59,245 nucleotides of DNA from a virus (lineage: Duplodnaviria; Caudoviricetes): the IMG/VR virus record IMGVR_UViG_3300021093_000083, positions 1 through 59,245 of that record; one strand, given 5' to 3'. Below, piece by piece: positions 1 to 59,245 of the stretch. The notes under the pieces were generated by a model that did not search any database, was not told the origin of the DNA, and was given only the letters and a program-made list of their open reading frames with translations. How positions within the stretch are numbered: the first letter of the stretch is position 1; every line of letters starts with the position of its first letter. The position numbers were made by a program, and so were the translations under genes.

Positions 1-111
1 GAGCTGATGCGTTTGGTAGGCGATCAGATCGAAGAAAACCTCTCTAGCTATAGCGACGAGGAACTGATTGATGAGGTTGGAGAATACTATCCTGAACTGT
101 TGGAAGATTGA
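1..111 (+). CDS. 3' end of small acidic early-region hypothetical protein (partial)
   Basis: Manual translation of frame 1: ELMRLVGDQIEENLSSYSDEELIDEVGEYYPELLED*, TGA at 109-111; next ATG at 115. Confidence 0.7.
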   Translation, partial: ELMRLVGDQIEENLSSYSDEELIDEVGEYYPELLED

Positions 112-114
112 ATC

Positions 115-255
115 ATGCACAAGTCCACTCTAGATCTATTCTCAAACCATGAAGATGAACGCAACGAGATAGATGATGCGTTCGATTCTGCACTTGAAGA
201 AAGAGCTGCAGAACTAGAAATCACTGTTGACTATTACATTGCCGAGTTTCTCTGA
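115..255 (+). CDS. 46-aa acidic hypothetical protein (cyanophage early-region type)
   Basis: Manual translation MHKSTLDLFSNHEDERNEIDDAFDSALEERAAELEITVDYYIAEFL*; packed 3 nt after the previous stop and 2 nt before the next start; below the ORF-track cutoff. Confidence 0.7.
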   Translation: MHKSTLDLFSNHEDERNEIDDAFDSALEERAAELEITVDYYIAEFL

Positions 256-257
256 TC

Positions 258-443
258 ATGAAAATCATCACCAATTCCACTCCCGCTGATACTTTCTACT
301 TTAACTTTGACCTGCGTGATCTTCAATCAAGACTGCAAGATGAAAATACAGCATTTGTAGAAATCTCTCTGTTTCGCTATTACATTGCTCTTTATCCTGA
401 TTGTATTCAATGGGGTAAAGTAGATGAAGATGGTTATCTTTAA
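258..443 (+). CDS. 61-aa hypothetical protein
   Basis: ORF track; ATG start, tightly packed with upstream ORFs. Confidence 0.65.
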   Translation: MKIITNSTPADTFYFNFDLRDLQSRLQDENTAFVEISLFRYYIALYPDCIQWGKVDEDGYL

Positions 444-510
444 TTAACCCACAGTCCTGAGCATGACTATAAACTAATCAACAACACACACTAACACTTT
501 TTTCTTCATT

Positions 511-690
511 ATGTCCAAACAAGTTCTCATCTCCATGCTTCGTCAAGGTAAGAATGGAAACGACATTCTTTCCATTCTTGATGCACTCGTCTCTGACAAT
601 GTTTCGTCCTTCGATTACGTCGAATCTCCCATGATGGAGGCTGCTCTTGGCATTGCTGTTGCTCTGCCTTTGCAAGAGATTGACTTCTAA
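511..690 (+). CDS. 59-aa hypothetical early protein
   Basis: Manual translation MSKQVLISMLRQGKNGNDILSILDALVSDNVSSFDYVESPMMEAALGIAVALPLQEIDF*; C-ending codon bias, A/C-rich leader, followed by a strong inverted repeat. Confidence 0.75.
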   Translation: MSKQVLISMLRQGKNGNDILSILDALVSDNVSSFDYVESPMMEAALGIAVALPLQEIDF

Positions 691-706
691 GTTCTAGCGA
701 TTCCGT

Positions 707-757
707 AAAGTTTTCCACAATTTGCTACTTTGCTGTGGAAATTGTGGAAAACTTTTT
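707..757 (+). terminator. 17-bp perfect inverted repeat, probable terminator; each arm contains a TTTTCCACA 9-mer
   Basis: AAAGTTTTCCACAATTT (707-723) / AAATTGTGGAAAACTTT (739-755), 15-nt loop, T-run 753-757, 16 nt after the stop of ORF 511-690. Confidence 0.6.
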
Positions 758-876
758 AATACTTAAAAAAACATGGTTGAGTGTTTTATAGAGAGAGATT
801 ATGCTCAGAAAAATGTCTTCGAGAGGGTGAAAGTGTTTGAGAGAAAATGTCTCTGGGCGATGCAAGTTAAGCCCGC

Positions 877-905
877 ACCCTATCACACTTTCTCTCAGAT
901 GGCAA
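877..905 (-). promoter_or_regulatory. Putative leftward sigma70-type promoter with extended -10
   Basis: Minus strand reads TTGCCA (905-900), 17 nt, TAGGGT (882-877) preceded by TGn; the -10 is non-canonical. Confidence 0.4.
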
Positions 906-949
906 CCCCCAAAATCCTCCAAAGTCACTAAATACTGACAGGAGGGGGC

Positions 950-978
950 TTGACTTAAGCTCTCATCTTCAGTATAAT
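950..978 (+). promoter_or_regulatory. Early sigma70-type promoter
   Basis: TTGACT (950-955), 17 nt, TATAAT (973-978), 41 nt upstream of ATG 1020. Confidence 0.85.
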
Positions 979-1019
979 GACACTGTTCCAAGTTCAACCA
1001 ACAAAGTAGCTCTAAGTTA

Positions 1020-1181
1020 ATGTCCAAGCCTAAAGATAACCGAGACCTCTATAAGCTAGCCTATGAGGACAACTATTACGAGAGGACTGACACCTACTCT
1101 AGAAACAAGTCTAAGCCCAAGAAGAAGAAAACAGTAAAGAAAACATATAAAGATTTTGACAGATTGGACCGAGATTGGTAA
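1020..1181 (+). CDS. 53-aa Lys-rich hypothetical protein
   Basis: Manual translation MSKPKDNRDLYKLAYEDNYYERTDTYSRNKSKPKKKKTVKKTYKDFDRLDRDW*, directly downstream of a near-consensus promoter. Confidence 0.7.
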   Translation: MSKPKDNRDLYKLAYEDNYYERTDTYSRNKSKPKKKKTVKKTYKDFDRLDRDW

Positions 1182-1186
1182 CACAT

Positions 1187-1204
1187 TGCCAGACCCCTCT
1201 GGCA
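1187..1204 (+). other. Short hairpin after ORF 1020-1181
   Basis: TGCCAGA-CCCC-TCTGGCA, 7-bp stem; no U-tract. Confidence 0.4.
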
Positions 1205-1235
1205 TCCCCTCTAACACACTTGCAAACAATGGCTT

Positions 1236-1394
1236 ATGGAATGGGATGTAGATTTAGATTTTGAGTATGATCCTGGGGAATACGAATGCCCTCGACGATT
1301 ATACTCAGAACAGGTAGAAAAATTCCTATTTGCTACCGCTTGCCAAACACCTGCCCCCGTGGTATCATTACAAAGTAATCAGGAACAATCATGA
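1236..1394 (+). CDS. Possible 52-aa hypothetical protein
   Basis: MEWDVDLDFEYDPGEYECPRRLYSEQVEKFLFATACQTPAPVVSLQSNQEQS*; ATGA overlap with the next ORF, but the 3' half runs through a promoter. Confidence 0.35.
   Translation: MEWDVDLDFEYDPGEYECPRRLYSEQVEKFLFATACQTPAPVVSLQSNQEQS
1340..1368 (+). promoter_or_regulatory. Early sigma70-type promoter with extended -10
   Basis: TTGCCA (1340-1345), 17 nt, TATCAT (1363-1368) with TG at 1360-1361; 22 nt before ATG 1391. Confidence 0.7.
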
Positions 1395-1609
1395 TCAACG
1401 CATCCACAGCTAGCAAACTCGATCTGCTGGTTGCTGACATTCAAGGAGAGATTAAGTACACTGTGCTGAAGCCTTCTCGGCGTGGTGTGAAAGCTCTCAC
1501 TGGTCAGCGTTTGTGGGCAAATGCTGCTCCGAAAGGTGCATTTCTCCATGGAGCAATAGCCGATGCCTCGGCAGTGACTAACAACAACACCTGTAGCAAG
1601 GCCGCATAA
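1391..1609 (+). CDS. 72-aa basic hypothetical early protein
   Basis: ORF track; own promoter and AGGA at 1381-1384; early-type codon usage (CTG, CGT, AAG). Confidence 0.75.
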   Translation: MINASTASKLDLLVADIQGEIKYTVLKPSRRGVKALTGQRLWANAAPKGAFLHGAIADASAVTNNNTCSKAA

Positions 1610-1832
1610 ATGTAGCAAACAGCACTGAGATCGCAGTCGTGGCGGGGGGTTTCGGGGTCGGTGGGGGCGCCCTATATAAAAAAAGGGTCCTTTGCTAATC
1701 TATAACGGTCCCTATCGACCTATCGATATACTCTGAAATGAAAAAATTTTTCGCCATAAAATTTTTTCAAAGGGTGATTCTCTTTTACCACGAAGTCACC
1801 TATATAATCATCGTACTATTTGAAATCGCAAA
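1610..1832. other. Non-coding region with G-tract, tandem CCTATCGA and A/T palindrome; candidate replication origin
   Basis: G-runs 1641-1667; CCTATCGA x2 at 1711-1726; 12-bp inverted repeat TGAAAAAATTTT (1739-1750) / AAAATTTTTTCA (1758-1769); lies at the early/late compositional boundary. Confidence 0.45.
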
Positions 1833-2159
1833 ATGGAGTTTTCCACAGCCAAAAAAATTTTAGTGGGTATTACAACGGTAGGACTGATGAGTTTTCCACA
1901 GCCTTCCCACGCACACTATTATGAAGAAACATGCACAAAGTCTAGAACAGTGCCCGTATGGAAGGAACCTGTGTTGACATCTCATGGATGGGTGCCTGGT
2001 CGATATGAAATGGAAACATTTGTAGAAGAAGTACCATGTCGTCGCAGAACTCGTATATATACACCAGTACCAGTATATCCAATATATCCACAACCAGCAT
2101 GTACTAGTTTTGGATGGAGAAACAATGGTAGTAAATATTGGTTTAATTTAGGATGCTAG
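1833..2159 (+). CDS. 108-aa hypothetical protein with signal-peptide-like N-terminus
   Basis: KK + hydrophobic ILVGITTVGLM + PSHA cleavage-like site; mature part has Cys residues and a PVPVYPIYPQP stretch. Confidence 0.7.
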   Translation: MEFSTAKKILVGITTVGLMSFPQPSHAHYYEETCTKSRTVPVWKEPVLTSHGWVPGRYEMETFVEEVPCRRRTRIYTPVPVYPIYPQPACTSFGWRNNGSKYWFNLGC

Positions 2160-2161
2160 AT

Positions 2162-2326
2162 ATGTCAAATACTTATACAACACATGTACAATATGATGAA
2201 GTTTCAGATGATTACTTTATTCCCTTACCAGAAGATCTTCTAGAACTTCTCAACTGGGAAATTGGTGATAATTTAGAGTGGGAAGAAGATGAAGAAAATG
2301 GTGGTTTTATTGTTCGTAAAGCATGA
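2162..2326 (+). CDS. 54-aa AbrB/MazE/SpoVT-like DNA-binding-fold protein
   Basis: Manual translation MSNTYTTHVQYDEVSDDYFIPLPEDLLELLNWEIGDNLEWEEDEENGGFIVRKA*; fits the IxLPxxLLxxLxWxxGDxL pattern; ATGA overlap with the next gene. Confidence 0.75.
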   Translation: MSNTYTTHVQYDEVSDDYFIPLPEDLLELLNWEIGDNLEWEEDEENGGFIVRKA

Positions 2327-3012
2327 AAATTTATTCACGATCTGAAATTGAAAAAATTTCAGATATAAACTATGCTCATGAACTAACCGTACAGGAAGTT
2401 CTAGGTCATAGATTTATTACTATAGACAATTTTTTAAAAAATCCGAAAGAATTCACGGAGTTTCTCGATACATTTCCCGCATATAGTAACGACGATTACC
2501 GTATAGATGGTTGTCCTGGTTGGAAACAGGAAATACCTAGAGTGTTCATGAGATCAATTACGGAATATCTTTCGTCAACATTTGATATCGGCGCGAATAC
2601 TCTCGATATTTCCTGGTCCACTAACATTTACTCAGGCAGAATGTCAAGCAGAGAGAATAATTATCTCCCACATGTGGATCATTGTCCATTAGTGTTTAAT
2701 CTTTGGTTAAATGAAGAGTGTTCAGGCGGTACTGATTTCTGGGCAATGGGCGGCGCGTTAACCCGTGATGAAAGTGATTCAGAGTTAAGACAATATTATC
2801 AGTATCTTCGTACTCTACCTGTAATAGAAGACTGGAAAGTCTTTGATGGAGATGAGAACTTTCAGAAGGTCTTTACAGCCGAAATGAAATATAATAGACT
2901 TGTAATCTATGATGGTAATATGTGGCACTCACCTCATATTAATCCAAATTCTTATATAGATAGTTTTAGATATTCATTAATTGGTTTTACGGAAGATAAT
3001 TATGAGCAGTGA
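2323..3012 (+). CDS. 2OG-Fe(II) oxygenase superfamily protein (DUF6445-like)
   Basis: IDNFLKNP N-terminus, PHVD (HxD), GGTDF, YNRLVIYDGNMWHSP (distal His), then R (FRYS). Confidence 0.75.
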   Translation: MKIYSRSEIEKISDINYAHELTVQEVLGHRFITIDNFLKNPKEFTEFLDTFPAYSNDDYRIDGCPGWKQEIPRVFMRSITEYLSSTFDIGANTLDISWSTNIYSGRMSSRENNYLPHVDHCPLVFNLWLNEECSGGTDFWAMGGALTRDESDSELRQYYQYLRTLPVIEDWKVFDGDENFQKVFTAEMKYNRLVIYDGNMWHSPHINPNSYIDSFRYSLIGFTEDNYEQ

Positions 3013-3316
3013 AAATTTAAAGGAAGTTAAATCTCTTTCCTCCTTATTCAATATAACTCCTGAGATGGCTGAGGTACATCGTCAACTGGTTGAAGTTACA
3101 CGACGTATTGAACGTATTGAAGAACGACTTCCAAGTTCTTGGATTCCACAGTATCGAGTTAGAAATGATTCTGAATATACTCCTCTTGGTGGTGTATTAG
3201 ATCAAATTTTTGAACAGATTGATGATATCTATGACAAGATGGAAGAATCATATAAACCTGAAGTGACGGATTATCAGAAACAACTAGATAAGTTAAACCA
3301 GGATAATGCCAATTAG
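3002..3316 (+). CDS. Hypothetical protein, partly coiled-coil
   Basis: ORF track 2981-3316; first ATG (MSSENLK) at 3002 overlaps the upstream gene end; overlaps the next start. Confidence 0.7.
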   Translation: MSSENLKEVKSLSSLFNITPEMAEVHRQLVEVTRRIERIEERLPSSWIPQYRVRNDSEYTPLGGVLDQIFEQIDDIYDKMEESYKPEVTDYQKQLDKLNQDNAN

Positions 3317-5348
3317 AGTTCAAGCAGAAACTGGATGTTACAATCCAGGAGTATCAATACTTAATTCAAATACAAATGAAACTAATACCTTCGCCAAAAG
3401 TATCATACGTTATCCAGCAGAGGTTAGTGGTAATAACTGGTGGAAACAATCTTACACTCAATCGCAATTAGAAGTATTATTTACTCCTCGTGATCTTGAT
3501 ACCTGTGTTACTCAGGGTCAGGATTATTTTTTTTGTATCATTGATACTACATCAGCTCAGGTTCAAAGTCAGCTGGCGTCGTCTGGTACTGGTGGTGGTG
3601 GAGTAGGTCAAGTGACTAGAGTTGCAGTACCTACGTGTGGAATACCTCAAGATATACCTGAAAATCTAATTGCAACTCAATGTAGATCTAAACCAACAGC
3701 AGTGCCAGTATCTTCGTACTCTACACCTTCTCCCACACCGCCTGGCGGATCTGGCGGCAGTGGTGGATCTGGTACGGGTGGTACAACAGTTACTGGAGGT
3801 ACTGGACCTGAAGCAGTTTATGGTAATATATCATTTGGATCTTATGTAAGATCATCTGTCATTACATGTTCTACACAATCAATTAATTCTGAAACAGGAA
3901 CTGTTGGTGGAGAAGAAAATCCAGAATTCTATGTTGCTGATACAAATTGCAAATATATTTTAATTCAATACAACAGTGGATCTAGAAAATTAACAAGCGG
4001 AGAATCGCTGACATTTACAGTCAATGAAGTTGTAAGGGTTACTACTACTGGAACTTGGGTTGGGAAGGCTTGGACTCCAACATTTAATAGAACATATGCA
4101 AATGTAACGTATACATTTACAGCAGAAGTTGTTAGAGATATGCCAGATATTAATATGGCACATGTAAAAGTTGGAACAACTAATGCTAAATTTCAATCAG
4201 AGATGACAATCACTGGAAATAATAATTTGTCATTCAAAGTCAAAGCAGGAAGAAATATTCAAACAAGAGCAGCAATTTATGGTCGATGGGAATTTGATCA
4301 AAAGCAAGTTTATTGGATAAAACAAACTACAAAACCAATCACTAAAGAAAGTGACATTCAGATTAAAAAAACAAACTATGAAGTTCCAGGTGGATCTGGT
4401 ATCAATGACTCAACTGTTACAGATATAGATAACGCAACAAAAAGAATTTCTACATCAGCCTCTGGTTCTACAACCTCACAAGCTTCTCTTGATTCTATAT
4501 CACAGATCTCAAAGGCTCCAAATGTTCCATCATCTACTATTGAAAATATTAACACAGCGGTAAAGGGATCAGATCTAACTAAAAAATCAAATAATTCGTA
4601 TGATATTGATTCCAGTAGAGATGTCACTAAAGCCATTAAAGATAGTCAAAGTGTTAGTACCTCTACAACTTCATATGAACATTATGTTAAAGGAGTTGAA
4701 ACTTCTTCAACAAAAAAATTAGTACATACAAATCCTGTTAGTGGTGGTCAAAATTCTATTGACTCTAAAAAGTCTTTATCTCTTATAGGAGTCGAAGTAG
4801 ATGTCACACAAACAAATCAGTCTATTGCAAAAGAATCTAATTTCCAACAGAAAACTGGTATAGAAAGTTCAACGTTTGAAAGTATATCAAAAGCTAACAC
4901 AGAAACAGCAAAGAGAACTGCTGACATATTGACAAACGTACATTCATCAGCTAATACTGCAATTACTGATATTAATTCTCAAAATGAAAGTAATCCTTAT
5001 AATGGTGGTCCAGGACCTTCTAATAACAAAGTAAAAGAGTATGGTCCAGTAAGAAGTTTTGATCTTCTTCCAAAGTCAACTGCTACTGAAAAAATACAAC
5101 CCTATCGATATGATGCTGATGCAAGAATGAATAAAACTTTTAGTTTTTCTTTGCAAATTAATTTGTTTGCCACTCCTTGCGGACCATGTTATACTGTTAC
5201 CACAGCTGGAGTTAGTTCAACTTGTTCTGTTAGAGTTGCTACAATATCATCTATAACTCTTCCATTTCAAAAAGTCTTTATAAATAATTTAACACCAGAG
5301 GCCAATAGATGGTCTAGGATAACTAGAAATTATCAAGACAATTTTTAA
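3306..5348 (+). CDS. 680-aa Ser/Thr/Gly-rich hypothetical protein, probably virion-associated
   Basis: Long ORF immediately upstream of PAAR; Cys-containing N- and C-terminal parts flank Gly and Ser/Thr low-complexity tracts. Confidence 0.8.
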   Translation: MPIRVQAETGCYNPGVSILNSNTNETNTFAKSIIRYPAEVSGNNWWKQSYTQSQLEVLFTPRDLDTCVTQGQDYFFCIIDTTSAQVQSQLASSGTGGGGVGQVTRVAVPTCGIPQDIPENLIATQCRSKPTAVPVSSYSTPSPTPPGGSGGSGGSGTGGTTVTGGTGPEAVYGNISFGSYVRSSVITCSTQSINSETGTVGGEENPEFYVADTNCKYILIQYNSGSRKLTSGESLTFTVNEVVRVTTTGTWVGKAWTPTFNRTYANVTYTFTAEVVRDMPDINMAHVKVGTTNAKFQSEMTITGNNNLSFKVKAGRNIQTRAAIYGRWEFDQKQVYWIKQTTKPITKESDIQIKKTNYEVPGGSGINDSTVTDIDNATKRISTSASGSTTSQASLDSISQISKAPNVPSSTIENINTAVKGSDLTKKSNNSYDIDSSRDVTKAIKDSQSVSTSTTSYEHYVKGVETSSTKKLVHTNPVSGGQNSIDSKKSLSLIGVEVDVTQTNQSIAKESNFQQKTGIESSTFESISKANTETAKRTADILTNVHSSANTAITDINSQNESNPYNGGPGPSNNKVKEYGPVRSFDLLPKSTATEKIQPYRYDADARMNKTFSFSLQINLFATPCGPCYTVTTAGVSSTCSVRVATISSITLPFQKVFINNLTPEANRWSRITRNYQDNF

Positions 5349-5357
5349 TTAAAAATT

Positions 5358-5840
5358 ATGGGAGCTTGTCGTCCAGCAGGGTTAGTAGTAGGAATGTGTA
5401 CAGGGCATGGAGTTTGTATTCCTGCTGCTGTTCACGCAACAGGTCCACCTTGTAAGCCTCCGCTGCCATTAGCAGCTAAAAATGCAACTTGTTTTTGGCC
5501 TCCATTGGTTACAGCACCTTTGGTGCCTTATCCAAGTCTAGTTTTAGTCAATGGAATCATTCCATTGAGAATGGGTGATGTTCTAGTACCACACCCAAGT
5601 CCATGTACGAATATCGTTCTGGTTCCATCTCCACCAGGAGCCCCAGTTCCAACTCCATGTGGTTGCAGTATTTTAACTGCAGAAGATATGGGAGGAGTTG
5701 GTCATACCAGAATAGTAAAAGCCTTGACAAAAACAGTGTTTGTTGAAGGTAGAAACATGGCAGCAGTCGGTGATCCTTTGGGCCCGCCATGTTTTAGTTT
5801 CATCGGAACAGGATCAGTAAACGTTTATGTAGGATTGTAA
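5358..5840 (+). CDS. gp5.4: PAAR-family baseplate spike-tip protein (T4 gp5.4-like), extended
   Basis: CTGHG; VLVNGIIPLRMGDVLVPH; GH...TVFVEGRNMAAVGDPL; IGTGSVNVYVG C-terminus. Confidence 0.85.
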   Translation: MGACRPAGLVVGMCTGHGVCIPAAVHATGPPCKPPLPLAAKNATCFWPPLVTAPLVPYPSLVLVNGIIPLRMGDVLVPHPSPCTNIVLVPSPPGAPVPTPCGCSILTAEDMGGVGHTRIVKALTKTVFVEGRNMAAVGDPLGPPCFSFIGTGSVNVYVGL

Positions 5841-5842
5841 TT

Positions 5843-5986
5843 ATGGCAAAATCAAAAATTGGTTTGGTAAAGACTAGCTATACCCCTGGTAAACCGAAAA
5901 AAACTCGGCAAGGGCGTAGTCAAAATACACATCTTGGAGCATCTGCACGAAATGGTCGTAAAAAAAGGTATCGTGGACAAGGATGA
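5843..5986 (+). CDS. 47-aa highly basic protein ending KKRYRGQG
   Basis: Manual translation MAKSKIGLVKTSYTPGKPKKTRQGRSQNTHLGASARNGRKKRYRGQG*; fills the gap between PAAR and ORF 5983 with an ATGA overlap. Confidence 0.8.
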   Translation: MAKSKIGLVKTSYTPGKPKKTRQGRSQNTHLGASARNGRKKRYRGQG

Positions 5987-6435
5987 ACGAAATTGAAACT
6001 CATATTCATGAATGGATTAGAAAAATTTCTAAAGTTAGACCAGAATTAGGAAATTTTTCTGTCTGTCCCTTTGCTTCTGAAGCAAAATATAAGATTATTG
6101 AGTGCCAAGCTGAAGACATTGTGCTCATTTCAGGGTATGATGTCGTTTTTTATGTCATTGAAGACTACTTTGACCTACAAAGTGTTCAATTCTGGACCAA
6201 TTTTTATAACAAAATGTATCCAGAATTCATATTTTTGGAAGATCATGCTACTTCTAATAGTTTTATAAATGGAATACAGACAAACAATGGTAAATATAAC
6301 TTAATTTTGATGCAAGATAGACAAAAATTAAGAAAACATCGTCAAATTTTAAGAAATGCTGGGTATTACGCTCATTGGAATGATGAAATGATGAGAGAAA
6401 TCCTTGGAGAAGACATCAATTTGTTTGATAAATAG
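5983..6435 (+). CDS. 150-aa hypothetical protein (CPFA motif)
   Basis: ORF track; W..LGNFSVCPFA N-terminal motif; coupled to the upstream ORF. Confidence 0.8.
   Translation: MNEIETHIHEWIRKISKVRPELGNFSVCPFASEAKYKIIECQAEDIVLISGYDVVFYVIEDYFDLQSVQFWTNFYNKMYPEFIFLEDHATSNSFINGIQTNNGKYNLILMQDRQKLRKHRQILRNAGYYAHWNDEMMREILGEDINLFDK
6428..6434 (+). promoter_or_regulatory. T4-type late promoter (gp55-type ATAAATA)
   Basis: GATAAATA overlapping the stop of ORF 5983-6435, upstream of the gp25-gp6-gp7 run. Confidence 0.65.
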
Positions 6436-6495
6436 CGTTAGGGAGATAGCAACCTCTTTAAAAGTTCTGTGAAAACAGTCTTTTAGGAGAATTTT

Positions 6496-6687
6496 ATGGC
6501 AATCCACCAAAATCCAGATAGAGATATCAATTTCATGATGCAAGAACATGGTACAAAGTGTTTAATCACAGATTATGGTAGTGAAAATTATTTCAAAAAA
6601 GAAAAATACACAATTCCAAAAGATAGATATTCTAAATGGTGTGGTGGAACAGATGGATTTGATGATTATGTTGAGAGGTGGCACTAA
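6496..6687 (+). CDS. 63-aa hypothetical protein preceding gp25
   Basis: ORF track; AGGAG SD at 6485-6489. Confidence 0.8.
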   Translation: MAIHQNPDRDINFMMQEHGTKCLITDYGSENYFKKEKYTIPKDRYSKWCGGTDGFDDYVERWH

Positions 6688-6707
6688 TAAACTAACACAA
6701 CAGGTAA

Positions 6708-7118
6708 ATGGAATACAAATACGAAGTAACTCCAGAAGAATCTAGATCCTTTAAGGACATTAGTTTGTCATTGTCTAGAAATCCTCTTACTGGAGACATA
6801 AATATTTTAAAAGATGATGTGTCAATTAAGAATGCAGTTAAAAACATCATTCTTACTAAACCTGGTGAAAAACTATATGAACCTTTTTTTGGGTCTAAAG
6901 TAACTGATTTATTATTTGAACCTCTTGATTTTATAATTTTAGATGAAATTAGAACTGAAATATTCCGAGTCCTAATTTTATATGAACCAAGAATAGAAAT
7001 TGAAATAGTTACTTTAACAGAAACCGAACAAGATTATCAACTTGATTGTACAATACAATTCAAAATTGTAGGTGAATTAGAAACAAAAGAACTTTCGTTT
7101 TTATTAGAGCCACGATAA
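6708..7118 (+). CDS. gp25: Baseplate wedge subunit gp25
   Basis: FKDISLS..RNPLTGDI; IKNAVKNIILTKPGEKLYEPFFGS; YEPRI motifs; directly upstream of gp6. Confidence 0.93.
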   Translation: MEYKYEVTPEESRSFKDISLSLSRNPLTGDINILKDDVSIKNAVKNIILTKPGEKLYEPFFGSKVTDLLFEPLDFIILDEIRTEIFRVLILYEPRIEIEIVTLTETEQDYQLDCTIQFKIVGELETKELSFLLEPR

Positions 7119-9197
7119 ATGCCATCAAATCTAACTACATTAGATTTCTACGAAATAAGGGAATCTATAAAGTCATACCTAAAAACAAGACAGGAATTTA
7201 CAGACTACAATTTTGAAGGTTCCACTTTATCTTACTTAATTGATGTATTAGCGTACAATACTCAATACTCAGCTTTCTATGGAAATTTAGCTGCTAATGA
7301 ACTATTCCTAGAAACTGCTACAGTCAGAGACAATATAATTAAAATTGCTAAACTATTAAATTATACACCAAGATCAGTTCAAGCTTCTGTAATTAGAGTT
7401 AGTATAGCGTTTCAAACACTGAAAGGTCCCGATGGAGATTATCCATCTACAATAACGTTAAAGAAGGGCCCTGTTTTATCATCTTCTCTTCAAAATCAAA
7501 CTGGTTTTATTTTTAATGCCTTAAATAATATTACAACAACTGTAAACCAAACTAATGGTAGAGGTCAGTTTGTTGGGATCCTTCTATATGAAGGAACAAT
7601 ATTAAATTATTCTTATAATGTAGATTCTAATCAAAGTCAAAAATTTGTAATTCCAAACTCTAATGTTGATACTAGAACTTTATCGGTAATTGTTAGACCA
7701 AGTTCTCAGTCTACTCAAAGAGATAGATATAGAATGGCAGATTCTCTGACCTCTGTTGGTTCAAACCAAAAAATATTTTTCCTGCAAGAAGTTGAGGACA
7801 CTAGATATGAAGTATTTTTTGGTGATGGTAAATCTGGAAGAAAATTAATTGATGGAGAAATAATTGACCTAGAATATCTAATTACCAGTGGTGAAGAAGC
7901 TAATGGATGTCAAAAAGTAACATTTTTAGGTACTGTTGTTGATTCTTATGATAGACAAGTTCAACAATCACCAATATTAAAAGTTTTAAATAGAGCTCAA
8001 AATGGTTCTAAAAGGGAAAGCATTGAATCTATTAAATTTAATGCTCCAAAATTTTATGCCACTCAGTCAAGAGCTGTAACATCAAAGGATTATGAAACTT
8101 TAACTAGGATAGTATATCCACAGACTGAAATTATAAATGTAATTGGTGGTGAAAATTTAAAACCCCCCCAGTACGGAAAAGTTTTTGTAACTATTCAAAA
8201 TAAAAACAAAACATTATTGAATGCTTTAACTAAGAGAAGAATAGTTAAAGATTTAAAAAAATATTCAGTAGCTTCTATTGAAATTGTAGTTTTAGATGCT
8301 AGAAGATATTATGTTGATCCTAAAATTACAATTAGATTTAATTCTGCAGTTAGTACAAAAAATCAACAACAAATTTATAATTCAGTAACTAATTCACTTA
8401 AATCATATGCTACCCAAAATTTCAATAAATTTGGTGGAACTTTAAGTTATAGTAAAATAGTTAAATTTATTGATGATTCTGATCCTGCTATAACTTCAAC
8501 AAATTTATTGATTAGACTTAGACAACATATTATTGCTGATAGAGGTAAAGATAAAACTTATTGTTTTGATTTTGGAGTTCCACTAAGAGACCCTCTAGAT
8601 TGCCTTTCACCAAACTTAAGATCTAGATCATTTATTATAACTGGATTTCCACAAATCTTACAATTAGACGATGATAACAGAGGAAATATTAGACTTTTCT
8701 ATATTCAAAATGGAGTTAAAGTTTTTGTTAATGAAAAAATTGGGTTTATTGATTATAAAACTGGCAAACTCTGCATTGGTCCAATAAATATAAATAACCC
8801 ATCAGAAATTCCAATTTCTGTCATACCAAAAGATCCAACTGTGACTTTTCCATATGATTCTATTCCTGAAATAGGATTCCCCAATGTAATTGATATTTTT
8901 GATTCAGGCCTTGGCGGGGCTACAGATTCTAATTCTGATTGGACTCCTCCACCTCTCTTAGGAGACCTTGGATCAGGCGGTGCCGGTGGCGACGGGGGTG
9001 CAGGAGCAGGTACTGGCGCTGGTGCTGGTAGTGGAGGAACCTCAGATGGTTCTGGCGGTCCTGGAGGGTCTAATACAGGTTCAGATGACACAGGAGGTGG
9101 AACCAATCCAAATGATATTATCCCAGATTCATTCTTTGATAATCCTATATCATACGAAGACTTTACTGGATCACCTCAAGATAATTGTTTTAGTTAA
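7119..9197 (+). CDS. gp6: Baseplate wedge subunit gp6 with Gly-rich C-terminal extension
   Basis: LDFYEIRESIKSYL..FTDYNFEGSTLSYLIDVLAYNT; FGDG; ESIESIKFNAP..QSRAVTSKDYE; PPQYGKVF. Confidence 0.93.
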   Translation: MPSNLTTLDFYEIRESIKSYLKTRQEFTDYNFEGSTLSYLIDVLAYNTQYSAFYGNLAANELFLETATVRDNIIKIAKLLNYTPRSVQASVIRVSIAFQTLKGPDGDYPSTITLKKGPVLSSSLQNQTGFIFNALNNITTTVNQTNGRGQFVGILLYEGTILNYSYNVDSNQSQKFVIPNSNVDTRTLSVIVRPSSQSTQRDRYRMADSLTSVGSNQKIFFLQEVEDTRYEVFFGDGKSGRKLIDGEIIDLEYLITSGEEANGCQKVTFLGTVVDSYDRQVQQSPILKVLNRAQNGSKRESIESIKFNAPKFYATQSRAVTSKDYETLTRIVYPQTEIINVIGGENLKPPQYGKVFVTIQNKNKTLLNALTKRRIVKDLKKYSVASIEIVVLDARRYYVDPKITIRFNSAVSTKNQQQIYNSVTNSLKSYATQNFNKFGGTLSYSKIVKFIDDSDPAITSTNLLIRLRQHIIADRGKDKTYCFDFGVPLRDPLDCLSPNLRSRSFIITGFPQILQLDDDNRGNIRLFYIQNGVKVFVNEKIGFIDYKTGKLCIGPININNPSEIPISVIPKDPTVTFPYDSIPEIGFPNVIDIFDSGLGGATDSNSDWTPPPLLGDLGSGGAGGDGGAGAGTGAGAGSGGTSDGSGGPGGSNTGSDDTGGGTNPNDIIPDSFFDNPISYEDFTGSPQDNCFS

Positions 9198-9222
9198 TAA
9201 CGTATAAAATCTTAAAAAGGAT

Positions 9223-12200
9223 ATGGAAGAAAAACTTGTAACTTCATCTAATGTTGAATCTCTACTGCCAGATTTTATAAGAGAAGATTCTCCACAATTT
9301 ACAAACTTACTCAAGTATTACTACGAAAGTCTTGAGAGATCTTCGTATCCATTAGATGTCATTTATAATTTAACAAATTATTATGACTTAGATTCTTATA
9401 CTCCAGATAAGTTAATTTCTAAAACTACATTAATTAAAAATACAGAAAAAATTGATAGCGAGCTCGTAGTAAGTTCTACTAGAGGATTTCCAGAAGAAAA
9501 AGGTTCTATTCTAATTCAGAATGAAATCGTTCTTTATGATTATAGAACTCTTTCTCCACAAATTAAATTTATACCAAACATTACTCCAGAAAGAGTAAAG
9601 TCGAGATTTGTCGTCCTTGATGAAATTACAGATCAGTTCGATGGACAGCAAACTATCTTTGATCTAAAACTATTAGGCAAAAAAGTATTTGTTCCCACAT
9701 CTAATCATATTTTAATTAATTTAGGAGATAGTTATTTAACTCCTGGTGTTGATTATGTAACTAATAATGAAGATAATAGTGTTCCAGTTGGATCTGTGCA
9801 ATTCTTAACAGCTCCAGACGAATCAACATCAAATATTGCAAATTTATGCATCATAGAATTTTTACAAGGATATGTAACTGAAACTTCAAAAATTCTAGAT
9901 ACAGTAACTACAACTTCTCCCAAAAAAGTATTTGATTTAAAGTTTGAAGGATCTCCATATCAACCAATTGCAGATGGATATTTATTGGTGTTTAAAAATG
10001 GAAATCTTCTAAGTTTAAATAGTGAATATTCATTAACAGATACTAGAATTATTTTTAAGAATAATATTGTACCTTCAGACAATATTTTCTTCCTATCAAT
10101 TGAATCTCAAGTACCAAGAATAGGAACTGGAGCATCAGCTTATTCTATCATTGATCACAATGGACAATTAGATTCCATTGTTGTAGAAAATAATGGAAGT
10201 GGGTATGAGTATGATGAAACTCCAAAAGTAGAAATTTATGCTGAAACTGGAGATCTAGCAACAGCATATCCATTAATCAATGGAATTAGAAAAGTTTTAG
10301 TAGTAGAACCTGGATATGGTTATGATAAAGATAATCCTCCATCTCTTTCTTTCAATTTAACTAATGTAGGTAATATTAAAACATCTGTTACTGTAAAAAA
10401 TGAATCCGTTACAAAAGTAACAGTACTTAACTCTGGGTTTAACATAGATACTGAACCAAAAGTTACAGTCGTTGATCCAAAAATGCCTGTATTTGGAACT
10501 ATTATTATTGAAGAAACTGGCAATACAGGAACTGGATATACGATTACTGGAGTTGAAATTTTAGATGGTGGATTTGGACTAACAAATGGACCTAAACTAT
10601 ATGTTGATGCACCACCATTTGGCGAAGATAAAAAAGTTAATAGACCGCAAACTGCAACTATTGTTCCAATAATAGAAAATGGTCAAGTTGTTGATGTTGA
10701 TATTATTAATGGTGGTTTAGGATTTGATCCCGAAAATCCTCCAAGAGTTAAATCTATTAATTATAGAACTGCAGAAGTTTTAGATGTAAAAGTTACAGAT
10801 GGATCTATAACTGAAATTTCTTTACTCTCTGGTGGCCATGGGTATTTAGAAACCCCTACTGTATACATTGTAGATAACAGATATGATGCTGAGGGTGTAT
10901 ACATTGGTGGAATTGGTGCAAAAGCAAGAGCAATTTTATTTAATAATTCAATTACTGACATTATTATTGAGGACTTTGGTTCTGGATATTCAGATTCGAA
11001 TCCACCGTCTGTTTATATTTCATCACCAAAAAATGCTCAAGTAGTAGCTGAAATTGGAAAGGGACAAATAACTGGATTTGAAGTTGTAGAAAGAGGTTTT
11101 GGATACTTAAAAGCGTCTTTCATTAATTGTTCCAGAGGAACTTCTGGACTTAAAGGATTTGATAAAAATGAAAATACCATTTATGTAAATACTCTCCCAG
11201 AATGTCATCCTGCAGGAACGACAGTATATAATCAAAATTCAGAATATTTAAAGTACTTCCTAAGAAGAATAAAGAGTCAATTTCTTCCAGAATTTCCCGA
11301 TATTGATTTTGAACAGTATGATATTAGAAATTTAATCAAAAAGATTAAAAATTTCTATTCTATAAAAGGAACTAAATCTTCTATTGAATCATTCTTTCAA
11401 ACTATATTTGATGATGCTGTAGATATATCATACCCCAAAGATCAAATTGTAAGATCTTCAGATGCATTATGGTCTATAGATACTATAATGAGAGTGGAGC
11501 TTTTAAAGGGGAATATTGAAGATATACTGGGAAATATCATAATACAAAATGCTAGTGATGTAGATCCTGAAGTAATATATTCATCTTCTATTGTTGATGC
11601 ATATTCCATCCTACAAACATCGAAAAAAACTTTATATGAACTAGTTTTAGACACAAATTCATATGAAGGTGAGTTTAAAGTATCTTATACAACGAAACTT
11701 TCGGAAAGTATTGATAGACTCGATACAACTATTACGGTTGATTCTACTGTTGGTTGGCCAGAGACTAATGGATACTTTTATATCAGTAATGAACTGGTAA
11801 CTTATAAATCTAAGAGTTTAAATCAATTTTTTGAATGTACTAGAGCTGCAAATGGTGTATCTAGATTTGCATCTGGTGGAAGTAAAGTATCTACTAATTT
11901 TTATATTTACTATAATCAGGGACAACCTGATGAAGTAGTAATGAAAATTCTTGGAATTTCAAAAACAGAATCTACTGTTGTTGATAATCCAGCCAGTAAC
12001 TATTTGGAAGGTGATGTCCTTAGTCTTTCGGATCTCGGTACTGATGTTATTACAAACGTTCCTGGTAAAAACTTTCCACTCGTTAACAGTTGGATTTTTA
12101 ATGTTAAAAAAATTCAAGATGTTGTTTTAATTCAAGTAAAACAAAAAGCAGGAAAATATGTAGGTGAAGTTCTTTTAGACAAGAATCATAATTTAATAAG

Positions 12201-15200
12201 AGGTCAGAGTATTGAAATTTTTGGAGCTTCTCCAGCAATATATAATGGATCATTTACAGTGGAAAATCTTTCTTCAACTAATGCAAAAACTTTCGACTAT
12301 AATTTAAATATTACAGAAGATCAGTTTAATTCTTTAATATCTACATTTCCATCAGCTGTAGGTGATATTTACTTATCAATTCCACTAGAAAAAGGAAAGT
12401 CCGATTTTAGACCTATCGAAAGAATTATTTCAGAATCAACCGCTGATGTTCAAAATTGTTATTTAACGGATGATTATGTCTACGTTGCATCATCTGGAGT
12501 ACCATCTTATCCCATTGGATTGACCGGCGGGGAAAGGGGATTTTTGGGTAATTCATTGCTTCCAGGTAATCAAAGATATCTGAAAAAATTTCCAAAGCAA
12601 ACTCAAGTTGTATCTGAAAAAAAAGTAACAGAATATGGTCAGTTGGGGTTATTCTTAAATGGTGTTCCTCTTTACAATTATAAATCAGATAAAAAGATTA
12701 AATTTGGTAGTATATCACGAATAAATGTTTTAAATTCTGGTAGTGATTATGATGTTGAATTTGATCCTGAGATTAATGTTTATAAAACAATTCAAACAAT
12801 CACAGGTTTACAACAAATTAAAAATCCAGAGGGAGTATCTTTAAAACCAATAGTTAATGGTAGTCTCAGAGAAATTGTAGTTTTGAATGGTGGATCTGGA
12901 TATACTGAACCTCCAATCTTAACAGTATCTGGCGGGGGTGGAACTGGCGCGTTTGCTACAGCTGTTTTATCTGGAGGAAGAATTTCTAGAGTTGTTGTAG
13001 ACTCTCCTGGATCTGGTTATTTCCTAAAACCAGTAATCAACATTGTAGGTGGTGGTGCAGGATCTGGTGCTGTTTTAGATGCTGTAGTTAGAGGTCCAAT
13101 TAGTTCAATCAGGATTGATAATCCTGGACAAGGATTTCAAGAAAATCCAGATATTGAAATTACTACTGGATCTGGTGGTAGAGCTCAAGCTATCATTCTT
13201 AATGGAAAAGTTAGAAGTATTGGCGTTCTATCTGTAGGATCAAATTATACTACACCACCCTTGGTAGTAATTACAGACAAGAAGGGAAAAAATGCTTCAG
13301 CAAAAGCAATAATTTATACTTCGGGTGTTAATAAAGGATCAATAGAAAGAATTGAAGTATTGAATGGAGGATCTGGATATAATAAAGATACCGTAAAGGT
13401 AGAAATCATATCTATTGGTAATGGTGCTTCATTTAGTTCGGAAATTTTTGAATGGACATTTAATATCAATACTCAACTAGAAGGTAAATTTGATCCTAAG
13501 GATGGATATGTTTTTATTGGAAAAAATAATCAATTTGGTTCTGAGTATGCTCATACAAAAAATCCAAGATTTTTAAGATATCTATTGGGAGATAGTGTTT
13601 TATATAATGAAGTATTAAATACTATAACTGAACTTCCAATACAACAAGTAACCAGACACTCTCCTATTATTGGATGGGCATTTGATGGAAATCCTATTTA
13701 TGGTCCATATGGATTTGCAAATCCAGCGACAAACCCAGGAACAAATACAAATTTTATCCCAATGAAGAGTGGATGGAAGTTAAAAAATGATAGATTAAAT
13801 GGACCATCTACCACTACATATCCATTAGGTTCTTTTGTGGAAGATTATGAATATAGTTTAACTACTGGAGTAACTTTAGATAGATATAATGGAAGGTTCT
13901 GCAAAACTCCAGAGTTTCCAGAAGGAGTTTATGCATACTTTGTAACTATTACTGGTACAGTAAGTTCTATTGCAGAATTTCCATATGTAGTAGGAAATGA
14001 ATTTTATTCTGTACCAGATCAATTCAATTTCCAAGCAAATGCACTACAATCTAATTTACCGAAGGACGTAATTAGATATAGAACTCCATATGAATCTACA
14101 GATATTGATGTAGTTAGAAAATCTTCTGATATCAATTCTTCTCTATCAACAGAAGACAATTCATTTAATTTCATATTAGAAGATTCTCAAATTATTACTG
14201 GATATGACCAAGATGGAAATCCAATTTATACTACTTTAGAAGGTTATGATATTAATGATGATACTTTCATCACTGATGACGAATTAAATCCTATTGAATT
14301 TATTGAAGAGTCTGATATTGAAATTTATAATTATTTCCCAACTACAGAGGGAGACGCTAAAGTTGATATTAGAATTTCTAATGTAAATAAATTTGAAACT
14401 TCTATTTTAGAAGGATTTACCATTGAAAATGGAGGTCGAAACTTTAAGGTTAACGATACTCTGATTTTTGATACTAGTGAAAGTGGTGGTAATTTACCAT
14501 CAGCTAAAGTTTCATCAGTTACTGGAGAAAATGTTAGCGAACTAACTTTTGTATTTGAAGGTAAAAAACCATATGCTAAGTTAACAACAACTACTGATCA
14601 TGGATTAACATATAATGATAAATTTAAAGTTGAAACTCAACCAGAAGCTGAAAGTCAGATACAATATCAACCAAATTCATATAAAGTCAAAGTAGTCAAT
14701 GGTATTGAAAGAATAGATGTAATTAGTTTTGGTGCTGATTATGATCCAGAAACTCAAATTAACTATAGATTCTTCAACAGAGTTCTAGATAATATTAAAG
14801 ATGTTGAATTGAATTCAATTGTTGATGTTGGTGGATCTCTCAAATTTATAGAAGTTAAAAATTCTGGATCTATGGGTCTTGATGTTTCTGAAGTAAAACT
14901 TTCTCTTGATCCTCCAACTAATGTAACAAGAACTGTTTTTTATAACAAGAAAATTAAAAATGATAGAACGGCTGAATTAGAATTGCCAGCTGGATCACTG
15001 GAGAATCTTGAAAAGGATCAAATTATTTCAAATGATATAGTATTAGATACTAATGAAATACAGTCAGTAACATCTGCAAATATCAGTGGAAATAATTATA
15101 AAGTTACAATTACAACAGTAGATAGTAATTTAATTACATCTGGTAAAAAAGTTTTAGTATCGGGATTTAATAATTATACATCTTTAAATGGACTTAAAAC

Positions 15201-18200
15201 GGTAACTGATACAACTGGAAATTCATTTAGTTATACAGTAACTCAAGCTGGACTGCCATCAACTATTGAGGTAGTTTCAAAAGACTGGGATCAGATTTCA
15301 TCATCTCAGAGTGGAGCTCATACATTAGCTATCAAACAAGATAAATCTCTCTGGGCTTGGGGTCAAAATAGTTTTGGTCAATTGGGAACTGGAAACAGAA
15401 CCAGAAGAAAAGTTCCATTCAAGGTTAGTTCTAGTCAGTGGATTGCAATTTCTGCTAATGGTAACAAATCACTTGCTATTAAGTATGTTGACAACAACTC
15501 CTATGGAACTCTTTGGGCTTGGGGCCAGAATAGCTTTGGCGAACTAGGAATTAATTCTACAGATCCATATAAAACATCTCCAGTCCAAATTGGAACATCA
15601 AACTGGAAAAAAGTATCATCAGGCGTTAATCATGCTCTTGCTATTATGTCTGATGGAACTCTTTGGGCTTGGGGTAGAAATAGTTTCGGTCAATTAGGAA
15701 TTGGATCAACAACAGATTATTCATATCCAGTTCAAGTTAGCACAGACACTAATTGGACAGAAGTTCATGCAGGTTCTTCTATTAGTGCAGCAATTAATTC
15801 TTCTGGTAAACTATTTGTTTGGGGAGATTCTAGAAATAGTTGCCTTGGATTAGGTAAAATTGCTTCTATCAGGATTTTGAATCCTGGTAGGTCTGGAACA
15901 TTTACTGCAGAGTCAACTGTTAATTTTGAATTATCTGGTGCTAGTGGTAAAGTAGTATCTTGGAACCCAACAACTAGATTATTAATTCTTAAAAACTTTA
16001 CATATACAAATGTTCCAACTAGAGATGAAAAACTCTATATTGGATCTGATGTATCAACAAGTGTAAATTATGGAAGATTGAGATCTATTGTAATTCATGA
16101 GTTAGATGATTTTGGTTCTTCTTTAGAATTTATACTAACTCAAGGCACTGGAGTATTTTCAACTGGAGAAACGATAACTTCATCTAGAGGAGTTACAGCT
16201 ACAGTGGTTTCTTATGATTCCTCAACGAAAAAAATGAAAATCTCCAATAGGTCTGGAGAGTTTATTAGAAATGATATTGTAACAGGAAATAGTTCTGGTG
16301 CAAAACAAACATTTAATCGTTATACACCTCAATCTGGAACTAGAATTCTAGTTCCAACTCTTATCAATGATTCGACATGGACAAAGGCATCATCTTCTAA
16401 TAGATCTACGTTTGCTATTAAGGACAATGGAACTCTTTGGTCTTGGGGAGATAACTTCTTTGGCAATCTTGGAACGGGGGATTTATTTGACAGAAACATT
16501 CCAACTCAGATAGGAACTTCTACCACTTGGTCAGATGTTTCAGCTGGATCATATCACGTTTTAGGTATTAATGATTCGGATCTGTATGCTTGGGGCAGGG
16601 CGTCCAGTTATGAATTAGGAAACGGATCTTTAGATACTAAGTTAGCTCCAGTAGAAATAACAGGAATTACTGATATTGGAATAATAGAAGCTGGAAACTC
16701 TTCTAGTTTTATCATTAAAGATATGAGTGGAACTGATGCTCCGTTATTAGTATTTGGTAATGCAACTCAAGGCAGATTGGGAAATAATAAGATTAAGGGT
16801 CTTGTATCTACTCCAACTGAGATTCAGTCAATTTCTGTAATTTTAAACCCAGAATCTACAATTGTAGAGAGTTCAATCTTTGCAATTAACAGTACTAACA
16901 GTATTGTTGAGGTATCTAATATTGTAAATTCTTCAGGTCAATATCCAAACAATAGTGAGTATCTTGATGATGATATTATTGAAGTTGTTAAGGATAATGA
17001 TGAATTAATAATTGATCAAAAAATTACTCAAGTTTTAACAAATAATGTACTTCCATTCTCATCTTCAATAAGATTAAATAATTTAAATAATGTAGAAATT
17101 GGAAAATTAATTAGAGTTGTTTCGGAAGAAAAATCTTTTAATGCAACTGTTAAAGATATCAATTCTGTATTGACTCTGACTGAAGTTCCGAGTTCAACTG
17201 AAATTTATGCTGGTAATAAAATTACTTTCCCAGTTAACAATAACGCCACACCGCCGGTGGCCGTAGTAAGAGAATTTCTGGTAACTGGCGTTTCTAAGAA
17301 AGGATCTGTGACACTATCAATTTCACAGTATACTGGAAATGATACTAATATTGTTACAGCTACTGTTTCTTCTACAGCTGGAATTTCTGTTGGCGATGAA
17401 CTTTATATTTTTGGATCAACAGCAGATACAAATCTGAATGGAACTTGGAACATTATTGCAGTACCAAATTCAACAACATTTAAATTTGGAATCACTTCTC
17501 CATTAGCAACTGGATCATATTTAAGTGGACTTGGAACTGCTATTAAATCAATATCTGGAACAACGACACTAAATGTTTCTCTTGATATGCCTGTAAGTGA
17601 ATATCAAAATACTTCAACAATCAATGGAAATCTTGATGCACAGGTTGCAGTAACTATTCCATCATATTCTCTATTTGATGAAGACATGATTGTTGTTTCT
17701 GATATTGATTCTCAGTCAAATTCAATTTTTGTAAGAACATTAATCACTGGTAAATCCAAAACTACATCTAATCCAATATCTTTGAGTGATGTATCTATTA
17801 GTATGTACAGTGTAACTTTAGAGGGGGATCAAAATGAATATGATTTTGGAAACTATAACAGCACATTTTTTGTTGAAAATACTTTCTCAAATCAACAGTC
17901 TGTAAAATACATTGCATCAAATACATCAACACCTATTAATGGATTAACATCAGGCAATATCTATTACATTAAGAATGTTACAAGATATAGTTTTTCTCTA
18001 TCTGCAGAAGTTGATGATGTAGAGACTATAACAGTTACTACAATTCCATCAACCTCAATTCATAGATTTAGATCTGTTATTAGAAGAAAAATTCAAAATT
18101 CTTCTTATGCTCAAAATAAAATTAATTATACCACAACATCTATTGATAAAAATGAAAATCTATATGCCTTTGGTTCAACATTTGATTCTCAGGGAACAAA

Positions 18201-21200
18201 ATGCATAACATTCCATAAATTCGATAACTCAGGCGAATTGAAGTTTGAAAGTTATTTATTAATTCCAGAAGCTGAAAGAGGATCTGGCATAACACAAGGA
18301 ACATTTCAAATTACAGCTTCTAAATCATTCATCAAAAATAATGATTTATATCTACTTGTAGAAACTGTATATAGACAAATTTCTTCTACGTTAGTAAAAG
18401 ATTTAATCATTATTAAATATGATATTTCATCAGAGCAACCATTAAAACTATCAACTAGTGTTTTATTATCTAGTGGATCTTATGCAATATCTCCGATTGG
18501 AATTTTTGTAGAGGAGTTTGAAAATAGAGAAATTAATATTATTTCAAACATATTAAATCACCCAGGATCTGAAGATAAAGAATCTATTTTACTTCTAAAG
18601 GTAACGGAAGATCAACCAACAAACATCAATACTTTAAGTTTTACTTCAACAAACACATCAGTAAAACTAAACAATGCATTAACAAATTCAAATACCATAT
18701 TCTTATCAAATACTTTCTATGAAAATCAACCAGTGGTATATACATCATTCTTGCCTATTGGTGGATTAGAATCAAATACTGTTTATTATATAATTAACAA
18801 TGACAACGAGAAATTTAAATTGGCAAAAACTCCATCTGGAGCTCCAGTACAGTTAACTTCTTTGGGTGATAATTTATTGAATGCACATACCATTTCTCCT
18901 GTTCTTATTCCATCATATGATATTTCTCTGCAAAGAAGAATTTCTTTTGATAATGAATTATCTATAGATGATATTGCATACCAACAAATCAGTGTTTCTG
19001 CAAAATCTTTTGATGTAAATGAATCTAATTTTGTCATCTCATCCACATCTAATAACAAACCCTATTTAATTAAAATAAACAAATCTACTTTTAGTGTAGA
19101 TTTGATCAAAGAAGTATCTGGAATTACATCTTCACTGAATAAACATTTCATTAAATTCAATCAATTTAATGAAATATATTTTGCTTTCAACAAACAAATA
19201 GTTAGACTTGATATTAATGGAAACGTTATTAAACAAGTAACAATTCCATCTTATACATCAAATCATGAAGTATCTTCTTTATTCTTTGATTATTTTGATA
19301 ATGTAATTGTCATTTTAAATGATAACAGCGGAAATAACAGTAAAGTTGTTGTCAATTATTTTGATTATAAACTTGATTATTTGAAAACACAAACTATATC
19401 AGAATCCGATGTAAATATTTTAGTTTCATCTTCTGTTTTAGATTTATACAACAGTATATATTTTACTATCACAGAATCTACAAATAATTTCTATTCATAC
19501 ATTTATAGAACATACAAAGAACTTCAAAATAATACTTCAAACGATATTACGATGTCTAATTCGACATCATTAATCACTGAATCTAAACTTGACAATTTTA
19601 CAATTTCATTCACAGATAATTCTAATATCATCGGCCGTCAAGGAACACAATTTAGTAATTTCTCTATCACTGATATTAATATCTTTGACACTGATTGTCC
19701 TAAATCTTATCAACTATCTTCTACTTTTGCAGATATTTTTTCAGAAAAAGTATCTACTAAAGGATCAAAACCTGTATTTGATATTACTTTAAACAAAAAA
19801 TATTATATTGAAAAAGATGCTATCCAATTTATTTCACCAGTAGTAACTTACCAATTAAATAAAACTGTAAACTATCCTATAGGATCTACAGTTGTATTTA
19901 CGGATAATGAAATTCTATCAAATACTTATTCTGGTGTAATTTTAGATAAAGGAATACAAACCTTAACAGTTACAGAATTTTCTTCATCTAATCCAAGTCT
20001 CATACAAAATATTCTTGATAATTCAAATGTTAAACTTAAAAATGAAAATCCATTCTACAATTCTAAGATTAACAATACATTTGTAAATTCTGAAAAAATA
20101 GAAGCTAAATTACAAATTTCAAATATTACTGCAGATTCTGTATTTTTACCAGGCGATACTGTTGAATTTTTAACTCCTGCTACTGGAAATACATTTGTTT
20201 ACAGAGGAAAAGCAACAATACTTTTTTATAACGAAACAACAAATGTAATTTCATTTAAAAATGTATTTGATGATGGAATTTCAGAGTCTACACGAGTTAG
20301 AATTACTAAGACCATAGGTGGAGAGAATACAGTAACAGCTTTTGCTGAGTTCCTTTATGCTACTGACTGGGATTATGTTGATAAATTTGAATTTGAAATT
20401 CCATCAGAATATGAAGATGATTATATTTTTGAATCTGATAATATTACAAATGGATCTATAGTTTCCATAAAGGTTGTTAATTCTGGTACTGACTATACTG
20501 TTGCTCCTAGCGTAATCGTTCAAAATCAACCTGGAGTAAATGGTAGTGGTTTAATAGCAATAGCAATTCTAAATGCAAATGGAGGAGTTGATAGAATTCT
20601 AGTAGAAAATGGTGGTGCTAAATTTACTAAAACACCAAACATCATTCTTTTGGGTGGAGACGGACAGGGAGCCACAGCAAAAGTTACAAGAATGAGATTT
20701 GTTAGTGAAGTTTATACAATACAAGTAATAGACAGAGAACAGAATTTAGATTTAACAAGTTCTACATCTTATGATGATGTTGAACTAGGAGATGTTATTA
20801 CTCAAACTTCAACTTCTGCATCTGGAATTGTAGTTTCTAAAAATAGAGATCTTATAAGGGTTAAATTGTCAAATCAAAGTAGATTTGACACTTCCGCAGT
20901 TTCTATATCTGGAGTTAGAACAGAATCTACTTATTCTGCCACTAATGTTGGTATAACTTCGGTATCACCTTGCGTATTTTTCAGTGGTGAATCGACCACT
21001 ATGAAATCTGTATTAGATGAATATGATGGTAATTACGTAAATCAATTTTATCCACAATTAACTGTAAATTCTAATGATATTATTTCTATTTCCAGACTAT
21101 ATGGTGTAAGTAAGATAAACTTAATTACACGATTGTTTGAATATGTTTATCAAATATCTGGTGAAGATCTAGTACATGAAGATAAAATCTTCATTAAAAC

Positions 21201-24200
21201 TACGGATGACCATAACTTAAGAGAAAATTCTTTGGCATCTCTGATCCTTCCACCTACATACTCTCAGATTAATTTAGTAGATCAAATTCTTTCAGAAAAT
21301 GAATTTATCTTTAGACTATACAATATTGACTTAAATAATTTACCACATAATAAATTTAATTCTTCTACATCCGAACTATATTACAAAACTCCATCATTTA
21401 ATATGGTGTATGGACATTCCTATAGATTTGATGTATCAGATTTTAGCAATACTGGAACTTTATTGAATTTCTCTAGAGATGATAGTAATAGAGTTGTATA
21501 TACCTTTAATAATGTTGTAAGAAATAATATTGTCCCTGGTCAAGTTGGATCATTTGTTGATTTTGTGGTTGAATCTAACGCTGGACAACTATCATATTAT
21601 TTCAATGAAGCTAATTCTGATGGTAATAATTTTGTACTACCAGATTCTACTATATCCCTAAGAGAAACTCCCTATAATGGAACCTTTAGAGTCCATAGAG
21701 TACTGAATGATACTCAATTACTATACCCATTACCATACAAACCAGAATGTGATGCTTTTGTTTTATCTGGTAATGAAAATACTACAAAATATCTATCATA
21801 CTCAGAAACTTCTTCTGGATCTATATCGGAAATTTCTATATTTAATAATGGTGGATACTTTAAAGTTCTTCCAAGAGTATCTGAAATTTTATGCCCTAGA
21901 AAAATTGAAAAGATTGAAATTTTAAACGGAGGAACAGAGTACGAACCTGGAATTTATAGAGATGTTCCTATTTCTGGCGATGGTGTTGGTGGATTAGTTG
22001 ACATCACAGTTACTCCAGAAATAATAATAAATGATCTTGATGAAGAAATAATTACAGGTAGAATTACACAAGCAGTAGTTATAAACCCTGGTGAAAGATA
22101 TACTGAAGCCACTATTAACATTGTTGATATTCCAGGAATTCTTGGATCAGCTTCAAATGGATCTGGTGGACAACTACAAGTTGTTATCCCGCCACCTGGC
22201 ACTGGAAGTAGCGTTCTTCCATATAGCGAAAAGGTTGGAAGTATTAGAAAACTTTCTAATCTAAATGTTGGTTTTGACTATACTCATGATTATACTCTAA
22301 AACCACAAATTAAGTTTCCAATATCACTACAATTAGTAAATGCTAAAGTCATTTCAGAAATCTTAATTGATGATCCTGGATTTGGATACACATCTACTCC
22401 TATCATTCTTATTGAAGGTGGCGGTGGATCTGGTGCTGCAGCTGTTGCAACAGTTAAAAATAATAGAGTATCTGGCATTGAACTTGTTAGTGCAGGTTCT
22501 GGCTATTTCTCTGAACCAAATATTATCATTCAATCAAAAATTCCATATGTAGTTAATTTAGATCTTAATTTAATTCAGTTTAAAGTTCCTCATGGAATTC
22601 CTAATGCATCTACAATTAAGTTAAGAGCTGACGTAGTAGATGGAAATAATAACGTAATACTGCCAATTGTTAATTATCCTGGTGGTATGAATAATTTAAT
22701 AGATCCTGATAATAGTGTAACTGGAGCATACCAAACTACATTATCTTTATCTGCTATTGTAGGTGAAAGTAATGGATTACTTCCAAATCAACTTAGAATT
22801 GCTATTAATAAAAACGAAGCTCTATTAAACAACTATTTGAACTTTATTACTACTGGATCGCCAACCCAATTCTTATTAACAGAAGTTTTTGGAGCAAAAG
22901 CAAGATCGGTTCTAAAATCATCTCAGTTCTTAGGTAATGAAGTTATTAATCAACTCGAATCTCAAATTGTAAATGGTGTCGAACAAGAAGTAATTACATG
23001 TGTTTCAAAAGTTCTTCCCAATTCTGGTTGGATTTCTGGACCTAATATTTTAAGATTAAATGTTTTAGAGGGTGAATTTGGAATAGGCAAAAAAGTAGTA
23101 GGTTTATCCTCAGAGTCATCTGGTATTATTAACAAAATTATTTCTGCTAGTGGATTTGGTGAAATTGGATCTACATCTACAATCGATGGGAAGTTTTATG
23201 AAGAAACTGGTAAATTGAGTTCTATCTCTCAAAGATTGCAAAGTGAGTATTATCAAAATTTTGCATACCTTATAAAAACTACAACTCCATCAGAAGACTG
23301 GAGAAATCTTGTATTAGATAATTTACATCCAATTGGATTCTCATTATTCTCTGAATATTCATATGAAACTAATAGTTCTCTACCAAAACTTAAAGCATCA
23401 ACAGCATTTAGTAGAGATATTTCTGTTGACGCTGCTCAGAGAAGAGGATCTAGAATTTTTTCGCCAGGGTACGTCGAAGATGTTCTTAATCTAAATGAAG
23501 TTTCTGTAGTCGGTAAAAAACTTATTACGTCTGAAAATATTATCACATCGTTTGTAGAAAAGATTGTAAATATTTCTGATAACTTTGATGGAGCAACAAC
23601 TACTTTTGATCTACAAGTTAAAAGACTTATTACTAATCTAGATGGTAGTACTACAGAAGTCATAGATGCTGTTAGAAGCAATGAAAGATTCTTGATGATA
23701 TTCTTGAACAATACTCTACAATCTCCAGATTCTTATGTGTTCTCAAATGGACAAATTACATTTGATGAAGCTCCATCTGCTAGATTAGTATCAAAAAGTA
23801 GAAACGTTAAATTTACTAATCTATATCCACCAGTAGGAAAGTTTGTTCAAGATGAAAAGTTATACGTCGTAAGAGTAAAAGAATTTAATATTGATGGAAT
23901 AAATATCTGGCAACAGACAGTAATAATTCAATCTTCTACTAATCCAAATATTAAAATTGGAGATACTGTAAAACAAAGTGATATCAATGGAGTTATCACT
24001 GAAATCGGAGTTGTATTTGAAAATAGTATCTATACTGTAACTTTAGTTGTCGTATTCACTACAACTGATGAGACAATTATATCCCCTGAGAGGGATCTTA
24101 AAGTATTTTATAATAATGAAGATCTAATAGGAACAACTTTTGATGTTACTTATGTAAGTACAAATCAAATAGCTGATCTAAGACCATTTAAATTTGATAT

Positions 24201-27200
24201 CCTTGAGGGATCTGAAGTCGTTAATGATAAAGTTGATATCTTTTCATATCAAAATCTCGAACAAGAAAGAGAGTATTCTGTAAATATATCTGCATATAAA
24301 ATTAACGACAATCTAAATCAACTGTCGGAGGATGCTCGAATAATTATAAGATTATTTGATTTTGAGTTTAATCAATATAAAGTAGATGAAACTTCAAATT
24401 ACGTTACATTGTCTAATGATGAATTGGGACCTTTCATTCTATCAAGCAACGCAAGTACAATTTCTCCATCTGATAGTAAGACAGATTTAGCTTATGATGT
24501 AAATGAAACTAATCTGTCAATTAGATCAATTTTTACATTTGATAGTTTCTTAAACTATAATCAATCAACACCATCTTTAGTAGAATTAAATGTTGGCGAT
24601 GTTTTAACATCAACAGTTAGTAAAGGACTTGCAACTGTAGTTTCTGTGAATGAAGTTACAAAAGAAGTTGAAGTTTCTATAAAATCAAATATTAATAATC
24701 CATTCATTAATGAAAATGAAACGCTTCAATCTAGAACAACTCAAGGTGAAATTATAGAAGGCAATCTAACAAACTTTGTTTTCTTTACAACTCAAAATGC
24801 AAAATATAAAGTAACTAAGATTAGATTCAAGAGTGATGATGACAATACATTTACTGATGACAATACTCCTTTACCAGTAGTTCTTACAAATGATCTATTA
24901 ATTTCTAAAACTTACGGAACAGCTAATAATCAAGATTCCTCTTCTATTTTCCTTTCCTTAAATGATTTAGTGGTAGGTGAAAAGAGCAGAGCTTCATGCA
25001 AGATTACTGAAATAACTAGAATTAATAACATCAATGAAGTTGAAATTAGTCCAGGCACACTATTTACTGGATATATCTTTAACAGAGTTAATAATCCAGA
25101 TAATCCAAACGTATCATTAACTGATATATCAAAATCTTATATTGTTCCATTTAATAAATTAGAATCTTATGGAAGTTTATATTACAAAGAAATAGAATCT
25201 TCTAGACTTTTATTAGATGATTATCTCTATAATGAGTCTATTGGAGATAGATTCAAGTCAATTCAACTTGATGTTGAATATGGCAATTCTTATGAATTTA
25301 ATGTAAACGATACATTAGAAATAGTCAGAGTATCTGTTGATGTCGAAGAAGCAGGTAGTAGATTTAGAGATGGTAGCAATCTAATAAAAGCAAACCGTCA
25401 AGAAATTGTTGACCGTGCAGCAGCTGAAATTGCTATTCAGTTCCCTGATTTCTCCTATCCTGGTGATCCAATAACAACTGCTGTATCTAGATTTAAAGAT
25501 GCTTATCGTCTAATCCAACTAAACAGAACAGCAATTATTGATACTGCTTTTGCTGCAATTGCTCCTGCGTTCCCAACTTTTGTTATCAACGCAACAAATA
25601 CAGATAAGTGTAAGAGAGATATTGGTATCTTCGTCGATTCTATATCTCTAGACATCGCTCAAGCTGGAGGAAACGTATATACTCGTAAATTTGTTCTTTC
25701 ATATTTTAATAGCAACACTCCTATTACTAATGGTCTTGTAGGAGAAGAAGCACAATCAAATGTTGCCTTTAATGCGGCTTGTGAAGAAATGAAAAAAGCA
25801 GTCACAAACCAATTAGCAATTACAGATCTAACCATCACTCCTGGTGCTGCTACCTTTGGCGGCGGCGGTGGCACTATCCCCAACAATAGCGTAAATGCTT
25901 GTGCTGATGTTCGTTCTGCACTTGATAGTTTAACACTTATCGTAACAACTCGTATTGCTGCTGGTAATATAACTGGTCTTCCTGCTGAATCAGTATCAAC
26001 TACTGTTCCAGCTGGAGAAGCTAAGTGTAAGAGAGATATTGGAATTATTGTTGATGCTGTAGTAGAAGATTTATTTAGAGGATCTAATGTCAATATAATT
26101 GAATCTACAAATGCTTATTTCAATAACGGTACTCCTATTAGTAATGGATTAGTAAATGAAGAAGCACAATCTGTAGTTGCTTTCAACAAAGCTCGTGATG
26201 TAATGAAACTGGCAATTAATAACCAGTTATTTGTTAAAGATTTAACAATCCAAGGAGATTATCAGGTTAGTTTCTCGAATACAGACCCTGATGGTTGTGC
26301 TAATGTCAGAGCAATGATTGATACTCTAATATCAATTATTACAACTACAATTACAGCAGCTGATCCAGATCTGTTGCCAGATCCAAACCCAGGAAGAGCC
26401 TTTGTTGCCGGCGAATTAGTAACAATTTCTGATGGTACTACAACATATGAGTCAAATGTATTAAGTTCAGATAATGTAAATTATATTATCTCACTTGAAA
26501 ATATATATCAAAATGATCAAATAGTAATAAATACTGAATTATTAGATCTTACTGGATATACTGTTTCTACTAATAGAGGAGCTTCCAATATAGAAATTGT
26601 AGCTCCAGTAAAAGATCTTGATGTTACGAGAACAACTGTAAAATCAAGAACATATGATATTACAACTAAGTTTACTTTAAATAGTATAACTGGACTTTCT
26701 GTTGGACTAACAGCAACTCAAGGATCTATAGTAGGTAAAGTAGTAGACATTATTGCAAATGATATTTATATCAATCATGCTTCATATGACACTGAAAATC
26801 ATTATGTGACTGGAAATATAGTATTTAATACCATACCTGCAATTACTAAATCTGTTACTGCTAACCCAGCAAATAGAGAAACTATTTACTATATTTCTAC
26901 ATCAGAAATTGTCCCTCAAATTAATAAGTATCAACCTACTCCAGGCACCATTCATTCGTATACTCCTTGGAATGATCTTTATGATGTTCTTGATAATAAT
27001 AGATCATTTATTATTGATTATGTTTATGAGTTAATAATCACTGAATTTGCATACTTATCTAATAAGAATACAATAACCATTGGAAGTTGTAAAAATGATC
27101 TTGCGTTAGTGTTAAACGCAATTATAAATGATATTAAACTTGGTGGAAACTATAATACAGTTCTTGCAACTAGACTCTATTTTGATTCTAATAATGAAGT

Positions 27201-30200
27201 GAACTTCCTTAAAGGTGAAGTTGAAGAATCTATCTGGTCTTACTCAAGATTAAAAGATTTCATCAAACTATCTTCTAGAAATTTTGAAGTAGTACATACT
27301 TGCAACCTAGTTAATACTCAAAATTATATTGTCGTTTCAGATCCTACTGGAATTGTTAGAGGAATGCTAGTGACTACGGATCAATTTAACGTAGATATCT
27401 ACGTTAAGTATGTCAGTGGAAATAAGGTATATCTAATGACAGAATCTTTCACTGATTACATATTAGTTGGAAACTATTCTGCACAAGAGGTAACATTTAA
27501 TTTTGATAAGTTTAAAGTTAATCCTCAGTTTGTATCCGTTCTTTATAATGTTCCTATACAATATTCTTCAGATGTAACTAGTTCTACCATTTTAGATCAA
27601 AATATTTCAGACCTTGTTGATGTATTATTAAATGCAATAAATCCAGATTCACTAAGAGTCTATAAGGATGCTGTTATTGAATTATTAGAAACATATGAGG
27701 ATGTTATCGATGATGTATATAATGATCTTAAGGTACAGTTTGATAACTTAACTATTCCAAATGATAATCTAGACAAGTGTCAAAGAGACATGAAGGTTGT
27801 TTCTGAGTCTGTATTTGACGATTTGAAGTTTGGTGGTAATGTTAATACAATTAGAACATCAGAACTCTATGTTAATGGCGGTTCTCTTTCTCATGTGGAA
27901 ACTGAACTTATTGAAACCGCATATGCTTTCTTCAAGTTAGAAATATCTTATAAAGAAATTATTAACAATAGTACAAACTATACTACTCAAGAAAAGACTG
28001 ATATCCAAGAAAGAATTACAGAGTTGTTCCAATTATTGATTAGTAAGATTACGAATGATGCTACTGGAACTGTTCAGGATGCTGCTGCTCAAATTGCAAG
28101 AAATGAGAGGTTTATTGTTGATGAAGCTTTCTTAATTACACTAGATACACAACCAACGGCATTCTCTCAATCTGAAATAACTCAGTTGTATTCATATGCT
28201 TATTCAGTAGTCAAATCTACAATTAAAAATTTACTTTTAGGAAGCAATGAATATGTATTAGATGCATTAACTGCTTTAGGTGCAACTTCTTCTTTCTATA
28301 GTAATTCATCTAAAAAATCTTTTGTTCAAAACTTCTTCACTAGAGTTATAAGTTTATCAAAACTATCAACGATTAATTTCTATATTAACGCTGCAGAGGA
28401 TCAATATGTGGTCCAAGAAAGTGTTCTTACATACAAAACAGACCTTACCATCTCAGTTGACCCTGCAGGATGGTCCTACTGTCAATCAGTACACAATACA
28501 TTAGATACTTTTGGTATTATAATCAATAATTATTGGACCAATCTATCTTTACCAGATGTGAGCATTGTTGAATTTACATATTTCCCTAAGAGATTGTATC
28601 CTGAAAATTACGTACAACGTCCTATAACCAGCTCTATTTCTGAAAATGATCTATGCATCTTAAAATCATCTACTTTAACTAAGACTGCTTTTGTAAATGC
28701 AATTGATTCTGGAATAACTAAAATTTATGATCTACAAAAACGATTTGATCTTGATGATGAAGATGGTACTATTGAAAAATCTAATCTTGTTGGTAGCTTT
28801 GTAAATACATCAATCTCAGTAACATTAAAAGATATAAATGATAATGGATCAGTAAATGTTTCTATTACTGGAAATGGATCTAATATTTCTGTTGGTCAAA
28901 CTTTCACTCAAGATAATGGTTTCTCTTCAATAATCGAATCGATTTATAACGTATACATTCTTAAGAATGTATACGGAAATTTCTATAAAAATAACTATAT
29001 CTTTGGAATAGATTCTGGTTCAACATCAAATTCTTATATTAGTTCATTTGAAAGAAATACAGCCGTTATAGAAAAATCAATTGGAGATAGACTGATCTTT
29101 GATAGTACATCTGTAGTAGGATCATTTACTTTATATGATTATGTTTATGTAAAAGATACTACATACGAATCTAATGTTGTTTACACTTATCAAGGATTTA
29201 ATGGTCAAAGAACTCAATTCCCTCTAATTGTAATATCTCCAACAGGAGACATTCAAGATTACTACCCATCAGTGGAAGATTCTCCAATAATTGTATCCAT
29301 TAATGGAGTCATTCAAGAATTTGATAATGACTATACAACGTCATCTAATTTTATAACTTTTGATAATCCTCCAACTAAGGACGATGAATGTCTAGCTGTT
29401 TACTATGGTAAGTGGAGAAAGATTGACAACATCTCTCCACAGTTTGATGGAATCACTCAAAGTTTTGGTATGGAAATCGGAGGATTGCCATTTGCTATTT
29501 CAGTTTTTGGTAATGCAACAAATATTATTGTCGATAGAAACTGTTTATTTACAGTAAACGGAGTAGTTCAAGTTCCTCAAGAAGGATTTACTGTAGATGG
29601 TTCTAGAATTAGATTTTCTTCTGCTCCAAAACCAGGATCCAGTTTTGTTGGTTATGTATATGTCGGTTCGGCTATTGACGTTGACTCTATTGAAGTTATT
29701 CCTCAAATTGAACCAACTGATATTATTAGATTAAATAAAGAGGATACAAATAGGATTGTTGCGACAGTCGATAGCTTATCTTCAGTTACAACATTTGAAT
29801 ACCCTGGAGAGAAGATTGGAAGAATTGCAGCTGGAACTGCAACTATAAGAACAGGCAAGATAATTGGAGCCTCTTTGACATCAGGTGGTTCTGGTTATAT
29901 TAGAAGACCAAAAATTAAAATCAATTCATCCAGTGGTGATGAAGCGAAATTGACAGCTCAACTTGGCGTATCAAATGTAGAAGTCATTAACGCTGGGTCT
30001 GGATATCTAAAACCATCTGTACAAGTAATTTCAACTACTGGAACTGGATTTACTGGAGAAATTTTATTTGAACCAGATTCAAATAATACTCAGAGGATCT
30101 CAGTTATTAAGATTATTAATAGTGGATTTGGATATTCATCAACAGATGAAGTTTCTATATCTAATGTTGGAAATCCAGAAATCCCAGTAGAATTTAAAGT

Positions 30201-32934
30201 CGTAGTAAATGAAGCTGGTGGTATTGAAAATATCTATCCAGTATTGATTGGTATTATCGAAATTAATGAAGGTGACTGGGATGAACAGTTATTTGATCAA
30301 TATACAGAAGACAACTTTAAGTTTAGAATTCGTGGAGCCACAAGTAAATCAGAGGCTGTATTTGTAGGTGGTGGAGAATCTGAAGCTAAGATTTTTGTTA
30401 AAGATATAACAGGTTCATTTGTTCCTGGAGAAAACATTAATATAGTTTCATTTGCAAATAATGTTTCTTTAGGAAAACTAACCTCTGTAGAGTCCTTCTA
30501 CTTAAACGTTGGTGGAAGCGGTTACAATCCTCTAAGATTAAAAGTTACTTATACTGGCGAGGGAACCATTCCTACAGGAGGATTCGTAGAAGTTGGAACT
30601 CAAATTCAATATCAATTTGATACATTCTCCAAACTAAGTGATAGTAATTTTATTATTAATATTGATAAGTCTTATTCTTATGTTGAAGGTAGAGATTTCC
30701 ATATTGGAGAAAAAATTGATGTATATGCAAGATCTAATGGAGTCAAAACTGGAACTGTCAAACATTTTGTAGTTGAATCGTGGAATCCAACTACGTTAAA
30801 ACTTACAGTATCAAAACCAACACCAATAAAAGTAGATATTGTTTTAAATGAAAATGGTTCGGTAACTAATGCTATTGTTATTAATAAAGGAAACAATTAC
30901 TATGATGTATTAAATTATGCAGTAACTCTTGAGGGACAAACGGAAACTGGATATGATGAAGCTTCATTTGAATTGTCAATAGCATCTGTAACAGATATTA
31001 TTGTTACTCCATATACAATTGGTAATGAGTCTTATGATGGATTTGGTAGAGATTACTCTACTTCTGATACTGTTTTAATACAACCAATTGATGAATTTGG
31101 TGAAACCGAAAATGTTGTTGGATCTGGATCTGGAGCAACAATAAAATTAAATGTCAATGCATTTGGTGGAGAAATAGAATCTATTACGATACCAGATAAT
31201 TTAAGAGGATCTCAATACTATACAACTCCTATTATTGTTACCAAAGGTGGTGGAGGATATGGTGTTAAAGCATTAGCATCTATTGAAAATAATTTAGTTT
31301 CTGATGTGGAGTTTGTTTCTAGAGGTGTTGGATTTGAATCTGTACCAGAAATTATTTTCGCTCAAAAAGTACTTCTAACTAAGGAAAGTAAGATTAGAAC
31401 ATATCTAACATCTAAGACTGATAAATTAACTGGATTGGTCAAGAATGTAATTGAAGATGATACTCAAATTTTTGTTTCAAGTACAGGTGGATTTACTTCT
31501 AGTGGAACTTTACTTCTTGGTAAAGAAGTTATTAGTTATAGTGGTAAAACAGCAAATAGTTTTACTGGAATTACAAGAGGTATTAACTTTAACTATGATC
31601 AAAAACTTAGATTATCTTCTGGATTCTGGAACTTCTCAATTAATGACATATTACCAATCATCAGAGTTAATTCTGAAGAGAGTGGAAGTATCACTACAAA
31701 TATAAGAGTGTATTCCTTTGAACCACAAAGTCAAGATGAAGTAATTCCACCATTTTTATTCATTAAGTATGTTATTGATTCACTGGCATTTATTGATGCT
31801 GGCGTTGCTCGTAGCGAGGGTACTCCATCATATGTTGGAGGACTATTTAACACATCACCAAATGGAAATTATATTATTAATGCTCAATCATTACATCTAA
31901 ATAATGTTGATGGATTATCTGAAGGAGATATAGTTGAACAAACTATAGTGGTAGATCAAAATACAACTATAGTCATAAGTGGATCAATTGTTAGAATTAT
32001 TAAAGCTTCTAATAGAATAGTTGTAGAATTAGATGATGATAATACTGAATTTGTTCTTGGACAACTCATTATTAACCCCGATGAACCAGATAAGACAAAG
32101 ACTAGATTTATTACAACTCCTTTTGGAGGAATTGCTGTAGAAAAAATGGGTATCAATAGATTTGATACTACTAAAATCTCTGATGGTCCTACAGATACAG
32201 ATTTGGATTTAATCAAAGATAAGACTTATGTTATCTGTCAATCTGATTCTTCTGTATGTAATTCTCTATATCCACAACTCAAAGGATATTATCTATTAGA
32301 TCCATCAATTATTGAGGAATCAGGTTTCTTAATCACTGATTCTATCTATCCAAGAAATCTAACTGTAGGTGGCGCCCAACCATATGGTTATATATCAACT
32401 GTAGAAAAAGGTCCAAACAATAAAGGATTGACATACAGTGGCGTTAACAATACAAGTAGTGATTATAATGGAGAGATTGCATTAGATGGTGGATATCCAT
32501 TCTCATTATATGGCGTTGAAGAAATTGATCAATTAGGAAATACAATTGCTATCGGCGATAAACTTAGAGATGGAAATGGAAACATTGTTACTGTAGAAAC
32601 TATCTCTGCAGTTAATACAGGAGAAGTTCATCAATCTCAAGTAACAATAAAAGTAAACAAACCAACAACCTACGGTGAATTATTAATTGGACGTAAAGTG
32701 CAGGGTGCTGTTAGTGGATTCTCTGGAATTATTAAGTCTGTAAATATCCCGACAGGAGAAAATTATATCGAACTTGTTCTTGTAAATCTTCTTTATAATG
32801 ATCCATACTACGGATTTATTATTCAATATCAACAAGGTGAGATCATAAATATTTACAATGGTAATGTTTTGATAGTTGAAAATAAGTATACAATTCAATC
32901 TTATGAGTTCAATAACGTATTATTAAGTCAATAA
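9223..32934 (+). CDS. gp7: Giant (7903 aa) gp7-like baseplate wedge initiator with many inserted domains
   Basis: Lies between gp6 and gp8; N-terminal LPDFIRED..LKYYYE; IKNFYSIKGT..YPKD (~11340-11470); YYQNFAYLIK..W..V...LHPIGFSLFSE (~23250-23356). Confidence 0.85.
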   Translation: MEEKLVTSSNVESLLPDFIREDSPQFTNLLKYYYESLERSSYPLDVIYNLTNYYDLDSYTPDKLISKTTLIKNTEKIDSELVVSSTRGFPEEKGSILIQNEIVLYDYRTLSPQIKFIPNITPERVKSRFVVLDEITDQFDGQQTIFDLKLLGKKVFVPTSNHILINLGDSYLTPGVDYVTNNEDNSVPVGSVQFLTAPDESTSNIANLCIIEFLQGYVTETSKILDTVTTTSPKKVFDLKFEGSPYQPIADGYLLVFKNGNLLSLNSEYSLTDTRIIFKNNIVPSDNIFFLSIESQVPRIGTGASAYSIIDHNGQLDSIVVENNGSGYEYDETPKVEIYAETGDLATAYPLINGIRKVLVVEPGYGYDKDNPPSLSFNLTNVGNIKTSVTVKNESVTKVTVLNSGFNIDTEPKVTVVDPKMPVFGTIIIEETGNTGTGYTITGVEILDGGFGLTNGPKLYVDAPPFGEDKKVNRPQTATIVPIIENGQVVDVDIINGGLGFDPENPPRVKSINYRTAEVLDVKVTDGSITEISLLSGGHGYLETPTVYIVDNRYDAEGVYIGGIGAKARAILFNNSITDIIIEDFGSGYSDSNPPSVYISSPKNAQVVAEIGKGQITGFEVVERGFGYLKASFINCSRGTSGLKGFDKNENTIYVNTLPECHPAGTTVYNQNSEYLKYFLRRIKSQFLPEFPDIDFEQYDIRNLIKKIKNFYSIKGTKSSIESFFQTIFDDAVDISYPKDQIVRSSDALWSIDTIMRVELLKGNIEDILGNIIIQNASDVDPEVIYSSSIVDAYSILQTSKKTLYELVLDTNSYEGEFKVSYTTKLSESIDRLDTTITVDSTVGWPETNGYFYISNELVTYKSKSLNQFFECTRAANGVSRFASGGSKVSTNFYIYYNQGQPDEVVMKILGISKTESTVVDNPASNYLEGDVLSLSDLGTDVITNVPGKNFPLVNSWIFNVKKIQDVVLIQVKQKAGKYVGEVLLDKNHNLIRGQSIEIFGASPAIYNGSFTVENLSSTNAKTFDYNLNITEDQFNSLISTFPSAVGDIYLSIPLEKGKSDFRPIERIISESTADVQNCYLTDDYVYVASSGVPSYPIGLTGGERGFLGNSLLPGNQRYLKKFPKQTQVVSEKKVTEYGQLGLFLNGVPLYNYKSDKKIKFGSISRINVLNSGSDYDVEFDPEINVYKTIQTITGLQQIKNPEGVSLKPIVNGSLREIVVLNGGSGYTEPPILTVSGGGGTGAFATAVLSGGRISRVVVDSPGSGYFLKPVINIVGGGAGSGAVLDAVVRGPISSIRIDNPGQGFQENPDIEITTGSGGRAQAIILNGKVRSIGVLSVGSNYTTPPLVVITDKKGKNASAKAIIYTSGVNKGSIERIEVLNGGSGYNKDTVKVEIISIGNGASFSSEIFEWTFNINTQLEGKFDPKDGYVFIGKNNQFGSEYAHTKNPRFLRYLLGDSVLYNEVLNTITELPIQQVTRHSPIIGWAFDGNPIYGPYGFANPATNPGTNTNFIPMKSGWKLKNDRLNGPSTTTYPLGSFVEDYEYSLTTGVTLDRYNGRFCKTPEFPEGVYAYFVTITGTVSSIAEFPYVVGNEFYSVPDQFNFQANALQSNLPKDVIRYRTPYESTDIDVVRKSSDINSSLSTEDNSFNFILEDSQIITGYDQDGNPIYTTLEGYDINDDTFITDDELNPIEFIEESDIEIYNYFPTTEGDAKVDIRISNVNKFETSILEGFTIENGGRNFKVNDTLIFDTSESGGNLPSAKVSSVTGENVSELTFVFEGKKPYAKLTTTTDHGLTYNDKFKVETQPEAESQIQYQPNSYKVKVVNGIERIDVISFGADYDPETQINYRFFNRVLDNIKDVELNSIVDVGGSLKFIEVKNSGSMGLDVSEVKLSLDPPTNVTRTVFYNKKIKNDRTAELELPAGSLENLEKDQIISNDIVLDTNEIQSVTSANISGNNYKVTITTVDSNLITSGKKVLVSGFNNYTSLNGLKTVTDTTGNSFSYTVTQAGLPSTIEVVSKDWDQISSSQSGAHTLAIKQDKSLWAWGQNSFGQLGTGNRTRRKVPFKVSSSQWIAISANGNKSLAIKYVDNNSYGTLWAWGQNSFGELGINSTDPYKTSPVQIGTSNWKKVSSGVNHALAIMSDGTLWAWGRNSFGQLGIGSTTDYSYPVQVSTDTNWTEVHAGSSISAAINSSGKLFVWGDSRNSCLGLGKIASIRILNPGRSGTFTAESTVNFELSGASGKVVSWNPTTRLLILKNFTYTNVPTRDEKLYIGSDVSTSVNYGRLRSIVIHELDDFGSSLEFILTQGTGVFSTGETITSSRGVTATVVSYDSSTKKMKISNRSGEFIRNDIVTGNSSGAKQTFNRYTPQSGTRILVPTLINDSTWTKASSSNRSTFAIKDNGTLWSWGDNFFGNLGTGDLFDRNIPTQIGTSTTWSDVSAGSYHVLGINDSDLYAWGRASSYELGNGSLDTKLAPVEITGITDIGIIEAGNSSSFIIKDMSGTDAPLLVFGNATQGRLGNNKIKGLVSTPTEIQSISVILNPESTIVESSIFAINSTNSIVEVSNIVNSSGQYPNNSEYLDDDIIEVVKDNDELIIDQKITQVLTNNVLPFSSSIRLNNLNNVEIGKLIRVVSEEKSFNATVKDINSVLTLTEVPSSTEIYAGNKITFPVNNNATPPVAVVREFLVTGVSKKGSVTLSISQYTGNDTNIVTATVSSTAGISVGDELYIFGSTADTNLNGTWNIIAVPNSTTFKFGITSPLATGSYLSGLGTAIKSISGTTTLNVSLDMPVSEYQNTSTINGNLDAQVAVTIPSYSLFDEDMIVVSDIDSQSNSIFVRTLITGKSKTTSNPISLSDVSISMYSVTLEGDQNEYDFGNYNSTFFVENTFSNQQSVKYIASNTSTPINGLTSGNIYYIKNVTRYSFSLSAEVDDVETITVTTIPSTSIHRFRSVIRRKIQNSSYAQNKINYTTTSIDKNENLYAFGSTFDSQGTKCITFHKFDNSGELKFESYLLIPEAERGSGITQGTFQITASKSFIKNNDLYLLVETVYRQISSTLVKDLIIIKYDISSEQPLKLSTSVLLSSGSYAISPIGIFVEEFENREINIISNILNHPGSEDKESILLLKVTEDQPTNINTLSFTSTNTSVKLNNALTNSNTIFLSNTFYENQPVVYTSFLPIGGLESNTVYYIINNDNEKFKLAKTPSGAPVQLTSLGDNLLNAHTISPVLIPSYDISLQRRISFDNELSIDDIAYQQISVSAKSFDVNESNFVISSTSNNKPYLIKINKSTFSVDLIKEVSGITSSLNKHFIKFNQFNEIYFAFNKQIVRLDINGNVIKQVTIPSYTSNHEVSSLFFDYFDNVIVILNDNSGNNSKVVVNYFDYKLDYLKTQTISESDVNILVSSSVLDLYNSIYFTITESTNNFYSYIYRTYKELQNNTSNDITMSNSTSLITESKLDNFTISFTDNSNIIGRQGTQFSNFSITDINIFDTDCPKSYQLSSTFADIFSEKVSTKGSKPVFDITLNKKYYIEKDAIQFISPVVTYQLNKTVNYPIGSTVVFTDNEILSNTYSGVILDKGIQTLTVTEFSSSNPSLIQNILDNSNVKLKNENPFYNSKINNTFVNSEKIEAKLQISNITADSVFLPGDTVEFLTPATGNTFVYRGKATILFYNETTNVISFKNVFDDGISESTRVRITKTIGGENTVTAFAEFLYATDWDYVDKFEFEIPSEYEDDYIFESDNITNGSIVSIKVVNSGTDYTVAPSVIVQNQPGVNGSGLIAIAILNANGGVDRILVENGGAKFTKTPNIILLGGDGQGATAKVTRMRFVSEVYTIQVIDREQNLDLTSSTSYDDVELGDVITQTSTSASGIVVSKNRDLIRVKLSNQSRFDTSAVSISGVRTESTYSATNVGITSVSPCVFFSGESTTMKSVLDEYDGNYVNQFYPQLTVNSNDIISISRLYGVSKINLITRLFEYVYQISGEDLVHEDKIFIKTTDDHNLRENSLASLILPPTYSQINLVDQILSENEFIFRLYNIDLNNLPHNKFNSSTSELYYKTPSFNMVYGHSYRFDVSDFSNTGTLLNFSRDDSNRVVYTFNNVVRNNIVPGQVGSFVDFVVESNAGQLSYYFNEANSDGNNFVLPDSTISLRETPYNGTFRVHRVLNDTQLLYPLPYKPECDAFVLSGNENTTKYLSYSETSSGSISEISIFNNGGYFKVLPRVSEILCPRKIEKIEILNGGTEYEPGIYRDVPISGDGVGGLVDITVTPEIIINDLDEEIITGRITQAVVINPGERYTEATINIVDIPGILGSASNGSGGQLQVVIPPPGTGSSVLPYSEKVGSIRKLSNLNVGFDYTHDYTLKPQIKFPISLQLVNAKVISEILIDDPGFGYTSTPIILIEGGGGSGAAAVATVKNNRVSGIELVSAGSGYFSEPNIIIQSKIPYVVNLDLNLIQFKVPHGIPNASTIKLRADVVDGNNNVILPIVNYPGGMNNLIDPDNSVTGAYQTTLSLSAIVGESNGLLPNQLRIAINKNEALLNNYLNFITTGSPTQFLLTEVFGAKARSVLKSSQFLGNEVINQLESQIVNGVEQEVITCVSKVLPNSGWISGPNILRLNVLEGEFGIGKKVVGLSSESSGIINKIISASGFGEIGSTSTIDGKFYEETGKLSSISQRLQSEYYQNFAYLIKTTTPSEDWRNLVLDNLHPIGFSLFSEYSYETNSSLPKLKASTAFSRDISVDAAQRRGSRIFSPGYVEDVLNLNEVSVVGKKLITSENIITSFVEKIVNISDNFDGATTTFDLQVKRLITNLDGSTTEVIDAVRSNERFLMIFLNNTLQSPDSYVFSNGQITFDEAPSARLVSKSRNVKFTNLYPPVGKFVQDEKLYVVRVKEFNIDGINIWQQTVIIQSSTNPNIKIGDTVKQSDINGVITEIGVVFENSIYTVTLVVVFTTTDETIISPERDLKVFYNNEDLIGTTFDVTYVSTNQIADLRPFKFDILEGSEVVNDKVDIFSYQNLEQEREYSVNISAYKINDNLNQLSEDARIIIRLFDFEFNQYKVDETSNYVTLSNDELGPFILSSNASTISPSDSKTDLAYDVNETNLSIRSIFTFDSFLNYNQSTPSLVELNVGDVLTSTVSKGLATVVSVNEVTKEVEVSIKSNINNPFINENETLQSRTTQGEIIEGNLTNFVFFTTQNAKYKVTKIRFKSDDDNTFTDDNTPLPVVLTNDLLISKTYGTANNQDSSSIFLSLNDLVVGEKSRASCKITEITRINNINEVEISPGTLFTGYIFNRVNNPDNPNVSLTDISKSYIVPFNKLESYGSLYYKEIESSRLLLDDYLYNESIGDRFKSIQLDVEYGNSYEFNVNDTLEIVRVSVDVEEAGSRFRDGSNLIKANRQEIVDRAAAEIAIQFPDFSYPGDPITTAVSRFKDAYRLIQLNRTAIIDTAFAAIAPAFPTFVINATNTDKCKRDIGIFVDSISLDIAQAGGNVYTRKFVLSYFNSNTPITNGLVGEEAQSNVAFNAACEEMKKAVTNQLAITDLTITPGAATFGGGGGTIPNNSVNACADVRSALDSLTLIVTTRIAAGNITGLPAESVSTTVPAGEAKCKRDIGIIVDAVVEDLFRGSNVNIIESTNAYFNNGTPISNGLVNEEAQSVVAFNKARDVMKLAINNQLFVKDLTIQGDYQVSFSNTDPDGCANVRAMIDTLISIITTTITAADPDLLPDPNPGRAFVAGELVTISDGTTTYESNVLSSDNVNYIISLENIYQNDQIVINTELLDLTGYTVSTNRGASNIEIVAPVKDLDVTRTTVKSRTYDITTKFTLNSITGLSVGLTATQGSIVGKVVDIIANDIYINHASYDTENHYVTGNIVFNTIPAITKSVTANPANRETIYYISTSEIVPQINKYQPTPGTIHSYTPWNDLYDVLDNNRSFIIDYVYELIITEFAYLSNKNTITIGSCKNDLALVLNAIINDIKLGGNYNTVLATRLYFDSNNEVNFLKGEVEESIWSYSRLKDFIKLSSRNFEVVHTCNLVNTQNYIVVSDPTGIVRGMLVTTDQFNVDIYVKYVSGNKVYLMTESFTDYILVGNYSAQEVTFNFDKFKVNPQFVSVLYNVPIQYSSDVTSSTILDQNISDLVDVLLNAINPDSLRVYKDAVIELLETYEDVIDDVYNDLKVQFDNLTIPNDNLDKCQRDMKVVSESVFDDLKFGGNVNTIRTSELYVNGGSLSHVETELIETAYAFFKLEISYKEIINNSTNYTTQEKTDIQERITELFQLLISKITNDATGTVQDAAAQIARNERFIVDEAFLITLDTQPTAFSQSEITQLYSYAYSVVKSTIKNLLLGSNEYVLDALTALGATSSFYSNSSKKSFVQNFFTRVISLSKLSTINFYINAAEDQYVVQESVLTYKTDLTISVDPAGWSYCQSVHNTLDTFGIIINNYWTNLSLPDVSIVEFTYFPKRLYPENYVQRPITSSISENDLCILKSSTLTKTAFVNAIDSGITKIYDLQKRFDLDDEDGTIEKSNLVGSFVNTSISVTLKDINDNGSVNVSITGNGSNISVGQTFTQDNGFSSIIESIYNVYILKNVYGNFYKNNYIFGIDSGSTSNSYISSFERNTAVIEKSIGDRLIFDSTSVVGSFTLYDYVYVKDTTYESNVVYTYQGFNGQRTQFPLIVISPTGDIQDYYPSVEDSPIIVSINGVIQEFDNDYTTSSNFITFDNPPTKDDECLAVYYGKWRKIDNISPQFDGITQSFGMEIGGLPFAISVFGNATNIIVDRNCLFTVNGVVQVPQEGFTVDGSRIRFSSAPKPGSSFVGYVYVGSAIDVDSIEVIPQIEPTDIIRLNKEDTNRIVATVDSLSSVTTFEYPGEKIGRIAAGTATIRTGKIIGASLTSGGSGYIRRPKIKINSSSGDEAKLTAQLGVSNVEVINAGSGYLKPSVQVISTTGTGFTGEILFEPDSNNTQRISVIKIINSGFGYSSTDEVSISNVGNPEIPVEFKVVVNEAGGIENIYPVLIGIIEINEGDWDEQLFDQYTEDNFKFRIRGATSKSEAVFVGGGESEAKIFVKDITGSFVPGENINIVSFANNVSLGKLTSVESFYLNVGGSGYNPLRLKVTYTGEGTIPTGGFVEVGTQIQYQFDTFSKLSDSNFIINIDKSYSYVEGRDFHIGEKIDVYARSNGVKTGTVKHFVVESWNPTTLKLTVSKPTPIKVDIVLNENGSVTNAIVINKGNNYYDVLNYAVTLEGQTETGYDEASFELSIASVTDIIVTPYTIGNESYDGFGRDYSTSDTVLIQPIDEFGETENVVGSGSGATIKLNVNAFGGEIESITIPDNLRGSQYYTTPIIVTKGGGGYGVKALASIENNLVSDVEFVSRGVGFESVPEIIFAQKVLLTKESKIRTYLTSKTDKLTGLVKNVIEDDTQIFVSSTGGFTSSGTLLLGKEVISYSGKTANSFTGITRGINFNYDQKLRLSSGFWNFSINDILPIIRVNSEESGSITTNIRVYSFEPQSQDEVIPPFLFIKYVIDSLAFIDAGVARSEGTPSYVGGLFNTSPNGNYIINAQSLHLNNVDGLSEGDIVEQTIVVDQNTTIVISGSIVRIIKASNRIVVELDDDNTEFVLGQLIINPDEPDKTKTRFITTPFGGIAVEKMGINRFDTTKISDGPTDTDLDLIKDKTYVICQSDSSVCNSLYPQLKGYYLLDPSIIEESGFLITDSIYPRNLTVGGAQPYGYISTVEKGPNNKGLTYSGVNNTSSDYNGEIALDGGYPFSLYGVEEIDQLGNTIAIGDKLRDGNGNIVTVETISAVNTGEVHQSQVTIKVNKPTTYGELLIGRKVQGAVSGFSGIIKSVNIPTGENYIELVLVNLLYNDPYYGFIIQYQQGEIINIYNGNVLIVENKYTIQSYEFNNVLLSQ
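12478..14007 (+). other. Split YHYH-like domain within gp7
   Basis: VASSGVPSY...LGLFLNGVPLYN (~12478-12680), then inserted Gly-rich repeats, then HSPIIGWAFDGNPIYGPYG...LDRYNGRFCKTPEFPEGVYAYFVT...FPYVVG (~13657-14007). Confidence 0.7.
15280..16830 (+). repeat. Seven RCC1/BLIP-II repeats (beta-propeller) within gp7
   Basis: LWAWGQNSFGQLG, LWAWGQNSFGELG, LWAWGRNSFGQLG, LFVWGDSRNSCLG, LWSWGDNFFGNLG, LYAWGRASSYELG, LLVFGNATQGRLG. Confidence 0.9.
25357..28530 (+). repeat. Phycobiliprotein-like (globin-fold) helical repeats within gp7
   Basis: KCKRDIG (Cys codons 25609, 26026), SCKNDL (27088), KCQRDM (27778) plus one Cys-less copy (~28070-28280); most are preceded by a D-x-x-x-x-I/L-x-x-N-R-x-x-I-I/V-D helix and followed by GGN/GSN. 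Confidence 0.6.
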
Positions 32935-32937
32935 ATA
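32931..32937 (+). promoter_or_regulatory. T4-type late promoter
   Basis: ATAAATA overlapping the gp7 stop, 22 nt before the gp8 ATG. Confidence 0.65.
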
Positions 32938-32959
32938 AAATAAAGGATTTCTATAAAAA

Positions 32960-34477
32960 ATGACCGCTTTAATTACTGATCAGTTTAGGATCTTTTTGTC
33001 AAAACAATTCATATCATCTTTTGATACTCAACAAACAACTCCAGATTCTTTATACGTTTTTGTGGGAAGACCACAACCTTGGGAAGATTCTACTGGTGGA
33101 GACTCATCTCCACCAGATCCAATAGATAGTTTTGAACAGTATTCAGATGTCTATGATGATATGGTTGCTATGAAGAGGATTTTGCCAACAGATATTTTAC
33201 CTGTGGTAAGGAGAATTAATTGGATTCCGCCAGAACAAACTACGGGTGGATTAGGATATACATATGACATGTATAGACACGATTATTCGATTTATAATCC
33301 TGCTGCTAGTGGAGCTACATCTTTATACGATGGAGACTTCTATGTAGTTAATAGTCAATATCAAGTTTTCAAATGTATTTACAATGGAACTTCTCCATCA
33401 GATCCTAATGGAAAGCCATCAACAATTGAACCAACTGGAACATCCAATGCAATCATCACTACGTCTGATGGATATAGATGGAAGTATATGTATACTTTGA
33501 CGGTTGACCAAATTATTAGATTCTTATCTAGAGATTATCTACCTGTAATTCAAGATACTGCAGTTTCCACCAATACAAGTAGTGGTGAGATTGATACTAT
33601 TTTGATTGTAAATTCTGGAAGCGGTTACAATAATGGAGTTTATGAAAACATACCTATTAATGGTGATGGAAAAGGTGGAAGAGTAACTATTGTAATTGAT
33701 GGTGGTAAAGTATCTCAGGTTAATGTATTGAATGGAGGAAGTGAGTATTCCTTCGGTCAAATAGATGTTGATGGAATAACTGGTATTGGTGCTGGTACTG
33801 GAGCTCAAGTTAACGTTATTATTCCGCCTCAAGGTGGACATGGAAGAGATACGTTAACTGAATTGGGAGCTTTTAGAATTCTTATTAATACCAAATTTTC
33901 ATATGACGAAGGTCTTGGTGACTTCCCAACAGACAATGATTTTAGACGAATTGGATTAATTATCAATCCATTAGTAAGAGGAACTAATACTATTGCAACT
34001 TCTTTGACTTTTAGTTTAACAAAAGCTATTGCATTTCCATTGAGTTTTACTGGATCTTTTACTACAGATGCTACTATTCAACAAACAAGAATAGTTGGAA
34101 CAACATCTATAGTTTCTAGAGGAGTTGTTGTTTCTTGGAATCCAATTACAAAAGTTCTAAAGTATTTTCAAAACAGAGTCAAGGGTATTTTCCCAGAAGG
34201 AACTGGACCTTTGAATGAGTTTGTTGGATCAGAAAACGTATCTATCCCAGGAGGAACTACATCAGTTTCACCAGACGTAGCATTCCCTGAAATTGATAAC
34301 ACTAGTACTAGAACTGTAGATGGTAAAAACTATAATCTAGGACAGAATTTTACTCAGGGTTATGCTCAACCAGAGATAGAAAAAAACTCTGGAAAAATTA
34401 TCTATATAGATAATAGAAGACCAATTGTTAGATTCCCTGACCAGGTTGAAGACATTAAAATCATTATCGAGTTCTAA
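32960..34477 (+). CDS. gp8: Baseplate wedge subunit gp8
   Basis: MTALITDQFRI; YVFVGRPQPW; YDMYRHDY; FYVVNSQYQVFKCIYN; DGYRWKYMYT; C-terminal SGKIIYIDNRRPIVRFPDQVEDIKIIIEF. Confidence 0.95.
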   Translation: MTALITDQFRIFLSKQFISSFDTQQTTPDSLYVFVGRPQPWEDSTGGDSSPPDPIDSFEQYSDVYDDMVAMKRILPTDILPVVRRINWIPPEQTTGGLGYTYDMYRHDYSIYNPAASGATSLYDGDFYVVNSQYQVFKCIYNGTSPSDPNGKPSTIEPTGTSNAIITTSDGYRWKYMYTLTVDQIIRFLSRDYLPVIQDTAVSTNTSSGEIDTILIVNSGSGYNNGVYENIPINGDGKGGRVTIVIDGGKVSQVNVLNGGSEYSFGQIDVDGITGIGAGTGAQVNVIIPPQGGHGRDTLTELGAFRILINTKFSYDEGLGDFPTDNDFRRIGLIINPLVRGTNTIATSLTFSLTKAIAFPLSFTGSFTTDATIQQTRIVGTTSIVSRGVVVSWNPITKVLKYFQNRVKGIFPEGTGPLNEFVGSENVSIPGGTTSVSPDVAFPEIDNTSTRTVDGKNYNLGQNFTQGYAQPEIEKNSGKIIYIDNRRPIVRFPDQVEDIKIIIEF

Positions 34478-34500
34478 TTACAAAATAAGCAAGGAAAGAC

Positions 34501-37500
34501 ATGTCACAAAATACTAATCTGAACGTAGCTCCATATAATGATGATTTCTCAAAAGATAAGAATTTTCATAAGGTTCTCTTTAGACCTGGATATCCAGTAC
34601 AAGCTAGAGAACTAACAACACTCCAATCAATTCTACAAAATCAAATTGAAAATATAGGTCAACATTTCTTCAAAGATGGAGGAATGATTATTCCTGGTCA
34701 ATTGAGTTATGACTTACAATGTCATGCTATTTTAGTACAATCAACTTTCCTTGGTGCAGCAGTAGAGTCATATAGAAATCAATTAGATGAAATAGAACTT
34801 TATGGTATTAAATCTGGAGTTTCTGCCAAAGTTCAATTTAGTATTTCTGCAAAAGAATCAACGAAGAAGTTTATTACTTTATATGTAAAGTATATTGCTT
34901 CTGGTCAAGACAATGTAACTAGAAGATTTGATGATAATGAAGAGTTATATGCTAACGTTGACATTACAATTGGGGGAAGACTTGTTGAAGCTGGATCTCC
35001 AATCCTCAAGTTAATTCCAAAAAAGTCTAGATACGTTGGATCTTGTGCTTATATTAATAGTGGAGTTTATTTCATCAGAGGATTCTTTGTTGATGTAGCA
35101 ATTCAAAGAGTTCTTCTAGATCAATATTCCAATGAACCGTCATATAAAATTGGATTTGATATTTCAGAATCTATTATCACTCCAGAAGATGATGAATCTT
35201 TAAATGATAATGCTTTTGGATCAAGTAATTATAATGCTCCAGGAGCTCATAGATTCAGACTAAGATGTACTCTTACTAAGAGACTTTTAGATGATCCTGG
35301 AGATAAAAATTTCTTAGAACTTCTAAGATTAGAAGAAGGTAGAGTTTTAAGACTCAATAAAAGAGAACCATTTTCTGAACTAGAAAGATCAATTGCCAGG
35401 AGAACATACGACACTCATGGCGATTACATGACCAAACCATTTGGTATTATGGTCAAGGAATCTTTAAATGATGGTCTTAATAATGGTGTATTTGAAGAAG
35501 GAGATACAACAGCTCAAGGAAATGCTCCTGGTGATGATTTGTATACAGTAGAAATTAGCCCAGGTAGAGCATATGTTCAGGGTTATGAGATTTCTACTGA
35601 TGCGCCAACATACTTAGATTTACAAAAATCTAGAGAAGTAGAAAAATTAACAAATCAAATTCTTCCATTTGAACAAGGAGATTACTTCTTAGTTAAGAAT
35701 TTGAGGGGACTTCCTTTTATAAGTAATTCTGGTGTTCTTGCAAATCATTATCAAACTATTGAATTTTATGATTCATTCTATGAAGATACCTTTGCTGAAG
35801 GTAGAAACATGGTTGGTATGGCCAGATGTATTGGTATTGATAGATTAGGTAATAACCAATTTAAGTTATATGTTGGTGACGTACAACTATTCACTTTGAT
35901 CAAACTTCAAACTGCAATTGATACAAATAATGAACTTAGACCACTATTAAGGCAGGGAGATGAAATCACTGGTGACTCAAGTAAGGCAAAAGGTATCCTT
36001 GCGTATGATCCAGATGAAAATATATTAAGAGTTTATCAAGTTGCTGGACAATTTATAAAAGGCGAAAGATTAAGAAGAGATGGATCCCTAATTGCATTTA
36101 GAGATGATGCTGAAAATTATAAGAGATCTCAAAATGTAACAGTACAAGGAGTATACAATTATGACTTTAGTGATGTCAAAAGACTTAATGGTACTTATAT
36201 TTCAGCTGATCAACAATTAGTAGAAGAATTCTATTGTGATACTTTTCTTTCTGATTCTTTTGCTGTACCTTCAGATAAAATTCAATTTGTAAAAGAACAA
36301 GAAGTAGTAACTCCTAGAACTATTACTGTAAACTGCGTCCAAGCTGAGGTAGTTACTACCAAATCGCCTGCTGCTAGAGTAACTCTACAAAGAGAAACTG
36401 TTCTTTTAGCTAGCCAAGATAGTAAGAGATATAAGCCTAATTCTTTTGTTAGAAACACTCAAAATTATTCTGTAACCAAAACTATAACTCCAAGTACAGG
36501 AAACGTAACCAAATCATGCGATTTTGTTGCCGGCAGTTCCACACTTGCAGTTGTTAGTGGTGGATTAACTGGAATCGAAGTTGGCAATAAAGTAACTGGT
36601 AATGGAATAAGTAATGGAACATTTGTAATTGCAACTTCTACTGTTGGTGGAGTTAATGTTGTCGATCTTAACCAAGCTGTTTTTTCATCTGGAAATAATG
36701 TATCTGTAACTTTTAGAGAATCAAAGTGTACTGTTAACAGCGCTACATCTCTAGCAGTAGGACAGAGACTTATTGGTAGCGGAATTCCTAACAATACTTT
36801 TATTAGATCTATTAGTGGCACCACAGTATTCTTGACAGATGCTCCTACATCTAATGCTTCTGTAACTGCAACATTTATTGTTGCAACTAAGTTTGCTAAA
36901 ATCATTCAAAAGAAAACAGAGAGAGTCAATATTGCAATTTTAGAAGACGAAAATAATACCAATAAGAAAGGTAAAAAAGTTAAGAAACCAGTCTTTAGAT
37001 TTTTTACTAAATTAGTTCTAGAATATTGTAACCATCTAGGGCAAACTTTATCAGTTCCTGAATCTGGAAGTTTTAATGTTAGTGATATTCTTTTTAATGT
37101 TCCTGCGATGTCTAACAACATTACGAGAAATGGAAGTTTGACTAATAAAAATTTCATGATTGTTAAAGGTCCATATGGAGCTAATCAAAGAATAAGAGCT
37201 GATTTTGACTATCAATTCTTTACTGAGAATAAAACATCTGATGATATTAGTACAAGAAGAGACACTATCAGATTGTTTGCACATGGATTAAGAACAGGAG
37301 ATATTCTTGAATATCAATTCTTAAGCGGTAAGTATGTTGGTACTAGAGCAAGTACAAACAACGGTCATAATTTCTTACAATCTGGAACTCAATACTATGT
37401 TATTAAAGTTGACAATAACCTTATCAGACTTGCCACCAACCTAACTAATGCTAATGCTAAGAGAGCAATTGATATTACAGAACAAACATATCAAGGAAGC

Positions 37501-40500
37501 GGCGCAAGTTATCACGCATTTAAGAAGGTCAATTCACCTTCATTTAAGACTAATGTAATTAGTCATGCATCTTTCAATATGGACGATCAAGTATTTGGTC
37601 CAGACTTTAGAGGTGAGATTGTAGGGCGCCCTAATGATACAGTTAAAAAGATTAAAGTATTTAATGGTGTACTAAGACCAGGACAAACTATCAAAACCAT
37701 TAGAGACCACGATAGAGTTTTCTTAGCTGCACAATTACTTTCTTCTGCTGGTAGTTCAACTTCTTCTACTACCATAAAAGTTACTAGTGTAGAAGATTTA
37801 TTTGAAAATGATGTAACGTCAATTTCACCTACTAGTCCAGAATTAATTAGAATTGCAAAAGAACAATTAAAAGTTACTGGAGCTGATTGGAGTGTTCTTA
37901 CTACACAGTCACCAGGATCTAGTAGAACATTAAATCCATGGGTTCAGGGCGAACCTGTAGAACTCAATCTAGCGAATGGAACCGATAAAGTAGAAGTATC
38001 TAGATTATTTTATAACCCAGGATACTTCAATTCTGTTGTTACTCTGACTGGCGGTGTTTACCTACCAAGAACTGTTTTCAGTAGAAGTGCGGAGGCTTCT
38101 GTTCCTTTACTCTTTAAGAACTTTGAAGCTGAAACTTACACTTCAACTACATCTGGATCTTCTAAAAAGTTTCAATTTGTAGAGATTCTTGGAGAATCTA
38201 AAGTAACTCAAATCTCAGATACTGCTATAGCAAGATATGCAAGTGAATTAAAGTACTTTGGTGGAAATACAAATTTAACCAAAACTGGTTACGGAACGCA
38301 AGGTAAATATACTATTGAAGTTAATAATCCATCTGGAATTCTTTATGGAATGTTAGTTACTGATAATACTGGAGCTGTACCAGCAAACACTTTTGTAGAA
38401 ACAGTAGTAGGTAATACTGTTACTATATCTAACCCTCTTCTAATAACTATGGGAAGTTCTTCTTCTCAGATAGATCTAACATTTAGTTCTTATTTTCAAA
38501 AAATTATTGCGAAGAAAGTTGGGTTCTCTACAACTGGTTTAACTGGAAACGTAGGATTCACAACACCAGGGACTAGAATAAATTCTATATCTGGATTGCC
38601 ACTTGGTAGTGGAAATACAGAATCTTGGGCTAGGGGTGAAACTGTTGTTCTTAGAAAGGTTAATACTGACTCCCAAGGTAACAAACAAGCAATCTTTATA
38701 TTTGCAAGAATTGAAGATGAAGCTGGAGATTATGACGATTATGTGGGTTCTACTTTCCTAGTGCTTGAAGATTTCTATAGACCTGAAGGCGAATTTAGAT
38801 ATGCTAAGTCAGCAAAACAAGCAACATTTGCTTCAGGAGATACTGTAATATCTCTTACTGGTGTAAGTGATTTAGATACAGGAGATTATGTTATTGGATC
38901 TGGTATTCCCAGCAACACCTCGATTATTTCTATTGATACTACAGCTAACACAATTACTTTATCGGCTGCTACTACATCTGCTCAAAATGGCACTATATTA
39001 AGATTTGAAGATACTCATAATAATGGATATGATTATGTAGACAATGCATATAATACTGCTAGAGATCTTACTTTTAGATCCTCATATAAGTTACCACCAA
39101 CTGCAGGACAGGAGAATGTTACTGATGCAAGTTGGGAAATCTTTAGACCAATTGATGCCGATTGTTTTAGATTAGCTAACACAACGTCAGGTGGAACTCC
39201 GCTTGGTCATATCAATGCGGTTTCAGTTCAATATAATAATGTCGAAGAAAATAAAAATAACCTGACTGCATTTAGAGCTGTGAATCTTACTAAGAAAGTC
39301 ACTCATAGAGGTCCTGGTACTATTCCTGGTCAACACAATGGTCAATTTGTTGGTACAGAAATTAGAAGAATGGATGCAACTGCAAAAGTTGTTACTGTAA
39401 CTATTGATGATAACAGTTTGCCACCAGAAACTGAAGTTGAAGCTGTAATTGAAGGACAAAGAATTACAGGTGAAGTTACTGCAACTGGAAATAGGAATGG
39501 TAGATGTTTTGTTACATTTACAGGAAATAAAGAATTTGAAGTTAGTGATGATGATAATAACAACCTATTCAATCTCAAAGTTAAGAGAGGAGGAACAGTA
39601 ATTAAGGAAATTCCTGACTGTGCTTCATATGAATCTTCAGAGGTTGTAGTTGGAACAAGAACCCAATTTTTAAAAGACCTAAGACCAGGCGATTATATCT
39701 TTAAAGGTAATCAAGCAATTCAGGTTAAGAGACTTGTAGCTAGTGCTGCTAATCAAGGTATTATAACTGAGATTGATATTGTTGAAGATGGTGATGGATA
39801 TGATCCACGTAGATGGAAGAACATCGCTGATTATAGACTTGGTAAATGTGGACAAAACGGAATGCCAGTTAACATTTCACTATTGCAAACTGATCCTGGT
39901 ATGGGTGGCAGTACTAATGATACTTTTGGATTCTTCGGCGGTGGAACAAGCAAGAAAAAACAAGGTAATGCTATTCTAATTGTTGGATCTGATGGTAAAT
40001 TAAATGAAATCAGAATCACAGATAAGGGTGAAGGATATACATGTCCTCCAACATTAAAAGTTCCACCACCAAGAGAAACTGATGGTATCCAAGCGGTTGC
40101 ATTAGCATATGCTAAAGAAGACGCACTTAAAAATACCGTTGAAGGTAATTTTAGATTCATAGTAGAGCCAAATTTAACTGACAAGTTAGGAAAAGAAAGA
40201 CAAAGTATTGCACCTAGATTGCCTTTTGGTACATACACTAAAATATTCAGATTTAGACCAAAATTCTTTGGCAGAGAAAATGGAGATCTATTTACTGAAC
40301 TAGCAAGGTCACCAATTAGAAATACATATGATGAAACATTTAGTATCAGAAAGACCTACGATTCTGCAGTTGAAGAATCAGAAGAATTCCCAGGCAGAAA
40401 GAAAGTTACTTTAACTGCTCCTACTGGATCTCAGTTTGAAACATTTACAACTGATAACTATATGGCAGTTTTGGTTGATAAGATTGGCGTAAGCAATGAG

Positions 40501-43500
40501 TATCCATTACTCAATTTAATTACATCTTCTGAAATTGATAATAGATCTCCTATTATTACATTCACTTCCGATAGAACAAAACTAACAGTTGATAGAATTC
40601 CACCTGGAATAGGTGGAAATAAAACGATTACTGTTTTTTATACAAGTGGAAGTTCAGATGTTTTTTCAGATTCATTCTATTTGAATGATGCAAATTCAAG
40701 ATCAGCTTATACTGACATTGATGAGGATATTTTTCCAGGTATGATTGTAACCGCTGAAGGCGGTGAATCTGTTCTTAACTCGGGAACAACCATTAAAAAA
40801 GTATCTTCAGTAACAGTATCTTTATATGAACTAGAAATTACTGGAGGTACTGTAAAGGCAGATGGTAATCTTAAGTTTACTCCTGGACAAGAATATACTC
40901 TTGATGGAGAAAACTCCGATGGTTCATGTAAAGTCATTGCTCTTACAAATAAAGTAAGTGGAACATCCTATATTATTGTTGAACTGGTTAGAGATTCATC
41001 AAAACCAACAACAAGTATGTCTCTGATTGATAATAGTGGAACTGCTCAAAATATTACCAGTGTCAGTGAAGTAGAAGGACAAAGATTTAAAATTACACTC
41101 AACAATCTAGCTAAGCAAACAGTTAATCAAAAAATTAATGCAACTCCTAACAATGTAACTGATATCCGAGTTCAAACTACAATTGCATTAAATAATGCAT
41201 CTAAGAAGTTGAAGACTTCTGAAAAGATGAGATGTTTAATTGTAAATAATACATTTAAGACTCAGAAAGAAGCTAACAAGTTTGGACTAGTTGTGAATGA
41301 AACTTCATCATTCTTTGGAACTAGAGTTGAAGATGATGTTATTTCATTGGGTGTTCCAGATGCTTGTAAGTTACATGCTGTATATGAAAGTAGAGATAAT
41401 AACCCACCAATCCCACCGTATGTCATTTTAGTTGATTCTAGAGATTATGAAGTTGGTTCTCTAATCAAAGGAAAATCATCATTAGCTCAAGGCCGAGTAA
41501 TTGAGGTTAGTGGAAACAAAGTTTCATTTGTATATCTGACAGACAATAAATTTTCATATGGTGAAATAATTACTGGAATTTCATCTGTTGATGGATTGAA
41601 AACTGATGGTAAAATTTCTACTACAAAGAACCCAGTATCTGTATGGAATGGATCAAAAGATATAACTTCTAATTATGTCCTAGATAATGGTCAAAAAGGT
41701 CAATTTTATGATATTGCTAGAATTGTAAGAAAGCCAGGACAAGTCGTTCCAAGTAGACAGATAATGGTCATCTTCGATCATTTTCAAATTTCTGGAGCTG
41801 GTGAATTTACAACTTCAAATTCATATCTCGATGTTAAATATCAAGATATTCAAAATTTCCAAAACATTAAACTTAGAGATGTTATTGATTTTAGACCATA
41901 TGTTTCTAGGGCCACAACAAATCCAGGTACTTTAAGCTTACCATATAATGTTGATAAAAAATCCTTAGACTTTAGAAACAGAGATTTCACTACTGGATCA
42001 TCTATTGTTATGGATATTCCAAAAGTGGGAACTAACTTTAGATGCAGTTATGACTATTATCTATCAAGAATTGATAGATTATTCTTAGATCCAAATGGAC
42101 AATTCATAATCAAGAAAGGCAAGTCTTCTCAATTCCCACTATCTCCAGATGTTGTAGATAATGCAATGTTCTTAGCTACAATTCAATTAGATCCATATGG
42201 ATTTAATGTTCTTGATGATGTAGAGACAGTAGTTGAAGAACATAGAAGATTCACTTTTAAAGATATTGGAGCAATAGAAAAGAGACTCTCTAGAGTTGAA
42301 TATTATACATCATTAAGTCTTCTAGAAATTGCAACTAAAGATATGAAGGTTGTAGATGCAGATGGATTTGATAGATTTAAAAATGGATTTGTAGTTGATG
42401 ATTTTACATCTCATGATGTATCAGATCTTAACCATCCAGATTATAACTGTTCTCTCGATTTTGTAAGACAGGAGATGAGAGCATCTCACTATACTACTAA
42501 CGTAGCTCTTGCTTTCAATGCAAACTCTTCAACTCACTTTAAACAAGATGGAGATATAATTACTCTACCATATCAAAATGTTATTTATTGTCAACAAGAA
42601 TTTGCGTCTAGACTTGAAAACGTAAATCCATTTGCTGTTATTGGTTGGGTTGGAGTAGTTGTTCTAAATCCAGAATCTGATGATTGGGTTGATATTAAGA
42701 GAGCACCAAATAAGATTACTAAAAGGGAAGGAAACTTTAGTTCAGTATCGAAGGCTCTGAAGGTCAATAGAAGGGGATTTGCTCCACTACAATGGGGAGC
42801 TTGGGAAACACAATGGACTGGAACAAGTACAACTACAAAAATTGAGAGAGAAACATCATTCAGAAACTTTAGACCAGGTAGAGGTCGTCCAATTAATGAA
42901 ATTAAAACAATCGCAACAACAGCGACTCAAGGAAGAACTGGTATTCGAACTAGAGTTGTACCTAAGGTGGATACTGTTAATCTTGGAGATAAGGTTTTGA
43001 GTACAACTTCAATACCTTTCATGAGATCAAGAAATATCACATTTATTGGAACTAAACTAAAACCAAGACAAAGAATTTATATTTTCTTTGATGGTAAGGA
43101 TGTTACAAATCAATGCACACCTAAGATCATTGAAGTTATTAAGAGTGCAAACGAAAACAAAAAATCTAATAATGTTCCTTTCATTATTGGGGAAGATGTT
43201 GTTGGTAGAATTAGTGGATGCAAATTTAAAGTTGTTGCTCCAAATTCTGCATTCCCAGACAATCCTTATATTGGATTAACTTCTGGAAGTGACTTTACTA
43301 AATTGCCAGGTTCGTATTCGGGAAATCTAGGATTTCTAAACATTGATGTTGACTCTGCTGCTAAAAAGGCATTAGGAAATTATAAAGGTAATATTATAGT
43401 TGGAGAACAGTTAGTTGGTCAGAGATCAAGATCTACTGCTGTTGTTAGAGATAGAAGATTTATTACTGATCCAAATGGAATGGTAAGAGGAACATTCTTT

Positions 43501-46500
43501 ATACCAAATCCAAATAAAAAAGGCAACTTACAGTTTGCAACTGGAACGAGAACATTTAGATTGACTTCTTCTTCAACTAATAGTCTTGTACCCTCAGATG
43601 TAGAAACTTCAGCACAGGCTAACTTTTCTGCAACTGGTATCGTAGAAAGAAGACAAAGACAAATTCTTCAAATTAGAAATGCAAGAGTCGTCAGAGATAC
43701 AGTTACTGATAGAAGAACAGTTATTACTTCTACTAGAACTGAAAAGAGACAAATTGGATGGTATGACCCAATTGCTGAGTCTTTCGTTGTTTCCTTAGAA
43801 GGTGGTATGTTCATCACTAAAGTTGATGTATACTTCTTCTCTAAAGATGATAAAATTCCCGTTTCAATGCAGTTAAGAACTATGGAAAATGGTTATCCAA
43901 CGACTACCATCCTTCCACAATCAGAAGTTATTCTGAATCCAAATCAGGTTAAACTATCTGCTGATGCGAGTGTTCCAACAACATTTGAATTTGAAAACCC
44001 AATTTATTTAAATGAAAATCAGGAATATTGTTTCGTCTTACTATCAACCGCAACGACATACAGATGCCACATCTCTAGAATGGGAGATCTAGACTATCAG
44101 GGAAGAGGTATCACAGCTCAACCATACAACGGTGTTCTATTTAAATCACAGAACGCATCAACATGGACGGCTGACCAATATGAGGACATGAAGTTCCAAC
44201 TTTATAGAGCTAAATTTGATATTTCTCAAACTGGAGAAGTTGTATTTAATAATGCACCATTGACAATTTTCAATGAAGGAGTCGAGAATTTAGTTCCAGA
44301 CCCAATTCAAACATTTGATCAAAGAAAAGAGATGGAATTGTTTGGTGGATCTGTAGGACAGAATCCAAACAACTATACAATCGGTGCTAACGTTGTTGAA
44401 TTTATAATGAGTAATGATGGACAAACTCTCTTATCAACTGGAGCTAAAGGTACGGTTCATAGTTATGATAATGGGATAGTTGATAATGAAGACTTATCTC
44501 CCACTTCTGGAAAACGTAAACTGACAATTTCTGATTTAACTGGTAATTTCCAAGTAGGAGTTTTAGCCGGTAAAGTAACAAGAAGAATTACAAGTAGTAA
44601 AGGAAAATGCACCATTAAATTGGATGCATCATTTACAAGTACTATATTTACAGTAGGTTCATTGATTTTCGGTAAAACAAGTAAGTCTTTAGGTATCCTT
44701 GAAAGAACTTATATTGAATCTGGATTCCAATATCTTATATTAAAGAATGTTTGGCATTCTGGTTCTCAACCTTATACTCAAGGAGAATTAATCGAAGTAA
44801 GAACTGATATTATCAACGTTGGATCTAACTTTGAAGCTTCAATTGTTAACGTAACCAACTATGTTGGATATCCAACTCCTAATGGAGATTTTGATACTGA
44901 ATCAAGTTTTGGAGATTCAAGAACTCTATATGTAATTTCTCAACCAATTTACGACCCAGAACTAAAAAGAATTAGGGTATATCATTCAAACCATGCAATG
45001 CATGGATCAAATAATACGGTTGTTCTTTCTGGAGTTATTTCTGAAGTATCACCAACTCAGTTAACAGAAGACATTATTGTTACTGCTGGTAAGGATTCTC
45101 AAGGCAATAACATTTCATTTGATATTAAAGTTTCTGATGCAAGAACATTCCATAAGTTTGTAAATGGAATTCCTATTAGTTCCTCCAACCCAGGATTCAT
45201 TAAGATTGATGATGAAATTCTAGCATATCAATCAATTAGTGATGATGGTAGAACAATTACAATTAAATCTGGTGGTAGAGGTATTCAGGGAACTCCAACG
45301 GGTGAACATGATGTTGAAGATGACGTTCTATGTTATAACTTTGATGGTGTACCTTTAACTGATATTAATAAGACACATACTGAAATTGCAAATCCAGCTA
45401 TCGATTACTATGAAATTAAGATTAATGGCGTTGCGTTTGATGGAATTAAGGGTGGTGGAGAAAATGTCTTTTCAACTCAGAACGTTCAATTTGATGCATT
45501 GACTCCTCAGGTACAATATATTAGTGTACCAGGAACAAGTATTGAGGCAACTCTTAATACTATTAGTGCTTCTAGTATTTCATCGCCAACTCAAACATCA
45601 TTTGTTAACACTGGAGATTATTTAAATGTAATCATAAATGAAACAAATTACTTTGATAATCCAAGAATGATTGCATCTAAGATAAACGAATTGACCAAGT
45701 TAGGAGGCGCTCCTTCTCTAAATCTTAAAATGACTTTAAGTAGTCAATTGGATAACTTATCTCCACAAATTGATTTAGATAGATCCAGTTTAATTTGTAC
45801 TCAAAGTATCATTAATACTCCTAGAGAAATTAATGCTGTTACTGGATTATATCAGGTTGGTACTGGTCTCTATGAAGATTTTGCAGAAACTCAACCAACT
45901 GGAGATAAAAATGAAGCTGTGTACATTTCTAAGTTAACTAAACTAGAAAGTCCATCTCAGGTTCTAAAAGTTATGCTTAATGCTTGGAGAAAACCAGGCA
46001 CTAGAATTAAGTGCTTATATAAAGTTATTCCAGTTGGAAGTAAACTTGAAGCAACAGCTGTTGGTTGGAGTTACTTCAATGCAGGCAGAGGCGCTCAAGC
46101 TGATGTGGATGTTGATGGTGATAGAGTAGGAAGAATAAATGTAACCAACACTGGAGAAAATTATAATTCCAGAGTTAGCATCACGTTCTTTGGTGGTCTA
46201 TCAAATTCATCTACATCAAGACATGCAAAGGCAGAAGCTGTCGTAAATGATGGTAAAATTACTTCAATTAGAGTAACAGATCCTGGTAGAGGATATATAG
46301 CAACTCCTTCAATTTATATTAGTCCAGATCCTACAGAAGGCGGTAAACCAGACAAGGATATTCCAGACGATGATTATGAAAACTTTAGAGAGTATGAATA
46401 TACTGCAGAGGGCTTGAATTTTGATCGATTCCAGGTTAAAATAATCATGCAGAGCGATAACCAAGCTGCTGTTCCTCTCATCAAAGAGTTTAGAAGTATT

Positions 46501-46515
46501 GCTATGGCAGGATAA
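34501..46515 (+). CDS. 4004-aa DUF4815 / VrlC-like virion structural protein
   Basis: PYNDDF..KNFHKVLFRPGYPVQARELTTLQSILQNQIE; APGAHRF; YDYYLSRID; RLSRVEYYTSLSLLE; RFKNGFVVDDF; DPIAESF; LFKSQNASTW..Q.EDMKF.LYRAKF; follows gp8. Confidence 0.85.
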   Translation: MSQNTNLNVAPYNDDFSKDKNFHKVLFRPGYPVQARELTTLQSILQNQIENIGQHFFKDGGMIIPGQLSYDLQCHAILVQSTFLGAAVESYRNQLDEIELYGIKSGVSAKVQFSISAKESTKKFITLYVKYIASGQDNVTRRFDDNEELYANVDITIGGRLVEAGSPILKLIPKKSRYVGSCAYINSGVYFIRGFFVDVAIQRVLLDQYSNEPSYKIGFDISESIITPEDDESLNDNAFGSSNYNAPGAHRFRLRCTLTKRLLDDPGDKNFLELLRLEEGRVLRLNKREPFSELERSIARRTYDTHGDYMTKPFGIMVKESLNDGLNNGVFEEGDTTAQGNAPGDDLYTVEISPGRAYVQGYEISTDAPTYLDLQKSREVEKLTNQILPFEQGDYFLVKNLRGLPFISNSGVLANHYQTIEFYDSFYEDTFAEGRNMVGMARCIGIDRLGNNQFKLYVGDVQLFTLIKLQTAIDTNNELRPLLRQGDEITGDSSKAKGILAYDPDENILRVYQVAGQFIKGERLRRDGSLIAFRDDAENYKRSQNVTVQGVYNYDFSDVKRLNGTYISADQQLVEEFYCDTFLSDSFAVPSDKIQFVKEQEVVTPRTITVNCVQAEVVTTKSPAARVTLQRETVLLASQDSKRYKPNSFVRNTQNYSVTKTITPSTGNVTKSCDFVAGSSTLAVVSGGLTGIEVGNKVTGNGISNGTFVIATSTVGGVNVVDLNQAVFSSGNNVSVTFRESKCTVNSATSLAVGQRLIGSGIPNNTFIRSISGTTVFLTDAPTSNASVTATFIVATKFAKIIQKKTERVNIAILEDENNTNKKGKKVKKPVFRFFTKLVLEYCNHLGQTLSVPESGSFNVSDILFNVPAMSNNITRNGSLTNKNFMIVKGPYGANQRIRADFDYQFFTENKTSDDISTRRDTIRLFAHGLRTGDILEYQFLSGKYVGTRASTNNGHNFLQSGTQYYVIKVDNNLIRLATNLTNANAKRAIDITEQTYQGSGASYHAFKKVNSPSFKTNVISHASFNMDDQVFGPDFRGEIVGRPNDTVKKIKVFNGVLRPGQTIKTIRDHDRVFLAAQLLSSAGSSTSSTTIKVTSVEDLFENDVTSISPTSPELIRIAKEQLKVTGADWSVLTTQSPGSSRTLNPWVQGEPVELNLANGTDKVEVSRLFYNPGYFNSVVTLTGGVYLPRTVFSRSAEASVPLLFKNFEAETYTSTTSGSSKKFQFVEILGESKVTQISDTAIARYASELKYFGGNTNLTKTGYGTQGKYTIEVNNPSGILYGMLVTDNTGAVPANTFVETVVGNTVTISNPLLITMGSSSSQIDLTFSSYFQKIIAKKVGFSTTGLTGNVGFTTPGTRINSISGLPLGSGNTESWARGETVVLRKVNTDSQGNKQAIFIFARIEDEAGDYDDYVGSTFLVLEDFYRPEGEFRYAKSAKQATFASGDTVISLTGVSDLDTGDYVIGSGIPSNTSIISIDTTANTITLSAATTSAQNGTILRFEDTHNNGYDYVDNAYNTARDLTFRSSYKLPPTAGQENVTDASWEIFRPIDADCFRLANTTSGGTPLGHINAVSVQYNNVEENKNNLTAFRAVNLTKKVTHRGPGTIPGQHNGQFVGTEIRRMDATAKVVTVTIDDNSLPPETEVEAVIEGQRITGEVTATGNRNGRCFVTFTGNKEFEVSDDDNNNLFNLKVKRGGTVIKEIPDCASYESSEVVVGTRTQFLKDLRPGDYIFKGNQAIQVKRLVASAANQGIITEIDIVEDGDGYDPRRWKNIADYRLGKCGQNGMPVNISLLQTDPGMGGSTNDTFGFFGGGTSKKKQGNAILIVGSDGKLNEIRITDKGEGYTCPPTLKVPPPRETDGIQAVALAYAKEDALKNTVEGNFRFIVEPNLTDKLGKERQSIAPRLPFGTYTKIFRFRPKFFGRENGDLFTELARSPIRNTYDETFSIRKTYDSAVEESEEFPGRKKVTLTAPTGSQFETFTTDNYMAVLVDKIGVSNEYPLLNLITSSEIDNRSPIITFTSDRTKLTVDRIPPGIGGNKTITVFYTSGSSDVFSDSFYLNDANSRSAYTDIDEDIFPGMIVTAEGGESVLNSGTTIKKVSSVTVSLYELEITGGTVKADGNLKFTPGQEYTLDGENSDGSCKVIALTNKVSGTSYIIVELVRDSSKPTTSMSLIDNSGTAQNITSVSEVEGQRFKITLNNLAKQTVNQKINATPNNVTDIRVQTTIALNNASKKLKTSEKMRCLIVNNTFKTQKEANKFGLVVNETSSFFGTRVEDDVISLGVPDACKLHAVYESRDNNPPIPPYVILVDSRDYEVGSLIKGKSSLAQGRVIEVSGNKVSFVYLTDNKFSYGEIITGISSVDGLKTDGKISTTKNPVSVWNGSKDITSNYVLDNGQKGQFYDIARIVRKPGQVVPSRQIMVIFDHFQISGAGEFTTSNSYLDVKYQDIQNFQNIKLRDVIDFRPYVSRATTNPGTLSLPYNVDKKSLDFRNRDFTTGSSIVMDIPKVGTNFRCSYDYYLSRIDRLFLDPNGQFIIKKGKSSQFPLSPDVVDNAMFLATIQLDPYGFNVLDDVETVVEEHRRFTFKDIGAIEKRLSRVEYYTSLSLLEIATKDMKVVDADGFDRFKNGFVVDDFTSHDVSDLNHPDYNCSLDFVRQEMRASHYTTNVALAFNANSSTHFKQDGDIITLPYQNVIYCQQEFASRLENVNPFAVIGWVGVVVLNPESDDWVDIKRAPNKITKREGNFSSVSKALKVNRRGFAPLQWGAWETQWTGTSTTTKIERETSFRNFRPGRGRPINEIKTIATTATQGRTGIRTRVVPKVDTVNLGDKVLSTTSIPFMRSRNITFIGTKLKPRQRIYIFFDGKDVTNQCTPKIIEVIKSANENKKSNNVPFIIGEDVVGRISGCKFKVVAPNSAFPDNPYIGLTSGSDFTKLPGSYSGNLGFLNIDVDSAAKKALGNYKGNIIVGEQLVGQRSRSTAVVRDRRFITDPNGMVRGTFFIPNPNKKGNLQFATGTRTFRLTSSSTNSLVPSDVETSAQANFSATGIVERRQRQILQIRNARVVRDTVTDRRTVITSTRTEKRQIGWYDPIAESFVVSLEGGMFITKVDVYFFSKDDKIPVSMQLRTMENGYPTTTILPQSEVILNPNQVKLSADASVPTTFEFENPIYLNENQEYCFVLLSTATTYRCHISRMGDLDYQGRGITAQPYNGVLFKSQNASTWTADQYEDMKFQLYRAKFDISQTGEVVFNNAPLTIFNEGVENLVPDPIQTFDQRKEMELFGGSVGQNPNNYTIGANVVEFIMSNDGQTLLSTGAKGTVHSYDNGIVDNEDLSPTSGKRKLTISDLTGNFQVGVLAGKVTRRITSSKGKCTIKLDASFTSTIFTVGSLIFGKTSKSLGILERTYIESGFQYLILKNVWHSGSQPYTQGELIEVRTDIINVGSNFEASIVNVTNYVGYPTPNGDFDTESSFGDSRTLYVISQPIYDPELKRIRVYHSNHAMHGSNNTVVLSGVISEVSPTQLTEDIIVTAGKDSQGNNISFDIKVSDARTFHKFVNGIPISSSNPGFIKIDDEILAYQSISDDGRTITIKSGGRGIQGTPTGEHDVEDDVLCYNFDGVPLTDINKTHTEIANPAIDYYEIKINGVAFDGIKGGGENVFSTQNVQFDALTPQVQYISVPGTSIEATLNTISASSISSPTQTSFVNTGDYLNVIINETNYFDNPRMIASKINELTKLGGAPSLNLKMTLSSQLDNLSPQIDLDRSSLICTQSIINTPREINAVTGLYQVGTGLYEDFAETQPTGDKNEAVYISKLTKLESPSQVLKVMLNAWRKPGTRIKCLYKVIPVGSKLEATAVGWSYFNAGRGAQADVDVDGDRVGRINVTNTGENYNSRVSITFFGGLSNSSTSRHAKAEAVVNDGKITSIRVTDPGRGYIATPSIYISPDPTEGGKPDKDIPDDDYENFREYEYTAEGLNFDRFQVKIIMQSDNQAAVPLIKEFRSIAMAG

Positions 46516-46516
46516 T

Positions 46517-46744
46517 ATGGATAAAGTACCAGTAAAGGATGAGACTGGATTGTGTAGAGATCCGTACTCTAAAGCTATTATAAATACAAACGAACAAGCA
46601 TATGAGGATTATATGTCCTCATACGTTAAAAGAAAAGAGAATAGAAGACGAGTTGAACAACTTCAAGATGATGTTGATTCTTTGAAGTCTGATATTTCTG
46701 ATATTAAAAATCTGTTAACAAAATTTTTGGAGAACAAATCATGA
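46517..46744 (+). CDS. Small hypothetical protein with C-terminal coiled coil
   Basis: MDKVPVKDETGLCRDPYSKAIINTN...LKSDISDIKNLL; ATG at 46517 rather than the track's 46499 start. Confidence 0.8.
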   Translation: MDKVPVKDETGLCRDPYSKAIINTNEQAYEDYMSSYVKRKENRRRVEQLQDDVDSLKSDISDIKNLLTKFLENKS

Positions 46745-46962
46745 CGGTTGAAAAATCTTCCCCCGAAGAACTTCTATCTCAATTTAGAGAAAGGTATTCT
46801 GCAATTCTTGCAGAAAGTGAACAAATGAAAAAGAAGCTTCAAGAAAATGAAGCTGTCGCTCTCAAACTTCTAGGAGCAATTGAAACACTAAGTTATCTAA
46901 ATGATGAACCAGTTGCAGAAGAAACTACTGAAGAAACCGTAGAAGAAACTACAGAAGAATAA
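46741..46962 (+). CDS. 73-aa acidic coiled-coil hypothetical protein
   Basis: ORF track; GGAG SD; ATGA overlap; EETTEE-type repeats at the C-terminus. Confidence 0.8.
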   Translation: MTVEKSSPEELLSQFRERYSAILAESEQMKKKLQENEAVALKLLGAIETLSYLNDEPVAEETTEETVEETTEE

Positions 46963-46964
46963 TT

Positions 46965-46972
46965 TATAAATA
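46965..46972 (+). promoter_or_regulatory. T4 late promoter consensus
   Basis: Exact TATAAATA in the intergenic gap. Confidence 0.6.
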
Positions 46973-46985
46973 GATAATTCTCAAA

Positions 46986-47011
46986 TGGGGGCAAAATGCC
47001 CCTATTTTTTT
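46986..47011 (+). terminator. Rho-independent terminator
   Basis: TGGGGGCA-AAA-TGCCCCTA stem (one G-U pair) followed by T7. Confidence 0.85.
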
Positions 47012-47013
47012 GC

Positions 47014-47020
47014 ATAAATA
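47014..47020 (+). promoter_or_regulatory. T4-type late promoter for the fibre/neck operon
   Basis: CATAAATA immediately after the terminator, 37 nt before ATG 47058. Confidence 0.7.
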
Positions 47021-47057
47021 GAGAAGAAAGAGACCTTATAACTAGAGTTATCTAATA

Positions 47058-50000
47058 ATGGCTAATAGGATTCAATTACGAAGGGGTACATCTACTGAAT
47101 GGATTCAATTTAATCCAGTTTTAGCAGAAGCTGAATTTGGTGTTGAAATTGATACAGGAAGATTTAAGATTGGAGATGGCGCAACTCCATGGCAAACCTT
47201 AAAATACGAAAGACCTCTAGAAAGCACAGACGCAACTCCAAATACATTAATCCTAAGAGATAGTAACTCTAGTGTTAAGGTAAAAAATATCACACTATCT
47301 TTAGGTGGTAAATTATTTGGTACTGCAGTTACAGCAGATAAGTTTACTACTGCTAGACTTATTGGTGCTGCATCCAGTTCTGACTTAACTGGATCTGCAT
47401 CTTTTGATGGAAGTTCCAACGTAGATATTAATTTTCAATTAAAGACAATTTTTACTGGAGACACTGGACTTTCATATACTAAATTCAACGTTGATAATAA
47501 GGGAAGAATAACTTCTGCACAGAATCCAACAACTTTATCTGGATATGGCATTATTGATGCACAACCTTTAAATGGAATTTTAACTTCTGTTTCTGGTATT
47601 GGTACTGGACTAGGATTTTTAACTAAAGTAGAAACTAGTACATCAAACACTTCAAACACTATAGTAAGAAGTTTAGAAGTTTCAAGTGGACAACTTACAC
47701 TAACAAATGCTTCTGGTATTGCTGGCAATCCCATATTTGGATTAGCGAATACTACTGTAACATCTGGTTCATATAACACTGAAAGTTTAACTTCTGTAGC
47801 TGGAAGTGCAACAGTAAATACAGTCAAGTTTACTGTTGATCAATTTGGAAGATTTACATCAGCAACGACAATTCCTATTGCAACTGCATCAGAAACACAA
47901 AAAGGTCTTGCTTCTTTCAATTCTGAAGATTTCGATGTTTCTACATCAGGTTTAGTTACTATTGCTTCTCAAGGTGTAGATAATGATCAGTTACAAAATC
48001 CAAAAATTATTATAGGTACAACTGACTATGTTCTTGGTACAACTTCTACTGGTTTCACTACTATTAGTGACCTTACAGTTGATACTGACACTTTACATGT
48101 AGATAAAATAAACCATAGACTTGGTATTGGTACTACTGCGCCAGGTAATTTTAAAGTTGATATTTCAGGCACTGGTAGAATCAGTGGTGTATTATCATCA
48201 ACTCAAGCTGGTCAAAGGCCAATCTTCTCTTCATTTGGTGTTACAAGCACTTCTGAATCTGGATCTGCGCCGTTCTCGGTCGTTAGTACTAGAAAGGTAA
48301 CAAACTTAAACGTTGACTTCCTTGATGATCTAACATCTTTAGATTTTCTAAGAAGAACAGATGATTTTAATAATGCAAACAACGAAGGTAATCAATATAT
48401 TGCAACTAACTTCTGGATTGATGCAACTAATGTAACTGTTCAAGATCCTATTATAGACATTGGTGGCGGTGCAAAAGGAGTTGCTTTAACCACAAATGAT
48501 AACAAGGATAGAGGTTTAACTTTTCAATATTATAGTAGTGGATCATCTAGAAGAGCCTTCATTGGATGGGATAATTCCAGTGGAGGTTTTGCTTTAGCTA
48601 GAGATGTCACTGTAACTGGAGAAATAGTACAGGGTGCATCCACATATGCAGAATTGAACCTTGGTGCAGCAACACTCAGAAATGGATCTTTAACCATTAA
48701 GACTGGTGGAACAAACGCAGGAACTTTGGCGGCTAGTGCGGAAATAACTACATTTACTGTAGAACATGGAACAGGAAATACTTCTATTTCTGGAACTCTA
48801 GGTGTTACTGGAAACGTAAACATCAACACTAACAAATTTAATATTGTTGCTTCTTCAGGTAATACTTCTATTGCTGGAACGTTAATAGTAACAGACAACG
48901 TAACTCTAAACAAAAATGTAACTGTTGTCGGTTCGGATACTGCTGCAACAGAATTTTTTAAAATTCAAAATGGATCTGCAGTTGATAAATTTGTTGTAGA
49001 TTCTTCTTCAGGTAATACTTCTATTTCTGGTACTCTAGGTGTAACTGGAAATGTTTCAGTCAATACAAATAAATTCAATATTATTGCTTCCTCAGGTAAT
49101 ACTTCTACCGCAGGTACTTTAGGTGTTACTGGTGCAACTACTTTATCATCAACTCTTGGTGTTGCTGGAGATGTTTCGGTCAATACAAATAAATTCAATA
49201 TTGTTGCTTCTTCAGGTAATACTTCAATTGCAGGAACTCTTGGTGTAACTGACGCAACTACTTTATCATCAACTCTCGGTGTTACTGGAAACACAACTTT
49301 AACTGGATCATTAACTTCTAATGGAAATGTAACTCTAGGAGATGCATCTACGGATACTCTTACAGTTAATGCAACTTCTACTTTTAATGCTCCTGTAACT
49401 CTTGCATCAAGTCAAAATCTAACAGTAGGTGGAAATCTAACTGTAACTGGAGATGTTACTATTAATGGAACTACAACTACTGTAAATTCTACTACAATTA
49501 CTGTAGATGATAAAAATATTGAATTGGGATCAATTGCATCTCCAACAGATATTACAGCTGATGGTGGAGGAATTACACTCAAGGGATTAACTGATAAGAC
49601 AATTAATTGGGTAAATTCAACACAAGCATGGACTTTATCAGAGAATCTTAATCTTGCAAGTGGAAAAGAATATAGAATCAATGGAACTGCGGTAATTGAC
49701 TCTAATAGAAATATTTTGAATATTGTCAATCATACAATGAGTGGCAATATTACAGTAAACACAAATAAATTTACTGTAAATGGATCTTCTGGTAATACTT
49801 CTATTGCCGGAACTCTAGATGTAACTAGCAATGTATTCATAAACACCGATAAGTTTATGGTTACTGCAGGTTCAGGTAATACTTCTATTGCAGGAACTCT
49901 TAGTGTCACTAATTTAGCAACGTTTAGTAGTGGGGTAACAATTGCAGGATCTACTACTGCTGCAACAGAGCAATTTAGAATTACTGATGGTGCTGCTACT

Positions 50001-53000
50001 CCATCAACCAAGTTTTTAGTAGATTCATCATCAGGTAATACTACGATTGAAGGTACTTTGGGTGTTACTGGAAACGTAAATATTAATACTAACAAATTCC
50101 AGATTGTTGCATCTTCTGGCAATACTTCTATCCTAGGTACTCTATCTGTAACAGACAATGTAACTCTAAACAAAAATGTAACTATTGTAGGATCAGATAC
50201 TGCTGCGACTGAATTCTTTAAGATCCAAACTGGATCCGCAGTTGATAAGTTTGTTGTAGATTCTTTCTCTGGTAATACAACAATTTCTGGTACTCTAGGT
50301 GTAACTGGAAACTCAACATTAAGTGGTACATTAGGAGTAACTGCAGCAACAACTTTATCTTCAACTTTAGTTGTAACTGATAACTCAACATTTAATAAGA
50401 ATGTAACAATCGTTGGATCTGATAGTGCTTCTGCTGAATTCTTTAAGATTCAAAATGGATCTGCAGTTGATAAGTTTGTTGTAGATTCTTCTTCAGGTAA
50501 TACAACTATCGCGGGCACTTTAGGTGTTACTGGAAACGTAAATATCAACACTAACAAGTTTAATATAGTCGCTTCTTCAGGTAATACTTCTATTGCAGGA
50601 ACTCTTGGAGTTACTGGGGATCTTGCAATCGCTACAAACAAGTTTAATGTTGCAGCTGCAACTGGTAATACTTCCATTGCAGGCACTTTAGGTGTTACTA
50701 ATCTAGCAACATTTAACAATGGAGTCGTTGTTGCAGGATCTTCATCTTCTGCAACGGAATACTTCAGAGTTACCGATGGAACTTCTACTAAATTTGAAAT
50801 TGATAGTGCAACTGGCAACACAATTATTTCTGGAACTCTTGGTGTTACTGGTGCAACAACTCTATCATCAACTCTTGGAGTTACAAGTAATTTTGCAGTT
50901 AACACTAATAAATTTACTGTTAATGCAACAACAGGTGATACTTTAGTTGCTGGCACATTAGGAGTAACTGGTGTCACCACACTTTCTAGCACATTAGGAG
51001 TTACTAGTAATACTTCTATTGGCGGAACTCTTAGTGTTACTAATTTAGCAACGTTTAATAATGGTGTAACGATTGCTGGTAGTACTCAATCAGGAGCAGA
51101 ATTCTTTAGAATTACTGATGGTGCATCAACTCCTGTAACTAAATTCGTGGTTGATTCTACAACAGGTAATACTTTAGTTGCTGGCACATTAGGAGTAACT
51201 GGTGCAACAACTCTATCATCAACTCTTGGTGTCACTGGTGCAACTACACTGACTGGTCTTTTAAATGCTAATGGTGGTATTGCAGTTGATACAAGCGCAT
51301 TTACAGTTGCTGGAGATGGAACTGGTAATACTGCAATTGCAGGAACTCTTGCAGTAACTGGTAACACAACTCTTACAGGAGACCTTGCAGTTAATGGTGC
51401 AGACATTACTACAACTGCAACTGGAACAGCCACACTCTTTAATACTAATGCAACAACATTGAATATTGGTGGTGTAGCAACAACTGTTTCTATTGGTGCT
51501 CCGACTGGAACAACCACAATCAATAATGCAAACACAACTATTACTGGAGACCTTGCAGTTAATGGTGGAGATGTTACTTCAAGTTCAACTACATTTAACT
51601 TACTGAACTCAACAGTAACTACTTTAAACATAGGTGGTGCAGCTGGAACTATTGTTATTGGATCTGGTACATCAACTGCAACTTTCAATAATAACCTTAC
51701 TGTTAGTGGCAACTTAACCGTAAACGGCACAACAACTACTATCAATTCAACAACTCTTAATGTTGACGACAAGAATATTGAGTTAGGTGCTGTTACAACA
51801 CCAACTGATACTACAGCCGATGGCGGTGGTATCACATTGCTTGGTACAACTAATAAGACTTTCAACTGGATAAATGCTACTGCATCTTGGACATCATCTG
51901 AAAACCTAGAACTTGCATCTGGTAAGGTATTTAGAATTAATGGAGCTTCTGTTTTAAGTGCAACTACTCTTGGATCAGGTGTAACTGCATCTTCACTAAC
52001 TTCCGTTGGAACTCTTACTGGATTAACAGTAAGTGGAAACACTGCTATTAATAATATTACAGTTGCAAGCGGAACTTCAACTATTGCAACTACATCTACT
52101 AATGATCTGACATTAACTCCTGGAGGTAAGACTGTAACAAGTAAGAATTTTGATGTTAATGCAACCTTAACAGTAGTTGGTCAACTCAATGCTGATAACT
52201 TGAGACTTGATGGTAACGTACTGAGTTCAACTAATACTAACGGAAATATTACATTAACTCCAAATGGCGCTGGTATAGTAGAAACTCTTGCTGATGTGAA
52301 CTTTGGTTCAATCGGAGATTTATCAACTCTTACTGTTATTGGACAATTCAATGCTGATAATATTAGAGTTGATGGTAATATAATCAGTTCTACCAATGCA
52401 AATGGAAATATTACATTAACTCCAAATGGAACTGGCGTGGTTGAAACCACAAATAATGTTAACTTTGGTACTTTAGGTGACCAGTCAACCCTAACTGTAA
52501 TTGGACAACTTAATGCTGATAACTTAAGAGTTGATGGCAATACCATTAGTTCCACTAATACTAATGGATCAATAACAGTAACTTCAAATGGAACTGGAAC
52601 TGTTGTTCTTGGTAATGTAACTGGTGGTACTGCAATTACATATGATAGTACGGTTGCATATAATGATGCAGCATCACCTTCAAATGCACCTATAATTATT
52701 CATAAGGATGTTGCAGCAAGAGGAAAATTTGTAATTGATGGTGATGTATTAGTTAAAGGTGCTTTTGTTCAAAGTGGAGGCGGTATAACTGACGCAGGAA
52801 CAACTGCAACTGTTATTGAATTTAATGGTGGTGCTGCAATTAATGGTAGAGAAACTGTAGTAACTAGCACTGGAATTGGAAATAGTTATAATCTTGATGC
52901 AACAAGAGCATCTGAAGGTGGTACTTACAACCCATCATTCGGAGTTAAGTATACAGTTGTAGCACAAAGAAACTCTGATAACAAGAGAATGATGTTTGAG

Positions 53001-53219
53001 ATGATGTCGTATTGGGATGGCACAGTCGAATATTATACAAGTTCTGGTGAAATACACTCAACAATGTATGCATTAATGGATCCATACAATCTTGGTTATA
53101 CTTTTGATACTGTATGGGTAAATACAGGAATTTATGGTATGAGAGCTACATTACGAATTAGTAATGTTCCTAACGGAGAAGTAGTTACCGTTAGAATCGC
53201 TAAACTTATGTTAATCTAA
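47058..53219 (+). CDS. 2053-aa tail/neck fibre-like protein with Mtd_N/hyaluronidase-type N-terminal domain
   Basis: RIQLRRGT..EW...NPVLAEAEFGVEIDTGRFKIGDGATPW; VDNKGRITSA / VDQFGRFTSA fibre motifs; many NTNKFNIVASSGNTSIAGTLGVTG repeats. Confidence 0.85.
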   Translation: MANRIQLRRGTSTEWIQFNPVLAEAEFGVEIDTGRFKIGDGATPWQTLKYERPLESTDATPNTLILRDSNSSVKVKNITLSLGGKLFGTAVTADKFTTARLIGAASSSDLTGSASFDGSSNVDINFQLKTIFTGDTGLSYTKFNVDNKGRITSAQNPTTLSGYGIIDAQPLNGILTSVSGIGTGLGFLTKVETSTSNTSNTIVRSLEVSSGQLTLTNASGIAGNPIFGLANTTVTSGSYNTESLTSVAGSATVNTVKFTVDQFGRFTSATTIPIATASETQKGLASFNSEDFDVSTSGLVTIASQGVDNDQLQNPKIIIGTTDYVLGTTSTGFTTISDLTVDTDTLHVDKINHRLGIGTTAPGNFKVDISGTGRISGVLSSTQAGQRPIFSSFGVTSTSESGSAPFSVVSTRKVTNLNVDFLDDLTSLDFLRRTDDFNNANNEGNQYIATNFWIDATNVTVQDPIIDIGGGAKGVALTTNDNKDRGLTFQYYSSGSSRRAFIGWDNSSGGFALARDVTVTGEIVQGASTYAELNLGAATLRNGSLTIKTGGTNAGTLAASAEITTFTVEHGTGNTSISGTLGVTGNVNINTNKFNIVASSGNTSIAGTLIVTDNVTLNKNVTVVGSDTAATEFFKIQNGSAVDKFVVDSSSGNTSISGTLGVTGNVSVNTNKFNIIASSGNTSTAGTLGVTGATTLSSTLGVAGDVSVNTNKFNIVASSGNTSIAGTLGVTDATTLSSTLGVTGNTTLTGSLTSNGNVTLGDASTDTLTVNATSTFNAPVTLASSQNLTVGGNLTVTGDVTINGTTTTVNSTTITVDDKNIELGSIASPTDITADGGGITLKGLTDKTINWVNSTQAWTLSENLNLASGKEYRINGTAVIDSNRNILNIVNHTMSGNITVNTNKFTVNGSSGNTSIAGTLDVTSNVFINTDKFMVTAGSGNTSIAGTLSVTNLATFSSGVTIAGSTTAATEQFRITDGAATPSTKFLVDSSSGNTTIEGTLGVTGNVNINTNKFQIVASSGNTSILGTLSVTDNVTLNKNVTIVGSDTAATEFFKIQTGSAVDKFVVDSFSGNTTISGTLGVTGNSTLSGTLGVTAATTLSSTLVVTDNSTFNKNVTIVGSDSASAEFFKIQNGSAVDKFVVDSSSGNTTIAGTLGVTGNVNINTNKFNIVASSGNTSIAGTLGVTGDLAIATNKFNVAAATGNTSIAGTLGVTNLATFNNGVVVAGSSSSATEYFRVTDGTSTKFEIDSATGNTIISGTLGVTGATTLSSTLGVTSNFAVNTNKFTVNATTGDTLVAGTLGVTGVTTLSSTLGVTSNTSIGGTLSVTNLATFNNGVTIAGSTQSGAEFFRITDGASTPVTKFVVDSTTGNTLVAGTLGVTGATTLSSTLGVTGATTLTGLLNANGGIAVDTSAFTVAGDGTGNTAIAGTLAVTGNTTLTGDLAVNGADITTTATGTATLFNTNATTLNIGGVATTVSIGAPTGTTTINNANTTITGDLAVNGGDVTSSSTTFNLLNSTVTTLNIGGAAGTIVIGSGTSTATFNNNLTVSGNLTVNGTTTTINSTTLNVDDKNIELGAVTTPTDTTADGGGITLLGTTNKTFNWINATASWTSSENLELASGKVFRINGASVLSATTLGSGVTASSLTSVGTLTGLTVSGNTAINNITVASGTSTIATTSTNDLTLTPGGKTVTSKNFDVNATLTVVGQLNADNLRLDGNVLSSTNTNGNITLTPNGAGIVETLADVNFGSIGDLSTLTVIGQFNADNIRVDGNIISSTNANGNITLTPNGTGVVETTNNVNFGTLGDQSTLTVIGQLNADNLRVDGNTISSTNTNGSITVTSNGTGTVVLGNVTGGTAITYDSTVAYNDAASPSNAPIIIHKDVAARGKFVIDGDVLVKGAFVQSGGGITDAGTTATVIEFNGGAAINGRETVVTSTGIGNSYNLDATRASEGGTYNPSFGVKYTVVAQRNSDNKRMMFEMMSYWDGTVEYYTSSGEIHSTMYALMDPYNLGYTFDTVWVNTGIYGMRATLRISNVPNGEVVTVRIAKLMLI
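48770..51400 (+). repeat. Mosaic of short coding repeats (GNTSIAGTLGVTG / NTNKF / TTLSSTLGV / EFFKIQNGSAVDKFVVD)
   Basis: Near-identical nucleotide copies, e.g. the NKNVT..GSD..EFFKIQ.GSAVDKFVVDS unit at ~48891, ~50151 and ~50376. Confidence 0.9.
52165..52605 (+). repeat. Three tandem 162-nt (54-aa) repeats
   Basis: GQ(L/F)NADN(L/I)R(L/V)DGN.ISSTN.NG.IT units with Gly codons at 52179, 52341 and 52503. Confidence 0.9.
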
Positions 53220-53247
53220 AAAACTTAAAGGGGGATAGGGAACTCTT

Positions 53248-56100
53248 ATGGCAGTACAAAATTTCAGAGTTAGAAATAGTGTTGATATTCTTGGTAATAG
53301 TTTAAACACTACTTCTACAACATTCAATTTAGTAGATTCTACGGTTACCACGTTAAACATCGGTGGAGCATCAACAAATATTAATATTGGTGCTACTACA
53401 GGTACACTTACATTTAAGAATCCAACTATAGTTGGTGCTAGTGCCTCCCAAAATTTATTTAATACCGTTGCAACAACATTAAACATTGGTGGTGCATCAA
53501 CTTCTTTAAATCTAGGTGCCACCACTGGAACAATAACAATTAACAATCCAACAATTGTTGGATCTCAGACAACACAAAATGTTTATAATACTGTTGCAAC
53601 TACAGTTAACGCTTTTGGTGCATCAACTACATTATCTGTAGGTAACTCTACTGGAACCATAACCCTGAGGCCAGGGACTGTGGTTGGATCAAATGCAACT
53701 CAAGTTCTTTATAATACTGTAGCTACTACTGTTAATGCATTTGGCGTTGCAGAAACAATATTACTAGGTGCAAATAATTTAGGTACTACAACCATCAGAA
53801 CTGCAACTACTGCAGTACAAAATGCTTTAACAGTTGGTTCTACTGCAACAGTAACAACTTCAACAACATCTCCTATTATTCAAGGTTCAACTGCAGCATC
53901 TGGACAGTTAACAATTAGATCAACGTCAAACGCCACTAAGGCGACCTCTGGCGTTCTTTTAACTGAAAACATCGCAAGTACTTCTGCAACCACTGGAACC
54001 CTTGTAGTGACCGGCGGCGTCGGTATTGGCGGTAATCTAAATGTAACTGGTGATATTACTGCTGACGGAGATATCTTTATTAAAGCAAAAGATGGTTCTG
54101 GAGGAACTATTACTTTGGGTCAGGGTGAGTCCGACTCAGTAAATATTCAAGCAGATATTAGCAGTAATATTTTACCAGATGTGAATAATTCCAAGAATAT
54201 TGGATCAAGTACTAAAAAATGGAAAGATATTTTTATCAGTGGAAATGCTGATTTAACAACTCTTCTTGTTTCTGGAAATTCTACATTAACAGGAAACCTA
54301 ATTGTTAATGGAAATACAACTATAGGAGATGCGTCTGGAGATACATTAACTGTCACTGCAACTCCAACAATTAATGCTGCAACTCAAATCAATAATACTC
54401 TTGCAGTTACTGGTGCGGTTACTCTTAGTGGTGCATCACCAACAATAACAAATGCAACTGCAGGTTCTACCGCTTCTATTTTCAATACTACAGTTCCAAC
54501 AATTAATATTGGTGGTGCTGCAACTTCTATTACAATAGGTGCTACTGGAGTTGGATCTGGTACTACAACTGTTAGAAATAACCTTACTGTTAATGGTGGA
54601 ACAACAAATGTTCAAGACATAAATGTAAATGGTGTTCTGTTACTTACAAGTCTACCATCATGGACTGCAAAGGTTATTAACCTTTATGATGTATCTCCTT
54701 CTACTGATGTAGATGTAGATGGTGGTGGAGTTAATCTAAAAGGCACTACTAATCATAGTATTTTATGGTACGACGCAACTGATGCATGGACTTCTACAGA
54801 ACACTTTGATCTTGCTACTGCTAAACAGTATAGAATCAATGGAACTTCTGTATTAACATCAACAACTCTTGGTAGTGGAGTTACGTCTTCTAGTTTAACA
54901 TCTCTAGGAACTCTAACTGGATTAACTGTTAGTGGAACTTCATCTTTTACAGGTCTAATAACAGCAAATGGAGGAGTAAGTGGCGCATTGACTGGTAATG
55001 CTTCTACCGCTACTGCTTTACAAACATCAAGAACAATAAATGGTATTTCATTTGATGGTACTGCAAACATATCATTCAGCACTACTGCAGTATCTGAAGG
55101 AACTAACCTTTATTATACTGATGAAAGAGTTGATGATAGAGTTTCATCTTTACTGGTTGGCGGCACTGGAGTTTCTGCATCTTATAATAATGTTGCCAAT
55201 TCACTAACATTATCATTAGATTTTACTGAATTTAATACTACAAGTATTACTGAAGGCACTAATCTTTACTATACACAAGCAAGATTTGATACTGCATTTA
55301 CTGATAAAACAACAACGAATCTAGCAGAAGGCACTAATTTATACTATACCCAAGAAAGATTTGATACTGCATTTGACGCTAAATCAACAACAGATATAAC
55401 GGAAGGAACTAATTTATATTATACAGATGAAAGAGTCGATGATAGAGTTGCGGCCCTAGTTATTGGTGGCACTGGAATTTCTGCCGGCTACAACGACGTG
55501 AGTGGTGCGTTAACATTGTCAATAGCCTTTACTGAATTTTCTACCACTAATATTGTTGAAGGCAATAAGTTATTCTATACACAAGCAAGATTTGATACTG
55601 CATTTGACGCTAAATCAACAACAGATCTAACGGAAGGCACTAATTTATACTACACTACTACAAGAGCAAATACTGATATTGATGAAAGAGTTACTAAAAG
55701 TTTTGTTGAAGATTTAGAAATATCTTACACGTCTCTTAGTAACAAACCAGCAATCCCAACATCTGGCGTAGATTTTGACCCAGTTGGAACAGATAATTCA
55801 ACTGATGTGACTTTATCTGGAGCATATAATTATCTAACAATTGCTGGACAAGTAATTACTATGGGTCAAGTTGATGCGACCACTGATATTTCTGGACTAT
55901 CTACAGTTGCAACTAGTGGATCATATAATGATTTAACTAGCATACCAACTGCTTTTACTGCTGATAGAATTGCAAATACTGCTGCACCAGCTTCAGCTAC
56001 ATCAACAGGAACTGCAGGTGAAATCAGATATGATTCCGATTATTTGTATATTTGTATTGCAACTGATACTTGGAAAAGATCTGAATTATCAACTTGGTGA
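53248..56100 (+). CDS. 950-aa fibre-like structural protein
   Basis: Thr/Gly-rich TTLNIGGASTxINIGATTG repeats, GNASTATALQTSRTINGISFDGTANI, EGTNLYYT repeats, C-terminal GTAGEIRYDSDYLYICIATDTWKR. Confidence 0.85.
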   Translation: MAVQNFRVRNSVDILGNSLNTTSTTFNLVDSTVTTLNIGGASTNINIGATTGTLTFKNPTIVGASASQNLFNTVATTLNIGGASTSLNLGATTGTITINNPTIVGSQTTQNVYNTVATTVNAFGASTTLSVGNSTGTITLRPGTVVGSNATQVLYNTVATTVNAFGVAETILLGANNLGTTTIRTATTAVQNALTVGSTATVTTSTTSPIIQGSTAASGQLTIRSTSNATKATSGVLLTENIASTSATTGTLVVTGGVGIGGNLNVTGDITADGDIFIKAKDGSGGTITLGQGESDSVNIQADISSNILPDVNNSKNIGSSTKKWKDIFISGNADLTTLLVSGNSTLTGNLIVNGNTTIGDASGDTLTVTATPTINAATQINNTLAVTGAVTLSGASPTITNATAGSTASIFNTTVPTINIGGAATSITIGATGVGSGTTTVRNNLTVNGGTTNVQDINVNGVLLLTSLPSWTAKVINLYDVSPSTDVDVDGGGVNLKGTTNHSILWYDATDAWTSTEHFDLATAKQYRINGTSVLTSTTLGSGVTSSSLTSLGTLTGLTVSGTSSFTGLITANGGVSGALTGNASTATALQTSRTINGISFDGTANISFSTTAVSEGTNLYYTDERVDDRVSSLLVGGTGVSASYNNVANSLTLSLDFTEFNTTSITEGTNLYYTQARFDTAFTDKTTTNLAEGTNLYYTQERFDTAFDAKSTTDITEGTNLYYTDERVDDRVAALVIGGTGISAGYNDVSGALTLSIAFTEFSTTNIVEGNKLFYTQARFDTAFDAKSTTDLTEGTNLYYTTTRANTDIDERVTKSFVEDLEISYTSLSNKPAIPTSGVDFDPVGTDNSTDVTLSGAYNYLTIAGQVITMGQVDATTDISGLSTVATSGSYNDLTSIPTAFTADRIANTAAPASATSTGTAGEIRYDSDYLYICIATDTWKRSELSTW
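55090..55670 (+). repeat. Six EGTNLYYT repeats with hierarchical spacing
   Basis: Glu codons at 55096, 55252, 55327, 55402, 55558, 55633 (gaps 156, 75, 75, 156, 75); exact 40-nt copy at 55356-55395 and 55587-55626. Confidence 0.9.
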
Positions 56101-56119
56101 TAATAACTAGGAGGTAAAC

Positions 56120-56920
56120 ATGTCAACCGTAACATCAAAACAAGGATTGAAAGATTATTGTCTTAGAAGATTAGGAGCTCCTGTCATCGAGGTTAACGTA
56201 GCAGCTGCCCAGGTAGATGACGCAGTAGATTATACAATTGAAAAATTTTCTCAATTTGGATATGATGGAGTAACCAGAATGTATCTAAAACATGAAGTTA
56301 CTCAAGAAGAAATTGATAGAGCACAATCATTAGGAGAAGAAGTAACTTCTCCAGATGGAACAATACATCATGAAGGATCTGGATATATTGAAGTTCCAGA
56401 TTCCGTTATTGGTATTAATGGTATCTTTGATTTTGGTGATAAAAATGCAATGAGTTTTTTTGATATTAGATATCAAATTAGATTGAATGACTTGTATGAT
56501 TTCACATCAACATCATTCACTCATTATTACATTGTTATGCAACAACTATCTCAGATTGATTTTCTATTAGTTGGTAAAAAACCAGTTAGATTTACACAAT
56601 CTCAAAATAGATTGTATGTTGATATGGATTGGAAGAATGATATTGCTGTTGGACAGTTTTTAGTTATTGATTGTTTCAAAGCATTAAATCCAGAAGACTT
56701 TACTAAGATTTATAATCACTTGTGGGTTAAAGATTACTGCACTCAAATGATTAAAAGATATTGGGGACAGAACTTGATCAAGTATGAAGGTGTTCAGTTA
56801 CCTGGAGGGGTAACTCTAAATGGACCAAAAATTTATGATGATGCTGTGAATGAATTAGAAAAATTAGATAAACAGTTAAGAGATCAATACGAATTACCAC
56901 CATTAGACATGATCGGGTAA
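56120..56920 (+). CDS. gp13: Neck protein gp13
   Basis: LKDYCLRRLGAPVIEVNV..QVDD; WVKDY..MIKRYWGQNLIKYEGVQLPGGVTLNG; AGGAGGT SD at 56109-56115. Confidence 0.95.
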   Translation: MSTVTSKQGLKDYCLRRLGAPVIEVNVAAAQVDDAVDYTIEKFSQFGYDGVTRMYLKHEVTQEEIDRAQSLGEEVTSPDGTIHHEGSGYIEVPDSVIGINGIFDFGDKNAMSFFDIRYQIRLNDLYDFTSTSFTHYYIVMQQLSQIDFLLVGKKPVRFTQSQNRLYVDMDWKNDIAVGQFLVIDCFKALNPEDFTKIYNHLWVKDYCTQMIKRYWGQNLIKYEGVQLPGGVTLNGPKIYDDAVNELEKLDKQLRDQYELPPLDMIG

Positions 56921-56925
56921 CTAAC

Positions 56926-57822
56926 ATGGCAAGAAATCCTTACTTTACTCAAGGCACAACTTTGGAAAGAGGTCTATATGAAGACCTCGTTATAGAACAA
57001 ATAAAAATTTATGGTCAGGATGTAAAGTATGTTCCTAGAACTCTAGTAGATGAAGATATTTTATTCCGTGAGGATAGTATGTCAGAATTTACTGGAGCAT
57101 ACGAAGTTGAGATGTATGTTGCAAATATAGATGGTTTTCAGGGAGATGGAGATTTATATACAAAATTTGGAATTAGAGTTACAGATCAAGTTACATTTGT
57201 AGTTGCAAGAAAAAGATTTGAAGATGCTGTAGATGATAATACCAATCTTATAGTTGAAGGCAGACCTAATGAAGGAGATTTAATTTATTTTCCATTAACT
57301 CAAAAGTTGTTTGAAATTAAATATGTTGAGTATAAAAAACCATTCTATCAATTACAAAATCCATTAGGTGCTTTTGTATATGAACTTAAGTGTGAACTAT
57401 TTGAATATTCACATGAGGATTTTGAAACTGGTGATCCTGCAATTGATGAAGTTGAAACTGAATATGGAGTAGTTTCAAGTTATATTTTATTGCCAGGTGG
57501 AACTGGAAACTTTACAGTCGGAGAGACCGTCAGTAATAATGAAACACCAGCGGTAACTGCAGAAGTTGCTGCATGGAATCCAGCAACTAGAGAGTTAAAA
57601 ATATCTAGAAAATCTGGAGAGTTAAGTGCATCAGATGTATTAACTGGAGGTACAAGTGGAGCTTCTTGGACAGTATCTGCAAACTATTCTACTCAATCGT
57701 TTGAAACTGAAGAGATAGATTGGGCAATGAATAAATACTTTGAGGATCAAGGCAATCTTATTCTTGACTTTTCAGAAAACAATCCATTTGGTGAATATGG
57801 AGATATGGGAGGATCGTTCTAA
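56926..57822 (+). CDS. gp14: Neck protein gp14
   Basis: LVIEQIKIYGQDVKYVPR; GDLYTKFG; RPNEGDLIYFP..LFEIKYVE..PFYQL; LDFSENNPFG. Confidence 0.95.
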   Translation: MARNPYFTQGTTLERGLYEDLVIEQIKIYGQDVKYVPRTLVDEDILFREDSMSEFTGAYEVEMYVANIDGFQGDGDLYTKFGIRVTDQVTFVVARKRFEDAVDDNTNLIVEGRPNEGDLIYFPLTQKLFEIKYVEYKKPFYQLQNPLGAFVYELKCELFEYSHEDFETGDPAIDEVETEYGVVSSYILLPGGTGNFTVGETVSNNETPAVTAEVAAWNPATRELKISRKSGELSASDVLTGGTSGASWTVSANYSTQSFETEEIDWAMNKYFEDQGNLILDFSENNPFGEYGDMGGSF

Positions 57823-58625
57823 TGTTAGGCACTTATGTATATCACGAAATTATAAGAAAAACTATTATTGGTTTTGGAACTCTGTTCAATAATATTGAAC
57901 TGAGAAGATCTGCCGAAGATGGAACTATTCAAAGTATGAAAGTTCCTCTTGCTTATGGTCCAAAACAAAAGTTTTTATCAAGACTTAGACAACAACCAAA
58001 TCTTAATCAAAAAATTCAAATCACTTTACCAAGAATTTCTTTTGAGGTGAATGGTTTTTCTTACGATCCTTCAAGAAAAGTATCTCCTATTCAAACTATA
58101 AAATCTGTAGATCCTGCAGATAATACCAAAACTAAGAAACAGTTTATGCCTGTTCCTTATAATGTTGAATTTGAATTATCTGTTATTGCAAAAAATAATG
58201 ATGATGGTATTCAAATTCTTGAACAAATTCTACCCTATTTTCAACCATCATTTAACATTACTATAAATTTAATTAATGAGATGGGAGAAGTTAAAGATGT
58301 TCCTGTAGTTTTGAATTCAATTTCTTATGAAGATGATTATGAAGGCGATTTTGAAAAAAGAAGATCGATAATTTATAATCTAACATTTACAGCAAAGACT
58401 TATCTATACGGTCCAATTGCAGATCAAAAACTTATCAAAAAAGTACAAGCTGATACTTATACTACTGTAGATACAGTAGATGCTCCTAGACAAATTAGAT
58501 ATACTGTAACTCCAGATCCATTAGATGCGGATCCAGATGATGATTTTGGATTTAATGAAATATTCTCAGAGTTTACTGACAATAAAAAATATAATCCTGA
58601 AACTGGACAAGATGAAGATCTATGA
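57822..58625 (+). CDS. gp15: Tail sheath stabilizer / tail terminator gp15
   Basis: YHEIIRKTIIGFGTLFNNI; VPLAYGPKQKFL; TLPRISFE; PVPYN; QILEQILPYFQP. Confidence 0.95.
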   Translation: MLGTYVYHEIIRKTIIGFGTLFNNIELRRSAEDGTIQSMKVPLAYGPKQKFLSRLRQQPNLNQKIQITLPRISFEVNGFSYDPSRKVSPIQTIKSVDPADNTKTKKQFMPVPYNVEFELSVIAKNNDDGIQILEQILPYFQPSFNITINLINEMGEVKDVPVVLNSISYEDDYEGDFEKRRSIIYNLTFTAKTYLYGPIADQKLIKKVQADTYTTVDTVDAPRQIRYTVTPDPLDADPDDDFGFNEIFSEFTDNKKYNPETGQDEDL

Positions 58626-59038
58626 GCACTTTTGATAAATTAGATGAGGTTTTTGATATGCCTTCTGAAATAATACAAACTGAAGATACTATAGAAAAAA
58701 ATACAGTTGACCCAAAGACAAAAGAAGATATAACAAAAGATTATGATTACACTAGAGGTCAACTCTATGATTTGATAGAAAAAGGCCAAGAAGCAATTCA
58801 AGGTGCATTAGATGTTGCACAAAATACAGACCATCCTAGAGCATATGAAGTTGCGATTCAAGGTATTAAAAATGTTGCAGACATAACAGATAAATTAATA
58901 GACCTTCAGAAAAAAATGAAAGATATTGATGAGAAACCTAGAAAGGGACCAACCAGTGTAACTAATGCCTTGTTTGTAGGTTCTACCGCAGAACTTCAAA
59001 AATTGATAAAACAACAAAAAGTCTCAGAAGATAAATAG
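58622..59038 (+). CDS. gp16: Terminase small subunit gp16
   Basis: DYDYTRGQLYDLIEKGQEAI; HPRAYEVA; NALFVGSTAELQKLIK; follows gp15. Confidence 0.93.
   Translation: MSTFDKLDEVFDMPSEIIQTEDTIEKNTVDPKTKEDITKDYDYTRGQLYDLIEKGQEAIQGALDVAQNTDHPRAYEVAIQGIKNVADITDKLIDLQKKMKDIDEKPRKGPTSVTNALFVGSTAELQKLIKQQKVSEDK
59031..59037 (+). promoter_or_regulatory. T4-type late promoter
   Basis: GATAAATA overlapping the gp16 stop, upstream of ATG 59069. Confidence 0.65.
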
Positions 59039-59068
59039 AATATAGGAAAAAAAATTTTGGAGCTTAAT

Positions 59069-59245
59069 ATGACCGTTCTCAATGTTATAAGTACAAATAG
59101 TATCGCTGCAGCTGGAACAGAATATCAACTTGTAAAAACTGGTGTCTACCGAGTTAGTGCTGCATCTGCATCTACTGTTACTTTTGGTAGTGGTCCTGCT
59201 ATCCAACTTTTTGCTGGTCAAGCAATTCTTCTAAAGGGTGCTAGT
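59069..59245 (+). CDS. 5' part of a hypothetical (probably virion) protein, truncated by window end
   Basis: Manual translation MTVLNVISTNSIAAAGTEYQLVKTGVYRVSAASASTVTFGSGPAIQLFAGQAILLKGAS...; GGAG SD at 59059-59062; open to the end. Confidence 0.75.
   Translation, partial: MTVLNVISTNSIAAAGTEYQLVKTGVYRVSAASASTVTFGSGPAIQLFAGQAILLKGAS

Follow-up and report, generated by a model that had tools for sequence, protein, structure and literature searches.

ApcE is a cellular antenna protein in which a phycobiliprotein fold is placed inside a large multidomain scaffold protein, and its bilin attachment needs no lyase. In phage fibres, Ig-like and FN3-like domains that serve as decoration or spacers are repeated in many tandem copies within giant tail and baseplate proteins. 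The window analysed here, 59,245 nt from IMG/VR virus record IMGVR_UViG_3300021093_000083, encodes a putative baseplate protein of a marine cyanophage with helical modules that bear likeness to both: they are distant relatives of the light-harvesting pigment proteins of the host with the attachment residues retained.

By sequence, the modules of this protein are closest to C-phycocyanin alpha (CpcA), with which they share K-C-x-R-D-I-G at the Cys84 site, the layout of helices B to E, and the fold. However, they lack the N-terminal X-Y hairpin through which genuine subunits assemble into alpha-beta pairs, as well as any detectable sequence likeness past helix E, a second cysteine is found in the module and not in CpcA, and the module, known here from sequence and models, is embedded repeatedly and partly nested in a putative virion protein of 7903 aa. 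The best structural match (5aqd_M) is with the beta subunits (CpeB, CpcB, cryptophyte beta chains), which carry Cys153/155 about where the modelled module has a cysteine right before its last helix, whereas the helix E motif of the module is alpha-type and the module is neither a free subunit nor part of a phycobilisome. The phycobiliprotein-like domain of ApcE ranks second among the structural matches (4xxi_A, Z 13.3/14.1; also 7eyd_19, 9wg7_N2 and 7sc7_BD), yet ApcE is a single antenna protein with one such domain, while the phage modules form arrays in virion proteins. Ig-like and FN3-like fibre domains share the tandem multiplicity and are the model for a purely structural role, but they are beta folds without a conserved ligand-site motif, unlike the all-helical, nested module that retains a chromophore-site motif. 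The features referred to below are as follows.

9223..32934, + strand: giant open reading frame (ORF) of 7903 aa, carrier of all modules, at the position of T4 gp7 (baseplate wedge)
25354..25467, + strand: N0, N-terminal helix pair of the outer module (aa 5378-5415), whose partner is core 2; phmmer self-match E 4.1e-5
25480..26022, + strand: inner complete module, N1 helix pair and core 1 (aa 5420-5600), with C5463 (K-C-K-R-D-I-G) and C5560
26023..26415, + strand: core 2 of the outer module (aa 5601-5731), without N helices of its own, with C5602 and C5692
26965..27285, + strand: module 3 (alignment over aa 5915-6021), N helices and core to helix G, with C5956
27658..28059, + strand: module 4 (aa 6146-6279, aligned over its whole length), with C6186
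28309..28539, + strand: possible module 5 (aa 6363-6439), weak, only the C-terminal half aligning

The giant ORF lies between gp6 (7119-9197), itself preceded by a gp25/53-like wedge subunit (6708-7118), and gp8 (32960-34477), which is the place of T4 gp7 in the wedge cluster. The Pfam profile Baseplate_wedge (PF23786) scored 25.8 bits at aa 698-743, below its cut-off of 27. One relative is named 'baseplate wedge initiator' in UniRef, and for the module stretch (aa 5379-6436, 1058 aa) PHROG gives the names 'short tail fiber', 'tail fiber' and 'virion structural protein'. Occurrences of the module family are nearly confined to giant phage virion proteins. Going by the gp6-X-gp8 gene order and by how relatives are named in the sources, the modules may be displayed on the virion.

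A preliminary description of this locus had placed six cysteine codons in phycobiliprotein-like motifs, and all six are present in frame in the giant ORF. The TGT codons at 25609, 26026, 27088 and 27778 encode C5463 (C-K-R-D), C5602 (C-K-R-D), C5956 (C-K-N-D) and C6186 (C-Q-R-D), while the codons at 25900 and 26296 encode C5560 and C5692, both within (A/G)-C-A-x-V-R. The whole ORF has 28 cysteines; its C-x-[RNK]-D motifs number four and all fall inside the module stretch, a clustering beyond chance. The second motif cysteine is absent from module 3 and replaced by Lys in module 4. As read from the sequence, module 3 continues into a beta-looking stretch followed by a possible last helix.

With unit 5420-5600 as query, a phmmer self-search gave four further copies: 5378-5410 (the N helix only, with the E-value listed for N0), 5601-5731 (core only, E 6e-27, matching unit 1 positions 43-180), 5916-6008 (E 8e-8) and 6147-6219 (E 3.8e-6). 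By hhalign, profile A1 matched copy 3 at 96.8% (E 3e-10), copy 4 at 96.8% (E 2.3e-10, 134 columns) and the fifth copy at 22% (E 9.4e-4), the score of the last being 27.7 against 11-15 for three flanking control stretches. By these scores the protein has four well-supported copies and a weak fifth one. A fifth copy without the first cysteine had been proposed before; its C-terminal half does align and carries C6420 (codon 28480) at the second-cysteine position, the third beta153-type cysteine of the stretch, and no first cysteine was found in it, but at 22% the copy itself stays doubtful.

Copies one and two are nested, a complete inner module sitting inside an outer one as N0-[N1-core1]-core2. 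Neither this nested build nor the association with the T-type lyase gene cpeT described below figures in the preliminary description. In the AlphaFold2 model of this arrangement (NNCC; pLDDT 88.3, pTM 0.88), N0 forms helices at 2-30 (block pLDDT 86-98) and core 2 forms helices at 221-336, and two globins align across model residues 1..334/335 with 132 residues aligned. Relatives show an N^kC^k pattern whose N element consists of one helix pair of ~33 aa, and a single protein can hold as many as 35 matched stretches.

The module is genuinely, if remotely, homologous to phycobiliprotein subunits (globin-like fold, PF00502). This homology had been put forward in the preliminary description as the point on which its reading would turn, and Pfam, profile-profile comparison and predicted structure all bear it out. 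On the 1058-aa stretch PF00502 scored 25.7 bits (cut-off 22.2, E 1.3e-5), and among aligned units of related phages 35 of 40 matched it at E<=1 (best 3e-6). Searched against PDB sequences, profile A1 gave 42 matches, nearly all phycobiliproteins, with CpcA at the top (E 0.0012). Cys84, Arg86 and Asp87 of CpcA align residue by residue with the first Cys-x-Arg-Asp of the module, as do Cys82, Arg84 and Asp85 of CpcB. Using CpcA and CpcB from Acaryochloris marina plasmid pREB3, hhalign gave 92.6% (E 4.6e-7), with scores of 41.5 and 29.8, respectively, versus maxima of 16.8 and 14.8 in 12 column shuffles of each. These real subunits carry K-C-V-R-D-I-G-Y-Y, A-C-L-R-D-M-E, L-N-G-L, K-M-K/R and G-D-C-S in the same order as the phycocyanin strings quoted in the preliminary description. 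Overall identity of the module to phycobiliproteins is 11-19%, and sequence likeness is limited to helices B to E, where phycocyanin alpha is nearest. Because the C-terminal half has no detectable phycobiliprotein sequence likeness (0 of 3 hits when searched alone), sequence comparison misses most of the positions that line the pocket.

Outside helices B to E the resemblance is one of fold and is closest to beta subunits. The AlphaFold2 model of the inner module (pLDDT 89.2, pTM 0.88) and the NNCC model both agree with the globin-like helical fold (helices A, B, E, F, G, H). With Foldseek, 39 of the 40 matches among those listed were phycobiliprotein entries (best E 2.3e-3, TM 0.42-0.64), the remaining one, 8u0f_C, having only the title 'Bacterial fluorescent protein'. 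A VIA-align search of 48,161 chains, independent of Foldseek, placed phycobiliprotein or ApcE chains in all of the top 8 positions, with Z of 12.0-14.9 for the inner module and 12.6-15.8 for the NNCC model; the best match, the phycoerythrin 5aqd_M, had Z 14.9/15.8 and rmsd 2.2/2.0 over 139/140 aligned residues. Ranked next were photocobilin, globin-coupled sensors and stressosome RsbR (Z 7.6-11.1). Structural alignments begin at chain residues 30-34 (48-50 in ApcE-type chains), leaving the X-Y hairpin without a counterpart; hhalign begins at CpcA 27 and CpcB 33, consistent with its absence.

The second cysteine had been called beta155-like. This assignment is weaker: C141 of the unit lies immediately before the last helix (142-161) in the AlphaFold2 model, a matching position, but its pairing with CpcB Cys153 in a global hhalign comparison has an alignment probability of only 8.7%, and the C-terminal half on its own found no phycobiliprotein. 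In beta subunits, Cys153/155 is described in passages of PMC10452541 as the site served by T-type lyases.

Conservation was assessed across 120 giant relatives, which supply 449 distinct full core copies. The first cysteine and the Asp at +3 are present in 449/449 copies, a count that is partly circular since the profile scores highest at the motif, which leaves copies without it under-detected. Copy 5 of the giant ORF was missed by the HMM, and one aligned unit (L053) has K-L-L-K-D in place of the motif. C-x-R-D is found in 393 of the 449 copies and C-x-D-D in 48, while the second, beta153-type cysteine is found in 357. Two orthologues of ~7800 aa both retain 7/7 of the motif cysteines, C5956 and C6420 among them, whereas the two non-motif cysteines of the stretch are retained in 0/2 and 1/2 orthologues. 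Judged from these sequences, the motif site is under selection.

[quoted passage not shown] In S-PM2, S-RSM4, S-WAM2, S-CAM1 and ACG-2014e (five genera) cpeT is located 0.4-1.5 kb upstream of the module-bearing giant fibre gene on the same strand, and in Syn1, of a sixth genus, cpeT ends 1.0 kb ahead of the first module match in an open frame of 4026 aa. In 20 of 21 IMG/VR loci with S-PM2-type cpeT, same-strand modules follow the gene after 533-2077 nt, and the 21st has just 189 nt of downstream sequence. No cpeT was found in the window, the record being ~32% complete. Among 17 isolate genomes, 11 have both cpeT and module, two (S-ShM2 and P-SSM7) have modules and no cpeT match, none has cpeT only, and four have neither; in nine genomes cpeT is distant from the module gene. 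The three myoviruses without both (P-SSM2, S-SSM7, S-SM2) form one clade on the gp23 tree (support 100/99), so the co-occurrence rests on one event and the raw Fisher value of 15/2380 = 0.0063 overstates the case. The adjacency of cpeT and module may be inherited gene order. P-SSM2 carries bilin-synthesis genes (PMC2984593) and no module, and therefore those genes do not need the module.

A complex prediction for S-PM2 CpeT with an S-PM2 module was rated 'weak support', scoring 0.48 against 0.00 for the best of 3 controls, with at least 94% contact agreement between runs and partner pLDDT of at least 84. In calibration the mark was reached by 116/157 solved complexes and 2/215 mismatches; scores of 0.60 or less comprised 18 of the 157 solved complexes and both passing mismatches, and by the tool's own account a pass in this range is wrong more often than it is right if the pairing was not already likely.

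The reading that we tentatively favour is that the modules bind bilin and that the virion is pigmented. The modules would have kept the binding of a linear tetrapyrrole: in the infected cell, phycoerythrobilin or phycocyanobilin from a host or phage pathway would be joined by a thioether to the alpha84-type cysteine and held by the invariant Asp together with Arg, and the beta153-type cysteine, where present, would receive a second bilin through a T-type lyase, either phage CpeT or that of the host. A finished baseplate or fibre would then bear pigment. A substantial possibility is instead that the phycobiliprotein fold serves the baseplate and fibres as a rigid helical block or spacer with no ligand, the Cys, Arg and Asp being kept for folding, for packing of nested domains, or for disulfides that form once lysis has released the protein into oxidising sea water. 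Long tandem or nested arrays, here N^kC^k with as many as 35 stretches, are what fibre modules with a purely structural role typically show, losing the X-Y hairpin also removes the usual pairing with a partner subunit, no sequence likeness is detectable outside helices B to E, and modules persist in the two genomes without a cpeT match. A full-text literature search also returned no paper describing such phage modules and none reporting pigmented virions. Yet a ligand-free spacer leaves unexplained why the residues chemically essential in phycobiliproteins (Cys and Asp) are invariant across these copies at such low identity. Furthermore, 92 copies retain the first cysteine without the second, which argues against a simple intradomain disulfide between them, and the pair, if placed as Cys82 (helix E) and Cys153 (G-H loop) of CpcB, would presumably lie far apart, going by the fold match and the structure of CpcB. 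The disulfide offered as a fallback in the preliminary description is accordingly disfavoured.

It is improbable that the modules hold a different tetrapyrrole or some other small ligand, or that they mimic phycobiliproteins so as to engage the host factors that recognise these (lyases, linkers, NblA-type degradation factors) or a host surface component at adsorption. Globin-like folds take varied ligands, as the next-ranked photocobilin, globin-coupled sensors and RsbR illustrate, and the predicted CpeT contact would fit a mimic too. However, the retained motif is the bilin-specific one, no specific alternative ligand is indicated, and the phycobilisome factors of the host reside in the cytoplasm, while the baseplate works outside the cell. 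Chance or convergence, with an unrelated helical repeat carrying C-x-R-D, is close to refuted. A single unit scores 14.5 bits against PF00502, under the cut-off, the C-terminal half of the ORF (3903 aa) has no Pfam family at E<=0.001, phmmer with a single module sequence found no phycobiliprotein in the PDB, and Foldseek E-values are just ~2e-3. Against these stand the profile-profile E-value with all 24 shuffles scoring far lower, the PF00502 matches in related units, the VIA-align top 8 consisting solely of phycobiliproteins, and the six of seven consecutive residues (K-C-x-R-D-I-G) in common with CpcA. With homology and retained attachment residues in hand, whether the virus particle carries pigment is now testable.

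If the modules do bind bilin, light sensing for adsorption is a possible use; photoprotection or a ligand stabilising the fold would fit equally. Passages in PMC6628666 state that adsorption of P-HM2, P-HM1 and S-PM2 requires light, that P-SSM2 adsorbs in the dark but less well, and that P-SSP7 adsorbs in the dark. Across these five phages, two of which are near-identical and one a podovirus, with P-SSM2 belonging to the single clade without module and cpeT, module matches number 4 in P-HM2, 5 in P-HM1 and 12 in S-PM2, and 0 in both P-SSM2 and P-SSP7.

Phycobiliproteins are antenna subunits of cyanobacteria, red and cryptophyte algae, and the homology of the phage modules to them is firmly supported. 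An antenna fold with an intact chromophore site here forms a repeated, partly nested building block of a virus particle. The gene that carries it is a giant open reading frame (ORF) within a T4-like structural module. Because this ORF is flanked by gp6 and gp8 it occupies the gp7 position, and its match to the Pfam Baseplate_wedge profile (25.8 bits) is slightly below the 27-bit cut-off. The record is a fragment with an estimated completeness of 32%, and encodes the following:

6708-7118, gp25/53-like wedge subunit, in the T4-like structural module
7119-9197, gp6, in the T4-like structural module
9223-32934, + strand, giant ORF of 7903 aa, between gp6 and gp8
32960-34477, gp8, in the T4-like structural module
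PAAR protein, in the T4-like structural module
other giant ORFs of 4004, 2053 and 950 aa
neck proteins, tail sheath stabiliser and small terminase, also encoded in the window

The six cysteine codons that the preliminary description had picked out as bilin-attachment sites are all correctly placed and in frame, and the entire protein has only four C-x-[RNK]-D motifs, each of them inside the 1058-aa module stretch (aa 5379-6436). Its internal repeats are significant in a phmmer self-search (E 6e-27, 8e-8, 3.8e-6 and 4.1e-5). Of the five copies it had counted, copies 3 and 4 stood in profile comparison (96.8%) and the fifth was weak, reaching 22% (E 9.4e-4); flanking control stretches scored 11-15. 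Two orthologues of approximately 7800 aa keep all seven motif cysteines (7/7); of the two other cysteines of the stretch, one is kept in 0 of 2 and one in 1 of 2.

Cut out and run through hmmscan, the stretch matches PF00502 with 25.7 bits against a cut-off of 22.2 (E 1.3e-5), which upholds the homology originally proposed. The match of this particular protein is borderline: a PF00502 profile search over the whole window gave no match at E<=0.001, though the excised stretch passes, and the giant protein's own database entry is without the PF00502 tag. Single-sequence phmmer against PDB returned only the renin receptor (E 0.51), a chance match, and for this reason a profile was needed. Alignment A1 was built from 40 single units taken from the window and 71 IMG/VR loci; 35 of the 40 units match PF00502 at E<=1. 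Searched against PDB, the A1 profile matched 42 sequences, nearly all phycobiliproteins (best, CpcA, E 0.0012), over profile positions 5-60 only, which correspond to helices B to E; Cys84, Arg86 and Asp87 are among the residues aligned. The cpc genes of Acaryochloris marina plasmid pREB3, located with PF00502, served as reference, and hhalign of A1 against their products gave 92.6% (E 4.6e-7), with scores of 41.5 (CpcA) and 29.8 (CpcB) versus at most 16.8 for 24 column shuffles. That the resemblance arose by chance is thus hardly credible to us. A profile of the C-terminal half (A3) matched three PDB entries, all Csn2 (E 1.4-1.6), and no phycobiliprotein, so that the likeness of this half is one of fold. 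Megablast of the module stretch against phage records gave no match, and tblastn against plasmids, aimed at real cpc genes, gave chance matches only.

The antenna fold claimed in the preliminary description was borne out by structure prediction. The AlphaFold2 model of A1 (pLDDT 89.2, pTM 0.88) retrieved phycobiliprotein entries in 39 of the 40 Foldseek matches listed (best E 2.3e-3), the remaining one being 8u0f_C, titled only 'Bacterial fluorescent protein'. VIA-align, which is independent of Foldseek and covered 48,161 chains, placed phycobiliprotein or ApcE chains in the top eight positions (best, 5aqd_M, Z 14.9, rmsd 2.2, 139 residues aligned), followed by photocobilin and sensor globins. 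The structural alignments begin at chain residue 30-34, and in ApcE-type chains at 48-50. The phage modules thus lack the X-Y hairpin of canonical phycobiliprotein subunits and are, as such, not canonical subunits.

Split HMMs, one for the N-terminal helix pair (N) and one for the core (C), revealed arrays of the form N^kC^k, with NNCC in this protein and its orthologues and NNNCCC and NNNNCCCC in relatives. In the NNCC model (alignment A2, 25 sequences; pLDDT 88.3, pTM 0.88, 364 residues) phycobiliproteins match residues 43-203, which is the inner module formed by the second helix pair and the first core. Two globins span residues 1..334/335, of which 132 are aligned; this is what an outer module made of the first helix pair and the second core would give. 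On this modelled arrangement the inner module sits as an insertion within the B-E loop of a second copy. Six distant giant relatives (P0087, P0088, P0092, P0107, P0108 and P0120; 25-30% identity) contain 13-31 core matches spaced roughly 70-90 aa apart and no N-helix matches, and these core-only arrays are a style different from the nested N^kC^k form. In the translation of window 27286-27657, about 90 aa following helix G of module 3 have a beta-rich look, and a helix-like stretch with DQNISDLVDVLLNAI comes next; an extra domain may thus be accommodated within the G-H loop.

The module family is widespread in cyanophages. We found 168 giant relatives, and a PF00502 tag was precomputed on 75 of the 120 listed (manual count). 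Matching phage records number 207 (147 Synechococcus, 51 'Cyanophage', 8 Prochlorococcus and 1 'Marine'), and among 1.84 billion cluster representatives 1185 match at E<=0.001 and 329 at E<=1e-30; a single protein has as many as 35 matched stretches. A scan of prokaryotes with one genome per species, which was pattern-based and does not prove absence from other prokaryote genomes, gave three loci only, all in marine MAGs. These loci (L072-L074; 30-32% identity) are labelled Flavobacteriales TMED113 and Euryarchaeota TMED129 and are probably mis-binned phage contigs. Another 29 small proteins of 81-322 aa carry the module and none is a phycobiliprotein; many are likely fragments, since their contigs are no longer than about 2 kb. 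Databases already tag many family members PF00502, yet a full-text search, with subscription journals outside its coverage, found no paper that discusses the family or describes phycobiliprotein-like domains in phage virion proteins. The accessible portions of PMC10151467, PMC10452541, PMC3037559, PMC2984593, PMC6628666, PMC12801897 and PMC10665884 do not mention such domains.

Among the 120 giant relatives, the first (alpha84-type) cysteine and the Asp at +3 are present in all 449 distinct full core copies, a figure inflated by ascertainment, since copies are detected chiefly through this motif. The motif reads C-x-R-D in 393 copies and C-x-D-D in 48, and the second (beta153-type) cysteine is found in 357. 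The first cysteine is kept regardless of the second (449 versus 357 copies), which argues against a simple disulfide between them and disfavours the fallback that the preliminary description had offered for the pair.

A possible source of bilin attachment is the T-type lyase gene cpeT, which is absent from the window. In S-PM2, S-RSM4, S-WAM2, S-CAM1 and ACG-2014e it shares the strand of a module-bearing giant fibre gene and lies 0.4-1.5 kb upstream of it, and in Syn1 it ends 1.0 kb ahead of the first module match. Modules follow 533-2077 nt downstream in 20 of 21 IMG/VR loci with S-PM2-type cpeT; the sequence of the 21st stops 189 nt past the gene. Seventeen isolate genomes comprised 11 with module and cpeT, two with the module alone, none with cpeT alone and four with neither. 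Of 16 myovirus genomes searched, 11 have cpeT by our Pfam threshold, as against 12/16 genomes reported by Sullivan et al. (PMC3037559), and a single divergent copy may therefore have escaped detection. A gp23 tree groups the three myoviruses that have neither module nor cpeT in one clade (support 100/99); the co-occurrence therefore counts as one event, and we rejected it as statistical evidence. Complex prediction for S-PM2 CpeT with an S-PM2 module returned 'weak support' (score 0.48, best of three controls 0.00; contact agreement between runs at least 94%, partner pLDDT at least 84). The mark is one that 116 of 157 solved complexes attain, along with 2 of 215 mismatches; passes at 0.60 or under comprise 18 of the 157 solved complexes and both passing mismatches.

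Phage cpeT falls into two size classes (genomes W02, W03, W09-W18 versus W06, W14). Frames of 187-189 aa (S-PM2, Syn1) adjoin the module-bearing fibre gene, and frames of 134-160 aa (224 in Syn9), whose Pfam matches are split and weaker, are located 40-60 kb away from it.

According to PMC6628666, darkness prevents adsorption of P-HM2 and P-HM1, lowers that of P-SSM2 without abolishing it, and permits that of the podovirus P-SSP7. For S-PM2 to adsorb, light is required and host photosynthesis is not (reference 18 of that paper), and dim red light has no effect on adsorption. Module matches number 4 in P-HM2, 5 in P-HM1, 12 in S-PM2 and 0 in both P-SSM2 and P-SSP7, with still none in P-SSM2 after two further searches. 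These counts fit a light-sensing virion, with the five phages being non-independent.

Pigment binding by the modules is in our view the best single reading, putative and at not quite even chances; it would make the role of phage cpeT and light-only cyanomyovirus adsorption testable at the bench. That the modules are purely structural is a serious possibility at rather less than even chances, and if they bind nothing they would still be an unusual reuse of the antenna fold as structural material, with k-fold nested insertion (N^kC^k). Binding of another ligand, or mimicry, seems to us improbable.

If pigment is bound, a fuller scheme can be drawn, which we regard as unlikely though worth stating: a virion with its own bilin photoreceptor. 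Baseplate and fibre modules would be loaded with bilin inside the infected cell, with phage CpeT serving the beta153-type cysteine, and light absorbed by their pigments would alter baseplate or fibres such that the phage adsorbs only in light. If true, this would explain both the light-dependent, host-photosynthesis-independent adsorption of T4-like cyanophages, as described in PMC6628666, and the retention of cpeT by these phages. A virion that carries pigment and possibly senses light would be something new to virology.

In S-PM2 (NC_006820.1, 165928-177267) RefSeq places 16 tRNA features under one locus tag inside the 3792-aa giant fibre frame, which looks like an annotation error. The 7903-aa ORF of the window additionally contains a YHYH domain (aa 1442-1578, window 13546-13956), RCC1-like beta-propeller repeats (aa 1960-2246, window 15100-15960; PF25390, 227.9 bits, and PF00415) and a G+C dip at window 18001-20000 (0.266 versus about 0.31-0.33 around it; GC skew -0.169). 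The 4004-aa ORF (window 34501-46515), a second giant virion-type protein, has no module match and contains DUF4815 (E 4.7e-62) and phrog_358 of unknown function. At the start of the 2053-aa ORF (window 47058-53219) stands an Mtd_N domain (Major tropism determinant, N-terminal; E 6.3e-12), which suggests a receptor-binding fibre.

Follow-up and report, generated by a model that had tools for sequence, protein, structure and literature searches.

The locus examined here raises the question of whether one phycobiliprotein-like domain can be read as lying inside another within a phage structural protein and, if so, which parts of the chain belong to which domain. It sits in a window of 59,245 nucleotides (the whole stretch of viral DNA that was analysed), where the first helix pair of an outer domain, A, is followed by what looks like an entire second domain, B, before the cysteine motif of A appears. 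The first-pass annotation had interpreted this as an insertion of B into A just before the chromophore-bearing helix, yielding a covalent pseudo-dimer akin to an α/β pair. We favor, with a probability of roughly 0.85, a reading in which a protein at the gp7 position carries two domains of the phycobiliprotein fold, with B in the loop that joins helices B and E of A, as members of a family that nests within itself.

The host protein and the layout of the module

The 7,903-aa ORF that carries the module belongs to a T4-like cyanomyovirus, which infects marine cyanobacteria. Its two neighbors match a gp6-like family and T4 gp8, respectively (Table 1), and this placement, with homologues of gp6 and gp8 on either side, is shared with T4 gp7. 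T4 gp7 is a protein of about 1,000 aa without phycobiliprotein-like domains; in contrast, the phage ORF extends to 7,903 aa and holds RCC1-like, YHYH and phycobiliprotein-like modules. The PHROGs labels obtained for it are virion structural, baseplate wedge or short tail fiber, with strong matches between parts of the ORF and families named baseplate wedge subunit, and its N-terminal part scores 25.8 bits against Baseplate_wedge (PF23786), just below the cut-off of 27.

Calls made with HMMs for two kinds of element, namely a helix pair, H (~35 aa), and a core, C (~135 aa, starting with K-C-K-R-D), provided the positions within the module, which runs in the frame of the giant ORF in the order H(A)-H(B)-C(B)-C(A). 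Between the end of H(A), at ORF residue 5414, and the K-C-K-R-D cysteine of C(A), at residue 5602, lie 187 residues; the elements thus sit where the first-pass annotation had placed them, with an interval close to the ~190 residues that it claimed. The comparison of A with B that it had called for shows the two cores to be 43% identical over 134 aa (BLASTP, E=4e-23) and the two H pieces to share 11 of 21 residues (E=1e-6), and on these sequence comparisons the duplication within the module is far beyond chance. Three more plain H-C units follow downstream in the same ORF, for which the whole-unit HMM parse reads HHCC HC HC HC.

Table 1. Positions, in the window, of the giant ORF, its neighbors and its phycobiliprotein-like elements (helices are those predicted by AlphaFold2, numbered along the 358-aa model)
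Feature	Positions	Strand	Evidence and details
Upstream ORF, gp6-like	7119-9197		Pfam match to PF21379, E 2e-16
Giant ORF, 7,903 aa	9223..32934	+	Carries the nested module; gp7 position, baseplate module of a T4-like cyanomyovirus
Nested module	25360-26403	+	H(A)-H(B)-C(B)-C(A)
H(A), first two helices (A, B) of outer domain A	25360..25464	+	H HMM 58 bits; model helices 2-17, 19-33
H(B), helices A and B of inner domain B	25489..25587	+	H HMM 45.5 bits; model helices 47-60, 62-71, 73-76
C(B), inner-domain core, helices E to H	25606..26013	+	C HMM 150 bits; K-C-K-R-D Cys 25609, further Cys 25780, conserved Cys 25900 directly before last helix; model helices 84-106, 112-119, 136-154, 188-207
C(A), outer-domain core	26020..26403	+	C HMM 154.5 bits; K-C-K-R-D Cys 26026, conserved Cys 26296 directly before last helix; model helices 224-246, 250-257, 274-292, 320-339
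Third unit, plain, un-nested	26992..27381	+	Core 59 bits, beginning C-K-N-D at 27088; weak H 26992-27069 (E 0.046); whole-unit HMM call HC
Fourth unit, plain	27706..28077	+	Core 54 bits, beginning K-C-Q-R-D, Cys 27778; very weak H (E 4.5, alone not significant); whole-unit HMM call HC
Fifth unit, degenerate, Cys-less	28075..28548	+	H 14 bits; partial core without cysteine motif, 11 bits, HMM positions 10-114; whole-unit HMM call HC
Downstream ORF, T4 gp8	32960-34477		Pfam match to PF09215, E 8e-19

Kinship to phycobiliproteins

The whole 358-aa module (encoded by positions 25342-26415) matches the phycobiliprotein family PF00502 with 25.0 bits (E=2e-5), a borderline score that meets the cut-off of 22.2, while the inner unit alone reaches 14.5 bits (E=0.035). 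When 44 single units were considered, 15 of them matched PF00502 at E≤0.01, and there were no matches to other Pfam families. A profile of these 44 units recovered 150 matches among PDB sequences at E≤10; the best 60 of the 150 consist of 59 phycobiliprotein subunits and one bacterial fluorescent protein. The strongest is to CpcA (E=4.9e-5), with profile positions 3-61 on residues 35-103; here the match is unbroken over H piece and core, taking in helix B, helix E and the loop between them, and the phage Cys-x-Arg-Asp aligns on the bilin site Cys84-x-Arg86-Asp87 (CpcA, phycocyanin β). A search of the PDB with a 433-aa piece as a single sequence recovered nothing meaningful (top match the renin receptor, E=0.58). 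Among the longer homologues listed, 74 of 120 have precomputed PF00502 matches.

Structural comparison points the same way. An AlphaFold2 model of the module attained a pLDDT of 89.8 and a pTM of 0.90 from a 39-row alignment that was assembled from the central HHCC blocks of deeper nests and hence presupposes nesting. With this model, 38 of the 41 Foldseek matches listed from the PDB are phycobiliproteins (E=0.045; TM up to 0.76, target), and phycobiliprotein or ApcE entries fill all of the first eight ranks in VIA-align, led by phycoerythrin β (5aqd_M; Z 15.7, rmsd 2.1 Å, 140 residues aligned). An independently predicted BFVD model of a homologue from S-CAM1 superposes on the whole module (TM 0.86, rmsd 1.9 Å, 349 columns). 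Given the Pfam, profile and VIA-align matches, the initial description of the domains as phycobiliprotein-like stands.

The single statistics are nevertheless modest (25 bits in Pfam; 19.8 bits against the NCBIfam phycocyanin α model, whose cut-off is 269; Foldseek E-values of 0.045-0.2), and the VIA-align notes record that helical models often attain Z ~13-14 against unrelated chains. Both points would suit a view of the module as a generic globin-like helical bundle without homology to phycobiliproteins, its Cys-x-Arg-Asp being due to chance or convergence. We consider this highly improbable, since the matches converge: PF00502 is the sole Pfam family matched by any of the units, phycobiliproteins make up nearly all of the best profile matches, the top VIA-align ranks stand above other globin-like sensors (Z≤11.2), the motif falls exactly at the bilin-attachment position, and 288 of the 289 phage records matched by tblastn are named Synechococcus, Prochlorococcus or Cyanophage.

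The phage units nonetheless differ from phycobiliprotein subunits in several respects. On the models, their helical fold would match that of the subunits over the whole span of helices A/B to H, at a sequence identity of about 13-20%; but whereas phycobiliproteins are subunits of 160-180 aa, the phage units are carried in dozens by giant virion proteins, where they are nested or arrayed in tandem. Because their alignments to phycobiliproteins, by sequence as well as structure, begin only at subunit residue ~30-35, we conclude that they are missing the N-terminal X-Y hairpin, and the H piece is instead preceded by another H or by unrelated β-rich sequence. In phycobiliproteins, the X-Y helix hairpin makes the α-β contact of the α-β monomer. 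Stand-alone proteins of about unit length amounted to only four matches of 193-312 aa on single contigs, with no free-standing family among them; we take these four to be fragments. Scanning 185,579 species genomes with a single protein, an approach that detects close relatives only, recovered no cellular relatives.

Pairing of helix pairs and cores

Relatives of the module supply the means of deciding which H belongs to which C. Of 42 ORFs with both ends closed, 37 have H and C in equal number and in a balanced-bracket order (e.g., HCHHHHHCCHHHCCCCCC, HHHHCCCCHC); the five exceptions comprise two ORFs that are each split in two pieces, the sum of which is a balanced word, and the 7,903-aa ORF itself, which was counted as unbalanced because two divergent H fall under the threshold. 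Under a nested parse, the closed ORFs reach a depth of up to 6 and one metagenomic protein (P0127) a depth of 10. The number of storeys, from one to at least six among relatives, varies between relatives at the same position, and an orthologous contig has H3C3 at the same position in the same flanking sequence (L023/L094). Most of the closed ORFs are balanced, and plain tandem (HC)n arrays also exist, alongside nests and nests in series. The proposed α/β-like pseudo-dimer was set aside as unsupported, as the units are missing the N-terminal hairpin and the relatives have variable numbers of storeys, not pairs.

The automated H and C calls are noisy in a broader sample, made up of 145 cluster representatives, and merging schemes brought no improvement; 42 of the 145 were balanced with separate HMMs, 67 with the whole-unit HMM and 64 with merged calls. 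The unbalanced proteins showed an excess of C in 78 cases and an excess of H in none, with three more having equal numbers out of order; we tentatively attribute the imbalance to missed short divergent H pieces.

Co-divergence across 40 unique nests distinguishes the possible partners of the outermost helix pair: the first H correlates with the last C at r=0.845 vs 0.54 with the first C, a difference of 0.30 (bootstrap range 0.14-0.48) that was ≤0 in 0 of 2000 resamples, and the corresponding partial correlations are 0.77 and 0.06. When only the 26 pure H^nC^n nests are considered, both tests favor nesting (0.908 vs 0.617 and 0.765 vs 0.625). The innermost H is undiscriminating, with r=0.48 to the first C and 0.465 to the last. 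The sequence subtypes of H and C were also tried as a pairing test and set aside as undecisive: the H type directly before a core pairs with the last-core type in plain units, which fits nested and interleaved pairing alike.

The topology of the AlphaFold2 model was read solely from aligned ranges. That of 5aqd_M places model 46..206, i.e., H(B)+C(B), on chain residues 30..184, and VIA-align lays three globin chains, with 128-145 residues aligned, on model 2..342, 2..337 and 4..338, i.e., H(A)+C(A). On the model, then, the first helix pair would pack with the 26020-26403 core, as the first-pass annotation had supposed.

These data bear on two other ways of connecting the elements. An interleaved, first-in-first-out arrangement, in which H(A) completes C(B) and H(B) completes C(A) to give intertwined, domain-swapped domains, accommodates the H and C counts equally well; it also predicts the observed subtype of the H directly before a core and is compatible with the near-equal correlations of the innermost H. 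AlphaFold2, moreover, may have a habitual bias towards pairing H(B) with C(B), which are contiguous. We nonetheless judge interleaving improbable, because H(B)+C(B) together cover a single phycoerythrin β chain, while no VIA-align row spans model 46..342 and no structural match combines H(A) with C(B) alone; because divergence of the first H tracks that of the last C, and scarcely that of the first C once partial correlations are taken, a preference that the pure nests repeat; and because words of the HHCHCC type contain a contiguous inner H-C resembling plain units, which interleaving would break. Least probable of the alternatives weighed here is that H and C are not paired at all, the H pieces being helical linker repeats in an array of their own and every C an autonomous four-helix bundle. 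The many wide-set proteins with apparently more C than H calls, and the orphan partial cores (a lone last helix) present in relatives, are what such a view would lead one to expect; however, it does not sit well with equal counts in the closed ORFs, all exceptions to which are accounted for, with the H-piece residues without which the best structural matches would fall short of 140 aligned positions, with the continuity of the phycobiliprotein profile match from H into core, or with the pLDDT of 96-97 over the H(A) block, which is unlikely for an unpacked helix pair.

We accordingly return to nesting: because of the balanced order and the co-divergence of first H and last C in relatives, B is placed in A's loop between helices B and E. 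The claim that B lies inside A, just before the cysteine-bearing helix, is supported by these observations and by the aligned ranges of the model. The chain would run from the helix pair of A through all of a continuous domain B and then into the rest of A. Since it would return to finish A, the two ends of the module would come to lie side by side, and the module may form a stalk of two storeys standing out from the host protein. It would represent the smallest case of a self-nesting grammar (H^nC^n) in the giant tail and baseplate proteins of cyanomyoviruses. We infer that the nest serves as a rigid, length-adjustable baseplate projection used in host contact; B may historically have been the piece that arrived by insertion.

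Two known systems offer parallels. The α-allophycocyanin-like domain of ApcE likewise shows the phycobiliprotein fold tolerating a large insertion, and its PB-loop lies between helices B and E, in the loop also used by the phage insertion; the bilin domain of ApcE is also among the best structural matches of the module (4xxi_A, Z 13.6 in VIA-align). The PB-loop insertion comprises 50-70 residues, and the bilin is still bound after loop removal (PMC11789067). However, the insert in ApcE is a loop, whereas that of the phage module is a whole second copy of the same fold, recursively repeated. Recursive insertion of domains of the same family is known from Si3 of the cyanobacterial RNA polymerase β′ subunit (RpoC2), where one report describes, for Prochlorococcus, six-level nested hybrid-motif domains with branching nodes (PMC13114784); unlike the phage nests, Si3 is built of a β sandwich-barrel hybrid motif and belongs to a different, cellular host protein. 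In the phage family, the corresponding A1-B-A2 arrangement is found at one level in the module, by the model ranges, and at deeper levels in relatives.

Attachment residues, CpeT and light

Both cores of the nested module retain K-C-K-R-D, and across 231 unique cores of relatives the motif reads C-x-R-D in 216 and C-x-x-D in 12, with three having no cysteine. Each unit has two conserved cysteines, one placed where helix E begins and the other where the last helix begins, directly before that helix (model residues 187 and 319); the pair may conceivably form a disulfide. We take this latter position to be that of the second bilin cysteine of β subunits; the one alignment to phycobiliproteins over this stretch is not significant alone.

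A gene context that bears on these residues is found in cyanophage genomes. A CpeT lyase is encoded by 12 of 14 domain-bearing phages vs none of six phages without the domain (one-sided Fisher test, p=7e-4, for a small sample related by descent with kinship ignored), the other two domain-bearing phages having no CpeT match. In S-PM2, S-H9-2, S-RIM32, S-RIM44, Syn1 and S-RSM4, cpeT lies 1-3 kb upstream of the domain on the same strand. The phage bilin reductase family PF05996 showed no such association (four of 12 domain-bearing phages vs two of three without the domain). With respect to light, the domain is present in P-HM1, P-HM2 and S-PM2, which require light for adsorption, and absent from P-SSM2 and P-SSP7, both of which adsorb in darkness. 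Within the literature searched, we found no report of pigment in virions.

The second bilin cysteine position is served by T-type lyases (PMC10452541). As the second conserved cysteine of the phage units would occupy this position, phage CpeT would act on the phage's own baseplate and fiber proteins. A bilin would be linked to the Cys84-type site and perhaps to this second cysteine as well. We tentatively put forward, as a possible though rather doubtful scenario, that the domains are chromophorylated in the virion and stacked as an antenna or light sensor by which adsorption is gated, with baseplate and fiber proteins as the substrate of CpeT. The retained C-x-R-D, the co-occurrence and synteny with cpeT, and the distribution of the domain between light-requiring and dark-adsorbing phages speak for it; the missing association with bilin reductases, the two domain-bearing phages with no CpeT match, the small sample related by descent and the lack of reports of virion pigment in the literature searched speak against it. 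If true, this would explain the light-only adsorption of some cyanomyoviruses, independently of host photosynthesis, and the carriage of cpeT by cyanophages.

Automatic PF00502 matches already sit on many unnamed homologues of the module; within the literature searched, no description in print of a nested phycobiliprotein-fold architecture was found. The finding is that a host light-harvesting fold has been taken into virion structural proteins, which is unpublished as far as our literature searches reach. It provides a second, very clear natural case of recursive self-insertion by one domain family, with a nesting grammar that is simple and readable from sequence and with plain tandem relatives available for comparison. 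As both nested copies keep the attachment residues, pigment carriage by a virus particle now becomes testable, and these retained residues, together with the link to cpeT, make both the cause of light-dependent adsorption and the role of phage cpeT amenable to experiment.

Element order and genomic setting

The window, a fragment of 59 kb from a virus record, has an estimated completeness of 32% and a G+C content of about 31-36%. It carries a T4-like baseplate module recognized with Pfam and PHROGs profiles, and the single giant ORF between the gp6-like and gp8 genes contains, as its residues 5380-5727, the module studied here. In tblastn searches this 348-aa query matched 289 phage records, whose names begin with Synechococcus (222), Cyanophage (56), Prochlorococcus (10), or Marine (1); in 185 of the 289, at least 80% of the query was covered at one place. 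These baseplate genes and the matches in cyanophage records place the virus among the T4-like cyanomyoviruses, in which the module is widespread.

The module comprises two short helix-pair pieces (H, ~35 aa) and two cores (C, ~135 aa) in the order H(A)-H(B)-C(B)-C(A), A and B being the outer and inner domains; a plain unit is H-C. The first-pass annotation had described the start of domain A as split from its own KCKRD by a complete domain B, at a distance of ~190 aa. This description of the order is correct, far beyond chance: H(A) and the motif of C(A) lie 187 residues apart, C(B) and C(A) share 43% identity (E = 4e-23), and the two helix pairs have 11 of 21 residues in common (E = 1e-6). 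Three more plain H-C units, each more degenerate than the last, lie downstream of the module in the window. The same ORF also bears a YHYH domain (PF14240, E = 7e-23, residues 1442-1578, found within window positions 9223-21222) and RCC1-like repeats (PF25390, E = 3e-67, residues ~1960-2246), unusual passengers in a baseplate protein. Two further giant ORFs follow downstream, one with a DUF4815 domain and the other beginning with a major-tropism-determinant N-terminal domain (Mtd_N); H and C elements are absent from both.

Positions of the module elements and associated features
Feature	Record	Position	Remarks
H(A)	window	25360-25464	
H(B)	window	25489-25587	
C(B)	window	25606-26013	K-C-K-R-D start, Cys at 25609
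C(A)	window	26020-26403	K-C-K-R-D start, Cys at 26026
gp6-like gene	window	7119-9197	Pfam/PHROGs
Single ORF between gp6-like and gp8 genes	window	9223-32934	7,903 aa
gp8 gene	window	32960-34477	Pfam/PHROGs
Downstream giant ORF	window	34501-46515	4,004 aa; DUF4815, E = 5e-62
Downstream giant ORF	window	47058-53219	2,053 aa; Mtd_N, E = 6e-12
cpeT-nest neighbourhood	S-PM2, NC_006820	163952-167079	
CpeT-like frame	P-SSM4, NC_006884	16642-17064	148 aa; PF06206, 37 bits, above cut-off
Orphan partial core	locus L080 (same contig as L009)	residues 447-484	frame from base 1
Orphan partial core	locus L072 (as L001)	residues 1627-1662	

Relationship to the phycobiliproteins

The single sequence recovered no match among PDB sequences, and PF00502 was the sole Pfam family matched by the module (25.0 bits; cut-off 22.2). 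The same family was the only one matched by any of 44 non-redundant contiguous H-C units from relatives, with E<=0.01 in 15 of them. A profile built from these units recovered 150 PDB sequences at E<=10, of which the best 60 comprise 59 phycocyanin, phycoerythrin, phycoerythrocyanin, or allophycocyanin subunits and one bacterial fluorescent protein. In the profile alignment the H piece corresponds to subunit residues ~35-62, followed by a loop and the first core helix, and the phage Cys-x-Arg-Asp falls exactly on Cys84-x-Arg86-Asp87. An AlphaFold2 model of the 358-aa module (39-row alignment; pLDDT 89.8, pTM 0.90) retrieved phycobiliproteins in 38 of the 41 Foldseek matches listed, with weak E-values (0.045-0.2); in VIA-align, phycobiliprotein-family entries took ranks 1-8, led by a phycoerythrin beta subunit (Z 15.7, rmsd 2.1 A over 140 residues), and other bilin-binding or globin-like sensors reached Z 11.2 or below. 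The closest families are the phycobiliprotein subunits themselves, and we conclude, in agreement with the initial assignment, that the H-C domains belong to the phycobiliprotein superfamily as divergent members. The N-terminal X-Y hairpin, which makes the alpha-beta contact in phycobiliproteins, is missing from the phage domains, since the alignments begin only at subunit residue ~30-35.

A hint of this likeness is already present in databases: a precomputed PF00502 hit is present on 74 of the 120 longer homologues listed, all of them unnamed or 'hypothetical', and BFVD labels homologues as tail, structural, or hypothetical proteins. In the main text of open-access articles we found no description of phycobiliprotein-like domains in cyanophage structural proteins; the accessible portions of AlphaFold surveys of freshwater cyanophages describe other photosynthesis-related folds and not these domains.

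A profile search with the unit against 1.84 billion proteins returned 1,538 cluster representatives at E<=0.001 (1,097 at <=1e-10 and 561 at <=1e-30), and a single protein could contain as many as 36 matched stretches. Only four proteins were near unit length, and a pattern scan of cellular genomes, sensitive to close relatives only, gave no relative. Two homologues (P0036 and P0095) are labelled as coming from genome bins of 'Candidatus Nanopelagicaceae bacterium'; these probably represent phage contigs that ended up in the bins of a freshwater actinobacterium, and they hint that the module is present in freshwater viruses too.

Probable nested pairing and its grammar in relatives

Using H and C HMMs built from 70 IMG/VR loci with 10-kb flanks, we identified 74 ORFs bearing the elements, 42 of them closed at both ends. 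In 37 of these 42 the H count equals the C count and the order never closes more than it has opened (e.g., HHHCCC, HHHHCCCCHC, HCHHHHCHHHCCCCCC, and HCHHHHHCCHHHCCCCCC). The five exceptions are two ORFs each broken in two pieces, which sum to a balanced word, and the window, where two divergent H pieces fall below threshold. A contig with the window's flanking sequence has H3C3 where the window has H2C2 (loci L023/L094). The un-nested versions sought among relatives were also found: plain tandem arrays, up to (HC)23, make up many of the best 145 representatives, a set wider and more divergent than the 70 loci, which also includes deep nests such as H10 C7 H2 C5. Automated calls balanced 42, 67, or 64 of these 145, depending on the calling scheme; with merged calls C was in excess in 78 and equal in number but out of order in three, and none of the unbalanced proteins had an excess of H. 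We think that this imbalance reflects short divergent H pieces missed by the calls.

In several relatives the outermost closing core is immediately preceded by an orphan partial core, which consists of nothing but the last helix with its cysteine (HMM positions 89-126) and has no H partner. In two contigs (L112 and L115) the nest-bearing gene is split in two frames (HHHCC + C; HHCHHHCCC + C), with counts that sum to a balanced word; a frameshift, an error of sequencing, or a genuine interruption of the gene may lie behind this. Another (L119) reads H4 then C, 548 aa, C C, 751 aa, C, with long unrelated stretches between successive cores; other domains can therefore lodge between storeys.

The H and C counts fit equally well an interleaved pairing, in which H(A) pairs with C(B) and H(B) with C(A), and the sequence subtypes of H and C are compatible with either arrangement; co-divergence was therefore tested by correlating piece-to-piece distances across 40 unique top-level nests. 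Distances of the first H correlate with those of the last core at r = 0.845, as against 0.54 with the first core (bootstrap difference 0.30 [0.14-0.48]; none of 2000 resamples reached zero or less), and the partial correlations are 0.77 versus 0.06; background values are 0.41 for first H versus last H and 0.61 for first C versus last C. The last H does not discriminate between the pairings in all 40 nests (0.48 versus 0.465) and favors nesting in the 26 pure H^nC^n nests (0.765 versus 0.625). The predicted structure points the same way, albeit from an input alignment of central HHCC blocks, a cut that presupposes nesting. The best VIA-align matches span model residues 46..206, and their 140 aligned residues are unreachable without the H(B) helices, so that H(B) would pack on C(B) in the manner of helices A and B of a phycobiliprotein. 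The alignments of three globin chains, of 128-145 residues, extend over 2..342, 2..337, and 4..338, which requires that H(A) and C(A) together make up a single globin-like domain, and none of the matches spans 46..342. Superposed on the whole module, an independently predicted BFVD model of the homologue from S-CAM1 gives TM 0.86 and rmsd 1.9 A over 349 columns. Taken with the balanced order in relatives, this evidence makes interleaving very improbable and upholds the original proposal that B lies inside A, to which we assign a probability of about 0.85.

The PB-loop of the ApcE domain lies between helices B and E. Precedents for a nested architecture are this domain, which is reported to tolerate a PB-loop of 50-70 residues (PMC11789067), and Si3 of cyanobacterial RNA polymerase, a domain of another fold described as a six-level recursive insertion (PMC13114784).

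A putative pigment site and a proposed role of the nest

C-x-R-D is present in 216 of 231 unique cores and C-x-x-D in 12 more, with no cysteine in three. A loose motif for a second cysteine, directly before the last helix, matched 173 of the 231; in the window this cysteine corresponds to model residues 187 and 319, adjoining helices 188-207 and 320-339. As T-type lyases are reported to act on beta subunits at the cysteine-153 position (PMC10452541), we compared the distribution of the domain with that of CpeT (PF06206) in 20 phage records. Both are present in 12 and both absent in six (P-SSM2, P-SSP7, S-SM2, S-SSM7, S-CRM01, and S-TIM5); two have the domain without CpeT (S-ShM2 and P-SSM7) and none CpeT without the domain (Fisher one-sided p = 7e-4, ignoring shared ancestry; P-HM1 and P-HM2 are one species). 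In S-PM2, S-H9-2, S-RIM32, S-RIM44, Syn1, and S-RSM4, cpeT precedes the gene with the domain by 1-3 kb, both being on one strand. The domain is carried by P-HM1, P-HM2, and S-PM2 and missing from P-SSM2 and P-SSP7; one study reports that adsorption in the dark occurs in P-SSM2 and P-SSP7 and fails in P-HM2 and P-HM1, and that S-PM2 adsorption is light-dependent independently of photosynthesis (PMC6628666, citing Jia et al. 2010). Two points count against a pigment. The distribution of phage bilin reductases (PF05996) does not follow that of the domain: among 15 phages they occur in 4 of the 12 with the domain and 2 of the 3 lacking it, and they seem to go with Prochlorococcus hosts. The window record, itself a fragment, is without cpeT. 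We regard pigment binding by the phage domains as possible but less likely than not.

A frame in P-SSM4 also matches CpeT; a 2010 review lists cpeT as not in that phage (PMC2984593). Short CpeT-like ORFs (134-160 aa) with a two-piece match occur in P-HM1, P-HM2, S-SM1, P-RSM4, Syn33, Syn19, and S-SSM5, and Syn9 has a similar match in a 224-aa frame. In the S-PM2 RefSeq record (L071), the 'short tail fiber protein' CDS is drawn across 15 tRNA genes sharing its locus tag, which looks like an annotation mix-up.

In the nested architecture the chain runs outward along the H pieces and back along the cores, which brings the ends of a nest of any depth together and allows the nest to be inserted in a host-protein loop. 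A single conserved N-terminal region of the S-PM2-type 'short tail fiber' proteins is split by an array of n = 2, 3, or 4, consistent with an excursion that returns to its starting point. We infer that the nest may form a rigid, length-adjustable projection on the baseplate or short fibres, a type of structure that differs from phage to phage among host-contact proteins.
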